Assembly: GCF_002113885.1 (NCBI RefSeq)
Contig: NW_018404492.1
Location: 5,200,258-5,264,257 of the forward strand
Source: Mizuhopecten yessoensis
Taxonomy: Eukaryota
Direction of reading: 5' to 3'
Length of the DNA stretch: 64,000 nt
In this document: positions 1 through 64,000 of the stretch, piece after piece
Layout of the letters: every line of letters starts with the position of its first letter
Numbering within the stretch: position 1 is the first letter of the stretch
Notes under the pieces: generated by a model
What the model was told of the DNA's origin: nothing
Databases searched by the model: none
What the model saw: only the letters and a program-made list of their open reading frames with translations
Program-made: the position numbers and the translations under genes

Positions 1-162
1 TTTTGTTGACCTTTGTCCATGGAAGGTCCCTGCAAAATTTCATTGAAATTGGTTCAGGGGTTTTGGAGAAGAAGTCGAAAATGTAAATTGTTTACGGACG
101 CACGACGCACGACGGACGATCGCAATAGGTCACTTGAGACTTTGTCTCAGGTGACCTAAAAA
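1..162 (+). mobile_element. 3' end of a Helentron-associated (HINE/pearl-like) element
   Basis: GACG microsatellite followed by the terminal hairpin AGGTCACTTGAGAC-TTT-GTCTCAGGTGACCT and an A-run. Confidence 0.7.
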
Positions 163-348
163 CCCATGTCATTTGATAAATAACAAAATTATTACAAATT
201 ACTCACAAAACAAAAAGGTGTTGTGAATAATCAACAGGATATCTGATTGTGTATGACAGTAAACCAAATCTAGACTGAGGTAGATCATTTCTATCATCAA
301 TGGCTCCATAAACACCACTTGTTGGTCAATGGACAATTAAAAAACCTC

Positions 349-923
349 AAAGGACTATGTTTGGTTTGGGCCTTTTTTGGCCCCCAAATCAATCAAAATT
401 AAAAAATTGCAATAGAACTTTCAAACAAATGTTTCTTTAATTTTGAATACGTCCCCTGTACTATTATGTAAACATTTATTTGTGTTTTCAATTTTGGCTG
501 CCATGGTAACCAGGTCATATTTGCATAAATTATTGAAATTTGATTATTCAGTCAATTTTGACAGGTTTTCCTCTTAGCTTCCGTAGAGCGCAATCTTGAA
601 CAAACTTTATATTTCTCCTAAAGATGTATTACAGGTGCCTACACATTATCCTTTGATATTAAGTTTGTTCAAGCATGCACTCTTATAGTTTCTAGGAGAA
701 AAACTATGCAAAATATCACAATATTCACTGAATATTTTTTTTCTTTCTAATTTATGCAAATTTGAACTTGTTACCATGGCAACAATAATAAGAAATATAA
801 ATAAATATTTTCATAATAGAGGTATTCAAAATTAAAGAAACAGTCATTTCAAAGTTCATTTAAAGGTTTTGAATTTTGATGCATTTGCAGGCCAAAAGAG
901 TCCCAAACCATACATAGTCCTTT
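349..923. mobile_element. Foldback MITE with long imperfect TIRs
   Basis: AAAGGACTATGTTTGGTTTGGG ... CCCAAACCATACATAGTCCTTT, with inverted similarity extending roughly 190 bp inward. Confidence 0.7.
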
Positions 924-3048
924 CTTTCCAAAGTGTTCATGTCATAAGTAAATATCAAATGGATGCCTTACTAAATTAGTTCAATATTTATTGTCATGAT
1001 TCAGATATTATTTTAAAGATTTAATGTGCATGAAATGCATGATAGGATAGATTTTCATAAACTGTGTTTAGAAATTACAATCAACATTTAACAAAGTCAG
1101 ATTTAGTCCTTCAATGAACTAACATTGTAGCCATCTATTTTTCCACATGATGCTAAGAGGTTTTTTTAAATCATCCATTTTTTCCACAAGATCAACAAAT
1201 TGTATATGTATCTGATTGTGTCAACATTTTTAAATATTTTTTTATCAAAAGAAATATAAATGTTCTATGATTATAAATGAACTTATTGTAAAGAATTACG
1301 TAAGTATGTGGTCCAAGGGTAACCTTAAAATGATTGTTTCAATTGAATCCTTTTGTGTTACATTACCCATACAGCACATGTGCTGTTCAACTCTAAAAGT
1401 ACTTGATTGTGATATCAAACATGATACATAGACCACCTTTTACAAGAAACATAACTATGTGCATTAGATTACCTCCAATAAACCCTGATTTTATTATACA
1501 ATGATTAACAAACTTATGACAGCCATTACAAGCAATGACCTGTTGCCTGAGTATACCTTTAATGGTGATGAAATTCTGATAATCTGATATTTATAAAGAG
1601 TACTGCGAAAGCGTAACATAATATACCCATCATACATGGAATGAGCAGTTGTCTGTATGGTTGTACATTGAGGATCATTAGTCCGTAAATTACGGTCCAA
1701 ATATCAAGTGCACACTGTTTTGGCAAACAAATAAAGGGCCATAACTCTGTAAATCATGGTCCAATAATTGCGGTAATCAAATTTGTCTGAGTCATCATGG
1801 CAATAAACCTTCCTATGAAGTTTAATGTTAATTAAAAACTACTCGAGATATTGACCGGACACCGTTCGCACCCGCCTGCCCACCCACATGCTCATGTGAT
1901 AATGAAATATGTTCCGTTATACGACAGGCTTATAAAAATTAGATTATTGTTTGAGTATGCATATGCCAACAATTTTGAACATTGTAGTACCACAGATCTT
2001 GACCTTTGTTTTCACTTACTTACATCCTTTTGGTTTCCGAAACAGCTGACTTACATAAATGCCAAAAGGGAAACAGGTTCCAACATTTATCTATGTATAC
2101 ATGTATAATCCTTTAGGTGTTAATCATGTTTTAACAATGGAAAAGTAACTTTTTACATGATAGTTTATGGACAACTGCATGTTTAACTGAATATGAGAAC
2201 ATTTTGTAAATATTGGTCGACATTGGAATCCGGGAGATTTTGGGTAGAATCCTTGATGGTAAAAGTACACATATATAATGAATGTATATATGCTTCATCT
2301 TGTAAACAAATAAAAGGAAACATAATTATAATCTCTTCAGTCAAACAATAGTGATTAGTATAAGTTCATAAAACTTGTTTCATAACTGTTGTAAAAACTT
2401 AAATGAAAAATAAACCAAAGCTCTCAGTCCAGACAAACACCTTTTACATACCTGTACTGAAAGTCCAACATATCAAATTTTAGCCAAGAAAAAAAAACCA
2501 GGCTGGATCACTCCGAGATATCAAGAAGTTCCTTAAAACTACACCAGTATAGTGCGAGCCTTGATCAGCTCTCGGCTACATGATTGGTGCGTCTGGATCA
2601 TTTCCCAACTACACCACAAGTAGTAGTAGTATGGGTTTGAACCAGGTTTTTCATATTCCTGATTTGCAAAAATTAATAAAACATAACTGTATTGCACCAA
2701 TTCATCAAATAAAAATATATATACTAAACCAATTCGATTGTTCGCAGATTGATTACAATAATGAAAAGATTTGAGAAATATTGATTGAAGACTCACAACT
2801 TTTTTAGTGTTATCCTCTTCAAGATATGATGTATAAATTAATTCCTAATTTGTTCAAACTCTTTAAAAATCAATGAAAGTTGACTGCTACCCAAATGCAC
2901 TAGTTTATAATCAATTTAACTCACATCATAATGTATGGTACTCTTTAGTTAGCACTTAATATCATAAACAAAGAAAAGGTAACACTGAGTATACAACAAG
3001 CACACTTTGTCTTTTCTCTGTAAAACTGTACGCGAGATCAAATACAAC

Positions 3049-3630
3049 AAACAAAGTGGCCCAAGAGTGTAAACAACTCACCTGGCTATTTTGGAAGTGA
3101 AGCTTTCATTCTATGTTGAAATCTTCTGAGCAATTTGGTAGTAGATACCCCAGGAACTTTTCATCCTTTTATTTGTATAACAATTGATCTCTATGAGTTA
3201 AGGATGTTACCAAGACAATTTAATAGAAGCCTGCCAAATAGTTTGAGAAGATGAGTTATTCAAAGTAAATAAACTAAAATGACTACTTTTGACGTTCTCT
3301 CAGCCTTCAAGAGGTGCAGCCCCTTTATTTGTATAAATTTTGATCCCCATGAGCTACAGATAGTACCGTCACAATGTTATTGGAACCTGCATCCACAGTA
3401 GTTTTCGAGATGTTTACAAATAAACCAAACAAGACTTCTTTTGACCCCACCCTTCACCCCTAAGAAATAGGGGTGAAGGAATAAGTAATATTATGACTTT
3501 TTATTTCTGAATTTGGCTGACAACTGGCAAATTATTATATTATTTAATGGTTATGTTGACAGACAACAGATGAAGCACCACAGCGCAGGTTTATTATAAG
3601 CTTATTTTGGTACAACCAGTTGTAGTCATG
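3049..3630 (+). mobile_element. Old degenerate HINE-like copy
   Basis: ACAAAGTGGCCCAAGAG..CTCACCTG start, two decayed internal repeats, GTTGACAGACAAC remnant. Confidence 0.5.
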
Positions 3631-4964
3631 AGCCTAGACATGACTTAACTTAAAGCATCGTAAACTGAATATAGAAAAATTCCATGAGAAATCAGTAAGC
3701 TAAATAACATACACCAAGAATAAATTAAGGTATATGCGTGAACAAATATAAACAGGATCAAAGTAATGATTGCTGTAAGCATTAAGTTAGAACATTACGA
3801 GGTGATTGAACAAATACATATTGTAACATACACTAAGTGAAGCAACATCAAGTGGTTCTTCTAGTTTTTTCTCCTACAGCAGTCTCGTTGATCTAGCCAC
3901 TACTAATTTGTTTGTCCCACTAACCCAACCAATATTTTAAGAGACAGATTGACTTTGTTTCTATACAAAAATATCCCTGTAATCAAGCTGTCTCACAGCT
4001 ACACTAATGTACTTTTGCTGCAAATGGGGTCCTTAGAGCCACGATCATAAGCCAACTGACAAAATTTAACAAGTATTCATTGGCAGAAAGAAATGGGATC
4101 CCAAGAATCACTATCATACATAGGCCAGTGACATAACATAATTATATAGCATGAAAGAGCATGGTCCAAATATCAGTATTACACTGAGCGACAGCCATAA
4201 CATATTTATATGATGCAAAAACATGGATTCTTTAAACATTCCAATTTGTTTCTTCAATTATCACAACATATAATGAGTATGCAGTTTATTTTTACTGATT
4301 TAAGAAGAGGAAGAAGCAAAGTTGTTCCAAGACATATCTTTGTAAATTGTTCAAAGAGAGAACAATGGAGTCCATATGAGTTCTATAAAGTCGATTGGTA
4401 TGCCTCATATATGACTTTGTAGACTCCAAAATCATTTAATTTGTATGCAAGTACTGATTAAAACTCTTTATGCATAAATCATGTTGTGTTTAAGTCCTTT
4501 ACGTAATTGCTGTTCTCATTCATCATATACATCATTACATGCATATCATCCCATACAATAATAACACAACATGATTGTCATTCAATCTGTCATTCAGTGT
4601 AAGATAATGGCACTTATTAGCGTATACAGTGGCTCTCCCACGGTCCGACCCCCTTTTTTACACACTATATAAATATGTTATTGTCATTGCTTGGTATATG
4701 ATATTAGAAACCTGGTAAAAAAAAAGCTTATTCTTTCAAATGTTGCACTGTATGATTCCGGATTCAAATAGACAAATATAAGGTGTACGTTTTATCATAG
4801 AAATTAACTTTTTCTGTAATACAAAGCTTTATTACAAATCGTTTTAGATATTCCTTTAAACCGTAAAATTGCTCATATATTAAAAGATATTCCTATTTAT
4901 ATAATAAAACAAAGCAAACAAAATACCTAGCTTTAGGGATTTTTTTTCGAGTATCATACAATTC

Positions 4965-5143
4965 AACTTGTAACAATCAGTAGAAGACTGGAAGTCATTT
5001 GACTTATAGATGTCTTCTCAAAACTTGTAACAATCAGTGGAAGACTGGAAGTCATTTGACTTATAGATGTCTTCTCAAAACTTGTAACAATCAGTGGAAG
5101 ACTGGGAGTCATTTGACTTATAGATGTCTTCTCTAAACTTGTA
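4965..5143. repeat. 57-bp tandem repeat, 3 copies
   Basis: AACTTGTAACAATCAGT(A/G)GAAGACTGG.. at 4965, 5022 and 5079. Confidence 0.9.
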
Positions 5144-5428
5144 CATCACTGTATTATTGTGTACCTCAATAAGTTATTTTAAACATAGGAATCATAATCC
5201 AGTAATTGAATGTGTTGTATAAGTACCTGGTATGTACAATTCCGATAACCTAATGTCCAGCACTAGAACACTTTCTGTCAGGACTAGAGACAATTTTCAG
5301 TATTTAATCTAAAAGTATGTCCGGTCCAACTAGTATATTTTGTCAGATTCTATCTGAATGCCAATACTCCTAACATGAAATTGAACACCTCTGATTGTGT
5401 CTCAGGAAATACGAAGTACTTATCCTGT

Positions 5429-5617
5429 ATTCCGTCTTTGCTTATTGCAGAGTTATCTTCTCTTGTGAACAGGTATTGATTGTTACGTCATTTGTTTGTA
5501 AGAGTAACGTCATCAACTTTTGAGAAAACGACATATTTTGTTCACACAAACCAATGATGTAACAATCAATACCTGCTCACAAGAGAAGATAACTCTGCAA
5601 AAACGCAAAGACGGAAT
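5429..5617. mobile_element. Foldback MITE; a half copy lies at 21737-21858
   Basis: ATTCCGTCTTTGC..GAGTTATCTTCTCTTGTG ... CACAAGAGAAGATAACTC..GCAAAGACGGAAT. Confidence 0.75.
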
Positions 5618-5768
5618 TGGGGACCATAAAATTGATTATTGAAAAAATAACAAAATTAGTACCAAAATACATAAGCAACTTTACAAGTATCACAAGGTAT
5701 CAAATATTAAAGATTTGTAGCACTAACTTGTATAAGGGCTTCATCTGTGAACAATTAAAAGAAATGTA

Positions 5769-8700
5769 TTATTTGGATGCATACATGTATTCTGAAAACA
5801 TGAGACCTGTAGCCGAGATCGAGTCACCTAAACCAACAGTTTTTTGTGGATCTTTGCATACCAATACGGGACTAAGTGAAAATTCAAATCCATCAGTCTC
5901 CCATGATATAACAGGTTTTTTTGGATCAAACTCTCTATCAATATCATCAGAAAATGCTTTAAATTTTTTTGGAATTTTTAAATCTACAATGGAAGAATTA
6001 AGCTGCTGAACATCACATGCTTGTTTTCCTGCCATTCTTGACCCGGCAGCCACAGCTGCAGCAGAGTTTGTCCACGCTCCTTTAACATTTCCAATGATAT
6101 GGTATGCAAGACAGTGAAAGTGGACTCTGGTCAGTCTTGATTCTGGGTTACGAGAAGACTGACCATATTGTTGAAGCAACCACATAACCATGTCGCTAGC
6201 CTTGTAGATCTCTGGAGGACCAGCCTGATGGTGGAAATCTGAGCTATGAGGGCCGTTCCCAGCCAGGGAGGCAAATGCAAGTTCCTGTTCATTTAACCCG
6301 AGGGACGAAACTTTTGAAATAACCTGAAAAATAGAAAAGTATCAAACTTAAGAACGCACTCAACAATCAAGGGGAGATAAATGTACTAGTTTTTGAAGAA
6401 TAATTAAATTTAATTTGAATTCCAACAGCATTATTCACAAATATACTTCACAGAAATATGAACACTTGTATTAATAAATTAAAAGACTAATACCTTTGTG
6501 AGTATCGGCTTTACAAAATCTTCATTCGCCATACTTGCCAGTTCTAAATGTACTGGCAATGATTTTGGAATCTTATTTAAACCATCACAGACCACCTGAA
6601 TTCTTCTAATGAAGAAATCTTTTGATTGTCCTTCTAAGATGTGAAGTCCCGATATAAGTACGAGATCTGTTTTAGAGGTGTCAAGAGATTCAAAGTAGGT
6701 TTCCAGCATTGTTGCTTGTGAGTTAGATTCGTCGTAGCTTGTAATGAAGCGATTGGCGACTGGGCTCTGTACATCTCCCCAGGTCTCACCAACACCATAC
6801 TCCATTATCAAATGTACTTCATCTGTGGAAATGTGGCTGGCTGTTGGAATGTTCAAAGATTTTGGCAGCATCTCTAATAGCTTTGGTCCAACTGGTCCAA
6901 TAAAATTTATCTGTAATATTCAAGAATGCTCGTGTAACATCAGTGCTAATAAAAAGAAAAGATATTGCACCAAAAAACTAATAAAAAGAAAAGATATTGC
7001 ACCAAAAAACTAATAAAAAGAAAAGATATTGCACCAAAAAACACTGATCATTTTGTTTATTATTTTTATTTACAGGTACAAAACCTTGTTATTACAAACA
7101 TATATACATACCTTCACTTCTGGAAACTGTTCTGATATTTTACTTGCCATAAGTGCTGCATTGCCTCCAATATAATACTGAAATGCAAAAGTGAATTTGA
7201 GCACTTATAATGACAAAATCATTCTATACTATACAGCGATTACACTGTAACAGTAATTGGAAATGACAATTTTACAAAATAAGTTTCATTTAGACAGTGC
7301 TGCACTGTATATATATAAACTAAATATTTGTACTTTAAAATGTAATACCTGAGCATTTTCCAGTGTATTTCCAGTAGAAACGATCTTTTGAAATATGTCT
7401 TTATCCAGGAAAGCTCTTTCTGCAGCTGATCCTTTGGCAAAGAAATGTGCAAAGGTGTCTTGAAGGTCATCAAGATTTTTTAAAACATCTTTGTTTTCTC
7501 TCCTTCCTGAGGGCACTCGAAGAGCTTTTAGAAGACCCACACCTGGTACAATCAGGTCGACATTGGAATTAATTCTGAAAGACAAGATTATGTAAATAAT
7601 ATGTGTTAATACCAAAGAATCAATGATGACTTCTGAACTATAGTGCAACAATTTAAGAAGTGGTAAATAAAAATATATAAAGGCCAGGCAAGGATTTTAA
7701 CCTAGGACTTCTGAGATTTAGATGAAAATGATCATTGATTTTGATACCTAGTCACCAGTCCAAATCTGCTACAACTGTTACATATATGTATTAGATTCAG
7801 ATAAATGTCAGATCAGCTGACTACACCCATATAGTAGACCAAAATATCTTACTGACTTCAGAGTTCAACTTTCTTGCTACACGTGAAGCTCAAGTGTTTT
7901 TATAACAAGAAACCAAAAATTTCATGATCCAAAGTTATGGACTTGTAATTAAAAAATGACTTTCACAAATTCTTGATCGGGCAGAGATTGTCCTCCATAG
8001 GGTCTTTTGCACAAAAATTAGGACACTAATGTTAATGTTTCCCCCCTTCTTTGCAAAACTCGATTTTTGGCAACCAGGTAGTTGAAATGGTAGAGACTCT
8101 GTCTAAGGTTTGAAGGGTAGTTGGTTTGAGCCCCTGTCTGGCCGTGCATTTTTCCACTCCTTCAACACTTCAGACAGTACACAATAACCAGGTTGGGGAA
8201 AACCACCAACTTGCGTATATATGCAAACTCGCCTATTATACGCCAGATGGAGTATGGATTTGTTACAAAAATAACCCAAATAGCTTTAACAGTAACTTTT
8301 GCAAGATATTATTAAAAATCGCATTAATTTACGACAAGGTGAATAATATATTGCTAAAAGATGTTTATTGAAAGTGTTGGCTACTTAGAAAGTTGATGTA
8401 ACTTTACCGGAATTATTGCATCTATTTTTGGTACTTTCCCACACGCAAATAATGTTTATTTTTGCATTTGTATTATGTTTCATGAATAAATGCGACTTGG
8501 ACAAAAAAAATGAAAAAGTTAAGATTAAAGTGATTTTGGCTATTTTTAGTAACAAATCCATACCCCTATTGCCGTATTATATGCAAGTTAGTGGTTTTCC
8601 CCGACCTGATGACAAGATTTATAATTCAATATCTCTGCCGCTGTGCCAATAAGAGTTTGAAAACGACCAATTAATAACTTTAAAGAACTTTTTATCACAC

Positions 8701-9124
8701 CTGACCAGAGTAGATTTAGTCAACTTAGTCCGAAATAACTGACTATTACAGTATTACTCATTACTATAAGGATTTCCTTTTTTTTTATGGAAATCGTTAA
8801 TTCGGTACCGGTCTCGAAAAGGTAAAAGCAAAATGTCCAGAATGATGATATTGTCTAGTTCGTGGTCTTTTGTCGTTTAAACATGAATTTAAAACATTCA
8901 TATGTGTGAATTGTCAACAGTTATGCGATAACAATACAGGCACACACTAACCCGACGTGTAATCGCTGAAATGTCACCGGTGGTGAAACAACGTGTTTTT
9001 TCCATGCATTGATGATGTCTTCTTCTATTTGCTCTTGATCTACATCCTTTGCTGTATACCAGGTATTGTATACCCACGCCAAACCTATTGCACATATTCC
9101 TACATATAATGTTTTGTAAAACAT
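5769..9124 (-). CDS. ADPGK: ADP-dependent glucokinase, 5 coding exons, 478 aa
   Basis: Exons 9124-8952, 7574-7349, 7177-7112, 6910-6494 and 6323-5769 are all GT-AG with consistent phases (1437 nt). N-terminal hydrophobic anchor MFYKTLYVGICAIGLAWVY. Family motifs GINSNVDL, IGGNAALM, DEVHLIMEY, HLELASM, SLGLNEQEL, RVHFHCL, TVGLGDSIS. Confidence 0.96.
6946..7042. repeat. 32-bp tandem repeat, 3 copies, in an ADPGK intron
   Basis: CTAATAAAAAGAAAAGATATTGCACCAAAAAA. Confidence 0.9.
8189..8608 (+). mobile_element. MITE with CAGGT(C/T)GGGGAAAACCAC TIRs in ADPGK intron 1
   Basis: TIRs at both ends; inverted homologous copy at 61719-62145. Confidence 0.8.
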
Positions 9125-9463
9125 TACTAGAACTGTATGCAAACGAAACTACATCCAACAACTTCAACTCTCCAATCACGTCCTGCCAACTAGTGCCCTG
9201 GAACACCCAATATAATTTTGACGGAAACCCTTCCACGCTATTCATAAATAAATATAGTTCAACAATCGCGCATAATTAAATGATGTTGAGATGCAATATT
9301 TCATTCGGTAATATGATATTTTCTTCATACTAATATGTTACTGACTTTATGTTACATTTTGAAAACTTATAAATGCCCAGTATCAATTGTTTCAAATAGT
9401 TAAGCGTTTCCGGTAAGGAACTATATATCACTACACCAAGGTCAAGGATAGTGCTCGAGAAGC
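9125..9463. promoter_or_regulatory. Probable bidirectional promoter and 5' UTRs between ADPGK and MTX1
   Basis: The divergent ATGs are only 339 bp apart. ETS-like TTCCGG at about 9408. Confidence 0.7.
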
Positions 9464-12400
9464 ATGGCAGACGACGTTTTGGAGGTGGATATTTGGGAAG
9501 GTGATTGGGAACTTCCCTCCGTGGATTCAGACTGTTTGACTGTCTTGGTATATTGTTAACGCTTTTATTGACATTTCTCATATGTAAAATTATTGCATTG
9601 AAAACTATAGCTTTCCGTTAAATCTTAAATATGCGATCCCTGTACTTCAATAATCCGTAGGTCGGCAAAAGAAATCAGGTCAAAAAACTTATAGACTAAT
9701 AATATAACTACTACTAAGCTTTAGGGATACTAGCTTGAATTTTTGAAGTCTGGACGCTGGCAGAAAATGTCTAGATTCAGAGAAATATTGCTGAAATGCT
9801 ACGAAGGAAGAATTCTGGTCGTTTTCATATGTGCTGGACACACTAAGTGACTAAATACAATATAATGAAATGTAGTTACTGGCACCAGAGACGTGTAAAG
9901 CCAGTAGTATAAACGTCTCTGCTGGCACACATCGATTCATATTATTCAATAGTGTCCATCAATTACCTGTAGTCGTTTCTTTACTTGGTGCATTTTCTTT
10001 ATGAACCAAAGTTTTGGTATTCATTCATACCAGTTGCATCATTATTAATTCGTCTATGCGCGAAATTCAACTTCAGTAACAAAGATAAAAATGTTCATCT
10101 GGAAAATCATGAACCTTAAGAAAATTTGTTCTTCTTTAAATTACTTATCAATGGTAACGGGTTCTTTCACCCTAAATCCCTTTCACGCAAAGGGTTGTTT
10201 CGCCCTAAATCCTGATTGCCCAAGGTTGTTTCGTCGTAATTTTTAAAATTTTATACGCTTATATAATTAATTATTTAAATAAATTAACTTAACTTATTGA
10301 TAAAATTTCTATATTGGTGTTTGGTATATTTCATGTAGAAAAATGTGCATCTCTGTGAGTGCAGAGTCGGCTTTAAACAGCTGCTGTTTGTCGCACTTGC
10401 TTAAAAACAATAGACAATTTTTTTTCAAATTTATTTTAATGATATGGAAGACTAGGAAGACTTAAAACTACTAAAATTGAAAGGAAATACCAAACAATGC
10501 TTCGTCCTAAATTTCCTTGTTTTAGGGTGAAACAACCTAGCTCAAAACAACTTAGGGTGAACAGGATTTCGAGCGAAACAACAGGAACCCGTATCAATAC
10601 ACCAGGGTTGCAATGACCTGTAGGCAGAGCTAAAAAGTGCTTTGTTTCTGAGTTTTGTGACAGATGAATAACAATATGTCTTGAATAGTATGTCCTTCTT
10701 TTATGTGTCCACTAATTAAGTTATTTAACGTATCCTAAAATATATATCAATCAACCTTATTTTATGAAGAACTAGCAATGCAAACTAGCAATAGCTATAT
10801 AGTCAGCATTTGAGTTTTGGTCAGGCATGTCTGTACCCCTCGATATGCATGCCTAATATTCCTGAGGTCAGCTTAGGTCTGAGCCTCTCATTTCTTTTCA
10901 AGTTCAGCTTGTTGAAACAGTTTAACCGGATACGCAAAAGGGGCCCAGTATGATATACAATGTAAATTAGCAATTTTAGCTGAATCATGATACTGTTACA
11001 TGTTTTTGTATGATATATGCCAGCTCAAGACCAACCATTGTTAACTTCCTTAGGCCTTATTCCCTACATGTGGATTTGTATCACAGTTAATAAACTATTT
11101 GTCTTCTAGGCATTTTCAAAGTTTTGTGGAGTCCCATGTAGAGCGGTGAAAAGAAATAATCCAGTATGGACACCATCAGGTAATTTTATCAAGCTGGCAA
11201 AAAGGTGTTGGTCAATTTTTGTGTTAACCACAATTCCTGACTTTGATAGGCAGTTTCAACTTGCATCATTGTTGACCTAAGTTTAGACTGTATATATTAC
11301 ACACGTCATACATAACTCAACAGATGAGTAATATGCATTACAATCTTGCTGCAATTTCATTTGTCCAACCTTTTAAAGTACACAATTAATATTAATATAT
11401 GCTTTTTGTGTTTAGCAATGCAGATGAGTATAGTGTTGTTAAGTTTAATAGCACAATTAATATGTTGGCATGTGAATGTGATTGAAATGCAAACATTTTT
11501 TTCTGTCATTTATTGGCATCCCTGTCAAACTTCAGCACAGCCTTTACCCCTTATAAAAATTACTATGTTATACTATAGCTAGTTTGACTCATGGCTATAA
11601 AGGCAGGCATATAAAACTGGGACTTATCAAGTTAATAAGGGCTAGATTATTCATAGTTTGATAAATATTAACTATTGTACTTCTCACCTTGAATGATTGC
11701 ATATCATTTCCATCATTTTAAACATAAGTTTTCAAGACAACATTTTAAAATTGAGGAAGTTCCCACATATTTCATGTTGTCAAGAATTGCTGTGCGACTA
11801 TCATTTTTTTCTTTCAGGCACATTACCTGTTTTAAGGGCAGATGGAAAGTCTGTGTCAAAGATGTCAGAGATGTTAGAAATTATCAAAAAAAGGGTAAGA
11901 TTTATAATTACCGGTAGTAATATTTGAAAAATCTTTTTTTGGCATTAAAATGTTACTCATTATTGTTTTTCTTTTATTAGGATTTTATTTGTTTATCTAT
12001 TCAAATTGTTGTTTAAAAGAGAAGTGATGCCTTTGTTAAATCATCAATAGTCAAAATAAATTGGAAAAACCTGGTGTATGCATATACCGGTATCATTATC
12101 AGTGAACCATCTCTATTTTCTTCATGATTTTTTTTACTAACACAACAAATATTCTGAAATTTTAATAAACCAGCTTTTAAGAAATTAAGAGGATCATTTG
12201 ATGAATAGGTATGTGATATTATTGTAATGTTGATTTCTTACTCTATTGAATTTTAAGAGTCCAACTGGAGTGACACCCCAGGTGGGTCCAAATAATGCTG
12301 ATGTCAAGGCTTTCTCCTCCTTAATGGAGCAAAAGCTTTTACCTGCAGTAGTAAGTATACATTACCAAGATGATGGAAAGTTTCTAACAAAATAAGATGA

Positions 12401-14862
12401 TTGTAAACAATTTATCATCAATAAAGATTATTTTCATGAAAATAAAATCATGATAAGAAATATTCTTTGGTAAAAATAAGTAGAGAGCTTGTAATTGCAA
12501 GACAGTTCAGGTGTCACCATTTTGAATGGGTTCTTATTATTAGTCAACAACTGATGATACCTCAGCTGTATTGTGATTTGAACCCCTTTACTCACATTTA
12601 CATATTCAACCCATTCACCCTGCATATCCTTCAGTATCCATTCTCAAGAATAAAGTGTCCAGCTGATTTATCCACATTTATAACCTTGGCTCAAAATTTA
12701 TATTTTAAACATTCTTTTGGTAACGTCATGCATGGTAATTTTAAATGAACACACTTTTTTCCGATCAAAATCATCTAAACTATTTTGTTTCATTGCTGAA
12801 ATTTGAGTTTTGTTATTTGGTAGCTGCACACTTGGTGGTTAGATGATCAGACGTATGTTGATGTGACTCGTCCCTGGTATGCACATGCCAGTCCATTTCC
12901 ACTCAACTTTTACATCCCTGGCAGACTCCACAGGACTGCAGCCTCAATTGTATACATGGCAGAGAATGTGGACCCAGATAACATAACAAAAGCGGAAATA
13001 GAAGCTAAGGTTAACAGAACTTCCTGTTGATGATGGCAAAGAAAAGAAATCTGTAAAAAGCTGTATCTGTTCTAAGTCTATATGTATATGTTCAGATAGT
13101 ATCAACGTTGTACTCATATGATAAAGCAATTTCAGTCATAAAATCATGAAAACTTTTCAAATTAGTATTGTCTAAGGGCTATTCCAGCATTAACCATAGG
13201 AGAGGGTGGGAGGCACTTTTTTAGAGCCCCTACCACCCGTAAAATCTTCGGTGATTTATAGGATCATTATAGTGTTTAAATCTACTAGACAGATTATGCT
13301 ATTATTTTCAAACTTGCAGATCTACAAAGATGCAAAAGAGTGTTTGAATCATTTGTCCTATCGACTTGGTGAACAAGACTTTTTCTTTGGATCATTGTAA
13401 GTATTTGATTGCAAATTTTACAATAATTATTCTTAATAAGGGTATCATAACTATTTTATGTAGAAATGGAGGTTATTCTACAGTTGAAGGTGGACCTTCG
13501 ATACCCTGATACCTTTATACTTATTGACTCTTTCTTTTACCTTTTACTTCAGAGTTTGGTATTAAGAATTAACACTGGCATTTTGAATTTGTGAACAATA
13601 AATATAGTAGATGTTTTAGATGTCGTGCAAATTAATCAAGTACATGTTTGGAAAGAGCAGAAAATAGGATGTTGTATCAAAGTATATCAAAATATTAATA
13701 TTTTTGTACTCATGTCACTATGTTAGTATTGAAATTAATCAGTAAAGCAAATAATGTCTCACAATATACAGACATGTTAAAAATGAGTTAGCCAATTCTG
13801 TTTTTTTAGGCTAAAGTAAGGTTTGAAAGCCTTTTGGTATGGCCACTGAGAGAAGTATACATAGAAATACTGTCCACTGCTTGGCTGAAATAGGCATTAT
13901 TCACATGTATGCCCCATATATACATTGATAGTTTCAGTTTAGTGTCAAATAGTTATGAAGTGTTAAGTTTCAAATTACCCTCAAATTCCAACTCTTGTTT
14001 TGTGTGTAAGAATCAGCATAAAATTGAACCTTAAGATTTCTATCTTCCAAATATATTGTTTTGTTTAAGCTTCCTTAACTCATTACAAAGGGATATGAAG
14101 AAGACTACACACCTTAAGTTCTGTTGTAGACCCTCTGAGCTGGATGCGAAGGTGATTGGGTATCTAGCACCTCTACTGAAGGCTCCAGTACAAACCAACC
14201 GTCTGATAAACCACCTGAAAGCCTGTACAAACCTATGTACTTTGTGCAATAGAGTATTGATGAGATATTTCCCCTTGAGCCCCGAAGGTTTGTTTTCTTA
14301 ATTCATTTCATGATCAGTTTCCCTTTATTTTCAAATTTCACCTTGAATTTTGGGGTTGCTGAAAATTCAGGTCAGTGTTAGGAATGGAAATTAAAAACAT
14401 GTGCTGCACAAATAAAAATTCACTTAATGTTTTGACAAACACTTTTGGAACAAAATCTCTTATTATTTAGATCAAGGTTTAGAGCAATGCATAAATACAG
14501 AGAAAAAGAAACACTCAGACTGATGAATTTTGTAAACATTATTTAATACTGTCTTCCAAATCATTCAAATTTCAGGACAGCCAAATTTCTCACATTCATC
14601 TTTAATGGAATTTTATATTTATATTGCAGAGATGGAATTGAAAAGAAAACGTGATGAAGAGACGAGACAGAAGATGCAGATAGACTCCCTTGAGTTTCCT
14701 AATAAAAAGCGAAACATACTTTTTGCAGCACTATTTGCTGCAGTAGCTATGTTATCTTATGCACTGTCTAGTGGAATAGTTAAATTTGGGACTGAAAATG
14801 TGAACAACCCTGATTATGCAGATGACGATTACAATGATGATGATGATGATGATAATGGTTAA
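9464..14862 (+). CDS. MTX1: Metaxin-1-like mitochondrial outer-membrane import protein, 8 exons, 325 aa
   Basis: Exons 9464-9547, 11110-11179, 11818-11894, 12258-12350, 12824-13009, 13320-13396, 14130-14287 and 14630-14862, in phase (978 nt). Motifs WEGDWELPSVDSDCL, NPVWTPSGTLPVL, TRPWYA..PFPLNFYIP, LSYRLGEQDFFFG, PSELDA; C-terminal TM helix and acidic tail. Confidence 0.93.
10158..10591. mobile_element. Non-autonomous DNA transposon with subterminal GTTTCGCCCTAA-type repeats
   Basis: CGGGTTC...GAACCCG ends with repeated inverted subterminal motifs. Confidence 0.55.
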
Positions 14863-15709
14863 CAATTATAAAACTTTAGAATTTCAATAGGTTAGAAATA
14901 ATGTGGTTATTTTACAGTGTATGTGGAAAAGATTTACAAAAATTGTGATTTTAAATGTTATATCGTAGCTTCTGAAAAAGAGAAGATTCTGATAAAGACT
15001 TAATTTGCTGGATGAGAGTTTATACAGATGTATGATGTGGACGAATGAGAGCTTTACATATCTTTTATTAAACTATAAAAACCAACCATATTGGTATTAG
15101 TATTTAATTCATGAAGCATTATGATGTCTGCAGCCGCATGAATGCCAAGGTCCCAACAAGGGTGTGTAGGTCAGATATCTTAATACATTACCAGATCATT
15201 TTTGAACGGCTGTCAGGACATTATTCAGTAAAGCTTTACAAATATAAAGTAGCATATCTTTGCACCTAGGACATGGAGGTAATAAGGAAAACCCTTTTGA
15301 ATTTCAGCTAAGAGGTTAATCTTTGAGTCAATCCTTGTGTAAAAACTGATATCCAAAAACAGTATCTTAATTCATCCACCTGTGACCTTTAAACTAAACA
15401 GAATAAAAACACACAGGGTAATGAAGAATCCTTTTCAATTTTAAGCTTAAAAAGTCTTGAAAAATGTTTCCATAATCTGAGTGGGGTTCGTGTTCTTTCC
15501 ACTTAGTTCTTGGAAACGAGAAGGAATTCTTGGATAGAAGGCTACACCCACCTGCTCTTAAAGTATGACAAATTTCTAAATAGGACCTTGAAAATCTGCA
15601 TGGCTTATTGACTAACAATGTGTTGCAAAAATCCTACCTATTTTGTGGTTAAAAGGTAACAAAGTAGCCGAGTCACAGGTACTAGCCTTGTCTGTCAATA
15701 TACCTATAA

Positions 15710-16802
15710 TACAAAAGGCCCAGAGAGCCTGTATCGCTCACCTGAATATGTTTAAAGTAATTGGTATGAAGTTAAGATTAAGCACTCCATGGTAGGTGCT
15801 GTAAGTACATATGAAATTTCAGAAAGATCCATCCAGTACTTGAGATATAGCGAGAACAAACTTAAAACAGGGCCCCACCCCTATGCCCCTAGGGGGTCAT
15901 ACCCACCAATTATACAAAATTGAGACCCCTTGGCCTAAGGATGCTCCAGACTAAATAAGGATAAAATCCTGTCATTCCTACAGAAGAAGGTATTTGAAGA
16001 ATTTGCTATGTTTCGCCTATTTGGGCCCCACCCTTCCCCTTCTGCCCCCACTCACTGTTTATACAAAATTGAGTCACTTTTGCCCAAGATCCTTCAGACC
16101 AAATTGGAAGAAATACCTTCATCCCTATAGTAGAAGAAGGATTTTAAAGGTTTACCTCTATTTCCCCTATTGGGCCCACCCTTCTGCCCCCTTGGAGACC
16201 ACACCAACTGCTTATACAAAATTGAGTCCTCTTGGACTAAGGATGATCCAGACTAAATTAGGTTTTGATCCCTATGGTAGAAGAAGGATTTTACAAGTTT
16301 TACTTCTATTTCCCCTATTGGGCCCCGCCTCCAGGGGGGTTAGACACACCGTTTATACAAAATTGGTTCCCCTTCACCCAAGGATGCTTCATACCAAATT
16401 TGGACCAAATCCTTCCATTCCTACAGAATAAGAAGGATTTTAAAGATTTTGCTATGTTTCCCCTAATGTCTCTGAGAGTCCAGACCCAAGGTTTATACAA
16501 AATTGGTTCCCCTTTACCCAAGGATGCTTAAGACCAAATATGGAACAAATATTTTCATTCCTACAGAAAAAGAAGGATTTTAAAGAATTTGCTATATTTC
16601 CCCTATTGGGCCACGCCCCTCAAACCCACCATTTATACACCATTTGTTTCCCTTCCCCCAAGGATGCTTCTGACCAAATTTGGTCAAAATCTACCTGGCC
16701 GTTCAGAAGAAGTAGCGTTTTAAAGGAAAAGTTGACGGACGGACGACGGACGCTGCGGTATGGCATAAGCTCACCATGGTCCTTCGGACCAGGTGAGCCA
16801 AT
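15710..16802 (+). mobile_element. HINE/pearl-like element with about 6 internal 139-155 bp tandem repeats
   Basis: 5' AGGCCCAGAGAGCCTGTATCGCTCACCTG, repeats starting TTATACAAAATTG, (GACG)n, and a 3' hairpin ending GGTGAGC. Confidence 0.8.
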
Positions 16803-17249
16803 ACTCAAGGTTACTAAATATAACTCGTTCCAGAAAGCATGCGATTTTGTCAAAATCGTTCATAATATGACACCGGGAGCAGCCTAGATTGACAGGAAAA
16901 TATGTATTTTTTAATTTAATGTATGATTTGCCCAATATCGTGCAGTAGAATTTTTCGGTAGACTTCATGAAACATCGAAAAATGGTCGAATTCCAGTTGG
17001 TCAGACACTGTGCTGTCCTCGGGATGACATGCTAAATCCCTGGTGGGTAGCGCTTAACACATGGCATGTACATTATTCAATGTCGGTACAGTGTTTCTAC
17101 GATAGAAAACAAACTTACTTGTATCCTAGTTCATGTCGGATACACGAGTCCAGTTTTCAAGCTGGTCAGGCTGCCGATTGGAAATCTGAACAGAGCTTGC
17201 CATTTTCTCTAACTTTTTTGGCCTTGGCGCTGATTGGCTTCTAAATTTA

Positions 17250-17680
17250 ACGACCCAGGGTGATGATATTTGGCCAGTAACATGCTAGGATGATAGGCTT
17301 CCAAGTTTGTCAAATGAATGACCTCCACTCATATTCAAGGTCACAGAGGATCAATTGTCTTAAAAAACTTTAAACAACTTCTTCTGAGTAACCAAAAGGA
17401 CCAGGATGGTGATATTTGGTCAGTATCATGCTGGGATGCAGGGCAACCAACTTTGTTAAAATAAATGACCTTCACCCAAGGTCACGGGGTCAAATATGAT
17501 TAAAATCTTTAAACGACTTCTTCTGAATAACCGAAAGGCTGTGGATATATATATATATATGGCCAATAGCATGCTAGGAAGGAGGGCTACCAAGTTTGTT
17601 CAAATAAATGACCTTCACCCATATTCAAGGTCACAGGGGTCAAATATGCTCAAAATCTTTAAACAACTTCTTCTGAATAA
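17250..17680. repeat. About 3 copies of a ~150-bp HINE-type repeat (ATGACCTTCACC..AAGGTCACAGGGGTCAAAT)
   Basis: Direct repeats visible at about 17318, 17465 and 17608. Confidence 0.6.
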
Positions 17681-17779
17681 ACAATATCACTTTTTCCGTG
17701 TCGGGGGGAAAAAACTTTAAAACATTTCGAGAGATGCAAGTAGATTAAGAATTTGGACACATTTTTGTTGCCACGTACT

Positions 17780-19689
17780 TTTGTTTTTGTCACCAATTAC
17801 GGTAAAAGATGATCGATCCCATGCGGATGGTTTGAATAATGCCAATCATTTCAATGAATTTTTCACAAATATTGCATCTAAATTGGTGGAAAAGCTTCCT
17901 AGTCCCTCGGGAATTTACCATTCATCTTCTACCCTTGTACAGATTGTTTATGCTGAAAGAAATCACAATCAAAATAAGTTTTACTTGAAACATGTTTCAG
18001 AAGATTTTGTTTGTAAAGAATTATGTAATCTTAATAGTGGAAAAACTACAGGTCTAGATGGTATTCCTGCCAGATTTTTGAAAGATGCAGCACCAGTTTT
18101 AAAGGTTCCTTACATTTTTAATAAATATGTCTATATCGGAGGGAAAGGTTCCTGATGAATTAAAACTTGCCAAGGTCAAACCTCTTTTTAAAAAGAACAG
18201 TCTACTGAAAGCAGAAAACTACCGTCCAATAAGCATACTCAATATTGTTTCTAAATTGCTAGAAAAGGCTGTTTATAGACAGCTTGAACTATTTTTGTCA
18301 GATAATAATTTGCTGTACGAATTCCAATCTGGATTCAGATAATCTTATTCAACAGATTCCTGTCTTATACATATTTTTGATCACATACAATCTCAAACAT
18401 TCAATGGTTTATTTACGGGTATGGTACTACTCCATCTACAAAAAGCTTTCGACACCATCAATCATGAAATTCTCTGTGATAAATTAAAAATTATGGGTGT
18501 CGAATCAATCTCCTGGTTTAAATCCTATTTATCTGACAGAAAGAAAGTTGTTCATATAAACAATGTTACATCTAATGCAGGACATGTAACTTATGGAGTA
18601 CCACAAGGAAGTAATCTGGGTCCTCTTTTGGTGTTCAGCTAGATGAATTCCTATCTGGGGAAAGTATAGTACTCAACGCAATTCATAAAATTAACCAGAA
18701 ACTAAAATTTCTTTATAGAAATAGTGAATGTCTATCAATGAAATCCAGAAAAAACACTGTGTTCAGCACTGATACAATGCCATTTTGATTATGCCTGCTC
18801 GTCCTGGTACAGCAGCCTAGCCAAACAAATTCAACATAAACTACAAATTATGCAGAACAAAGTTGTAAGATTTATTCTCCGGTTGGATCATAGGAAACGA
18901 ATATCATTTGAGGAACTTGCCTCGTAAAATATGCTAAATGTAAATCATAGAGCTAAACAGATTCGTCTCAACCATGTTTTCAATATTATATCATCCAAAG
19001 TATATGAACAAAGGTTTAATTAGAAATAGCAATACTCGTTTTACAAGATCTTGTGATCACAATTTTTTAGTACAATCTATTAGGCCCATTATAGAAAAAA
19101 GTGGAGGACTCAGCTCCCCTTAGCGGAGCTGAGTCCTCCACTTTTTTCTATAATGGAATCAGAGACTGGAATTCTTTACCTTGGTCAATCAAATGTCTAC
19201 ACAAAAAACATCAATTTAAACTTCAGTTTAAACATCACTTGATGGAATAGATAAGAGGGAACACCAAAATGAATGTGTCTTTTTATAATATTTATTTACC
19301 CTATACCACTTTAAGTTATTAATTATAGTATTCATTATAAGAACTATCCTAACATTTTGACCGGTTGCTAATATTTTTCCAAAGGACCTCATTGGAAATA
19401 AAAAACAAACAAACAAACAAACTTTCATGGGCCATTCTAGGTAAAAGATTACCAGTTCAAGATTATTTTTCATTGTCTGTACCTCCAATATTTAATGTGA
19501 TATTCATACAAGCTGTGATAATACTACTACCTAGTGCTGAATATATGCTTTTTACTTGAAATTAATATAATTTTTAGTCATATGCATTTTGTGATATCTG
19601 AAGGTCAGTCTTTTATCGAATACCATACGTGATCTCATTGCTTGTGTAATGTAATTTAATGTTTGCCATGTATCTTTTACCCGAATAAA

Positions 19690-19727
<38 letters not shown>
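17780..19727 (+). mobile_element. 5'-truncated, decayed CR1/L2-type LINE (ORF2 RT remnant) with (ATT)n tail
   Basis: Frameshifted RT pieces GLDGIPARFLK, NYRPISIL, QSGFR, KAFDTINH, GVPQGSNLGPLL, HFDYACSSW, TFFYNGIRDWNSLP. The YADD region is deleted. Ends in AATAAAC(ATT)n at about 19685-19727. Confidence 0.88.
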
Positions 19728-19728
<1 letters not shown>

Positions 19729-19865
19729 CTTGAAAATACTTTTAACAAAGGATACTGAAACCGACATTCTTCAGGTGCAGGAGCAGTACTAGTCATGTCA
19801 TATGCGCAACAGACAGGTTTTCTTTAGGGAACGGTACAGATGTTGATAGTACGAATGAACCGCAG

Positions 19866-20046
19866 GGGTTCGTAACAAATGTCTAAAATACACATCCACT
19901 TGTACATGTACATATATGCTATACTGATATGGGTCACAGCACATATAAGCCTACATACACGTGTTACTTATGTGTGCTTTGGCCCATATCAGTACAGCAG
20001 TTGCATGTATATATGTATGTGTAGTTTAGACATTTGTAACGAACCC
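19866..20046. mobile_element. Foldback MITE-like inverted repeat
   Basis: GGGTTCGTAACAAATGTCTAAA..TACTGATATGGG / CCCATATCAGTA..TTTAGACATTTGTAACGAACCC. Confidence 0.6.
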
Positions 20047-20450
20047 ATGTGATTCCATGTGTAAAACTTTGGACTGCATACAATGTATATGAGACTGTGA
20101 CATAAATATTATACTGCTTATTTCCAACATAACAATGGTGTGTGATTCTCTGAATCAACTTATTGTAGTGGACAGATGTGGCAGATCATGAATCTTAAAT
20201 TGAATTCAAATGCCAAAAAGTATTGATTCAAGCACAGAGTGTATGCCAACTAACAAATCTTTCAAGGGGGACAACCACGTAATCATTTGGAACTCTCGTT
20301 TGATTAAAGTTACATTTAGTTGCTTTCCGAGGAATATAATATATTATTACGTTGTTGTAGAAATACTTAAAACACGATGCATAACAAGCAAATTTGCAGC
20401 AATCTTGTTCTAACATACCTATATATTCATTGCCAATAACAAAGAAAGTT

Positions 20451-23400
20451 ATGTATTTTCATCATTGTATCTATGTGTATCTCTCTTTACTTTCACTTTC
20501 GCTTTGTTCGCTGGCTAGTTGTACGATAACTGGAGCTTTTATTGTTCCGCATGGTGGCATTGTACTTGCACCTGATCAGTTCAACACTACAAATGCTACT
20601 GCCAAGGAACACGCATGGATATTACATAAAAACTACAGGCTTATTGGACAACATATTGATGATTTAAACCCTGATATAATCTTTTTGAGTACCCCACACG
20701 GGGTGGCAGATTCGGACAAGTTTATGTTGTATTTGAACTCAGCAGGACAGGGGAGTGCTGATACAGACAATATTCAGTGCCCACCAGCTTGCTTCAACAT
20801 TTCGGCAAACTTTGCCTATGGCATATCGGAAGACATTGTCAATTTGTTTAAGAATACATTTAAGTTATCAGGACTTAGTGCATTTGGACCACCAGGGGGC
20901 TCAGAGTATTTCCCACTAAGGTAAACTGGTGTTGTATTCATTACAGAACAACTTTCAAATCGTCATTTTTATTTGAACAAAAATAACTTAATTCATGTGA
21001 AAATATTTGTACACAAAATAATAAATACAAAATATAATGAGCTCACTTGAGTTTTATTTATAGATATTTGTTCTAGATTTCAAGGATAGTATATTACTTA
21101 TCAGTCCAATGACATGATCTTTTGAATCTACATAAAACTATGATCAATATACCAAATATTTATCAGTTATTTATACATATGTACATGTATCACATTTTTT
21201 AGTTGTTAATCTATCTATTTAGTATACAGTAGCAATGTTTTTTGTCATTCTTAATAGATATATACTTATGATCAGACACATTTTTGGACTTTTGTTTAAC
21301 CAACCAGTAGCCATTATCAAAGATACTTTAAAAAAAATGGATCAGATGACCCATTTAAAGATACCTGGTAATCATTTTTTTCTATTTGTTTTTCAGATGG
21401 GGTGAAGTGATTCTCCTTTACACCATACCTAATTTATCAAGGATCCAGATTATTGTTATGAGTCAACCTAGTCGCCGATACACAGAATCAGTTGCTATGA
21501 TTCCAGAACTTTTAGAACTAGGTGAGTTGTGTGAAAGTTAAGAAGGATATATGGGTTGAAAATGAGGGTTAACCACAAACCGGTCACATTTAAAAGCGTC
21601 TTCAACCGACAACAAGCGTCTTCAAGTGACAACAAGCGTCGTCAGACAAACTCTTTAAAAATGCAGAATAAAGTAAGCGACATCAGAAGATATGTATGTG
21701 TATTACTGTAATACACCTCTACACCAGATCAAAGGTATTCCGTCTTTGCGTGTTGCAGAGTTATCTTCTCTTGTGAGCAGGTATTGATTGTTACATCATT
21801 TGTTTGTGAGAGTAACGTCATCAATTTTTGAGAAAACAACGTAATTTACTCACACAAATTGTCTCCCTAAGGTAGCCTCTGTACTGCTGTATGCCAACGT
21901 TTTCATTCTCTGGTGCTGTTTTAAATCTCTTTCTTAATTCCCTCAGCTCTTTTCACAGTTGTTTGATCTTATATTCCCTCCCGTTCTCCTTTGTTGTCTT
22001 TGCTCTGGGTTGTGTTCTGGATGTTTCCACTCCAAATCGTTCTTTGCATACATTGTACACATTTGAGGTCAGTGGTTCTACTTTCCTCTCCACATTCCCC
22101 TGTAGAGTTGTCTCCAAAATAGCCTCCAGGTCCTGATCAAGATTTCGCCAAGCTGCCTCGTCATTTGTCTTGGGCCACTGCACTTTGTCTAATCTCCTGT
22201 CCCTCACTGCTTGAACACCACGGGCGCTCGCTTCATTCAAGTTACCAATGCTGCCATCTGGCGACACCGAAGCTTGTAGGCTCTCTGTACTATGGTTTGA
22301 CTCCTGACTGAGTTCCTCCTGCGTCTCACCAGATTCATTGCTGATATCTGTGCACTGCCTAAGTATCTCCCTACGGCCATATTTGGTCCTTGCCTGTTGG
22401 ATTTTCAGCCCACTGATGTTCTTGCATATCTTTCCACAATGGCATCTTGCATCAACTGGCTCTCCACTTAACGTTGTTTGAATCATCGTCATCATGTTTA
22501 ATAAATTTGTCCGTGTCCTGGTTGTTTCTATTTAATCTGTCCGAATGAGCCTCTCATCCTCCCCCCCTCTCGGGAGGCTCTGAGGGTGTTGCTCTTTTCT
22601 TTGTTCTGTAGCTTGATATAGGTGCCCCCTTGAGGGAGCTATACTCTGAGCTGCTGACACAAAGTACCCTGCCCCAGTCTGTTCCTGGATGTCATCTGTC
22701 TCTCCAGCACCACTGGTTTTCCCCAATTTCTATCCAGCCTTTTCTAGAAGTCACTGATTTCTCAAAAAATCGATGATTGCTTACAGATGATAGTAATTCT
22801 GCACCTTGTGACATCCTTGACTTGTAGTCAATCACTGTTGTCATTCTTGTCACATAGCCTCATTTGACGTCATAAGATGATGGCCAGCCCTCTTCAGATG
22901 TTTCGAACCGTAATCACTACTTCTTCCATCTGGTGGGTCAGTAGTGGTGTGGTGGCCAAGCCACTACTCGTCTATGTCGGCTTCCACATTGGCTCTTCTT
23001 GTTTGTGCCATAGCCATCATGATGCTCTCTCTGCAGCTTCTCCCAATAGTCTGATGGCTGTGGCTCTTGCCCTCCCAGTGAGTCCTATCAACTGTAGTGT
23101 CCTCCACACTGACTGTGCAGGGAAACCTCTACAGCCAACCTCCACTGGAAATTGCCATACTGTCCATCCTTTGCTCCTGCACTTTTCCATTAGCTCATCA
23201 TACCTCGCTTTCCTCCTCTTGTGGGCTTCCCCCCAGCCTTCCTCCCATGGTACGCTGAGCTCTATGGCGATGAGGCGTCTTGATTGCTCTGACCATATTA
23301 CCATGTCAGGCCTCAGCGTTGTTTCCACAATTCCTGAAAACACAAGCTTCCTGTCAAGGTCAACCTTCATCTCCCATGTTTGCGCCCGTTCCAAGATGGA

Positions 23401-26400
23401 TGAGATGCTTTGAGGCTTTACTGTGGTTTTCTCCCCTGGTTTCACAAACCTGATACCAGCCTGGTTTGTTCTTACACCAGTTCTTTTCTTCCTTCTCTCC
23501 ACTTCAATGGTATCTGCTAGGACCAGCAAGACGTTGTTGTGCCTCCATCTGTTTCTACCCTGTCTTAGTGCTTCTTTGCAACCAGACAAGATATGAGCCA
23601 TTGTTCCTCTTCCTCCGCATAGTTTGCAGCAAGGATCCTCCGTCAATCCCCACTGATGCAGGTTAACAGGAGATGGTAGCGTATCCTACACGGATCGTAG
23701 CAGGAATGATATCCGGAAGGGCTCCATCCTCCATATTTTCGCCCATGTCATCTTCCTCTCTGGGAGATTCCATCTGGTCCATGCTCCATGTTCCTCATGA
23801 ATTCCTCCTGAATCCTTCTGATTTCTTTCTGCACCATTTGCACCATCTGGCCTGTACATGTGTGGTGGTCACTAATTTAGTGATTGTTAGGTCATCCATG
23901 AAGCCTCTATTGGCTGGTTGATAGATGCCCGACTCCATTCTAGGTCCTCTGGTTTCTCTCTCTGCTGCCTTGATGATGATATTCATTCCCATGATGAAGA
24001 GTATTGATGAAATGGTACATCCTGTAACTATTCCCTTTTCCAGGTCATGCCATGCCGTAGTGCTCTCCCCAACTGTAAACCGCAACTGTATCCCTCCGAA
24101 GCAGCTCATTATCATTTTCCAGATGTGCTCCGTAATATGATAATGGTCCCAGGCTGCCTCAATCAGATTGTGTGGTACAGATCTGTAGGCGTTTGCAAGA
24201 TCTTACCATACCACTGTCAGGTTACCTTTTTCCTGCTTGGCTTCACTCATTAAAGAGGATCAACATTATTTTGGCAAAATTGCTAGTTATTCATATCTGC
24301 ATGCTGCAGGCCAAATATGAACTTTTGAAAGAATTAAGTTATTTTATTTAAAAAAAAACACAAAAAAAACATTTGACCTCTGTGAACTTGAAATGGGTCA
24401 AGGTTGATGTTATCCATTTGATCACACTTGGTAGCTCTCTATCCTGGCAAGTTACAGGTCAAGTACACTTTATCAATACTCTATGCATGATGAATTATAT
24501 ATTATTCCAAGAAAAAAATGATCCTGGAAAATCAATGACAAGACAATGTGCAGTCCTATATGTTCAAAAATGCTTCTTCAATGCCATACTCTGTATGTAC
24601 TTATCACATTGCTAATGACTGAATTATACTGCAACAAATTATTTTAGGGATTGATTTCTGCTGTGTTATTTGAAGTGAACTGCCACACACCCCATTGTCC
24701 AAATACTGTGAGTTCCATGTAACTCATAGTGATTGGCAGTTTGTTTTTCTCTATTGGCCCCTCGACTTTTAAAAAGTCATTCACCAAACCAGTGATAAAT
24801 GTTCTGTGTTCATATAGTTTTGTGAATGCTTTTTCCATATGGCCAATAGGATCTTGCAAGGAATATGCAAGATTGTAACTGTTAACATAATAGTTTCATC
24901 TAATTAAGACTTTGGACAGTGGGATAGAAAACCCCATACCACAACATTGCTGGTCAAGTTTAGGATATAAATATAATGTAATTATTTTCATGCTTATACT
25001 CTATCCATGGTTGTGTTTATCGACAGGTACCCAACTATACCATTATCTCCGTGCCTTGAACCAGACAGTGGTTGTGATAGTGAGTGCTGATCTGGCCCAT
25101 ACTCACCAGAAAAATGGACCATATGGCTACTCTGATGCTGCTGAACCGTTTGATCAGGTTTGTTTGTGATGGAAATTTTAAATCAACTGCAGGTAGTTAG
25201 CTAATACAGTTAGTTAGCTAATACAGATAGTTAGCTAATACAGGTAATTAGCTCACACAGGTAGTTAGCTCATACAGGTAGTTAGCTAATACAGGTAGTT
25301 GGCTAATTCAGATAGTTAGCTAATACAGATACATGTAGTTAGCTCACACAGATAGTTAGCTACTACAGGTAGTTTGCTCAAACAGATAGTTAGCTAACAC
25401 AGGCAGTTAGCTCACACAGATAATTAGCTCACACAGGTAGTTAGCTCACACAGGTAGTTAGCTAATACAGGTAGTTAGCTCACACAGGTAGTTAGCTAAT
25501 ACATGTAGTTAGCTAATACAGGTAGTTAGCTAATACAGGTAGTTAGCTAATACAGAGGTAGTTAGCTAATACAGGTAGTTAGCTAACACAGGTAGTGGAC
25601 TTCGGAATTACACTGTACCTACACTGTTAACATGAGAAACCATCAGATTACTTGCAAACATCATCATGAGACCCTAACAGGTTACAGTATTCTAGTAATG
25701 TACTGTTCAGTAATTATTATTTTTGAAACATTTAGTGTACCTAGGTATATACTTAACTCTAGATAACAAATACAGCCATTCTGGATTAATTGTAGCCAAA
25801 CTTCTAATGGTAATCTTTGAGGAATAAAGTAGATAGACGATGAACATTTTTAGAAAAAGTGTCAAGAAATACATTAAACGCAGTAACCCGAAACACAAAC
25901 TTGTTCCGTTCAGTAACGAAGTCGCTAGAACGATGATTAAGCTTTTTTCTAAAAATAGTAACAGTGACCTTAACCTAAAAAAAACTAGTAAATTATAATT
26001 GTCATGTTGGTTGTACATGTATACTACTTTCTGGCACCAAACAATAAATAGAACTTCATTATTTCTGAGATTGTGACAATTGTAATTACCCTGCCGGGCA
26101 GAGTGAGGTGAACTATTTTTTCTGAAGATATAAAACTTAACTTGTTGAAGCACTGCCAAGCGTAGAAAGCTAGAATTTATCGGACATTATTTCCATTGTC
26201 AAACAGATCGAATAAGGCATAAAATAGTTTTCTGAGTTTGCGGTATTATTCCAGGTTATATTTTATAACATAGAGTATTTATATTTTATGATGGCCGAGC
26301 GGAGCGAGTGTTAACAAATTCTCTGAAACAATGCTAAAAATGTAGGTTTTTGGTTAAAATGTTGATGTATGTGTCATGCCTTTCATGTGCATGTAGTTTA

Positions 26401-27873
26401 GGCGACGAGCATTTTGGCAATTAAATATTGATTTATTTTGTCATAAATATGAATTATGATTTGACTGTTTGTCTTTTATTGTGAATTTGTATGCATGCAT
26501 ATGTACAAGGGCAACACCTGTTAAAAAGGATATATATATATACATGCCAGGCTTTTATGCTAACATTGGTTATTATTCACCTGATAATGTGATGCTAAGG
26601 TGGATGCTTTATTGTCTTTGAAATTTACATTTTTTAACAGGTATAATAAATCACTCCTAGTGATCATGTGTACATGAAACCAAAGGTGAAAATACATGTT
26701 TATCTATCATGAAATGGACTCTACCTTTGAAATAACAAGTAACATATAAATATACATATACCTAATTCCAACAGATGGTTTTATCCTCTCTCAACGGACA
26801 GGGTGATCACCACACCGTGACATTAGAACAATACAATTAGGTAGACAGTCCTTTGAGCCTTCACCACTGACCTGACTAGTACTGGAGACCCTAGTTTAAA
26901 CATATTTTATTGATACATAGAAAATCATAGTTCACAGGATGGTTGATATTAGAAGAAAATCCCATATGAAAAAGAGGAAAATCTTCAAAAACCTAAGTCC
27001 AGATTATTTTTGGACACAGAAAAAAGGATGTTGCTTGTATCAAGCTTCATTAAATTCCGTAGAGGAATGAAGTCACTAGAGCGATGACAAAGTTTTTTTT
27101 CCTAACAATAGTAACAGTGACCTTGACCTTCAACGTAAAAACCTGAAATGCGAATTTATTCAAGGCAATGCCATACCAAACACTTGTATGAAGTTTCATG
27201 AAATTCCTTTGAGAAATGAAGTCGCTAGAGCGATGACAAAGAGTGTTCCATAGGCAAAACATATGGGCGGAAACCTATATACCCTCAAAATTTTGATGCA
27301 AGAGGATAGTAACATGGACTGTGATTTCGTTGATTAACTTAATCAAATTCGTGAAAAATGGAATACTTGAAGGTCACGACCATAATTGCATTCAAAGAGT
27401 CTGTACTAATGTAGATTTCAATTGGAGAGGACAAGAGAGGAAAAATACAACTGGGCCAGACTGGGATTTGAACCTAGGACCTCAAAACTCTAGAAAGACA
27501 CCCTAAAAACTGTGACATCCGGTCATGGGCAAAGCCATCTGGCCAGCTCCCACTGGGATTAGCAAATATTACCAATTAACTAACTTATGTCATTCATGCA
27601 TGTTAATGTAGTGCATTATAAAACGTTGAAGTTCCTATGCTATTCATTAATATCTAGGCATGTGGACATTGGGCAGAGACTCTGGACAGTAACAGCCTAC
27701 TGACCACTGCAGCCAAATATGTGGACAAAGCTCTGTCATGTGGCTACACAGGAATGGTCATGCTTCATGGGATGTTGAGCGCTGGTCAGCTGTCGTCATG
27801 GATACCAACACTGTATGCAAATTACCATCCAAGTTACTATGGGATGATGCTAGCATCTTTCTTGCCACATTAA
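20451..27873 (+). CDS. MEMO/LigB-fold (class III extradiol dioxygenase subunit B-like, TTE1956-like) protein with predicted signal peptide, 4 exons, 313 aa
   Basis: Exons 20451-20920, 21397-21521, 25027-25157 and 27658-27873, in phase with no internal stops (942 nt). Motifs IVPHGG, DIIFLSTPHG, LRWGEVI, VIVSADLAH, GPYGY..A.PFD, ALSCG, PSYYGM. Hydrophobic N-terminus. Confidence 0.88.
21859..24250 (-). mobile_element. Decayed RLE-type (HERO/NeSL-like) non-LTR retrotransposon in intron 2 of the MEMO/LigB-like gene
   Basis: RT motifs GIVTGCTIS and FMDDLT, CCHC knuckle CKLCGGRGTMAHILSGC, RHN, RPD..IELSVPWE..K..RY restriction-like endonuclease, VEVGCRGF, and an N-terminal C2H2-like CHCGKICKN..GLKI. 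Contains stops and frameshifts. Confidence 0.87.
25189..25597 (+). repeat. 17-bp minisatellite CAGGTAGTTAGCTAATA, about 24 copies
   Basis: Direct repeats starting about 30 bp after the exon 3 donor. Confidence 0.92.
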
Positions 27874-29219
27874 TTTACAGGACATTCTGGATCTATTTAT
27901 TAACTGATAAGAATTTAATTGTTTTACGGTATATGAAGCACATGTTATTTAGAAAAAAATCTTGTTCTTCAAAACAAGGATTTATATAATATGAGCATAG
28001 ACAGGGATTAGTAACTTGCTCTTTGTAATACTACTTGTATTCTTGTGACAAGTTATATTATATGTCTGAATGACCACCCTTCATTCTCAACCAAATGACT
28101 CCACACTAACAAAAAAACTCAACAAAACTTTTCAATTTCAAGGACACTTAAAGAGAGACAGGTGATTCAGATTGAAATGAGAAAACATGAACATGATATG
28201 CTATAGTGTTTCCTCAAGGCCAAGCCACTGATCTGCCTAATTTATGTCACTGATCAATGACATATAACATTGAGCCTGAAGTAGTTGTATCAAATTTTTA
28301 AACAAATAAGAACTGTTTCCTGATCATTTATATATTTCAAATGATTTAACATTGTGAATTTGAGACAGTAGCTATTAATTACTACATGAGCTTGATTGGA
28401 TTTTTCGTAAGTCAAAACTCTAACTATTGAAAATGTGCTGAATCTTCTCAAGATTATTTCCAATAAAACATATTTGGCAAATTCTAATGCCCACGTTCCT
28501 TTGTGAATGTTTGAATGAATACACATTTCAAGTTAATCATTCACAACAAAACTGTTTCTTCCCTGCCAAAAATGCTTCATTTTAGTATCTATTTGTACAT
28601 TTATTTAAGTAATTGAACTTCTTGTTTCAATGAATAAAATGTGTGCATCACAATCATATCTTTTTGTTTTCCTTGTATATTTCCATGGTATGAAAAAGAA
28701 TGAATTTGGTAATGGTCATCTTCATTCATCGCAAATCATAATATTTAAAATTGGGTGTAGACAACATTACAAGAAATTCCTCTTTGACTATTCGAAATAG
28801 CCAGCTTGCACTAACCAGAGAACGTGTTATTCGAACGATACACACACCTATGAAATTTCATATCAATATTTGGTGTCAATAAATAGTAACAGTTCATATA
28901 AGTATTGACCTTTGAGCTTGACCTTTGGGTTATTTACATGGGAGCATTACACATCACAAAACCCACATCCATGTCTACTTTAATAACAAGATGTTTGGGC
29001 AAAGTTTTGATTTTGACAATATGTATTTAAATCCTTGTACAAAGTTTGAAAGAAAATATGGACTAATGTTACCATTTCCATTCATTTTATTAAAGTATGT
29101 CTGTCACACATATTAAAATAATTATAACATAAATTAAAACAATTCAGACATTCATTACAGTATCAACCAGTATATAATGTTAAACATTTAAATAGGAACT
29201 TACATTTTATGATCAAACT

Positions 29220-30035
29220 TTAATAAAAGATAACAAATTTCTTAATATATTATTAAAATTAAAAGAATTAACATTTTTAAATTAGAAATCAAAGAATTTC
29301 ATGATTGTAAGTACAGCAGCTGTAATAATGTGCATGAGGGCAACAAAAGTAATCGTTGACATATTAGTGCCCAAACAACATCAACGAAGCACTTAATTCC
29401 TAATTATTCACAAAATGCAACATCATTTATTCAAAAATAAACATTTAAAATTAATTGTTCAAAACAAAAATGTTTCTTTCCTGCCAAAAATGCTTCATTT
29501 TAATATCTATTTGTACATTTATTTAAGTATTTTTGAACTTCTTGTTTCAATGAATAAATTATTTGCGCATCACAATCATATCTTTTGTTTTCCTTGTATA
29601 TTTCCATGGTATGAAAAAGAATGAATTAATAAAAGATAACAAATTTCTTAATATATTATCAAAATTAAAAGAATTAACATTTTTAAATTAGAAATCAAAG
29701 AATTTCATGATTGTAAGTATAGCAGCTGTAATAATATGCATGAGGGCAACAAAAGTAATCGTTGACATATTAGTGCCCAAACAACATCAACGAAGCACTT
29801 AATTCCTAATTATTCACAAAATGCAACATCATTTATTCAAAAATAAACATTTCAAATTAATTGTTCAAAACAAAAATGTTTCTTTCCTGCCAAAAATGCT
29901 TCATTTTAATATCTTTTTGTACATTTATTTAAATTAGAAATCAAAGAATTTCTTGATTGTAAGTACAGCAGCTGTAATAATATGCATGAGGGCAACAAAA
30001 GTAATCGTTTACATATTAGTGCCCAAACAACAAAG
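29220..30035. repeat. Local ~400-bp tandem duplication with a partial third copy; related block at about 28540-28705
   Basis: TTAATAAAAGATAACAAATTTC recurs at about 29220 and 29626; AATTAGAAATCAAAGAATTTC occurs three times. Confidence 0.85.
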
Positions 30036-30354
30036 TTCAATAAAAAATATACCACTGGCAAACTAAATATCAGTGGTTAACGCAAGCACTTCTGAAATCT
30101 GTGGATGTGAAGAAAAACAAATAAAAGATGTTGCATTATCTTTAATAATTCGAACAAAGTCATTGAACACATTTTCATAAATATTAGGAATTAATTAAGT
30201 ACATTATATGTATATCTATAAAGATCAACAAGAGAACAGGCCCCTCAAGACAGTTACCGCATCAGAAATGATATTACTGCATACTTATATTACCATGCAA
30301 TATTTTACAACGTCACTTTAATATTGCTAGCCTGATTCAGTATTTCTATATTTT

Positions 30355-30575
30355 GGGGGGCTGCGTTGGCCAAGTGGTCAAGGTGACTGACATTCTGCTA
30401 CCACTAGCCCTCCACCTACACTGGGTCGCAGGTTCGAGACCTACGTGGGGCAGTCGCCAGGTACTGGCTGTAGGTCGGTGGTTTTTCTCCGGGAACTTTC
30501 CTCCACCACCAAAACATGGCACGTCCTTAAATGACCATAGCTGTTTATAGGATGTAAAACACAAACAAACCAAAA
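30355..30575 (+). mobile_element. tRNA-derived SINE with V-domain-like core
   Basis: A box TGGCCAAGTGG, B box GGTTCGAGACC, core GTGGTTTTTCTCCGGG, (CAAA)n tail, 12-bp TSD TCTATATTTTGG at 30345 and 30576. Confidence 0.88.
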
Positions 30576-31442
30576 TCTATATTTTGGCATCATAAAGTAT
30601 CCGCTTCTGATGACCTACCTGACACTGGTTGATGAATTGCATGTCTTTTCATGTGTTAATTTACATATGGATACATAAATGTACTCGATATTACAGGTTA
30701 CGCTCAAATCAGATAACCCCCTACTATATCAACTATACATGTACTACTATAGATGACACACATTTTCCCTATGTATTTATTGGCTGAATCATAAACACAT
30801 GGAGGTCGATGATTTGTGACATTGTCTTCGTATTGCTGTATTATTTTTAGAAACAGCAGGTAAATATTCACCAAGTGACGACATTTCAATTTTAACGTCA
30901 CTATATGCTCTCTGCAAAAAGCAGTACTTCCTCCATAACAATTTGTATGCGTTCCAAAAATATCTAGCATCTACTACGACAGTTAAGGACTTTTATTTCC
31001 AGTGATGTGTGGTTACAATTATAACCCTGAGAAATTGATATTGACTGAGACTTCTTTTGGTGAATATGTGGTTATATATGGACCTGATAAAGTGATATTG
31101 TAGGAGACAAAGTCAAAGTCTCGGTCATTATCACTTACTTAGATCCATGTAACCTCTTATTCACCTCAACAAAAGTCCATAATTGATAAATATTTGTATT
31201 GTAATGGAAGATATTTACATTTATTACATATTTTAATAAATACAGGTTTTTTGTATATGCGATACGACACAATTGCTCTAACTCATATCAGCCCTCGCCG
31301 TATCACACCCCAAAATCTGTATCAGCCCCCGCCGTATCACACCTCAAAACCTGTATCAGCCCACAAAACCTGTATCACACCCCTTTTGAAAAGAAAAATA
31401 GATAATAAGGTAGTAATTTTTATTAGTAAGTATATAATACAT

Positions 31443-31566
31443 TAGAATAAAACATGCCCTTTTCCATATCACACCCAGTATCAACCCTCAAACAATATCA
31501 GCCCGAGGGCCGAACAGTCTGGGGTTGATACTGGGTGTGATATGGAAAAAGGCATGTATTATTCTC
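31443..31566. mobile_element. Palindromic MITE
   Basis: CATGCCCTTTTCCATATCACACCCAGTATCAACCC / GGGTTGATACTGGGTGTGATATGGAAAAAGGCATG. Confidence 0.65.
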
Positions 31567-31787
31567 TATGTCCATGTACTAAATATTCATTAGTACCAGT
31601 TTCATTTACAAATCGTCATCACACTAACAGTATGTGAATACACAGCACCGTTAAGATCTTCTATACATAGAAACATCCTAGATTATCAGATGACTAACAC
31701 TTCAATGACAGCTTAGTGCTATAATACAACATGTAAACAACTTTATAAATAAACCAATCCCTGTATTAAAATAAAATACAGGGACCT

Positions 31788-31940
31788 TAGTTCGAATTTT
31801 TCTGACGTTTTATCGACTTTTTTTTATATCGGCCTGTCGTCGATTAACGTCAGAACTCCGGCCCTCTATAATATGTGGGAAATAATCAACGACAGACCGA
31901 TATAAAAAAAGTCGATAAAACGTCAGAATAATTTGGACTA
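31788..31940. mobile_element. Mutator-like MITE with 9-bp TSD
   Basis: Imperfect TIRs of about 55 bp and TSD CAGGGACCT at 31779-31787 and 31941-31949. A solo right end lies at 59335-59387. Confidence 0.8.
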
Positions 31941-32949
31941 CAGGGACCTTTACAAACTGATACAACCATGATTAATGCCCCAACTTGGAAAACCTGAGGG
32001 TTGAATTTTCCTATCCTCTGGCTATGAAACAGAGTCTTCTCTGATTCGACAATATGAGCTCATGAGGAACCATAAAAAGTGTTTTGGCTCGATACCATTT
32101 TAAAATGGAACCAGAGAAAAAAAATCTTAAATACCCATGGGTACTATAGGATCAGAAAATTCAACCCTCAAGTTTCAAAATTGTGACAAAATCCATGGCA
32201 AAAACCTGGAGGTTTTTACCCATTGTGAAAGCCCATTGATTGGAATTGCCCTATCCTGAACCACTGGACATAAAAGAGTTTTATATTATTCTTATACTCC
32301 TTTGTTATCCTGGATAGTTCTATAACATTATACACACATTATACAGACTGGAATGAAAGAAAATGAAGAGCATCGTGTTACCATAAGTACCAGCCTGTTA
32401 TCTCAAATGCTCTATTATTTATTTTGATGTCATATACACTAAGGTGAATGATTTGAAAGTCGCAACAATACAAAAATAATTTAGCTACGTATACTATGAC
32501 AGCAGAGGGCAGTTACGGCCATATATAAAGTTACACAGAAGTATTTTAATACTACAGGCATGTTAGAATAAATGATCTACCCAGTTTATGATCCTCTCGT
32601 AACAACACAACATCACAAGTCCAAGCTGTGACGGATAACAGACTTTTATTAACAATGTTTAGTGTATCTAAGTATATATATATGCAATATTTGATGTCAT
32701 ATTAACTACATTTTTTGCAAAATATACAAAAAGGTTTCTGCCTGCATCTAAACTCATCACTGTTACAAAACTCCAAATGACAACAATTTTAAGCTTCATA
32801 TTTAATTTCAAAGACGCATTAATTCCATATTTCAAGCCCATATCTATTAAGTTGTAGGGATGTTTGATTAAATTAGAAAATAGTAACCAATAAATCTTAA
32901 AAAAAAATGTTATTATAAAAATAAAAATAAGTTTTCTTCTCAAAATTTT

Positions 32950-33065
32950 AGACCTTACTGTCTAGATGATAGACCTCCTGTCTAGATGATAGACCTCCTG
33001 TCTAGATGATGGACCTACTGTCTAGATTATAGACCTACTTTCTAGATTATAGACCTACTGTCTAT
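32950..33065. repeat. 20-bp minisatellite (AGACCTACTGTCTAGATGAT), 5-6 copies
   Basis: Direct repeats. Confidence 0.85.
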
Positions 33066-33464
33066 ATTCATCTATCTTTCCATTAAAATTATTCAACATT
33101 TCAAAGATTGATATACTGCATATGAACAAGCATGTAAAGTTAATATTACAAGTCTCCAACATTGATTGGAATCCTCCATGCAATTCACATGTTCATTTGT
33201 CAGGTTGTTCCTTTCATTAAACTTGTCTGGTCCTATTCTTCCATTATCTTACGTTGAATATGATATTGTTCAAGCCAACTGTTCTGAATGTCAAGTGTTC
33301 AGTTTCTTGTAAATTCCGTTCCATTCCATCAAATATTTGTGGTTTGATTGGTAAAACTCAAACTACCGTATATGTCAAAGCTAATATAAATTGACGAACT
33401 GTATGGGATTGTATAGTAGCTAAAGTGATAGCTTTGTTCTTTGGCTATGTACAGAATTCAATAC

Positions 33465-33642
33465 TGTATTTGTTCTGTATACAATGTACTAGGTAATGTA
33501 TTTGTTCTGTATACAATAAACTAGGTAATGTATTTGTTCTGTATACAATGTACTATAGGTAATGTATTTGTTCTGTATACAATGTACTATAAGTAATGTA
33601 TTTGTTCTGTATACAATGTACTAGGTAATGTATTTGTTCTGT
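33465..33642. repeat. ~32-bp minisatellite, about 5 copies
   Basis: TGTATTTGTTCTGTATACAATGTACTAGGTAA. Confidence 0.85.
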
Positions 33643-34094
33643 TCCTGTCTGTATGGTATTTCATTGTGTTGTATTGGTTCGTATATTATTTTTGCTGTAT
33701 ACATTATAGCTAGTTCAGTTTGATTTGTATATCACTTTTAATTTATTCTAGGGATTGTATGGTCTTTGTGTTGCATGCATATGAATTGCTTTGAATTTAT
33801 GCTAATTCTTCTTCTTAAGTGATTATGTTTGTACAATATGCTAAATACATTTCTATAGAATGATGTGTGTTTTATGTGTCAATGTATAGGCTGAAACTGT
33901 TCTACGTTGAGTATGACTTTTTTAATTGAAACAAAGGCTCATCTTTGAATTAGTTTTGTTTTCATTGATATAAAAGGCTGTTGACGTTTTCCATTAGTTT
34001 ATATGGAGGTAAAGACTTATCTTTCTATCATTTTACATGGAGACTAGGATATAGCTTTATGTGCTGTGTGGGTGCTGTAACAATCGCATCCTTC

Positions 34095-35285
34095 TGGTTG
34101 ATGTGGCGACTAGGATTCATCAATGTGTTCTATGGGTTCTGTGACTAAGCCTTCGATCAGTTGACTTAGAGACTAAGATTCCTCTATGTTCTCTATGGGT
34201 TCTGTGACTAAGCCTTCGATCAGTTGACTTAGAGACTAAGATTCCTCTATGTTCTCTATGGGTTCTGTGACTAAGCCTTCGATCAGTTGACTTAGAGACT
34301 AAGATTCCTCTATGTTCTCTATGGGTTCTGTGACTAAGCCTTCGATCAGTTGACTTAGAGACTAAGATTCCTCTATGTTCTCTATGGGTTCTGTGACTAA
34401 GCCTTCGATCAGTTGACTTAGAGACTAAGATTCCTCTATGTTCTCTATGGGTTCTGTGACTAAGCCTTCGATCAGTTGACTTAGAGACTAAGATTCCTCT
34501 ATGTTCTCTATGGGTTCTGTGACTAAGCCTTCGATCAGTTGACTTAGAGACTAAGATTCCTCTATGTTCTCTATGGGTTCTGTGACTAAGCCTTCGATCA
34601 GTTGACTTAGAGACAAAGATTCCTCTATGTTATCTATAGGTTCTGTGACTAAGCCTTCGATCAGTTGACTTAGAGACAAAGATTCCTCATGTTCTCTATG
34701 GGTTCTGTGACTCTATGCGATCTTCTGGTTGACTTAGAGACTAAGATTACTCTTTGTTATCTATAGGTTCTGTGACTCTATGCTATCTTCTGGTTGACTT
34801 AGAGACTAAGATTCCTTTATGTTTTCTATGGGTTCTGTGACTCTATGCTATCTTCTGGTTGACTTAGAGACTAAGATTACTCTTTGTTATCTATAGGTTC
34901 TGTGACTCTATGCGATCTTCTGGTTGACTTAGAGACTAAGATTCCTCTATGTTCTCTATGGGTTCTGTGACTCTATGTAATCTTCTGGTTGACTTAGAGA
35001 CTAAGATTCCTTTATGTTTCTATGGGTTCTGTGACTCTATGCAATCTTCTGGTTGACTTAGAGACTAAGATTCCTCTATGTGTCTGTCAGTTCCCTGACT
35101 CCATGCATTCAATAGGTGACATGGTGACTAGTGCTCTATGGGTTCAGTCAATCTACACATTCTATCCGTTGACTTGGCGACTAGGATTCGTCAATGTGCT
35201 CTATGGGTTCAGTCAATCTACACATTCTATCGGTTGACTTGGCGACTAGGATTCGTCGATGTGCTCTATGGGTTCTGTGACTCTC
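34095..35285 (-). repeat. About 19-copy 63/65-bp tandem array overlapping the MALT1 stop codon and 3' UTR
   Basis: Period 63 bp at about 34130-34690 and about 65 bp at 34696-35285. The proximal copy is the coding end VTEPIEHIDES*. Confidence 0.92.
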
Positions 35286-38200
35286 TTGTAAAGGTGCAGA
35301 TTGGCGATGAGTGGTAGACCAAGGTTTATTTTTTGTGTCATAAAGTGCTTGTCCATCTCATCCGCCAAGCAGTACTTAACAACAATTTTTAACTCCAAGT
35401 TGTCCTGTAAATACAAATTTAATATCAGCAGTCTATGTGCAGTCTGTGTACAGTGTAAAACAAGTATCAATATAACCATTTAGAAAAAGGCAATCAATAA
35501 AAGAGATTCTTCTGCTTAAAACTCTTCTCACAGATAATGTGAAGATTTGAAGTTTATGTATTTAATTTGACAATAAGTCATTATAAATGAACTCGAAAAC
35601 ATGATCATTGCTGGCCTGCCTAGCCCCTCCACAATCATGTCCTTCTCTGTCCCCCTTAAGATGCCTCTTTGCTGCTGAAGAACGAAATCTTTCGCAAAAC
35701 TATCTCATCTCATACCTCGTTTTTACCCATGGGACAAAAAAGTTAAAGTTGTCAAAGGCAAATGAGTTGAATATCATAACGAGGTGGTACTTTACATCTT
35801 TGTTTATATTACATACAACAACAGGGAGCTTAATGTTTAGCATTGATTTATCAACTTCATGTAAACTCGATGCATACATCCCCGAGAGTGAAATTCATTG
35901 TTAAACTACCTGTACAGGTCAGTGAAAATATTGGTACAGGGTATTCCCTTGGGATATTTATTTTATCAAAATTGAGTAAATTGTAAATATTGAGAGTCAA
36001 GAGTTCATACATGAAATTTGTAATTCTTTACAGTAGGTTACATGTAAAGACATTTATTGTGAACTATTGGAATGAAGATACCTTAGTTTCCCTTGGGAAG
36101 GTGTATTTTCTGAATGAATGTACATGTATAACAAGTTTTGGCTACAACAAATAATTTCATTGGTCTTCTTGGGGTTTATTGTAAACATATTTTATTACAT
36201 GTAGGGAGAATTTTATTTACCAAGAAATCTGGTAAATCACTTTATTAAAAACAATTTAAATTTATTTATTTATTTTTAAATTCTCACCCGAAGTTTCTGT
36301 AGGTCTTGAAAGGTTGACTTGGTTATGGCCCTTTGCTTCGGGGTGTCTGATGCGCTGCGAGTGATTGACGTGTCCGACACATTTTTAATGTCTCCCATCA
36401 TGGATATACTCTACGGCAAACAAAATCAAAACTTGAAGTTTCTTAAAAACATTACATGTCCGATCCTAATGAGACGATTACATTCTGTGTGATTTATGAA
36501 TGATGGTATTTTTTTTAAATTTCTGACCCCACCCTTAGAGGCCCTCATCAATACTAAATTGAATCCAGATTGTTCCAGATTCCAATGTTGTGCCATTCTA
36601 AAGACCAGTCTCCAAATTTAAAACTATCATTTATACTTAAAATTATATTGCCATGGTGAAGGAATGCTATATACCAAATTAAGTCATGAAGAGGAATTTT
36701 CTAAATAACTATATTGCAAAGCTGGTTTATGCCAGCAATGAAATCTCTTTCCCCAGAAATGTGACACCAAATTCAGATTATTTCTGTCCAGCCATTATTG
36801 AACAAAATTGCAAAAACATGCAAGTCTGGGTCTTTTAGTTGGACACCAACCTTCATCCCTCAAGGTGCTTTCTGTCCAATGAATTTAAAGTGACTCAGTT
36901 CCTTACTATATAATCAATTTAAAACTTGTCAAACCAATTTCGAGGAAATGTCTTTTGAATAAATATCACTATATTTACATTTGCTCTGCATGTTTCCATT
37001 GGAATGCAATGAGCTATTGTAATGTCATCAATCTCTTTTGTTATGTCATCAATTTTATTGTTGTCAAGACTTCATTTGCTGTTCAAAGAACTGTTCAAAA
37101 TAACTAAATAAAGCGTAACTACTCTATCAAAATGCGAATATAAATAAGGAATATTTTAGCAAATATTGTTATGGTCCTATAACACACATTTCTATTGCTG
37201 ACAAACTTACATGAAGCACTGCTGGGCTTTGTTAGGTTTGTCATCAATAGCAATGTGTGTTATAGGACCATAACAACATTTGCTAAAACATTCATTGCTG
37301 GTAAATGTGAACTTTGGTTTCATTTTTGTTTGTCTGTTGCGTCAAGGACCTTGACAGATGTATACTGCACATATACCTGTTAAGTGCATGGCAAAGTAAT
37401 AGATGAAGATGTTTTAAAGCTAAACACAAGAACACAAATTGTTAACCTACTTTTGGCCAGTCATAAGGAAATGCTATAGATCTGCATGTATTCCCTGGGT
37501 TCTTGATGGTGGCAAACAAGTGAAGCACATTTGAGAATTCCATCTGGAATGTAAGCTCCAACACCAGGTTTCCAAGCTCTGGTATTCTTATTTCCTGCGG
37601 CTTTGGAGTGTCTGAAAAAGTAAAATATCAAACTGAAAAGCACTGATGATAGATATACTAATAGAATCGTAGTAAAAATGGTTGTCTTACTTATAACAAT
37701 TAAACCAAGGATAAATATTGTTATATTTATGCCACATGCCCATAAATTACTTCTTAAATGGAGTTACTTGAGCTTCTGCTTAGCCTTGAATGCTTCCATA
37801 CCATACATTGGACAGCTCTTGTTTACAAAAATGGTTATCTATTATTTCATAGCCATATCTTTCACTGAACCAAGCATGGAGGAAACAGCAATTCAACATT
37901 ATATTGTACAAAAATATGGTTTCATAATTTTTAATGCATATGCAAGTACCTGGTAAAAGTTGGGCTGTATCAGATCCTTATTGGGAATGGTAAATTAGAC
38001 TTAATTGCTTTTCAGAGTATGCTTAGGTCCAGATGTGTGAAGAATACACATCACATTGGAGTTCTGAGTAACAGGTGTCTTAATTACCGTGAGCTTTTAG
38101 CCACATCTGTTTTCGGGTGTTGTAGGCTTGTGTGTAACCCTTGGTCAGTATTCGGTCCGACAATGACCTTCCCCAGTCCAGCAAAGTAGACCTGATCTCT

Positions 38201-41200
38201 GGCTTCTGCAGCTTACAGTGCTGCGGATCCTGTTTCCAGGCTGTAATGAAACCACAAAATGATTTCAGTTTATAATATCAAAGTTTTACTTTCTACACAA
38301 ACAATGTACATATTAAACGTGTCGCAACGTTTCAAGACAGACTGGTCCCTTTGTCAAGGTATGACTGAGTTGCGACACGTTTAATATGTACAATGTTTGT
38401 GTAGATAGTAAACAATTGATATCACATATTTCCAAAATGATGAATCTTATTGAAGAAAGATATTTCAATTTATAGAATTGTGAAAGATGTTCCTTTAGGT
38501 ATTCTTGTAAACATATGTTAGACATTCAACTGTTGTCGTGACCAAGCTGTATCTACCATTGTTTCAAGCTTTCCTTACAGATCATCCACAATACCACATG
38601 TACTCCTGGGAATATCAACCAATTTCTTTGAAAATTCATACTCATTACTGTATAAAGTACATGTTTTTATCTTATAAATAGTATTAATGTATAGATAGTC
38701 TACTGCACAAATGAAACTTGACATTAGATATGCCCCCTTCATATTGTACAGTTTTTTGCCAGCACTGGATGTCTATACATTCATTAATACGATAGCCCTC
38801 TACTATAGAGTAAAACCTGATGTTTAATCTGATACCTTGTGGGACTCAACGAGTTGCTTGGATGAGACAGAGTGCCAGAGGACTAGTTTTTTATTTGGAT
38901 TTCTGGCTTATAGCTATACATCAGTTAGGCAAGATGTCCCGATACTTTAAGTGTCAGATTACACAGTATGTCAGAATACTCTCTGAGGATGGACCAGACA
39001 GGTTTTGCTGTACATAACAATTAACTAAGTCTCCTAATATATAAATTGTGTCCCTGATGCTGAGAACATTTTATTTCAATTGATAATACTGTAGTAGAAA
39101 GATTCAAAATTTTCACAAAAATCATCAGTTTTCTAGTTTCAAAGTGTCCTTTAAGTCATCATTTTTTCCATGGCGGCACTTTGAACATCAAATAGACAAA
39201 TACAGCATAAACAAGTAGTGCCCATGAGTTTCCCAGATGAAGTATACATGTTTCCCAGATGAAGTATACATGCAGACTCAAACTAAAGACTGAATGGACT
39301 ATGGATAAACACTCATCAGTTGAAAAAAGGTGTCTTTATAATTTCAAAGCAATGAAGATAACTAGCTGGTAACTAAAAAGAAAATGCTTCTAAACACAAT
39401 AAATATTTGACATTGAAGAGCAGTGTTTAAATCAGTCTTTTTACTGGCAACTTACCGTCAATGACATCATTAAAGAAATAGCTGACTGGTTTGTTTTGAT
39501 AGATGAACTTTTGAAGATATTTCACCAAAATTCCATGTTCGTGGTCTTCATAAGCAAACATTCCCTCACTCCTTTTAACAGAAACACAGCATATTCTTTA
39601 TTACAATGAGGTTCATTCAATTTGCTTTGGTTTGGTTTGTTTGTGTTTTACGTCCTATTAACAGCTATGGTCATTTAAGGACATGCCAGGTTTTGGTGGT
39701 GGAGGAAAGCCAGAGTTCCCGGAGAAAAACCACCGACCTACGGCCAGTACCTGGCGACTGCCCCACGTAGGTCTCGAACTCGCCACCTAGTGGTGGAGGG
39801 CTAGTGGTAGCAGAATGTCAGTCGCCTTAACCACTTGGCCACCGCGGCCCCCACATTCAATTTGTAACTTTTCAGCTAACTTTGCTTACTTTGAACTAAC
39901 TTTTGACATTCGAGGTAACACAATATGTTACACTCTGTACATCTATGAAGATTCATGTCTCTTCATTGTCTTGGGTCATTTGTATCCTTTTCAGGTTCTT
40001 TTCTAGTTTTCTATTTTGGTCAGGTTATGAGGCAAAGCCATCTACAGTGTATGATTAATTTACTCCAGTTCAACTGAAGTTATCACCCAATAATCTGACC
40101 AAAAAAGAAAGATTTCCTTATATTTACAATATTTGTTTTGAATAGTTCATAACTATTTTATTCGTTATAGTCTGATCAGCCGACGCAAGAACAATTTTCA
40201 AAACCTATTAATATCTGAGCGGTTCAATGAAAATAACAGCCTGAAAATTTACATAGGTTTTGATTGACTCCACCCACATCTACTGTTGATGTCGTCCCAC
40301 AATTGTGTCTTGTTTTCAGAAAATTTTGGATAACCCCTCCCACATGAATTGTTGTCATTGTCATGGCGATTTGTCCTTTTCTATAGTCCGGTATGAAATG
40401 ATAACTCCAGTTTGCTTGAACAGTGGTTGTTGACTGAATGTCAGTGAAGAATGTAAATATAACTCCATATTGACCTAAAATTCATAACTGATAATTATGT
40501 TTTTATCTTAATCAATGGACGGAACTGAAAACCTCAAATAAAGATTGCTTCATGTCATCATGATTAAAAACCATATACCGGAGACTCTCACCCAGTCTGA
40601 TATTCGCCCTTTTCCAATGAACTCTACGTACGCCAGTGTTAATCTTGCCCTTTACATGTTACTCACCATATATGTAACTGCATGTTGTTTACTTAAACTT
40701 GTAGAAGGGCGAAAAAGACAAATGTTAAACTGTAGAAAAAATCCAGGTATATAGTAATTCATAAACATCTGAAGTATCTTTGACGTAATACTTTGAATGA
40801 CAGGTACGTACGTAGCATAGATCGATACACAGTTGCCTTTAGGGTCCGGCACACTGGGGCTCTCTCGTCCAGTGACACATCCAGTATTTGATGGAGGCTT
40901 GCTGGGGATTTTATTTCTGTAGCAGAAACAAATAGCATCTCATAACGGAGGTCCACATTTTATTGTTTACAGGGTTCCCACCAGAGTACATTTGTATCGA
41001 TAGTTTATTAAACATGAACCTATTATATTGTTGTTAATTCTGTATGAATGTGAAAAATTCTCCGACAATGATACTAACACATGTTTTAAGAAAGATACCT
41101 GGGTAAACAAAGGCTATAGATTTTCGACTTTGTCAATTATCTGCACACCTCTTAACCCATCCAATATAGTTATTGATTTACGCTATTGTTTCCAAGTCTA

Positions 41201-44200
41201 TTTTATCATTTTAAAACCTTATGGTAACCTATAGCTACCAAAACCTTATGAACTGATGGAGCAATTACATAACAAGACATGAGAAAGTACTAAAATCTAA
41301 GCATACAGAAATCACGAAATTACAAAATTTAACCACCCTTTTCTGTGCCAAATACACCAAAATATCTCAAAGTAGAGTATAAGCCTTGATGTGACGCAAA
41401 GTAAGATTTTGAAAAGCAACAAGAAAGTCTTACCTGATTCTACAGATATCTAGGATGAGTGTAACTAAGGCTGGGTCAGACTTCTGCATGGCCCTAAGGA
41501 CATCGTTTGATGAAATACAATCCTCTATTGTGTAGCCACTTCTTGCATCAGGAGGAACAAAGTAACACTGTCCGTTCTCCTCGAAGCCGTGACCGCAAAA
41601 ATAGAAAACGCCATACACACCTTTTCCAAGTAGATTACAATACTCATGAATTGCTGCATTCATTTCCTGTTTTGTCAAGTTTAACAATGAAACCACTTTG
41701 AATTCCAGACTTCTGAAAGCTTCAGCCATCTTTGCAACATCATGGATAGGAGCTTTCAGTGTTGTCTCGTTCATATAGTCATAATTTCCTATCAGCAATG
41801 CGACCTTGTCTGTGGCTGTAATACAATAACTATAAAAGGTCAGAAGGATTATAAGGTTAGTGAAATACATGTGTGCAGTTGAACCTCTAAAATAGCCGAG
41901 ACAATAAATAAACTTCTAAACTGACAAATATATTTTTCTTTTTCTTTCAAGAAATACTGAAATAAGTATCCAAGGGTGCAGCCAGAACCAAGGCTAATCC
42001 TGGTAGCATGACAGCGTTCATATCTTCATGCTCAGCATGGACATACATAACAGGGACTATAAAAGGTGTCCCGTGTGAGAACTGTCCAATCTCGCATGGA
42101 AAGGATCCCTCTGAGTTTTTCGAAAAAGAGTAGGCGAGTAGCGCTGACACAGAGGATAGGGTTAGATTTGTTTTCGGCTGAAAGAACTAGGTTCTCTTTA
42201 TTAGACATTTAGAAGGACTCCAAAACATATATACCAAACCAAACAATAGAATAGGTAGGAACTGGTGTTGCTGGCGGCGGCTCAGTACCTCACATCCTGT
42301 CCAGACTTGGTGATGCTATACGAAGAGTGTTAGGTTAAGGCAAATATTAGGCCTAGGAGCCAGCTTACAATAATTAGACTTATACAGTAAATACATACAG
42401 GATAGACGGCTCCTTATCTAACCTGTCTCCCTCTTCTATCCCTTCACTCCATACTTTATCCCTTCTATTCATTTTCCTGTCTTTTCTTTTTGTCTGCTGG
42501 ATATAACCAAACTACTCGGTAGTGAAGCAGACGTAAAACCTATCAATCAATCAATCAATCAATCAATGGATATACAAGGTAAAAGAGTAGATTGTGTCCT
42601 AACTCAGCTGGGTAACAGGACTATATAGACAAATGGTCAGCTGAAAATTGGACCCCACAGTGCTACACATTGTAACAATCCTTACCTATGAAATGTGAAT
42701 GGTTGAGGCTGTTGTATCATACATTACACTTCAGTAGTCTGACCAGCTAATACAATACACTGTTACAATATACATAGATTTGTACTCTGATTGGCTGAGG
42801 ATGTTGGGATATAAATACTCTGATTGGCTGAGGATGTTGGGATATAAATACTCTGATTGGCTGATGGTGTTGCAATATTCATATCTTTGTTCTCTGATTG
42901 GTTAAGAGTGTTACATTATACATACCTCTGTTCTCTAATTGGTAAAGAGTGTCCTCTGTACTCTGATTGGTTAAGAATGTAACATTATAATGTACATACC
43001 TCTGTACTCTGATTGGTTAAGAGTGTTAAATTATACATTCCACTGTACTCTGATTGGTTAAGAATGTAACATTATACATACCTCTGTACTCTGATTGGTT
43101 AAGAGTGTTAAATTATACATTCCACTTTACTCCGATTGGTTAAGACCGATACAATATACATAACTCTGTACTCTGATTGGTTAAGACCGATACATTATAC
43201 ATACCTCTGTACTCTGACTTGCTGTGGTTGGGAGGAGACTTGATAGACAGACAGGCAGGATGAGAGAGGACGGATTCTTTGGTGTTCGGGCACGTTACAA
43301 CACATTGGTAGGTCCCCTGCATGTTATGGTCCTGAAGGTTGAACATCTTTAGATCTTTCTCTTCACAACCTGCACACATAAATGTGGGGTTACGGTCAAC
43401 CATGGTAAGTTTCCAATAATTGTGAATGCTTGCTATTATCTATTGATACTTTGACTGGTTGTATGAAATCAAAGTGTCCAGACTAACATTATTTTACAGC
43501 ATCCTAATTTAAATGCCAAGGAATTGAAGGGAAGGTAATATTTTTTATAATTCCTTTTTTTAAGAGGGGACAATATTAAAAAAGAACTCTAGTTTGCACA
43601 TCTCTTCTGTAACAGGGAAGGAAAAACGCGCAGCCAGACCGGGGTTCAAACCTGGGACCCTCAAAACTCTAAACGACGCTCTACCAATTGAGCTACCTGG
43701 TCGTCGACAATCGACACAGTCCAGTTCAGCTACATTTTCAATTTGACATCTTGTATAATTTACAGAGCTTACAGTAATACACCTGATTATTCATTTTCCT
43801 CATTTAAAAAGTAATCTAAAGTAGAATGTTAAAAAGTAAAACATGGTTTTACCATCCTTTTGTAAAAAATATTAAAAAAATAAATGTATATATATACAAA
43901 CTGAGCAATAAATAATATTTTTTTAAAGTTAAAGAAAAGTGACATAATTGATCTTGACCATTAGCTTGTACCTTCAATCACAGTTTAGTTTAAACATATG
44001 TTATTGCCAAGCAAATGGATTGGGCACAAGTTATTCCATTTGCTTGACAATAAAATATGTTTAAACTAAACTGTTCAATCACAGCAAAGTCAAGACCCTT
44101 TCCTTCATCTTTGTGTGTGTGTAAAGCATGCATTCATACACACTTGAAGACTGTTTAAAAGTTCTATGAACATTAATTTGTAAAATGTGAGTGTGTGTCT

Positions 44201-47200
44201 TTAAACACTTGAAGATTTAATAAAGCCCCACCTTTATCTATTTGTGTATATATAATCATAACGTAGGAAGTGTGTTAAAATTCTATCTTTCTGGAATCTT
44301 TAATTTTCCAAAATTTTAGCAAATTCAATATTGTCAAAAAACGCAGATTGTGGCGAAAAAAATGGAGCTAAAAGTGATAAATATTTAAAGACAGAAAAAA
44401 ATATCCACAACTGAAAACAAAACACTTTGACTTACTCGAAACTATGTTTACAAGACAAAATATAATTTAGCTAAGTTATACCTATAGTTTGATGATCTTT
44501 GTACCACTTGTAGGTCAGAGGATATTTGCACCTGGCCTCAACTGAAAATAGACAACTTCCTCCCACTTCAACAGTGCACGTCTTCGGGTTGAGTATGATG
44601 TCAATTCCTACAAACGTGATAACAAAACCGGCATTAATCTTTATATATGTATAGGTCATTTTAAAATATATTACAACAGAAATTGAAATCTGTTACATTC
44701 TATGAAATATCATTCAATGATATGTCGTATTTCTGTGGTTGTAGAAACACTTGGAAATAAAACTGGCCTGACAAATAAGGTACATGTAAATGTTTAATGA
44801 ATCTAAATGAACGGTTGCCTGTTATTTTGATAGGATTTATTGAATAACATTAAAATAAATTATAGGGAACAAAGTAAGTGTTGAAAACAAAATCTTACCT
44901 TCAGATCGGTAATCTACAAGAAGAAAAGAAAGTTAAAGACCCATTATTAAAGTAAAACAATGTTTCTAAATTACCCATCTATTTATAGCACTGAACAATG
45001 CAGAGGAGGTTAAATCGAAGATTAAAATATTTTAACAACATCTAAAGCATTAAAAAAATGTTGTTTTGACAGGATTTACTTAATAATCAACATTGATCAT
45101 TACCAATATATATTTTAGTGAACAAAATAAATATTTGAACCATATTTCTAGATTACACATTCATCAATAGCACAGAAATTGCAGATGATATTAAATAGAA
45201 GGTAAAATAGTTCTTCAAAATCTAAAAAGTCTTCAGTATCAACCCTGCTGAGATAATTGTTAAGCAATGATATTTTCTAAAGTTTAATTAAACTAAATCA
45301 AAAAGTACAGTTCATGCAGCTTTAATGTTGAATGTGGCTATCTGAAGGATAACGAAGCCAATTCACTGCAACTAAATAAAGGAGATTGAGAAGACTTTCA
45401 ATTTGTGACTAAAAAAAGGTAACGCTCTTTTTTTTCTAAATTTTCTTTTCTAAATATTAGAAATGATATAATACACAGTTCCTATTCATAAATAATCTAA
45501 ACAGATGACAACCAAATATTTTTATGTTACGAATGAACACTCGGCCAACTGTCTCATTTAGCAACTTCTTGGTTCGCCTTAATAGTCGCGCGTCCCTTAC
45601 CTCGAACAACAGCTTCTGGGTTCACATTAAGAGTCACTTCTCTGCTGTGAGTTTTCCCAAACTGGTTCTTTATCACACAGGTATATGTTCCCTGGTGCTT
45701 AATGCTGACATCAGGAATCTAAGATGAAAAAGCAGAAAAAAAACATAATTGCGGTATAATACCTCTAAAATTGTGAATCTTCTACACCTAATACAAATGA
45801 AAGCATACTTAAAAAAAGATACCTCAACAATCATAATTACCCTAAAACAAAAGCGTTGTCACTACCAGGTAACAAGAGGCCCAAGAGGGCCTGTATCGCT
45901 CACCTGAATATTTAAGCAGTCATAGCAAAATATTCTCATTAAATATTATATTGCACTAAAAATATTTCCCTCGCAAACTTTGTTGGCTCCATCTGTTGAA
46001 ACTACCAGCAAAATATTATTATAAGATTCTATGCTTTTTGATTCTTCTTCAGAAGTTGCTTGACATATTTTTCCCTGTGATCTTGTAAGTAGGTCAATGT
46101 CATTTTCCTACTCCAATTGGTTAGCTTTATTCCAAAAAGCTACCAGCTAAATCTTATGAATCCATTCCTTTTAGTTCTCAAGAACAATTCCATTAAAATG
46201 TTGTTGACCTCTGTGACCTCTAAAGTAGGTTGAGATCATTTTCATTTGCAAACTTTGGTGAGCTCTATTCCGCGAAGTCACCAGCCAAATATTATAATTT
46301 TATGCCTTTTAATTTTTCAGAAGAAGCTGTTTGAACTGTTTGACATATTTGAACGCTGTGACCTTGAAAGTAGGTCAAGGTCATTTTCATTCGCAAACTT
46401 TGTTTGGCTCTTTCCCAGGAAGCCACCTGCCAAATATTAAGATTTTATAACTACCAGTTCTTCAGAAGAAGTCGTTTAAAGTGTTTGACATNNNNNNNNN
46501 NNNNNNNNNNNNNNNNNNNNNNNNNNNNNNNNNNNNNNNNNNNNNNNNNNNNNNNNNNNNNNNNNNNNNNNNNNNNNNNNNNNNNNNNNNNNNNNNNNNN
46601 NNNNNNNNNNNNNNNNNNNNNNNNNNNNNNNNNNNNNNNNNNNNNNNNNNNNNNNNNNNNNNNNNNNNNNNNNNNNNNNNNNNNNNNNNNNNNNNNNNNN
46701 NNNNNNNNNNNNNNNNNNNNNNNNNNNNNNNNNNNNNNNNNNNNNNNNNNNNNNNNNNNNNNNNNNNNNNNNNNNNNNNNNNNNNNNNNNNNNNNNNNNN
46801 NNNNNCAGCCAAATATGAAGATTCTATACCTTTTAGTTCTTCAGAAGAAGTCGTTTGAAGTTTTTGACATATTTGACCCCGTGACCTTGAAAACAGGTCA
46901 AGGTCATTTTCGTTCTCAAACTTTGTAGGGCTCCTACCAACGAAGCTTTCAGCCAAATATCATGACTCTAGGCCTGTCCGTTCTTCAGAAGAAGTTGTTT
47001 CAAGGAAAAGTTGACGGACGACGGACGGACGACGGACGCCGCGCCACGGCATAAGCTCACTTGGCACTTCGTGCCAGGTGAGCTAATAACGCTGTTAGAT
47101 TCCAGTACAGCAGGGGGGTGTAGTACATGTAATACAGTAAAAACCTTGTTATACTGTCACCTTTCGTCCAGAGAAATGTTGGCGCCATAAAGGTGTTTGG

Positions 47201-50200
47201 CAATAAATTGAGGAAAATTAAAAAGGAACTTGAGGCCATCATGGTAAATATGTAAGTAACAGCTGATTTGCGTCCATACCATCATGAAATTGAAAAGCAT
47301 TCTGTTCAATCCTTATTTCAAAGTCGTATCATTGATTGTTTGGGTTTTATGTCCTTGTTCCGGTTATTACCAAGCCTATATATGTATAGGACAAAGAATC
47401 TAGACCTAGGACTCAATGTAAAATTTATCACTTTTCATTTGTACACGTCAGTGTTAAGCTCTAACCACTTCCAAGCTACTTCCCTGGCCAGTTGTCTGTC
47501 AGATATGACTGGCTAGCCCTGGGGACTCGGACTAGTCCCCTCACAGTCTATACAAATTGACATACATGGAGGCAGAATTGAGGCAGAATATACCTTTAAC
47601 TTACAAAAGTCTTACCATTAATTTTCCTGCCTCCTTATTACTATCGATCACCTTGCCATTTCTCAGCCATTCATACATTAGAGGTTTGTGACCTATTCCC
47701 ACACAGGTGAGTTCTGCTCTGTCCCTCAGATGTACACACAAATCCTCCGGCTCAGTCAAAACTTGAGGCAACACCGCTGTACAATAAAGGGGGAACAAAT
47801 TATGTAACTCGTCAAGTGCTCATGTCTACAAACATATACCACAAAAGCCAATACACAACGATAAATTAGAAATTATACAAATTGACACCATTATATATGC
47901 TTGGTCTCCAATGGAAAGAATGTGTCAAATCACAAGTTGTTTGGCATACAAGAATATGCTACATTTCTTGTAGTCTAAGATAATTGCAACAACATCTAGT
48001 GCATAATTCAATATCTATGAATTTTCAAATTAAGAACAATAGTTTGACGAATTCTAAAAAAAAGTAGCGGTTCAAGTGTACAGTATTGAACAACATACGT
48101 TTTCTAGGCTCACTGTTGTCACCACCAACTTCTGAAGGCATGGACATTTCAGTAGGTGATGTGGCTCTGTAGTACACTTTGACTGAGGAAATCTGTGTAA
48201 ACTTGCAGAAATCACTACCCCCTCCATTGGACAGACGGCAACAGTATGTACCACTGTCATCAAAACTGTCAACAAAAAACTACAAATGTCAAATTCAGCT
48301 TTACCCTTATCATTAACTCATTCACCCCTGAAATTTCATCATGGACTATACCAATCTTTTGAATTGGAAGAGTTCAAATGTGTCTTCAGGTGTGAATGAG
48401 TTAAAATATGTGGTTCTGCTGTAAAAGTCTTCTAATCCCAGTTATTCCCCTTATCTATGAAGTCTGTTGTCCAAGTTAATGCAATGGTTTTCCATCCCAG
48501 TTATACCCCTTTTCTATAAAGTCTGTTGTCCAAGTTAATGCAATGGTTTTCCATCCCAGTTATTCCCCTTACCTATAGTCAGTTGTCCAAGTTTATGTGA
48601 TGGTTTTCCATCCCGGTTATTCACCTTATCTATAAAGGCAGTTGTCTAAGTTAATGTAAAGGTTTTACATCCCAATTATTCCCCTTTTCTATGAATTGTA
48701 TATAATCACATTACTTTCAGAATAGCTTCCATTAATTGTTATAACTTTTCCAACATGCTGTAAACAGATTATATCTTGATAATTTTATTTATAAATGTTG
48801 AGTACATATATTTCTGTCACTTTCTAATTTATTTTACAGCAAATAACTTCTATCTACAGTTAAAGAGCAGTGAAATCATGTATTTGCACTAATTATATGA
48901 AATAGGCCATATTGTGAATGCCTTGGAAGAAAGAAGGTCCCTCCAAACTTGTTAAATTATTTTTTACATGTACCAATTGAAAACAAACCATGTTCTGTTA
49001 ATTTTGAATGTAGAATCCTTAGCCCCTTCAATCTCGTCATAGTCGTTGCCGTTGAGTTTGAACCACTGGTAGCGAGGGTATGGAAACCCAACCGCCTCCA
49101 CATGCAGCTCTAGTTTGTCTCCCTCATGCAGCTGTTTTGTGTCTGCGGGATGGCGAACGATTTGAATCTCCTCTGAACAACACAGAACAAAGTTATGATA
49201 AATGATGAATATTGTATAGTGCCTTAGTTGCACAAGGCCCAATAGTGGTGGTGCTACACACCTACTGGTAACCTAAATGGTCATTTCTTTGGGCACTCGG
49301 ATCCATATTCCTCCAACATTTAAACCTTCCATCTGCTAACATTGAGGCCAACAAGAATGATTAATATAATCTGAAACAAGGCATCACAAGTGATACAAAT
49401 CCCCTTGCATTCACACACTGTAACATATGTAAAAGGAAATGAAGTCACTAGAGGGATGACAATTTTTTTTCTTTTCTAAAAATAGTAAAAGTGACCTTGA
49501 CCTTTAATGCAGTTACCTAAAATGGGAACTTGTTCAAGATATTGCCATACCAAACACTTGTATCAAGTTTCATGAAATGCTGTTGATCGAGGAATGAAGT
49601 CGTTATAGCGATGACAAAGTTTTTCTAAAAATAGTAACAGTGACCTTGACCTTCAACAAAGAAACCTGAAACACGAACTTGTTCAAGGTATTGTCATACC
49701 AAACACTTGTATTAAGTTTCATGAAATTTTCGTTAAGGAATAAAGTCGTTAGATCGATGACAAAGTTTTTCTAAAACTAGTTACAGTGACCTTGACCTTC
49801 AACGTAGAAAACCAAAACGCGAATTTGTTTAAGATATTGCTATACCAAACACTTGTGTCAAGCTTCATGAAATTCTGGTAAGAAATGAAGTCGTTAGAGC
49901 GATGACAAAGAGTGTAACATACATACATACATGTGTACGTACTTACACATGTACGTGTACTTACCGAGTCCTATAACCCCCTCAAACTTTCATTGCGAGG
50001 GGATAACAACTTTTTCCATACTGCTGTAAAATTAATAAAGTTTATATTTTCAACCAAATTTTCTGCATTATTTACCTTTTCTCATGCCTTAACTTTATAA
50101 TGCTTTTGGTGGTAAATTGGTTTAGATATTAGCAATCAACTTTCATCACGACAGTCAGGGTTCAATTCAGGGATCAGGCATGAAAGGTATGCGGTAACCT

Positions 50201-51697
50201 GATTGACCATGTGGGTGTTCTCTGGATAAAATGGTAACTGCTATATTGAAGGTGCCAGTGTATGATTTTTTTTAAAGTTTAATTCCCGAATATTTGACAA
50301 TTGAAATGTGCATTTCCTTTTTTTATGTTGTTTTTCTTTGCCAGTGTAGAGTCTCAATATGTTGATGTTAACTTGAACTACATAAAAACATCTAGACAAG
50401 GCACACAAAAAAAGAAAAAAAAAGAAGTTTCCTGTTGCAGGTCCGAATTTGTCTTAAAAAAAAATTAATCAAATAAATAAAAAAAAACACAATTCTTCAA
50501 AAAACATCCATAAAATGAGTAGGATTGGCCAAAAAGATAGGTATGGTTGGAAGATGACAACAGGTGTTGCAGTTTTTGCCAAAATATGATTTTTGAAATA
50601 TCTTAATCAAAGTTCATCATAACAAAATGTATTACATTTTTAAGTACCGGTACATATGTGATTTATTTTGGCTTATTTTTACAGCTGAATACAGGCTGCT
50701 TTCCCTAGCAATTTTTTTTTTCAAAATGCAGAACAAATGAATATCTTCAAAATTTTAATAGAAAATAATGCCATATTTCTCTAATTCATGTAGGAACATG
50801 TACAAGCTGTTGTAAAATTTACGTTGAAAAGTCTGTTTAACAGGTAAAAATCTTTTATTTACCATATGGCTTCATATCTATCAGAAGGTTTTCCAGTTTG
50901 AGTTGATCTAGCACGTGGATGAGTTCAGCCACAACCATGCCCCGAGCACCAAGTTCAGAAATTATCCTATTGGTAGGACTACCATCACCAAACACAAACC
51001 GTCCAAACTTGTTCTCTATATCTGTTTGGCTGCAAAGCAAAGATTATTGAGGTTTAAATATTTTGATATACAATGTAAAAGGAAATACCAGAAAACACAA
51101 GATAGATTTTTTTATTTTTTTTTAATAAATGTCCAAAGAAAACAGGGGTATCCCCCGGGGTATATGTTTAACCAAAATAAAAATAATTTATGTAATAAAT
51201 ATACACGTATTATATTTTGGAAAACCCCTCTCATAATAAGTTATGACCTAAAGAGAGCCATAGAATATCAATATTAATCTGATGTTTAAGTACAAAGTGG
51301 CTTATTCAATAATGCAGACCTTGGTTCGAGTTATCTGAAAAATTCCCATCAGTATATATATAGCCACCCACTCCCTCCTCTCATAAAATTTAGAAGAAAA
51401 TGATAGTGATAGTTTGGGTAGATGTTGGGAATGATGGAGGTATTTTTTTTCTCAAATGCATTCCTATTTTATGCTGAGCATGAATATTATACTCTTGGTA
51501 TAAGTTAAGGGCTATTAGGTAATTAACAACCTGAATTCGTAATCATCCCGTAAAGTTGATGCAATCTTAAGAAAGGCACGCCAGCTGCAAGTCTCTGGGT
51601 TGTTGTCCAAACTTCTTTCAATTTCTTGCGTGATCTTTGCTGGCAATTGAGAAATGTTTCTCTGCATGCCGTTGGTTCCTCTTTGCAAGTAATCCAT
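35246..51697 (-). CDS. MALT1: MALT1 paracaspase (death domain, 3 Ig, caspase-like domain, C-terminal Ig, TRAF6 motif), about 825 aa
   Basis: Exons 51697-51531, 51029-50863, 49172-48989, 48265-48099, 47776-47616, 45718-45601, 44913-44899, 44607-44482, 43369-43219 (or to 43205), 42708-42686, 41815-41434, 40916-40812, 39571-39456, 38240-38088, 37611-37451, 36410-36288 and 35404-35246; phases are consistent. Motifs ATDKVALLIGN, catalytic FCGHG and LDICR, IYAT, WLKAH, EFSNVL, DLQKLR, NLGLPLIA. Confidence 0.95.
39625..39853 (-). mobile_element. Second copy of the same SINE, in a MALT1 intron
   Basis: Close reverse-complement match to 30355-30575. 11-bp TSD CATTCAATTTG at 39614 and 39854. Confidence 0.88.
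41434..41815 (-). CDS. MALT1: MALT1 caspase-like catalytic exon (His/Cys dyad)
   Basis: TDKVALLIGNYDY...LLNLTKQEM...VFYFCGHGFE...ILDICR, with an AG acceptor and a GTAAGA donor. Confidence 0.97.
42040..42567 (+). mobile_element. SINE-like retroposon remnant with (ATCA)n tail
   Basis: GGACTATAAA..GTCCCGTGT..GAAAAAGAGTAGG core resembles molluscan Meta-type SINEs (recalled, not verified). 3' end GACGTAAAACC(TATCAATCAATC)n. Confidence 0.4.
42780..43216. repeat. 33-46 bp minisatellite with a CTCTGATTGG core, about 11 copies
   Basis: Repeated TACTCTGATTGG; the last unit merges with the MALT1 exon boundary. Confidence 0.85.
43605..43735 (-). mobile_element. tRNA-head short repeat, second family
   Basis: Minus strand reads GGTAGCTCAATTGGTAGAGCG...GGTTTGAACCCCGG. 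Similar decayed copies at about 8075-8170 (+) and 27430-27520 (-). Confidence 0.6.
43981..44073. mobile_element. hAT-like 93-bp MITE with 8-bp TSD
   Basis: CAG...CTG foldback; TSD TTCAATCA at 43973-43980 and 44074-44081. Confidence 0.75.
45871..47087 (+). mobile_element. HINE/pearl-like element with ~145-bp tandem repeats; spans the assembly gap 46492-46805
   Basis: Same 5' end, TGTGACCTTGAAAG repeats, (GACG)n, 3' hairpin. Same family as 52078-53498. Confidence 0.82.
46492..46805. other. Assembly gap (314 N)
   Basis: N run inside a tandem-repeat element. Confidence 1.
48317..48400. mobile_element. TTAA-targeting mini-MITE (piggyBac/Kolobok-like)
   Basis: TTAA|CTCATTCACCCCTGA ... TCAGGTGTGAATGAG|TTAA. 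Confidence 0.7.
48435..48695. repeat. ~59-bp tandem repeat, about 4.5 copies
   Basis: ATCCCAGTTATTCCCCTTATCTAT..GTTGTCCAAGTTAATG. Confidence 0.85.
49375..50006 (+). mobile_element. Second HINE-like family with ~146-bp repeats
   Basis: Repeats GATGACAAAGTTTTTCTAAAAATAGTAACAGTGACCTTGACC (3-4 copies), (ACAT)n, and a terminal CCCCCTC..GAGGGG hairpin. Related pieces at about 27035-27310 and 25910-25980. Confidence 0.65.
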
Positions 51698-52077
51698 ATT
51701 GATTTATCTGAAAAAGGAACACATTTACACAACTCTCGTTTGAATGTATGTTTTCCATTAAAAAAAGTTCCAAAAAGTGAAAAGAGGATAAATGTTTTAG
51801 TACTTAATATACACAATAAAATTTGACATGAATACGAAATCACAATCAGAGGGTACGGACATTTTCAGACATTTCGGTCATTTTGATTTGGTAACAAAAA
51901 TGTTTCAGTACTTATTTAAGACGTTTTGGTACTTTTAATCAAATGTTTCCATATATTATAAACCCTTTTGTCATTTGTACTTACGTTTTAACATTGTATC
52001 TTATTTACTTGTTGTGACCTGCTTGCTTTTGTTTTTTACTTTTTAGATTCTTCAGCATAAGCATATTTGTGTCTTGA

Positions 52078-53498
52078 AACAATAGGCCCAAGAGAGCCTG
52101 TATCGCTCACCTGAATATTTAAGCAGTTATAGCAAAATATTCTCATTAAATATTATATTGCACTAAAAATATTTCCCTCACAAACTTTGTTGGCTCCATC
52201 TGTTGAAACTACCAGCAATATATTATTACAAGATTCTATGCTTTTTGATTCTTCAGAAGTTTCTTGACATATTTTCCCCTGTGACCTTGTAAGAAGGTCA
52301 ATGTCATTTTCCTTCTCAAAATGGTAAGCTCTATTCCAAAAGCTACCAGCCAAATCTTATGAATCCATTCCTTTTAGTTCTTATGAACAAATCCATTAAA
52401 ATGTTGTTGACCTCTGTGACCTTGAAAGTAGGTCAAGGTCCCTTTCATTCGCAAACTTTGTTGGGCTCTTTCCCAGGAAATAACCAGCCGAATATTAAGG
52501 TTCTATAACTTCCAGTTCTTCAGAAGAAGTCACTTGAAGTGTTTGACATATCTGCCTCATGTGACCTTAAAAGTAGGTAAAGGTCATTTTCATTCTCAAA
52601 CTTTGTTTGGCTCTTTCCTAGGAAGCTACAAGCCAAATATAAAGATTCTATACCTTTCAGTTGTTCAGAAGAAGTCGTTTGAAGTGTCTGACACATTTGA
52701 CCCCTGTGACCTTGAAAGAAGGTCAAGGTCATTTTCTTCCTCAAACTTTGTCGGGCTCATTCCCAGAAAGCCATCAATCAAATATAAAGATTCTATACCT
52801 CACAGTTCCTCAGAAGAATTAATTTGAAGCTTTTGACACATTTGACCCCTGTGACCTTGAAAGTAGAACAAGGTAATTTTCATTCTCAAACTTTGTTGGG
52901 CTCCATCCCAGGAACCAATCAGCCAAATATCAAGATTCTATACCTTTCAGTTGTTCAGAAGAAGTCATTTGAAGTTTTTGACATATTTGACCCCTGTGAC
53001 CTTGAAAGAAGGGCAAGGTCATTTTCTTCCTCAAACTTTGTTGGGCTCCATCCCCGGAACCAATCAGCCAAATCTCAAGATTCTATACCTTTCAGTTGTT
53101 CCGAAGAAGTCATTTGAAGTTTTTGACATATTTGGCCCCTGTGACCTTGAAAGAAGGTCAAGGTCATTTTCTCCCTCAAACTTTGTTGGGCTCCATCCCA
53201 GGAACCAATCAGCCAAATCTCAAGATTCTATACCTTTCAGTTGTTCCGAAGAAGTCATTTGAAGTTTTTGGCATATTTGACCCCTGTGACCTTGAAAGAA
53301 GGTCAAGGTCATTTTCGTTCTCACACTTTGTAGGGCTCCTACCAACAAAGCTTTCAGCCCAATATCATGACTCTAGGGCTATTTGTTCTTCAAAAGAAGT
53401 TGTTTAAAGGAAAGGTTGACGGACGAGGACGGACGGACGATGGACGCCGCACCACGACATAAGCTCACTTGCCCTCTTCGGGCAGGTGAGCTAAAAAA
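52078..53498 (+). mobile_element. HINE/pearl-like element with about 8 copies of a ~145-bp tandem repeat
   Basis: Repeat anchor at about 52281, 52415, 52560, 52705, 52850, 52995, 53140 and 53285. Conserved 5' end, GACG microsatellite and terminal hairpin. Confidence 0.85.
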
Positions 53499-55037
53499 AG
53501 ACTGAAACCCGCCCTAGCTAGTTACTAATGACTAGGATTCAAATCAGAGTATACTACCATTCACATAATCATGTAGTATATATGTGTTTGACTGTATTAT
53601 TGACTTTATCAGACAGATAATTTAAGAAACATTTCGCAATGGGTTGTTTCTAATACTTCAACCAACTCATCTGAACATTGAAAATAACAGATTTTGTTGG
53701 TAGAAATGTGTGTCAATGTCATGAATATATATATTTATATATTTATTATACCTCTACTTATTTACTCTATATAAAAGTAATTGGTTAAATCGAATATATC
53801 CCCCCTTTTGCCCGACTGTGTTTTAGTCCTGTGTGTTAGTCTGGGAACTAAAACACACCTACACTCGGGTGTTTCCGCCGAGCCAATCAGGCGAGAGGTG
53901 GGCGGAGTTTGTTACCGAACTCGGAACCGATGCTCGAGGTGGGCGTAGCTTGCTACCGACTTCGGAAGCATTTGGCTCCATTGCCATCAAAAGGGTAGTT
54001 GGGAAATGAAGCTATATACAGCTTATGGTTTACAAATATTTTCTAGTTTAAACTATCTCTCTAGTGTGTATCTGTATAATAAAACAGTTAAAGTATGGGA
54101 TTGAGGGATATGGCAAGCTTCTGGTGTCCCTTGACCATGCCTATTTCCCTCGGCTTCGCCTCGGGAAATAGACCTAGCTAACGGCCTGTACCTATCACAA
54201 CTAGTACTGTAGGCTTCATGGTCATAAAATACTTGTTTACAATTTTAACACATTTGACTTTTGTGACGTTGAATAAGGGTCATGGATATTTGCTTCAACA
54301 GACTGATTATAACCCTTTATATATAATTACCTCTATGAGATTGAAGTTAAGGAAGCTTCATGAAACGTGATTTTATTTAAGTTAATGAATCTCCTTATAT
54401 TTAATGAAAAAGCCAGTTTGAGGAGCTCCTTAAAGTTAAGGAACGGTGATGAAACCGGGGCCAGTTCTTTAGAATTAAGCTTTTTAAAGGAAAAGTTGAA
54501 TGACAGAAGCTGGATGGTGAAAGACATGACAATTAAATGACAAAAGATAACCTTGGTCTATCAATCGAAAAGCATACAATACACCACAAACAGAGGTTGA
54601 ACTTGTTTTACTGATTTCTAATATTGAGCTAATCTCTCTCACTCAGTTCCCAATGAGGTGACATCTTTTGGTATAAAGCACTTATTCCTTGGCCAAGTTA
54701 AATTATGCTACAGAACAAAGGTTAAAATTTGAAACTAAGCAATCCCTTAACCTAGTTATAATGAAGATGAGTCTTTTTTAAGGTTTACTGATATTTGCCT
54801 TATTTCGACCACTTTAACACTCTGTCCTCTGGCGGTATGGGAAAAGTTAAACCATTACAGTTTATACAACATTGAGTCCCCGTCACTAAGTGATGCATCA
54901 GATCAACTTTTGTTAAAAAGTTTTGTCACCGATACAGAAAGAGTAGAATTTTACAGACTTCTGTCAATAATCTGCATACCACCTCTGGTGTATCGTTGCA
55001 GGTGGACTTATCTCTATTTCTCCTATTGGACCCCCCC

Positions 55038-55137
55038 NNNNNNNNNNNNNNNNNNNNNNNNNNNNNNNNNNNNNNNNNNNNNNNNNNNNNNNNNNNNNNN
55101 NNNNNNNNNNNNNNNNNNNNNNNNNNNNNNNNNNNNN
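55038..55137. other. Assembly gap (100 N) at a poly-C tract
   Basis: N run flanked by C-runs. Confidence 1.
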
Positions 55138-55799
55138 CCCCCCTCCATGGAATTTTAACCAATAATGAATATGTATGGTACACTTTTTTGGGGACATTTA
55201 CTACAATGTGGCTTAATGGTGTGTGTCCATGTAGAATAGAATATTCCAAAAACGATATTTACTGGAGACCATTGGACTATAGTGATATATATGTAGTAAC
55301 CACTGAAGAATGATCCATAAGTAACATTCCCAATCCCAGTTTCACGACGGTTCCTTAACTTACCGGAAATTCCTAAACTAAACTTTTCCTTGGGAAAGCA
55401 TTGCAACGGTTGCAATGGAACTTTCTTTAATATTTGTCCTTAACTTCATCAATATGAATTCCTCTTCATCAAAAAAAAATGTATCAGGCTATGTATGTGT
55501 CAGTAAATAGGGGGTAGACTTACCTGTTGTATAGATATTACGTGGAACACATGTGATTCAATAATGTCTTGTTATGATGTTAGTTCCCTGTCACTCCTGT
55601 GTTCCATGTGGAACTGGATTCGTTGTCCACATCAACACACACTTTTCACAGTTGAATATAAATAGCCTACCTGATAGACATTTATATGTAGATATTCGAT
55701 TCCTTTAGCTGGTGGTTAGTGTTTCATCCATTCGTAGGGACCATGTCGATATCCTGTATGCCTGTATTTGCCGACAAATAACAAACTTACAAAGTTATT

Positions 55800-55880
55800 A
55801 CCTACCCGGAAGTTCTACGAAACACTCGATGTTGACCAATGGGATTGCAGAATTTTTCAGAAACGGGGAATCCCCTTCAT
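55800..55880 (-). promoter_or_regulatory. Probable MALT1 promoter with ETS, CCAAT and NF-kB sites
   Basis: CCGGAAGT at 55806-55813, CCAAT at 55836-55840, GGGGAATCCCC at 55865-55875. These lie just upstream of candidate non-coding first-exon donors. The ATG exon has an acceptor at 51708-51709, so an upstream exon is expected. Confidence 0.55.
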
Positions 55881-57273
55881 GTGTGTTGTTTACAAAGCGG
55901 TCTGGTGATTTCGCTCCAAAACAAGTTATTGTCCCATTTTTTTACGCTCATTTGAGATACGTATCACCAAAGTCTTTTTGTTGTCTTAAATAAAACTATT
56001 TCGTGCAAAAATCACCCCAAACCGATTCAACCCATCGTGTTGTTGGCCGAAGGGAAGTAACTCCTGTACTTTATTGTAACGTTTTGGCTATCACTGCAAT
56101 GCCAGTCTAGGGGAAGTAACTCGTAATATTTTCTTCCTTTAGATTACATTTATACATTACTAACTGTAAAATTTTACATTTTAACTTATGTATTGTCATA
56201 TTTTTTTCTATTTAAAACGTTTCTCATCCGAATATTTCATCATTGATAAATTGCCATTCGCTTTAAAAAAAAATCAAGGTTCTACGATTATGTTAAATGC
56301 GTTTTTCTGCATTTTCATCACACAATTTGTACTTTTGTCCGAATTTTTTTCAGTAGACCATTACTTAGCATAGTGACGGCAAAGTGGTTGAGACAAATTA
56401 AAAATGTGTCAAAAAATTATAGGAACAGCTTCATTTCAAATTGAAATGTTACTTAATAGAAGTAACTATAAGAAAGTATATATTCGACCAATTATCGGTG
56501 CCAATAGTTGGATCATGAGCTTACAGCTAACAGCTAACTTATTTTGCATACAAAACTTAGACATTAGTGTAGTCCACTTAGATATGATCTATATAGAGTA
56601 AATCTTGTTGATAGTCCAGTTTGTTATTATTGTGGCCATCCCTGTGAAAATGCCTTTCACTTTTTTTGTGAGTGCTCACTTTTTAATGGCAACGAAAGAC
56701 GCATCCTGCTCCAAAATTTGAATGCATTGCATGGTTATACTCAATTTTCGGTTGAAATCAAAACATTTTTTTAGACATGTGCATAATTACCTCAAATCCA
56801 GCAATAGGTTTTGATAACTATAATTGTTTTTCCTTATTTTTGTTTATGTGTGTACGTTGTTATATATGTGTTTATGCAATTTCATTTCATTATTTTGCCT
56901 GATTTCTTTGTTACAGTAACATTGATTTTGTCCATTATGAAAAGCGTCATGTCATGATTTTTTTTATAATTTATTCAAATGCGGGTCCCTTTCACACCAT
57001 ACAGGTAAAAAGTCTGTATCATATTGGTTCGCCACCCCAGCATCAATTAAACGGTGTCGTCTCACCTAGCATACATTTGGTATTTTCCTATATACAGGTA
57101 AGGTGTTGGATGTATGCTAGGTGAGATTTGGTGTCAGGTAGAGAACAATAGGATTTAATTACAGGTAAACTATAGTCCGTACTATAAAGTATCTTACCAT
57201 GTTCATTCATTCTTTATTACCTTAAACCTTGCGGTTTATCAATACAGTGCATATATACAGTGCAAACTATACA

Positions 57274-57274
<1 letters not shown>

Positions 57275-57314
<40 letters not shown>
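57275..57314. repeat. (TA)n microsatellite
   Basis: Seen directly. Confidence 0.95.
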
Positions 57315-57319
<5 letters not shown>

Positions 57320-57480
57320 GAGTACATAGAATACAATGTGAATATGAACGTATACATAGGATTGATTTTTGGTGTAAAAATTTATTTATTTATAAAATTG
57401 TTTCCACTTCATGTATAATAGTCTTCATCATTATAATAGGGAATATCAGATCAAATGTCCTAACTTTACATATTATCACT

Positions 57481-57596
57481 TAAGCATTGAACTGTTTTTG
57501 TATGGTATTTATGATCTATTTGAATGAGTTGTTTGCTTGCAAAGCTATGTCATTCAAATCGATCATAAATACCATACCAAAACAGTTCAATACTTA
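57481..57596. mobile_element. Palindromic MITE
   Basis: ATTGAACTGTTTTTGTATGGTATTTATGATC / GATCATAAATACCATACCAAAACAGTTCAAT. Confidence 0.65.
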
Positions 57597-58784
57597 TATT
57601 TACGTTTTCTCTTCCTTTTATGTTCTTTTTTAACTTATAATTTATATTTAAAATTAAAAGTGCCCGCCTTATCGACAGTCCACACAATTTCGTTCAATAA
57701 TTTGAACAGCGTGCTGATTGGCAAACAAAGTCGTACTTTGAAATTTTAACAAACACTTCAAAATTTTATTCCACAATTCAGTATCAATACAAATGCATAT
57801 GATATGTATATAAGGTGATTTAAGTTTATCAATAGAAATCTGAGCCGAAAGTTAAACTATAAATTGTTCCGATTTTCCCCCGGAACAAATTTCGCGCATG
57901 GATAAATACAGTGAACACCGTGAATCCGACCTTGACCTCAACGAGGGAGTTATTTTTGGAAGTTAATTCGAAGGTTTCTCTTTGGTCTCCAGACGTGAAT
58001 TTATTTGTTGATTGTATGGGAATCTGACTACAGTCGGTAGATTCTATAACAGCCTCGTTATTTGACGTGTCGTGATCAGAAACTGGGGAAACCGTGGCTG
58101 CGAGACGCGTGAAACTCTTAGTTGATTATATCAGAGACGTATTATACGTCTCTGATTATATACATCATCCCTATACATTCTCTATACATCGTGTTTGTAC
58201 ATCATGTACCACATATAAGGGCCAATAGTCCAAGCTTTGGATAAATGTTGACAATATTGACATTTGCGATATTATGATAAGTGAAGATCATAATTATTTT
58301 TCCTATCTAGTGTCAGGGATGTGTCCCTGACAATGTGTATCCACACAAAATCAGCTTGAGATTGAAATTTTGCAGACATAACTATAAAATAAAGGAAATA
58401 TAAAAACAACATTCAGTCAACTGTTATTGTATCAGTTGATTTATATACAATGCATTACAGAATTTTAAACAATCTTTGCTATTACGATTAGTTAATGAAT
58501 CTTTACTTGATCAACAATAATTTAAGATTTTAATAGCATGCAGGCGGCTAGTACCGTACTACCTGTTATAATATCTGTAAAATCATAAGTTATTTTCAGG
58601 TTAAATAAATATATCCATTTTATTTGTTTTAATATTCATATTTCATCACATGTCATTATAATTCTTTACAAAGAAAATGGAATATTTCTCTGATTAAAGT
58701 AGATATAAGTAATATGTATTACAATACCATCTACATCATTTTGAAACAGACTTTAACCAAATTGTGATCAGGTGTGAAAATTGA

Positions 58785-59316
58785 AATGTATGCTAGGTGA
58801 GATTAGGTATTTTAGAAATGTATGCTAGGTGAGATTAGGTATTTTAGAAATGTATGCTAGGTGAGATTAGGTATTTTAGAAATGTATGCTAGGTGAGATT
58901 AGGTATTTTAGAAATGTATGCTAGGTGAGATTAGGTATTTTAGAAATGTATGCTAGGTGAGATTAGGTATTTTAGAAATGTATGCTAGGTGAGATTAGGT
59001 ATTTTAGAAATGTATGCTAGGTGAGATTAGGTATTTTAGAAATGTATGCTAGGTGAGATTAGGTATTTTAGAAATGTATGCTAGGTGAGATTAGGTATTT
59101 TAGAAATGTATGCTAGGTGAGATTAGGTATTTTAGAAATGTATGCTAGGTGAGATTAGGTATTTTAGAAATGTATGCTAGGTGAGATTAGGTATTTTAGA
59201 AATGTATGTTAGGTGAGATTAGGTATTTTAGAAATGTATGTTAGGTGAGATTAGGTATTTTAGAAATGTATTCTAGGTGAGATTAGGTATTTTAGAAATG
59301 AATTCTAGGTGAGACT
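58785..59316. repeat. 32-bp minisatellite, about 17 copies (TAGAAATGTATGCTAGGTGAGATTAGGTATTT)
   Basis: Near-identical direct repeats with no spacers. Confidence 0.95.
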
Positions 59317-59507
59317 AAACCATTTAAATGATTCGACGACAGACCGATATGAAAAAAGTCGATAAAACGTCAGAATAATTCGGACTACAGGAGAACGGAC
59401 TCTCTCTATTACTATATTAATATATTTGCATATTTTAACTAGTAAAACGTTGTTATTTGTGGAAAAATGTTGGGGTGGGAGGGTGTGTAGCTTGGACTGT
59501 GTAATAC

Positions 59508-60327
59508 CACGGAATTAGATTATCTAAGTCCGTGGTAATACTCAACTATAGAATCACCAGTCAAGAACTAAACACTAATGAATATTCAATTCACACGATA
59601 GAGGCAGCATGTGTATCTATATGCGCACTGAAACAATTAGGTCAACGCAGGGGTGTCACTTGCGCTGGTGACACCCCCTTGGATCCGCCTCTGGCTAATC
59701 GTCAAGCTGAAGTTAGATGCAGGTTGTATTATAACGGGAATGCTAATATGTGCAAAATCTGATATATATTATATGCGGAAATTCGCACCGGTTCGCTACA
59801 GCTAGTTAAAACAAATTCTGTCTCAGCTCTGTATAATACCATCAATAAGATCCTCGTCACAAAAATCTAGATTTAACTATTTACACGTAGCATGCAACAA
59901 CACAGAAGCTTAATTGTTTCCCCCTACCACGGAATTAGATTAGTCCGTTATTTAAGTCCTTGCCCCTACAACAGCTGAATAATTTTTAACTCACAAACTT
60001 TGAACTCATTGAAAACAAATAAACATTTTATATAACTTAAATCAATGTAGAAAATAGGCCTTATAAAGGCTTTTTAATTTTAGTTGTAGTCCGCGTAAGT
60101 ATTGCTACTTAACAAACGGTACTATTATTTAAAATAACGTAATAACGAAATAACGGCAAGTGTCTGTAAAGGAAACGTTTTTTTTTTTTAAATTGTCGAT
60201 TCCATCCAATGACACTAGAAATGATTGGCGGCCTGACACGGGGTCGTTTACATGGACAGTCAACTTGATGTACGTTATATGTATCAGATTAATATGTTTT
60301 ATCACGGACTTGGATTCTAATTCCGTG
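59508..60327. mobile_element. Three 25-35 bp CACGGA(A/C)TT palindromes, each with its own 7-bp TSD
   Basis: 59508-59534 (TSD GTAATAC), 59928-59962 (TSD CCCCTAC), 60303-60327 (TSD GTTTTAT). Confidence 0.7.
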
Positions 60328-60462
60328 GTTTTATATAACCTTTACGGCAAGTTTATTGCAACGTCGAATACAACTCCGCACACAACACTAGTCTCAATTT
60401 TGAGTACTACTCACTGGATAGAAATATTCATCCTGCCCTCTCGCATAAAATTTAACATTAAT

Positions 60463-60496
60463 CAGAGACGTATAATACATGTATTATACGTCTCTG
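60463..60496. mobile_element. 34-bp perfect palindrome with 7-bp TSD (P-element-like footprint, family CAGAGACGT)
   Basis: CATTAAT|CAGAGACGTATAATACA-TGTATTATACGTCTCTG|CATTAAT. Siblings at 58132-58154 and 9886-9921. Confidence 0.7.
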
Positions 60497-61153
60497 CATT
60501 AATTAACCAAGAAACGGAGAATATTCACTGTAATGCATTTTCACTTTATAAAATATGTATCTGTACGACAGTGCAGACAATTTTTTGTCAAATGTTCAGG
60601 GCGATATCCGCCCCATTATCTTATATCAGTTTTACACTATGATTTTGTTTTCTTTGTAAATAATTCCACAGGAGCCTACAATTCTGTCAAAATTTAACAA
60701 TGACAGTAACACAAAAATATACCTATAATATGCATATTATAGTATTTTTTCTATTACTGTTCTTGTTAATTTTAATTCATAAAGCCATACCTATGAGAAG
60801 ATATGTCATTAATATCATTTCATGATGTGCGGGATCGACATTACTCCGTGTACAACTTGTAAGTTAAGTTGGCTAGGGACCGTAACATAAATCATCCGCT
60901 GTGATCTTGAAATAATCGAATGCGCCCCACTCTTGTTGATCGGAAGTCTTCTAGGACTTTCATAATTATACACTGGGTCATTCGGAAGGATGCTCTGGCT
61001 CCATTTTTTCCGCGAATTCTCACTGCGCAAACGTTAGAGATGCTGAAAATGTAACTTCCGGGAAGATGAAGATGGTTGTTGATTTTTTTTGGAAGGGAGC
61101 AAAATGATATGTAAGGGATTTTTGAAGACGTGAATCTATCTCTCACCCTCAAA

Positions 61154-61412
61154 ATGGGTAAATTGAAGTGTTTTGAGATAATCATGTCGGAAAACAAAAC
61201 AGTTTTCCATCCCGGTGAAAAGGTAGTCGGGAAGGTTGTGGTCGAGTTGAAAGGCGATATGAAGATGAGATCTTTGCGAATTTTTATGAGAGGTGTCGCC
61301 AAGGTGCATTGGACTGAAAGTCGAAGTACAGGCAGTCGACTGGGCTCCTACACAGAGCATTACAATGCAGAGGTCGAGTACTTCTTCAAAAGACAGGTGC
61401 TTTTCGGTGGAG
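61154..61412 (+). CDS. Alpha-arrestin (arrestin domain-containing, ARRDC-like), first coding exon; gene continues beyond the window
   Basis: MGKLKCFEIIMSENKTVFHPGEKVVGKVVVEL...FMRGVAKVHWTE...YNAEVEYF is a typical Arrestin_N start. Phase-1 donor G|GTGGGT. Confidence 0.9.
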
Positions 61413-61718
61413 GTGGGTATCAACAGTAAAGAACCAACTGCAATCTGATATGCATAGCAGCTGAGTTTGTATCTAATTGAGTAACACTTACATTTTATAT
61501 ATAGTTGCAGATATGTTTAATAAAATTTATTGTTGAGACACCTTTCGTAATTAAGTATAACATAAAAAAAACCTGAAAAAATGCTTTTGAGATTTATGGA
61601 ATTTGGATGATTTTTAAGTTTTCGTTTAAAAGTTAGATATTTACAGTTCTTTACTGCAGTAACTGTATAACTTATAAAAGGAGTCATTATGTTTACAAAC
61701 AAAATGTCCAGATGTGGT

Positions 61719-62145
61719 CAGGTCGGGGAAAACCACTAACTTGCGTATAATACGCAAACTCGCCTATTATAAGCCACTAGGGGTATGGATTTGTTACTAA
61801 AAATAGCCAAAATCACTTTAATCTTAACTTTTTCAAATTGTTTGTCCAAGTCCCATTTATTCAGTCATGAAACTTAATATAAATGCAAAAATAAACTTTA
61901 TTTGCATGTGGGAAAGTACCAAAAATAGATGCAATACTTCCGGTAAAGTTGCATAAAGTTTCTAAGTAGCCAACGCTTTCAGTAAACATCTTTTAGCAAA
62001 ATATTATTTACCTGTCATAAATTAATGCGATTTTCAATAATATCTTGCAAAAGTTACTGTTAAAGCGATTTGGGTTATTTTTAGTAACAAATCCATACTC
62101 CAACTTGCGTAAATTATATGCAAGTTGGTGGTTTTCCTCAACCTG
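61719..62145 (-). mobile_element. Second copy of the CAGGTCGGGGAAAACCAC MITE, in arrestin intron 1
   Basis: Full-length reverse-complement homology to 8189-8608. Confidence 0.8.
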
Positions 62146-64000
62146 ATAAAGTGTATCCCAGGTGGGTAGTGAAGGCACTCCTTATCAATGTAAGATAGTG
62201 ATTAAAAAAAAGTTATAATATGTTTTAAAAGAAATAAAGGGTATATTAACTTTTAATGATGCAGATAGTTTAGTAACAAAGCCAACTGCACTTAGATTGT
62301 GTCTGTTATGCATTGTTTAAAAGTGTAGTAAATGAAAGCAATTGAACAGATCCAAGAAGGAAAGGAAAGGAAAGGGAAAGCATTTTATAAAGCATACAGA
62401 TAAAGTTTACAGTACATCATATGCCTGCATTAAGAGAGACAATAAAACAAATGAGGATGAGGGAAAAATAGCATAGATAAGGAAAAAAGGAAAGGAAAAG
62501 GAGGAAGTTTTTAAGATGTGTATACCATCACAGTTTTTAATATGTACATGTACACTGTAATATAACATTCCTTTAATTATCACATTGCCCCCCCCCCCCC
62601 CCCCCCCCCCCCAAAGGATATATATATATAACGGTGTACAGGTATACTATCTTGCTCAAGTTACTTAATTTCCTAAACAAAACTGAGATACCAATAACCA
62701 TAAGGATTCGAGGTATCTTTTTATCCCATATTAAAGGCTTTTCTAAAGAGATTTTTATGTTTTACCTCCAACCTCTATGGATGTATGATACATACACATG
62801 TCCCATGTTGGATATATATATGCGTATCCCACATTGGTGCACTCGGTGACCTGTACTTTTATGCAATCAAAATCAGATGACAGCGTATTAAGTCACTATT
62901 GAAAACACATTGAAACACTGTTTGGCTGACTGTGGCAATCTTACTATCACCAAGTGACACGCCCTCAAAGCAAAATAATTGTTGTGTTTAATAAGCAAGC
63001 CCTGAAGGTCTTGTATGAATCTTTCAAATTTGAGATATATCTACAGTCAACTATACTTTTTTCTGCACTTTCTAAATATGGTTATCTAAAACTTTTGCTA
63101 TAATTAGTGCTGCATTTGCGTTTTACTAAAGCTTCAGTAATGAGGTGAGAGAAACAAGGAAATCGTTCTGTGGGATATGGATATTCTCTTCTTGGGTACA
63201 GAATTTTGGTACTAGAGCCTCAAAGCTGAGGTTCTGAAACTGAATTCTGCACCCAATGGTAGAACATTCACAGGGATTAATGCAGGAATAGAAATTTAGT
63301 ACCCTTTTTTGAAACAGGAGAAAATATGCACTGTAGGTGTATGACCTGTCCAGCGAGGGCTACAGGCCAGAGCCAGGGGGAGAGTACAAGAGGGGGGGGG
63401 GGGGCATGGATGACATCTTTAATTTATTTATGTTTCTCGCTGTGTTCACTATAGACTATGAAATATATATATCAGCAGTGACAATTAACAACAACACAGG
63501 GAAAATGAAATAAATTACTCAATTGTGGAACTGATGGAAAATTAAAAAATATAGAACCAAGACAGTTATTCATGTGGTAGTATTTCAGTTACAAGTGGGG
63601 GAATTTAAATAGGGGAAAATAATGCCAAAATTGGAGAGGGGACCGGAACTGGCCCATAATCGACTGTAAAAAAGGCCTGTGCATATATCCATGAGCTACC
63701 CTCCATGATGGTTGGCCAGATGTACATGTGCAGGCAGTATATATAACTTTAAAAAATCCATTTCCTTCAGTCTGAAGAATATAGTAAAAGGAATTAATTT
63801 TTCATAAAAATGTTTTATATCACTAGCATATTTCCATTTATTGGTAAATAGTTTATCAATGACAAAAAAAATGAATATCCCTGCTTTTATCTGAGAGTTT
63901 TTTGTGAGGAACAATTTCATTTTACATCATTGTATAAATTATTGTTTGTCAATTGCTATGTGACAATTATATATAGCTACAGTGTTGTAATCTACTTGTT

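Follow-up and report, generated by a model that had tools for sequence, protein, structure and literature searches.

The 3′ end of a MALT1-like gene in Mizuhopecten yessoensis runs into a tandem array made of the gene's own last codons and stop codon, which raises the question of whether the array does anything for the gene. The original prediction saw in it a reservoir of cassettes for TRAF6 docking: unequal crossover or the loss of a stop could exchange the motif at the C terminus or increase its number, with NF-kB signalling adjusted accordingly. From the evidence given here we consider it probable that the array is instead an ordinary exon-edge ('mirage'-type) minisatellite that does not serve as a functional stock of signalling motifs, while a maintained reservoir appears very unlikely. 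Positions refer to the window, by which we mean the whole 64,000-nucleotide stretch of M. yessoensis DNA that was analysed, and asterisks in translations mark stop codons.

Exons of the gene were searched one at a time, and full-length comparisons used database proteins rather than a joined exon model. The exon at 41433-41810 matched human MALT1 structure chains (E 1.6e-33), with its catalytic GHG and DICR aligned with human GHG and DMCR, and gave a Pfam Peptidase_C14 match (E 4.8e-20). Other single exons matched Ig_3 and I-set. Pfam returned no death domain match on exons searched singly, and the N-terminal exons aligned to the N terminus of the MALT1-like protein of Pecten maximus. Among 1.84 billion representatives, the best match of the caspase exon was this same P. 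maximus protein (P0001, 98% identity), followed by other molluscan MALT1-like proteins. The terminal exon, which translates as DNLELK...LYKRVTEPIEHIDES followed by TAG, is identical to the C-terminal end of two proteins from the same species, OWF54071.1 (P0166) and XP_021346049.1 (P0176). The latter, at 822 aa, has Pfam matches to Ig_3 and I-set (116-314), Peptidase_C14 (427-644), and MALT1_Ig (693-810), and is 82% identical to P. maximus MALT1-like, with the terminal exons of the two species sharing 83% nucleotide identity. These matches identify the gene as the M. yessoensis type-1 paracaspase, MALT1-like, and the name MALT1 that it had been given stood up to the caspase-exon structure matches, Pfam, and own-species proteins alike. 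Translation in the annotated proteins terminates with the first of the stop codons, and for the RefSeq protein this is exactly TAG 35246-35248. Since MALT1_Ig ends at residue 810 of the 822 in P0176, the coding part that has been duplicated corresponds to exactly the 12-residue tail past the last domain. Coordinates are collected in Table 1.

Table 1. Window positions of the MALT1-like gene end and of the unit classes in the stop-codon array.
Feature	Position	Strand	Remarks
Coding span assigned to a MALT1-like type-1 paracaspase	35246..51697	(-)	Death-domain region, Ig domains, caspase domain, MALT1_Ig, 12-residue tail
Terminal coding exon, 52 codons	35249..35404	(-)	ttacag acceptor before it
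Last 12 codons, RVTEPIEHIDES, with PIEHID (P-x-E-x-x-D)	35249..35284	(-)	Coding part of unit 1
Stop codon TAG in use	35246..35248	(-)	Most units hold a copy
Class A1 units W01-W02, 2 x 65 bp	35146..35275	(-)	EPIEHIDES*SPSQ(P/R)IECVD*; W01 holds the real stop
Transition units W03 (52 bp, internal deletion) and W04 (64 bp, degenerate start GAACTGACAGA)	35030..35145	(-)	
Class B units W05-W09, 5 x 64-65 bp	34706..35029	(-)	
Class C units W10-W18, 9 x 62-63 bp	34140..34705	(-)	
Distal boundary unit W19	34074..34139	(-)	EPIEHIDES* like unit 1; not homogenised with interior units

Cutting the array by hand gave 19 tandem units of 52-66 bp on the minus strand at 34081-35284, which bears out the predicted array of about 19 copies built from MALT1's own C-terminal tail and stop, and the earlier coordinates (34095-35285) are off by no more than a few bases. 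Each unit combines 36 nt of coding sequence (12 codons) and TAG with roughly 27 nt of 3′ UTR. In unit 1 the coding part is the gene's own end, ...RVTEPIEHIDES plus TAG; the array is thus the tail, stop codon, and start of the UTR copied in tandem. Similarity to the units can be followed from about 35284 (AGAGTCACA), which is within the last coding exon, until it fades near 34081. Tandem Repeats Finder (TRF) reported the same region as two arrays, one at 34108-35081 (period 63, 15.3 copies, 94% matches, score 1373) and one at 35131-35275 (period 65, 2.2 copies). As predicted, the 63-bp units read in a constant frame, VTEPIENIEES*SLSQLIEGL, while the 65-bp units shift frame. P-x-E-x-x-E is kept in one of the five class B units, with the others reading PIET*, PIDNKE*, or PIENIK. 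Class C contains seven identical units (34140-34580) that read EPIENIEES*SLSQLIEGLVT, although this count of seven 63-bp units (441 bp) may be wrong in a short-read assembly, and two class C units carry TTG in place of TAG.

A repeat of this kind could have arisen as an artefact of assembly, or the C terminus of the gene could have come from a satellite or transposon dispersed in the genome. The assembly is fragmented, with 82,659 contigs making up 987.6 Mb; in a second copy described below, two contigs stop at the array or no more than about 1.5 kb from it, and a number of identical 63-bp units is not trustworthy from short reads. However, the stretch 33700-35410 is represented in 20 runs (12 studies), and in 19 of these at least half of its words are present. 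The second locus has the same architecture. When 441 bp of the array were compared with the whole genome (988 Mb), only its own locus and one other were found, which led us to reject a dispersed satellite or transposon origin. Species without the array also have the same tail, placing the tail first. We regard both an artefact and a dispersed source as extremely unlikely.

The direction of change came from other scallops. At the P. maximus locus (L014), flanked by the same neighbours, arrestin and LigB, the tail is identical (RVTEPIEHIDES) and the sequence past TAG is without any repeat. A third pectinid encodes the same tail in a single copy, as seen in its genome (GCA_041381155.1, L023), one transcript contig (L015), and a protein (XP_069138124.1). 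Near the 3′ end, the terminal exon alone aligns between genera. Because two scallops that lack the array encode the same tail, the tail existed first and the coding end seeded the array, which represents a tandem amplification in the Mizuhopecten lineage. Comparison of MALT1 C termini across bivalves, which the original prediction had proposed, thus yielded an identical tail in three scallop genera and an array in Mizuhopecten only.

The second locus is represented on two contigs, at G000:C5585:1473635-1477344 (L004, L007, L022) and G000:C2996:89670-91436 (L008), which differ at three of the 1,767 bases compared. It is collinear with window positions 27954-30515 and 34087-36867 at 87-91% identity. 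Its array (L004) has 12 units in the same class order as the window (A1 x4, transition, degenerate, B x4, C x1, distal). Unit numbers do vary between copies, as anticipated, with A1/B/C counts of 2/5/9 in the window compared to 4/4/1 in the second copy. For each window unit the best match in the second copy was with the class that occupies the corresponding position, at 85-94% identity, which is about the divergence of the flanks, while the classes inside one array are only 62-75% alike (a difference of 25-38%). W01 and W02 matched units A01-A04 best (92-94%), W03 and W04 have A05 and A06 as their counterparts by position, the single class C unit is A11, and W19 corresponds to A12 (85%). Because same-position matches exceed the likeness within an array, the array had differentiated before the two copies split. 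The seven identical class C units in the window are a recent expansion, and the boundary units W01 and W19 have stayed close to the ancestral sequence.

The second copy has also lost its first stop, as the original prediction had supposed could happen: TAG has become AAG, and the next three units carry CAG. The frame closes after seven extra codons, KSPSQPI*. Compared to the window copy, it has a dS of 0.18 and a dN/dS of 0.37, with three nonsynonymous changes in the tail (VTAPIEHVDES), and the copy looks to be under relaxed constraint. It is without the 3.5 kb that follows the array in the window (30515-34087), which the spacing in P. maximus suggests to be ancestral, and has in its place a 168-bp piece resembling an intron repeat at window 39688-39852. 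Other exons of a second copy were found only on contigs of 200-540 bp, with 91-100% amino-acid identity, and the 8 kb that continue past the shared block yielded no LigB exons. The second copy may be an allele or a paralogue; a simple allele is doubtful given the dS of 0.18, the absence of LigB exons from those 8 kb, and the agreement of both contigs on the alternative version.

The binding consensus of TRAF6 is P-x-E-x-x-(aromatic/acidic), and vertebrate MALT1 has a C-terminal TRAF6-binding motif, PVETTD. PIEHID in the translated scallop tail fits this consensus, and here the original prediction gained ground, since the position of the motif proved to be conserved across phyla. The strict motif occurs in the last 35 residues of 13 of the 35 best full-length paracaspase representatives, and in 21 of 35 when P or A is allowed first, compared to expected rates per tail of 0.028 and 0.06; the binomial p values (5e-12 and 3e-17) treat as separate 35 representatives that are not phylogenetically independent. 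The consensus is loose, with 0.00068 matches per residue elsewhere in these paracaspases. Taxa with a C-terminal motif include gastropods, bivalves, a brachiopod, annelids, and vertebrates. In a MAFFT alignment, scallop TEPIEHIDES falls in one block with REPTEQ.E of Haliotis and Patella, REPIEQEE of Mya, QPIECSE of Mytilus, VPMEQEE of Lingula, QAVENDE and EATEQDE of annelids, and vertebrate VPVETTDE, with several orthologues having A for P or Q for E in the motif. Like PVETTD, PIEHID lies in a short tail past MALT1_Ig, in the same column as Haliotis PTEQTE, Mya PIEQEE, and Lingula PMEQEE. This alignment supports the scallop tail as the counterpart of the vertebrate C-terminal site. In contrast, Staal et al. 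(2018) called PVETTD specific to PCASP1 (PMC5978004), and the molluscan site is a predicted one. If the motif does bind TRAF6, the link between paracaspases and TRAF6 would be older than the literature states. A motif of the form [P/A]-x-E-x-x-[D/E] was also observed soon after MALT1_Ig in P0007, P0010, P0014, P0167, P0005, P0069, P0038, P0047, and others.

Conservation of the tail is strict in the copy that is translated. Pairwise comparison of the last 12 codons among the three scallop genera gave zero nonsynonymous and four to seven synonymous differences, and dN/dS between genera was 0.02-0.09 for the whole last exon. The downstream copies do not look maintained: eight of the 19 window units have lost the motif (PIET*, PIEH*, PIDNKE*, PIENIK, frameshifts) through premature stops, E-to-D and E-to-K changes. 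A consensus match is kept in the other 11, seven of which are one recent identical copy, leaving eight broken among the 12 remaining units. Nine of the 12 second-copy units have a match in register (scored as 11 pieces, the first piece being two units). Taken with the invariant tail, the loss of the motif from eight units indicates purifying selection on unit 1 alone. Two observations weigh the other way. Conservation is somewhat higher in the half of the units derived from coding sequence than in the half derived from UTR (79% vs 69%), and the coding-derived part of W19 differs from unit 1 at three positions, all third-position synonymous (roughly one chance in 30, judged after the fact), although nonsynonymous changes are present in A12, the second-copy unit that corresponds to W19.

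These comparisons also bear on the proposed reservoir of docking cassettes. The fit of the tail to a motif conserved at the paracaspase C terminus, the 11 units that keep a match, and the real stop loss and different unit counts of the second copy are all what such a reservoir would lead one to expect, and an exchange of unit 1 with a B or C unit would turn PIEHID into PIENIE. However, the tail is identical in three genera, two of which have no array, its substitutions are all synonymous, and we saw no fixed swap or other trace of swapping. The intact units are largely the same recent copy, as described above. Multiplication of the motif is hampered by a stop in each unit and a 65-bp length that is not a multiple of three, and the one stop loss observed adds KSPSQPI, seven residues without a motif, in a copy that is relaxed (dN/dS 0.37 vs 0.06-0.09) and has a 3.5-kb deletion on its 3′ side. 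The proposed tie to NF-kB tuning is further weakened by the oyster paracaspase, which reportedly failed to activate NF-kB in human cells (PMC5978004). A narrower version, in which the array sometimes donates sequence to unit 1 by unequal exchange or gene conversion, and the variant docking motifs then carried in populations alter TRAF6 coupling, strikes us as highly improbable. It would predict alleles with PIEHID, PIENIE, or extended tails like that of the second copy, and if true would be a case of minisatellite-driven variation of a signalling motif. It needs the conserved C-terminal motif of invertebrate paracaspases to be a real TRAF6 site, a requirement that runs against the description of PVETTD as specific to vertebrate PCASP1.

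The array could also act in the transcript. The first canonical poly(A) signal after the stop is ATTAAA at 33921..33926 (-), 1320 nt downstream and beyond the array, followed by AATAAA at 33742-33747. Neither AATAAA nor ATTAAA was found inside the array on the minus strand, from the stop to 33926. Class B units W05 and W08 contain weak CATAAA variants, at which a share of the transcripts could terminate within the array. Of the runs with 33700-35410, two are on record as RNA; among the words sampled from this stretch, one contains 56% and the other 31%. Since exon and distal flank make up about 32% of it, the higher value indicates that array words are present in at least one RNA run; the measure is a k-mer share in assembled contigs, to which read-through transcripts or DNA carry-over may contribute.

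Given its probable location in the 3′ UTR, the array could be a functional element in which repeated sites for RNA-binding proteins or microRNAs set a dose for stability or translation through copy number, and the recent rise of one class to nine copies could reflect selection on that dose. We consider this unlikely. The array is not unusually stable as RNA structure (z-score 0.16 vs shuffles), and no Rfam family came near its threshold for it. It is absent from two other scallops, its unit classes are 25-38% apart with no shared site evidently kept, and an exon-edge array also occurs in an intron of the same gene.

An exon-edge minisatellite with little or no effect on the gene remains the reading we prefer. 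A segment of about 65 bp (12 codons and TAG with some 27 nt of 3′ UTR) would have been duplicated in tandem in the Mizuhopecten lineage, and the array would then have lengthened and shortened through slippage or unequal exchange. The first unit alone would be translated and held unchanged by purifying selection, while the other 18 units are most likely untranslated, decaying copies in the 3′ UTR. The effect of the array is most likely nil, or the addition of about 1.1 kb to the 3′ UTR. Neutrality is the default reading, and an effect through 3′ UTR length is possible.

Minisatellites in 3′ UTRs are known from other genes, such as the 40-bp repeat of the human SLC6A3/DAT1 3′ UTR VNTR. The scallop array resembles that VNTR in its probable location and in a copy number that may vary; unlike it, the scallop units are copies of a coding end and stop codon. 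The closest known kind is the exon-boundary 'mirage' minisatellites of the amphioxus Adh3 and globin genes, tandem repeats spanning an exon boundary that show length instability and concerted evolution of interior units with boundary units excluded (PMC3087553). Somatic instability and undisturbed RNA processing have been demonstrated for them (PMC3087553). As in amphioxus, the scallop units join an exon end to the non-coding sequence next to it, their number varies from one copy or haplotype to another, and concerted evolution affects the interior of the array with boundary units left out. The gene product would likewise come from the first copy, where the annotated scallop proteins end. Unlike in amphioxus, the boundary is a stop codon and 3′ UTR instead of a splice site, and the host is a bivalve. 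The locus adds one more exon-edge minisatellite to a bivalve genome rich in repeats and offers a clean case, in which outgroups give the direction of change and the second copy shows class turnover and stop loss. A by-product of the analysis is the P-x-E-x-x-D/E motif just past MALT1_Ig in molluscs, a brachiopod, annelids, and vertebrates, with strict purifying selection in scallops.

Other repeats were observed in and around the gene. A second exon-edge array lies in the same gene at window 42851-43217 on the minus strand, where a 41-bp unit, formed from ~12 nt at the 3′ end of an exon whose translation closes with ...KSEYR and from the GTATGT splice donor, extends for ~9 copies into the intron. 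P. maximus has an orthologous 41-bp array of 4.5 copies (L014:15970-16154), which makes the splice-donor array older than the stop-codon array. In the third pectinid, an 88-bp segment made of a MALT1 exon end (...RKAH) and the start of the intron occurs 1.9 times (L023:14856-15018) and is another exon-edge duplication. The 3.5 kb past the stop-codon array contain small arrays with periods of 20 (32949-33064), 32/66 (33465-33642), and 19/34 (31286-31383). Finally, a satellite-like family with a unit of ~145 bp is scattered through introns and intergenic DNA in and around the gene, at window 52407-53375, 46204-46491, 49472-49910, and 16054-17684.

What the first reader, a model, noticed from the sequence alone, without database searches (positions are those of the whole stretch)
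58125..60503. Ultra-short CAGAGACGT palindromes with 7-bp TSDs, probably P-element-type excision footprints (one is exactly 17+17 bp)
Seen: 60463-60496 is a perfect 34-bp palindrome (CAGAGACGTATAATACA plus its reverse complement) between CATTAAT direct repeats. 58132-58154 is a 23-bp version between ATTATAT repeats. Established: P-superfamily TIRs begin CANRG, TSDs are 7-8 bp, and Drosophila P transposase leaves 17-nt 3' TIR overhangs at the donor site, so end-joining gives footprints of up to about 17 bp per end inside the TSD. Inference: these are scars of a molluscan P/THAP9-like transposon using the same 17-nt staggered cut, rather than MITEs.
Basis: partly seen in the sequence, partly recalled or inferred. 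Interest (0 to 1): 0.78.

Follow-up and report, generated by a model that had tools for sequence, protein, structure and literature searches.

The report
Excision scars of a P-type transposon
The tiny CAGAGACGT palindromes are scars left where a P-element-like jumping gene cut itself out, and about a thousand of them across this genome show that its transposase makes the same long staggered cut (17-19 bases) known from the fruit-fly P element.

Summary
The window holds three units, not two. They are 23, 34 and 36 bp long, and each lies between perfect 7-bp direct repeats.

Genome-wide, 1193 loci of 18-48 bp carry the same 9-bp tips, against 2 for a reversed-pattern control. Only 60 loci are 49-78 bp. 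47 of 50 unbiased loci have a 7-bp duplication with at most 2 mismatches.

Long elements share the tips. These are ~1-kb non-autonomous copies and 8.2-8.5-kb copies with 7-bp duplications. One 8.5-kb copy encodes a P-transposase core: RNase H-N, GTP-binding insertion and RNase H-C domains, with a match to the Drosophila P transposase structure.

Retained end sequence stops at a sharp wall just before the inner repeat motif GAGATTGG. The wall lies at 17 nt in the window's subfamily (187 ends at exactly 17, about 6 at 20 or more). It lies at 18-19 nt in sister subfamilies (149 ends at exactly 19, plus 19+19 palindromes). Junctions show microhomology and copied filler, as in Drosophila P excision products.

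A THAP domain was not found, and no allelic full/scar pair was seen. This is a new member of a known kind.

The parts
58125..58131 (.). left copy of the 7-bp target-site duplication ATTATAT
   Evidence: read directly
58132..58154 (.). 23-bp excision scar: 16 nt of one tip joined to 11 nt of the other, with a 4-nt overlap (microhomology). The same junction type recurs at other loci.
   Evidence: same 23-mer at C192:432556, C230:19179, C449:425108
58155..58161 (.). right copy of the duplication ATTATAT
60456..60462 (.). left copy of the 7-bp duplication CATTAAT
   Evidence: L050
60463..60496 (.). 34-bp scar with full retention of both 17-nt tails (17+17 perfect palindrome) of subfamily A
   Evidence: 20 identical units among the 50 loci listed, 18 of them with unrelated flanks, 19 of 20 with a perfect 7-bp duplication
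60497..60503 (.). right copy of the duplication CATTAAT
9879..9885 (.). left copy of the 7-bp duplication CTGGCAC
9886..9921 (.). 36-bp scar of a sister subfamily with an AAAGCC-type tip: about 17-18 nt of one tip, 3-4 nt of filler, about 14 nt of the other tip
   Evidence: The tip types were compared with the two ends of the autonomous copy.
9922..9928 (.). right copy of the duplication CTGGCAC

Best explanation
These units are donor-site scars left by cut-and-paste excision of a P-superfamily DNA transposon family. The family has ~30-bp terminal inverted repeats that begin CAGAGACGT, and it makes a 7-bp target-site duplication. The transposase cuts the transferred strand at the element tip. 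It cuts the other strand inside the repeat, just 5' of the inner motif GAGATTGG. Each flank therefore keeps a 17-nt 3' tail of transposon sequence (18-19 nt in sister subfamilies). End joining of the two tails gives TSD + up to 17-19 nt + up to 17-19 nt + TSD. Variants show trimming, microhomology joins or short copied filler. Shown here: the scars, their duplications, the wall in retention, the long elements and the P-type transposase gene inside them. Inferred: that this transposase made the cuts, the strand polarity of the tails, and the end-joining route.
For: Abundance and duplications:
- There are 1193 short loci against 2 for the control.
- In an unbiased sample of 50, the 7-bp duplication was perfect in 32, had 1 mismatch in 12 and 2 mismatches in 3. 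A shifted control peaked at 5 mismatches.
- Eight paralogous copies of a host repeat carry a single GTTGATG where C22884 carries 34 bp plus a second GTTGATG.

Parent elements:
- The ~1-kb elements have 7-bp duplications and a repeat that continues past nt 17 as GAGATTGGCAACT.
- Copy C5526:64720-73217 has the duplication ATACGAG and an ORF matching PF21787 (8e-24), PF21788 (1e-20) and PF21789 (8e-7). The ORF also matches PDB 6p5a, the Drosophila P transposase, at 1.6e-17.
- Copy C1613:2800953-2809190 has the duplication AGTGAAT.

The wall in retention:
- In the unbiased sample, retention relative to the base before GAGATTGG was 0 for 22 ends, -1 for 10, +1 for 2 and +7 for 1.
- Genome-wide, subfamily A has 187 ends at exactly 17 nt followed by a non-G, against 9 at 20 nt or more, 3 of which are nested units.
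- Subfamily B has 149 ends at exactly 19 nt, including 38-bp 19+19 palindromes.
- There is no 18+18 palindrome in subfamily A.

Fit to parents and to the fly system:
- Scar end pairs match parental end pairs: AAAGCC with ATATAACAC as in the autonomous copy, and ATAATACA with AAATACA as in the 1-kb element.
- The junction classes (full tails, trimmed tails, microhomology, copied filler) match published Drosophila P{wa} junction tables, which read TSD + 17-nt tail on each side (PMC2895639).
- The 17-nt stagger is stated in PMC10983969.
- Insertion sites share a palindromic target motif that extends beyond the duplication.
Against: - No locus was found with a full element in one allele and a scar in the other, so excision at these particular sites is inferred.
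- Several junction types recur identically at many unrelated loci (34, 32, 30, 33 and 35 bp). Amplification of tiny elements would also produce this.
- About 6 subfamily-A scars keep 20-42 nt of one end.
- Part of the count comes from passenger copies carried inside other repeats.
- No THAP domain was found in the available parts of the autonomous copies.
- The autonomous copies contain N stretches, so the gene is incomplete.
Confidence: 0.85

Rival explanations
1. The units are ultra-short mobile elements (micro-MITEs): 20-45-bp palindromes that are themselves cut out and inserted by the transposase, each insertion making its own 7-bp duplication.
For: Identical 34-bp units lie at 18 unrelated loci with perfect duplications. 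Identical 30-, 33- and 35-bp units also lie at unrelated loci. Their insertion sites carry the family's target motif, as any real insertion would.
Against: - Lengths and junctions form a near-continuous series from 20 to 45 bp, with trimming, microhomology and copied filler, rather than a few amplified sequences.
- The wall falls at exactly the same repeat position whether the other side is long, short or separated by filler, and it shifts to 18-19 nt with the subfamily.
- The units lack the inner repeat motif GAGATTGGCAAC.
- By inference, an element no longer than the sum of its two staggers would leave no duplex after P-type cleavage.
- The one short composite checked for amplification (60 bp) always has the same flanks, so it is a passenger in another repeat. 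Many copies of a 30-bp unit probably are too, but only four were checked.
Confidence: 0.07
2. The units are internal-deletion derivatives made by interrupted gap repair. After excision, the element is partly re-copied from the sister chromatid or homologue, and the two nascent strands are then joined. No fixed staggered cut is needed.
For: A few loci keep 20, 22, 23 or 42 nt of one end joined to exactly 17 nt of the other. Units of 49-78 bp also exist with longer end pieces. This route is documented for Drosophila P elements (PMC2895639).
Against: Interrupted copying should give a broad spread of retained lengths. Instead 187 ends stop at exactly 17 nt and about 6 go beyond 20 nt in subfamily A. 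Density falls from about 48 loci per bp of length (18-38 bp) to about 2 per bp (49-78 bp). This route probably explains the minority of longer products, not the main class.
Confidence: 0.05
3. The tips belong to another superfamily (for example hAT, whose termini also fit CAGAG), or the palindromes are chance or regulatory hairpins.
For: CAGAG fits both the hAT (YARNG) and the P (CANRG) terminal consensus. This rests on my own knowledge of Repbase conventions.
Against: The duplication is 7 bp. The elements bounded by these tips carry a P-type transposase with the GTP-binding insertion domain. By established knowledge, hAT excision hairpins the flanks and leaves little or no transposon sequence. 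Chance is excluded by the controls.
Confidence: 0.02

Closest known systems
Drosophila melanogaster P element and its excision footprints (P{wa} end-joining junctions; Beall and Rio 1997 as cited in PMC10983969; junction tables in PMC2895639)
   Same: Both have a repeat of about 30 bp starting CA..G. The transposase core has an RNase H fold split by a GTP-binding insertion domain (sequence match to PDB 6p5a). Donor ends keep 17-nt tails. The products read TSD + up to 17 + up to 17 + TSD, with microhomology joins and copied filler.
   Different: The duplication here is 7 bp, not 8. The element is 8.2-8.5 kb, not 2.9 kb, and carries a second conserved ORF. The tail is 17, 18 or 19 nt depending on the subfamily and even on the end, and always stops before GAGATTGG. 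The scars are fixed genomic fossils (about a thousand), not laboratory products. A THAP domain has not been shown.
Galileo and 1360 (Hoppel), P-superfamily transposons of Drosophila (PMC4168063, PMC2775673; the 7-bp duplication is from my own knowledge)
   Same: P-superfamily transposase and a 7-bp target-site duplication.
   Different: Galileo has very long repeats (hundreds of bp). No genome-wide record of tail-length scars has been described for it, to my knowledge.
Zebrafish Pdre2 / THAP9 (PMC10983969)
   Same: A P-like element outside insects, with non-autonomous ~1-kb copies that are excised by a THAP9-type transposase.
   Different: Pdre2 has 8-bp duplications. In that paper the excision products made by zfTHAP9 showed larger flanking deletions. 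It gives no tail length for the zebrafish transposase.
MITEs made by microhomology-mediated miniaturisation (for example PMC3814204)
   Same: Short units that consist of two transposon ends between a target-site duplication.
   Different: MITEs keep complete repeats, are usually about 100-600 bp and amplify as sequence families. These units lack the inner half of the repeat and form a junction series with a fixed wall.

Membership tests
P superfamily of DNA transposons | Transposase with an RNase H-like catalytic domain interrupted by a GTP-binding insertion domain | tested here: met
   ORF L071:577-2874(-), inside the TIR-bounded copy, matches PF21787 at 8e-24, PF21788 at 1e-20 and PF21789 at 8e-7, all above the curated cut-offs. 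It matches PDB 6p5a at 1.6e-17. The second copy, L072:577-2310(-), has the same three domains.
P superfamily of DNA transposons | Target-site duplication of 7-8 bp | tested here: met
   7-bp duplications flank the 8.5-kb, 8.2-kb and ~1-kb elements. They also flank 47 of 50 sampled scars with at most 2 mismatches.
P superfamily of DNA transposons | Terminal inverted repeats beginning CANRG | tested here: met
   The tips read CAGAG. The repeat is about 30 bp in the 1-kb elements. The consensus itself is from my own knowledge.
P superfamily of DNA transposons | N-terminal THAP zinc-finger DNA-binding domain | tested here: inconclusive
   There is no THAP match or C2CH signature in the available upstream ORFs. 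None of the 149 genomic THAP matches lies in either copy. However, the 5' part of the gene lies in an 870-N gap (C5526) or beyond the contig end (C5342).
P superfamily of DNA transposons | Long staggered cleavage that leaves about 17-nt 3' tails | tested here: met
   This is indirect evidence, from the scars. The retention wall is at 17 nt in subfamily A (187 ends against about 6 beyond). It is at 18-19 nt in sister subfamilies. Strand polarity and biochemistry were not tested.
MITE (mobile miniature element) | Complete terminal repeats, and amplification as a homogeneous sequence family at unrelated sites | tested here: not met
   The units lack the inner repeat motif and form a graded series of junctions. 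The one multi-copy composite checked (60 bp) always shares the same flanks, so it is a passenger.

The most novel reading that the evidence does not exclude
The inner cut of this P-type transposase is placed by sequence (between CA and GAGATTGG) rather than by a fixed 17-nt ruler, so one enzyme makes 17-, 18- and 19-nt tails at different ends. The family also carries a second, selectively constrained gene of unknown fold that may be an accessory factor. The roughly one thousand fixed scars would then be a natural catalogue of germline end-joining outcomes in a non-model animal.
Probability: 0.45. Interest if true: 0.62.

Novelty: new member of a known kind. Interest (0 to 1): 0.55.

Why it matters
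As far as I know, the unusually long staggered cut of P transposase has been measured directly only for the Drosophila enzyme. In this genome the sequence alone records the cut about a thousand times for a distant P-like family. It shows that the long stagger is conserved, and that its length follows a sequence boundary in the repeat.

The scars are also a ready-made data set of natural double-strand-break repair junctions (blunt joins, microhomology, copied filler) in an animal with no genetic tools.

There is a practical point for annotation. Repeat finders will tend to call these units tiny MITEs or palindromes. They should instead be annotated as excision scars, which mark sites where an element once sat, including sites next to genes such as those in this window.

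Tried and rejected
- **Allelic full/scar pairs.** BLAST of the flanks of two 1-kb elements found no haplotig. One flank was unique and the other was itself a repeat. The small contig C22884 turned out to lie in a multi-copy host repeat. That gave paralogous empty sites but no allele.
- **P-like locus C201.** The CAGAGACG there lies inside the ORF and is not a repeat tip.
- **Similarity of 1-kb elements to P-like loci.** blastn and tblastx against the 25 P-like loci (plus or minus 1.5 kb) found nothing. The link was made instead through the end-specific repeat patterns.
Smaller fetches were used instead.
- **THAP domain.** Not found. This is inconclusive because of the N gap and the contig end. 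The N stretches were left as they are.
- **ORF2.** There was no Pfam match, no Atlas hit and no meaningful PDB sequence match. The AlphaFold2 model from a two-sequence alignment had a mean pLDDT of 34, so no fold search was run.
- **The recurrent 60-bp composite unit** was considered as a possible mobile mini-element. It was rejected because all eight copies examined share the same flanks.
- **Host species.** I did not identify it. The assembly size and contig count resemble what I recall for a scallop assembly, but that is memory only.

Full report
**1. Observation**

- A 23-bp inverted-repeat unit lies at 58132-58154 between ATTATAT repeats.
- A 34-bp perfect palindrome lies at 60463-60496 between CATTAAT repeats.

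The tip 9-mer occurs 6 times in the window against 0.12 expected.

**2. Genome-wide picture**

The window is C1165:5200258-5264257 of a 988-Mb assembly in 82,659 contigs.

| Measure | Count |
|---|---|
| Paired tips, 0-30 nt gap (units of 18-48 bp) | 1193 loci (reversed control: 2) |
| of these, 39-48 bp | 179 |
| so 18-38 bp | 1014 |
| Units of 49-78 bp (several nested or tandem) | 60 |
| Tips still attached to the inner repeat motif | 152 |

Short units therefore outnumber intact ends several-fold.

I fetched the first 50 loci listed as an unbiased sample.
- The flanking 7-mers were identical in 32, differed at one base in 12 and at two bases in 3.
- Three loci had 5 or more mismatches. Two of these (L007, L063) are nested or complex.
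- A shifted control peaked at five mismatches.
- Four of the 50 were one event, copied passively inside another repeat.

**3. The duplication is created by insertion**

The flanks of the 34-bp unit on contig C22884 belong to a multi-copy host repeat.
- Eight other copies carry a single GTTGATG at that point.
- C22884 carries 34 bp plus a second GTTGATG.
- A further copy (C3316) has an independent 30-bp unit 4 bp away with its own duplication (alignment A1).

Across 83 distinct sites the target shows T at -3, T at duplication position 2, A at position 6 and A at +3. Each is present in 56-63 of the 83 sites against a background of about 0.34 (p from 3e-9 to 5e-15). This palindromic motif extends beyond the duplication, as expected for transposase-made insertions.

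**4. Parent elements**

The 17-mer of the palindrome occurs 395 times, and some occurrences form pairs about 1 kb apart.
- These ~1-kb elements have 7-bp duplications and a ~30-bp terminal inverted repeat. The repeat runs past nt 17 as GAGATTGGCAACT.
- End-specific patterns found 87 and 140 copies of the two ends.
- Two of the ends lie about 6 kb from the two best P-transposase matches in the genome.

C5526:64720-73217 is an 8,498-bp element (including an 870-N gap) between ATACGAG duplications.
- Its minus-strand ORF of 765 aa matches the three Pfam domains of the P-transposase core above their cut-offs.
- It also matches the solved Drosophila P transposase, 6p5a, at 1.6e-17.

A second copy on C5342 runs off the contig end.

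A third copy, C1613:2800953-2809190, is 8,238 bp between AGTGAAT duplications, with its interior given as N. It is 99.6% identical to the C5526 copy over 1.1 kb, so the family was active recently.

**5. The wall**

The repeat continues beyond nt 17 on both ends, so random breakage should give 18+18, 19+19 and longer products.

Among the 59 loci that keep at least 16 nt of both subfamily-A ends, 50 were listed.
- 20 are 17+17 and 13 are 16+16.
- The rest are mostly 16 or 17 nt from each end separated by 1-10 nt of filler. A few keep 20, 23 or 42 nt of one end joined to exactly 17 nt of the other, and a few are nested or tandem units.
- No 18+18 or longer palindrome was listed.

Genome-wide, 187 subfamily-A ends stop at exactly 17 nt. 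Nine reach 20 nt or more, and three of those are nested units.

Intact repeats come in subfamilies whose tips are 17, 18, 19 or more nt long before GAGATTGG. In the unbiased sample, retention measured from that boundary was 0 for 22 ends, -1 for 10, shorter for 25, +1 for 2 and +7 for 1.

Subfamily B has a 19-nt tip. It has 149 ends at exactly 19 nt and 38-bp 19+19 palindromes. The two ends of the autonomous copy have 18- and 19-nt tips, and their scars cluster at 18 + short filler + 19.

The wall therefore follows the sequence boundary, not a fixed distance.

**6. Junction types**

- Scar end pairs mirror parental end pairs.
- Junctions include flush joins, trimmed tails, 1-8-nt overlaps, and filler that copies nearby tail sequence.
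- Published Drosophila P{wa} junction tables show the same classes around TSD + 17-nt tails (PMC2895639).
- The 17-nt stagger of P transposase is restated in PMC10983969.

**7. Rivals**

- **Tiny mobile elements.** Recurrent identical junctions at unrelated loci keep this idea alive. The graded junction series, the subfamily-specific wall and the missing inner motif argue against it. So does the inference that a unit no longer than its two staggers would have no duplex left after cleavage.
- **Interrupted gap repair.** This probably explains the few products with one long end.
- **Another superfamily, or chance.** Both are excluded by the transposase found inside the elements and by the controls.

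**8. Limits**

- No allelic full/scar pair was found.
- No THAP domain was found in the available sequence.
- The transposase gene is incomplete because of N stretches, which I left untouched.
- The counts include passenger copies, and they miss scars with mutated tips.
- The host species was not identified.

**9. Verdict**

The units are real. This is a new member of a known kind, of moderate interest.

Noticed in passing
G000:C1125:221941-222006, C4184:489986-490061 and C5548:976323-976387; the window region 59501-60334 is covered by note s1-517174: A second tip family (CACGGAMTT ... AAKTCCGTG) forms units of about 22-27 bp, sometimes nested inside CAGAGACGT scars. In the C1125 case the nested unit has its own 7-bp duplication (ATTATAC). 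It is probably a sister P-like family that leaves the same kind of scar.
   Followed up: partly
L099:1855-2943(+) = G000:C5526:66454-67542; L097:1865-2944(+) on C5342: The autonomous copies carry a second ORF of about 360 aa on the strand opposite the transposase. It is 70% identical between two subfamilies, with dN/dS 0.15. It has no Pfam, Atlas or PDB match, and the AlphaFold2 model was unusable. It may be an accessory protein.
   Followed up: partly
G000:C5526:64720-73217 compared with G000:C1613:2800953-2809190 (L139): The two near-identical long copies have their 18- and 19-nt tips swapped relative to the inner sequence. This looks like inversion of the body by recombination within the shared inner repeat motif, or like tip exchange during repair.
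   Followed up: no
L063-L070 (for example G000:C42:209609-209668); L101-L103 and L017:439: Some scars are passengers. A 60-bp composite always sits in the same flanking repeat in the eight copies examined, and four copies of a 30-bp scar share one set of flanks. Those scars therefore predate the amplification of the host repeats. A 30-bp scar of this type makes up much of the subfamily-B list, but those flanks were not checked.
   Followed up: partly
L045 compared with L052-L057; L048 compared with L160: Different copies of the same host repeat received independent insertions 4 bp apart: CCCGTAT and ATACAGG, GTTGATG and ATGGTAA. This fits the strong target motif.
   Followed up: partly
L001:1501-2514, L005:415-1517, L025:1501-2706: The ~1-kb non-autonomous elements contain internal tandem repeats of about 210 bp. 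They show no similarity to the sampled parts of the P-like loci.
   Followed up: no
whole genome G000: There are 25 separate matches to the P-transposase RNase H-N domain, several with long open frames: C4995:2027846 (774 aa), C201:513278 (718 aa) and C76738:671410 (528 aa). There are also 149 THAP matches. These may be other P-like families or domesticated THAP9-like genes.
   Followed up: no

Follow-up and report, generated by a model that had tools for sequence, protein, structure and literature searches.

The window analysed here is a 64-kb stretch of the genome of Mizuhopecten yessoensis. It contains six short palindromes, hereafter referred to as scars, each lying between two copies of a 7-bp target site duplication (TSD). 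They belong to two families, with CACGGA(A/C)TT ends (family 1) and CAGAGACGT ends (family 2), and five of them are clustered upstream of an arrestin-domain gene. The features of the window are listed below, with the strand omitted where none was assigned.

5769-6191, 6479-6871 and 7286-7651, minus strand: exons of a putative ADPGK-like gene (7286-7651 covers profile positions 7-85)
9879..9928: sixth scar (family 2), 36 bp at 9886-9921, TSD CTGGCAC on both sides
41430-41870, minus strand: caspase exon of a putative MALT1-like gene (Peptidase_C14 match)
50858..51703, minus strand: probable death-domain exons of the MALT1-like gene, assigned by eye, no Pfam match
58125..58161: family-2 scar, 23 bp at 58132-58154 (CAGAGACGTATTATACGTCTCTG), TSD ATTATAT on both sides
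58783..59314: 32-bp minisatellite inside the scar cluster, 16.6 copies, 99% matches
59501..59541, plus strand: scar 1 (family 1), 27 bp at 59508-59534, TSD GTAATAC at 59501-59507 and 59535-59541
59921..59969, plus strand: scar 2 (family 1), 35 bp at 59928-59962, TSD CCCCTAC on both sides
60296..60334, minus strand: scar 3 (family 1), 25 bp at 60303-60327, TSD GTTTTAT on both sides
60456..60503: family-2 scar, 34 bp at 60463-60496, TSD CATTAAT on both sides
61154-61429, plus strand: first coding exon of an arrestin-domain (ARRDC-like) gene, from its open reading frame (Arrestin_N, E 1.1e-12, profile positions 1-80)

The gene downstream of the cluster is confirmed by its Arrestin_N match and is of the alpha-arrestin/ARRDC type. 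With the MALT1-like gene on the minus strand it forms a divergent pair, and the repeat-rich spacer of ~9.4 kb between them holds the scar cluster, which spans 0.66-3.0 kb upstream of the ARRDC ATG; the nearest scar (60463-60496) is 658 bp upstream. The ADPGK-like gene has the sixth scar on its 5' side, and a candidate first exon of this gene would be located at about 8924-9121. Very high-copy repeats were observed at 57700-58090 and 59276-59472 (summed contig depth 45,000-90,000, versus ~10 for single-copy DNA), with sharp repeat edges at 59333 and 59387; RNA reads mapped to these repeats. Two further short inverted repeats, TGTCAGGGA...TCCCTGACA at 58310-58335 and GGGGTGTCAC...GTGACACCCC at 59650-59680, had no recognisable 7-bp TSD. 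Scars and duplicated targets together make up ~200 bp of the ARRDC upstream spacer, a modest practical consequence, and the scars themselves would do nothing other than lengthen the spacer by ~32-42 bp each.

The three family-1 scars differ in the way their two ends are joined. Scar 1 (CACGGAATTAGATTATCTAAGTCCGTG, left and right halves CACGGAATTAGATTA and TCTAAGTCCGTG) retains 15 nt of either end, overlapping in a 3-nt microhomology (TTA), and has the most frequent form genome-wide. In scar 2, ~16 nt from the left end are followed by 2-3 nt of filler and then by ~16-17 nt from the right end; the right-hand part carries 2-3 substitutions, among them the one that turned the terminal CCGTG into CCTTG (...AAGTCCTTG). 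Scar 3 is a blunt join of 12 nt of the left end and 13 nt of the right end (ATCCAAG variant). The family-2 scar at 60463-60496 is a perfect palindrome, with 17 + 17 nt of the family-2 ends. The motif CACGGAMTT occurred five times in the window (0.32 expected; five or more in 0 of 100 shuffles), and all five occurrences were confined to 59.5-60.3 kb. When the window was scanned without a family motif, for CA...TG palindromes flanked by a 7-bp TSD, five matches were obtained, versus 0-1 in 20 shuffles; these were scars 1 and 3 and the three family-2 scars at 58132-58154, 60463-60496 and 9886-9921. The density of the cluster, five scars in 2.4 kb, compares with an expectation of ~0.006. The original prediction had listed three palindromes, 27, 35 and 25 bp long and the third in reverse orientation, with a different perfect 7-bp TSD for each, within a set of five events of two families in the 2.4 kb upstream of the arrestin start; all of these elements were recovered here, the three palindromes at the positions given.

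Genome-wide searches were performed on the 988-Mb assembly. The family-1 pattern CACGGAATTAGAT-N(0-30)-AAGTCCGTG gave 1,591 exact matches, whereas the reversed pattern, used as a control, gave none. Nineteen different lengths, from 23 to 48 bp, were present among the first 100 of the 1,591 matches, so the fixed identical length that would have indicated true micro-MITEs was not observed. The most frequent length was 27 bp (36/100), followed by 29, 31 and 35 bp, and a single exact 27-mer accounted for ~28/100 of these first copies. Family 2 (CAGAGACGTAT...ATACGTCTCTG) was found at 819 sites, with several end sub-types. Across the genome, family 1 had only 6 left-left sites as against 1,591 left-right sites, and most of the 6 were point mutants of left-right scars. 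Furthermore, a genome search with hybrid patterns yielded 11 matches and essentially no true family-1/family-2 hybrid scars. This polarity, together with the virtual absence of hybrids, indicates that the two families are separate, polarised elements. The 11 matches were mostly complete family-1 scars nested in a family-2 terminus (for example, G000:C942:586467-586511, C4404:978206-978254 and C4552:67985-68038), in which GTAATAT/GTAATAC of the family-2 end served as the 7-bp target; one P-type family has thus inserted repeatedly into the ends of another P-type family. Our literature searches turned up no account of scars of this kind in bivalves.

The junctions were analysed by exact matching to the 17-nt ends CACGGAATTAGATTAGA (left) and TGTTATCTAAGTCCGTG (right) in an unbiased sample of 30 scars. 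The retained sequence ranged from 13 to 17 nt for the left end and from 9 to 17 nt for the right end, with the lower bounds set by the search pattern. The upper limit was 17-18 nt for the left end and 17 nt for the right end, with variable filler beyond. Fifteen junctions had 1-3 nt of microhomology, two were blunt and 13 contained 1-12 nt of filler, and the variation among copies was confined to the centre of the element, where both ends meet. The dominant 27-mer corresponds to a join at the longest microhomology on offer (TTA). The common 35-bp class is composed of either 17+T+17 or 18+17 nt, given which the cut may be at 17 or 18 nt. The filler of a 48-bp family-1 scar (G000:C657:711404-711451) includes 12 nt from a family-2 end, and a family-2 scar (711477-711517) is located only 26 bp away on the same contig; the filler looks like a templated insertion, copied from the neighbouring scar.

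The target site was characterised with 54 distinct scars from the fetched loci. The TSD is exactly 7 bp long, being perfect in 31 of the 54 and having one mismatch in 14 more, whereas an 8-bp duplication fits only one scar. In the 31 perfect sites, G (20/31), T (24/31), A (24/31) and C (17/31) define the consensus GTNNNAC, and the palindrome is extended by T at position -3 (25/31) and A at position +9 (21/31), giving T-NN-GTNNNAC-NN-A. Members of the P superfamily have TSDs of 7-8 bp, and those of its 7-bp branch are associated with a palindromic target of the GTANTAC type; the scallop scars have both features. P-superfamily termini follow the rule 5'-CANRG ... CYNTG-3', with which both family 1 (CACGG...CCGTG) and family 2 (CAGAG...CTCTG) agree, as had been pointed out for CACGG in the original prediction. 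In Galileo, a member of the P superfamily, the TSDs are 7 bp long and the consensus GTANTAC lies within a palindromic motif (PMC4168063); the TSD of scar 1, GTAATAC, agrees with it letter for letter.

We therefore interpret the three family-1 palindromes as scars left by the excision of a single transposon family, polarised and of the cut-and-paste type, within the 7-bp-TSD branch of the P superfamily (Galileo, 1360-like), and consider this reading to have a probability of about 0.85. It rests on the capped ends, the microhomology and filler junctions and the 7-bp palindromic target, which together point to P-type excision followed by end joining; the footprint reading already proposed from the window is well supported by the variable lengths, the central position of the variation and the 17-18 nt retention ceiling. 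The retention of no more than ~17 nt per end is as expected after staggered cleavage of the P type, and we know of no other superfamily whose scars hold ~17 nt from both ends. Cleavage by the P transposase is unusual in that the cuts at either end are staggered by 17 nt (PMC7776569; PMC10983969). Each element once entered a palindromic T-NN-GTNNNAC-NN-A target, with duplication of 7 bp, and its remnant consists of at most 17-18 nt of the left end and at most 17 nt of the right end, joined by microhomology of 1-3 nt or by a short filler. By the established P-element mechanism, the transposase would have cut the 3' strand at the tip of the element and the 5' strand ~17 nt inside, so that 17 nt of transposon sequence stayed on the donor flanks as 3' overhangs. 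Sealing by end joining, of the microhomology or polymerase-theta type, would then have followed.

The excision scars of the P element are textbook matter in Drosophila genetics. As in those footprints, the scallop scars keep the TSD on both sides and at most ~17 nt of each inverted-repeat end, the junctions have microhomology or filler and the termini are CA...TG (CANRG). However, the TSD is 7 bp long here and 8 bp long in the Drosophila P element, and, unlike laboratory revertants, the scallop scars are natural, fixed and present in thousands in a mollusc genome, in which the element is known almost only from its scars. Galileo and 1360 share with the scallop family a 7-bp TSD and a palindromic GTANTAC-type core in a longer palindromic target, but the flanking positions of Galileo (AANGT/ACNTT) differ from the T at -3 and A at +9 of the scallop target (PMC4168063). 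Furthermore, the Galileo/1360 branch is from Drosophila, whereas the host here is a bivalve, in which no full element was seen and hence no long foldback terminal inverted repeats (TIRs) are known.

Other classes were considered. Elements of the hAT superfamily have 8-bp TSDs and their footprints are not known to retain TIR sequence; a hAT origin was rejected, given a TSD of 7 bp and the 9-17 nt of each TIR kept in the scallop scars. Dada transposons, with TSDs of 6-7 bp, insert into tRNA and snRNA genes. Their TSD length overlaps with that of the scallop family, but the scallop target is a generic palindrome rather than an RNA gene, and, for tRNA genes, none was present in 40 scar loci, a result that does not fit Dada. 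It could also be argued that the 25-35-bp palindromes are micro-MITEs, themselves mobile and amplified by transposition, rather than scars. They do resemble MITEs in being short and numerous and in having TIRs and TSDs, and the exact 27-mer is frequent among the first copies; one copy in three belongs to the 27-bp class, and the 27-bp unit itself might be mobilised. MITEs, however, are units of one length with one conserved interior, whereas the 19 lengths in 100 copies and the variable centre of the scallop sequences leave no fixed unit. All the variation is central and takes the form of end-joining junctions, with microhomology and untemplated or templated filler, the dominant 27-mer is the exact product predicted from the longest microhomology (TTA) and end retention stops at 17-18 nt. 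We thus regard amplification as micro-MITEs as improbable. Under the P-type excision reading, the scars would indicate that the 17-nt staggered cut of the P transposase is conserved in a lophotrochozoan and would provide a spectrum of germ-line end-joining junctions in a bivalve, with microhomology as well as filler, some of it templated. A single genome with natural, fixed scars in the thousands constitutes an unusually readable record, from which past transpositions can be counted and mapped although the element itself is nearly gone.

The flanking sequences were unique in 28 of the 30 sampled loci, and, in the window, scars 2 and 3 are located in single-copy DNA. Both are spanned by contigs from three other individuals (X5, X6 and X10 for scar 3), originating from three studies. 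The original prediction had suggested checking for population polymorphism; no presence/absence polymorphism was seen for scars 2 and 3 in the contigs of these three individuals, in all of which they are present. Scar 1 was bridged by none of the listed contigs, because assemblies break at the repeated 27-mer. For the small indels at 60315 and 60479, the best explanation is that sequence from other scars was mapped there. Scars copied as passengers with a larger repeat, and thus not representing separate events, do occur elsewhere in the genome. Five loci (L057, L060, L065, L071 and L074) share one scar (...TTAGATTATATAAGTCCGTA), with 99-100% identity across +/-440 bp, and correspond to a young repeat carrying the scar as a passenger, and a second group (L067, L070, L077 and L079) lies in the CCCATACCACCCAATAC satellite-like repeat. 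For the window, however, this explanation is already refuted and has a negligible probability, since TSD, junction and orientation vary among the three scars, the DNA around scars 2 and 3 is single-copy and no genomic match was found to span scar 1 plus both its flanks. The independence of the three insertions, as originally proposed from their TSDs, is therefore confirmed by their junctions, orientation and unique flanks.

The scars are not uniformly distributed in the genome. Among the first 100 family-1 scars, 15 had a different family-1 scar within 2 kb (~0.6 expected), and 9 of the first 50 family-2 sites were located at most 2 kb from a listed family-1 scar (~0.3 expected), or 8/49 after removal of one passenger case. 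Similarly, ~183 kb of sequence around family-1 scars contained 5 strict family-2 scars (0.15 expected), as against 0 in 91 kb of control loci. The two families therefore co-cluster ~28-fold above expectation, which partly upholds the hotspot inferred from the window; its promoter-proximal character is no more than suggestive. P elements hop preferentially to nearby sites (PMC7776569), and the cluster could accordingly be the trail of one locally hopping element, repeatedly excised and reinserted nearby, in a region with no special property. The frequency of same-family pairs within 2 kb, ~23 times the expectation, is in keeping with such behaviour. Nevertheless, a single walker predicts no co-clustering with a second family that has different ends and forms no hybrid scars with the first, and such co-clustering is precisely what was observed. 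This argues against local hopping as the sole cause, a possibility that we find doubtful, although hopping and regional preference may act together and hopping is likely to contribute to the cluster. The co-clustering of the two families is not explained by local hopping, and the cluster is thus likely to reflect a regional insertion preference common to two distinct P-type families, the preferred regions being most likely accessible germ-line chromatin. Cross-family co-clustering suggests shared integration hotspots, which could be compared with chromatin data.

A narrower version of this interpretation, proposed in the original prediction, equates the hotspots with promoters in particular, by analogy with the Drosophila P element, which favours promoters and replication origins (PMC7776569). 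The window cluster, placed between two divergent genes and 0.66-3.0 kb upstream of the ARRDC ATG, would be consistent with it, as would the fact that both scar sites of the window are located 5' of a gene (ARRDC or ADPGK-like), although these are two cases only. We carried out a survey of 27 independent loci, based on open reading frames and Pfam matches and too crude to settle the matter, in which a recognisable gene start had a scar in the 1.5 kb upstream of it at only one locus (L030). This 27-bp family-1 scar (1501-1527) lies ~0.9 kb upstream of a SAYSvFN open reading frame (2367-2741, E 4e-28), which is probably the start of a SAYSD1-like gene. About 8 of the 27 loci instead adjoin retroelement fragments, as judged by eye, with one weak RVT_1 match. 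Furthermore, in one raw RNA run, the ARRDC exon received no reads that could place the transcription start site; reads fell only on high-copy repeats. The link between scars and promoters is therefore only suggestive, and we hold the equation of hotspots with promoters to be rather unlikely, with the broader regional preference remaining the favoured reading.

The autonomous parent element, the identification of which had also been proposed, was not found: neither the P-transposase loci nor the 18-nt left end with its context led to an element with CACGGA ends. Genes for P-type transposases do occur in this genome, a point in favour of the P-type reading: the P-type RNase-H domain (PF21787) had 25 matches, and CACGGA ends were present within 1.5 kb on either side in none of the 25. 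One of these matches lies in a stop-free frame of 1,077 aa (L031, G000:C5526:69134-72574, from the profile match), which may represent either a P-type transposase that is intact or a THAP9-like gene that has been domesticated. Nearly every genomic occurrence of the 18-nt family-1 left end sits in a scar, and a longer continuation of 25 nt is common to only two sites, leaving at most two candidate parent left ends:

G000:C4694:1043596-1043620, minus strand: candidate parent left end, shared 25-nt continuation
G000:C5037:13457-13481, plus strand: candidate parent left end, shared 25-nt continuation

A scar-type end was found physically linked to a P-like transposase only for family 2, at a locus (L056) where a family-2-type end is located 230 bp from P-like RNaseH_N and GBD open reading frames. 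This link is weak and only suggestive, because, as revealed by a DNA search, the stretch between the end and the reading frames is filled by an unrelated high-copy repeat.

With ~1,600 or more scars and at most two candidate ends, the CACGGA family could, tentatively, be viewed as a 'ghost' transposon, the scars of which form a fossil map of germ-line P-type integration. If so, the lifetime number of hops of the family would be countable, and the co-hit regions of 1-3 kb may correspond to promoters, origins or other open chromatin. Another dense multi-family hotspot was observed at locus L082 (1555-1800), where an unpaired left end of family 1, a degenerate family-1 scar in reverse orientation and a family-2 scar (TSD CCTCAAG) lie within 210 bp.
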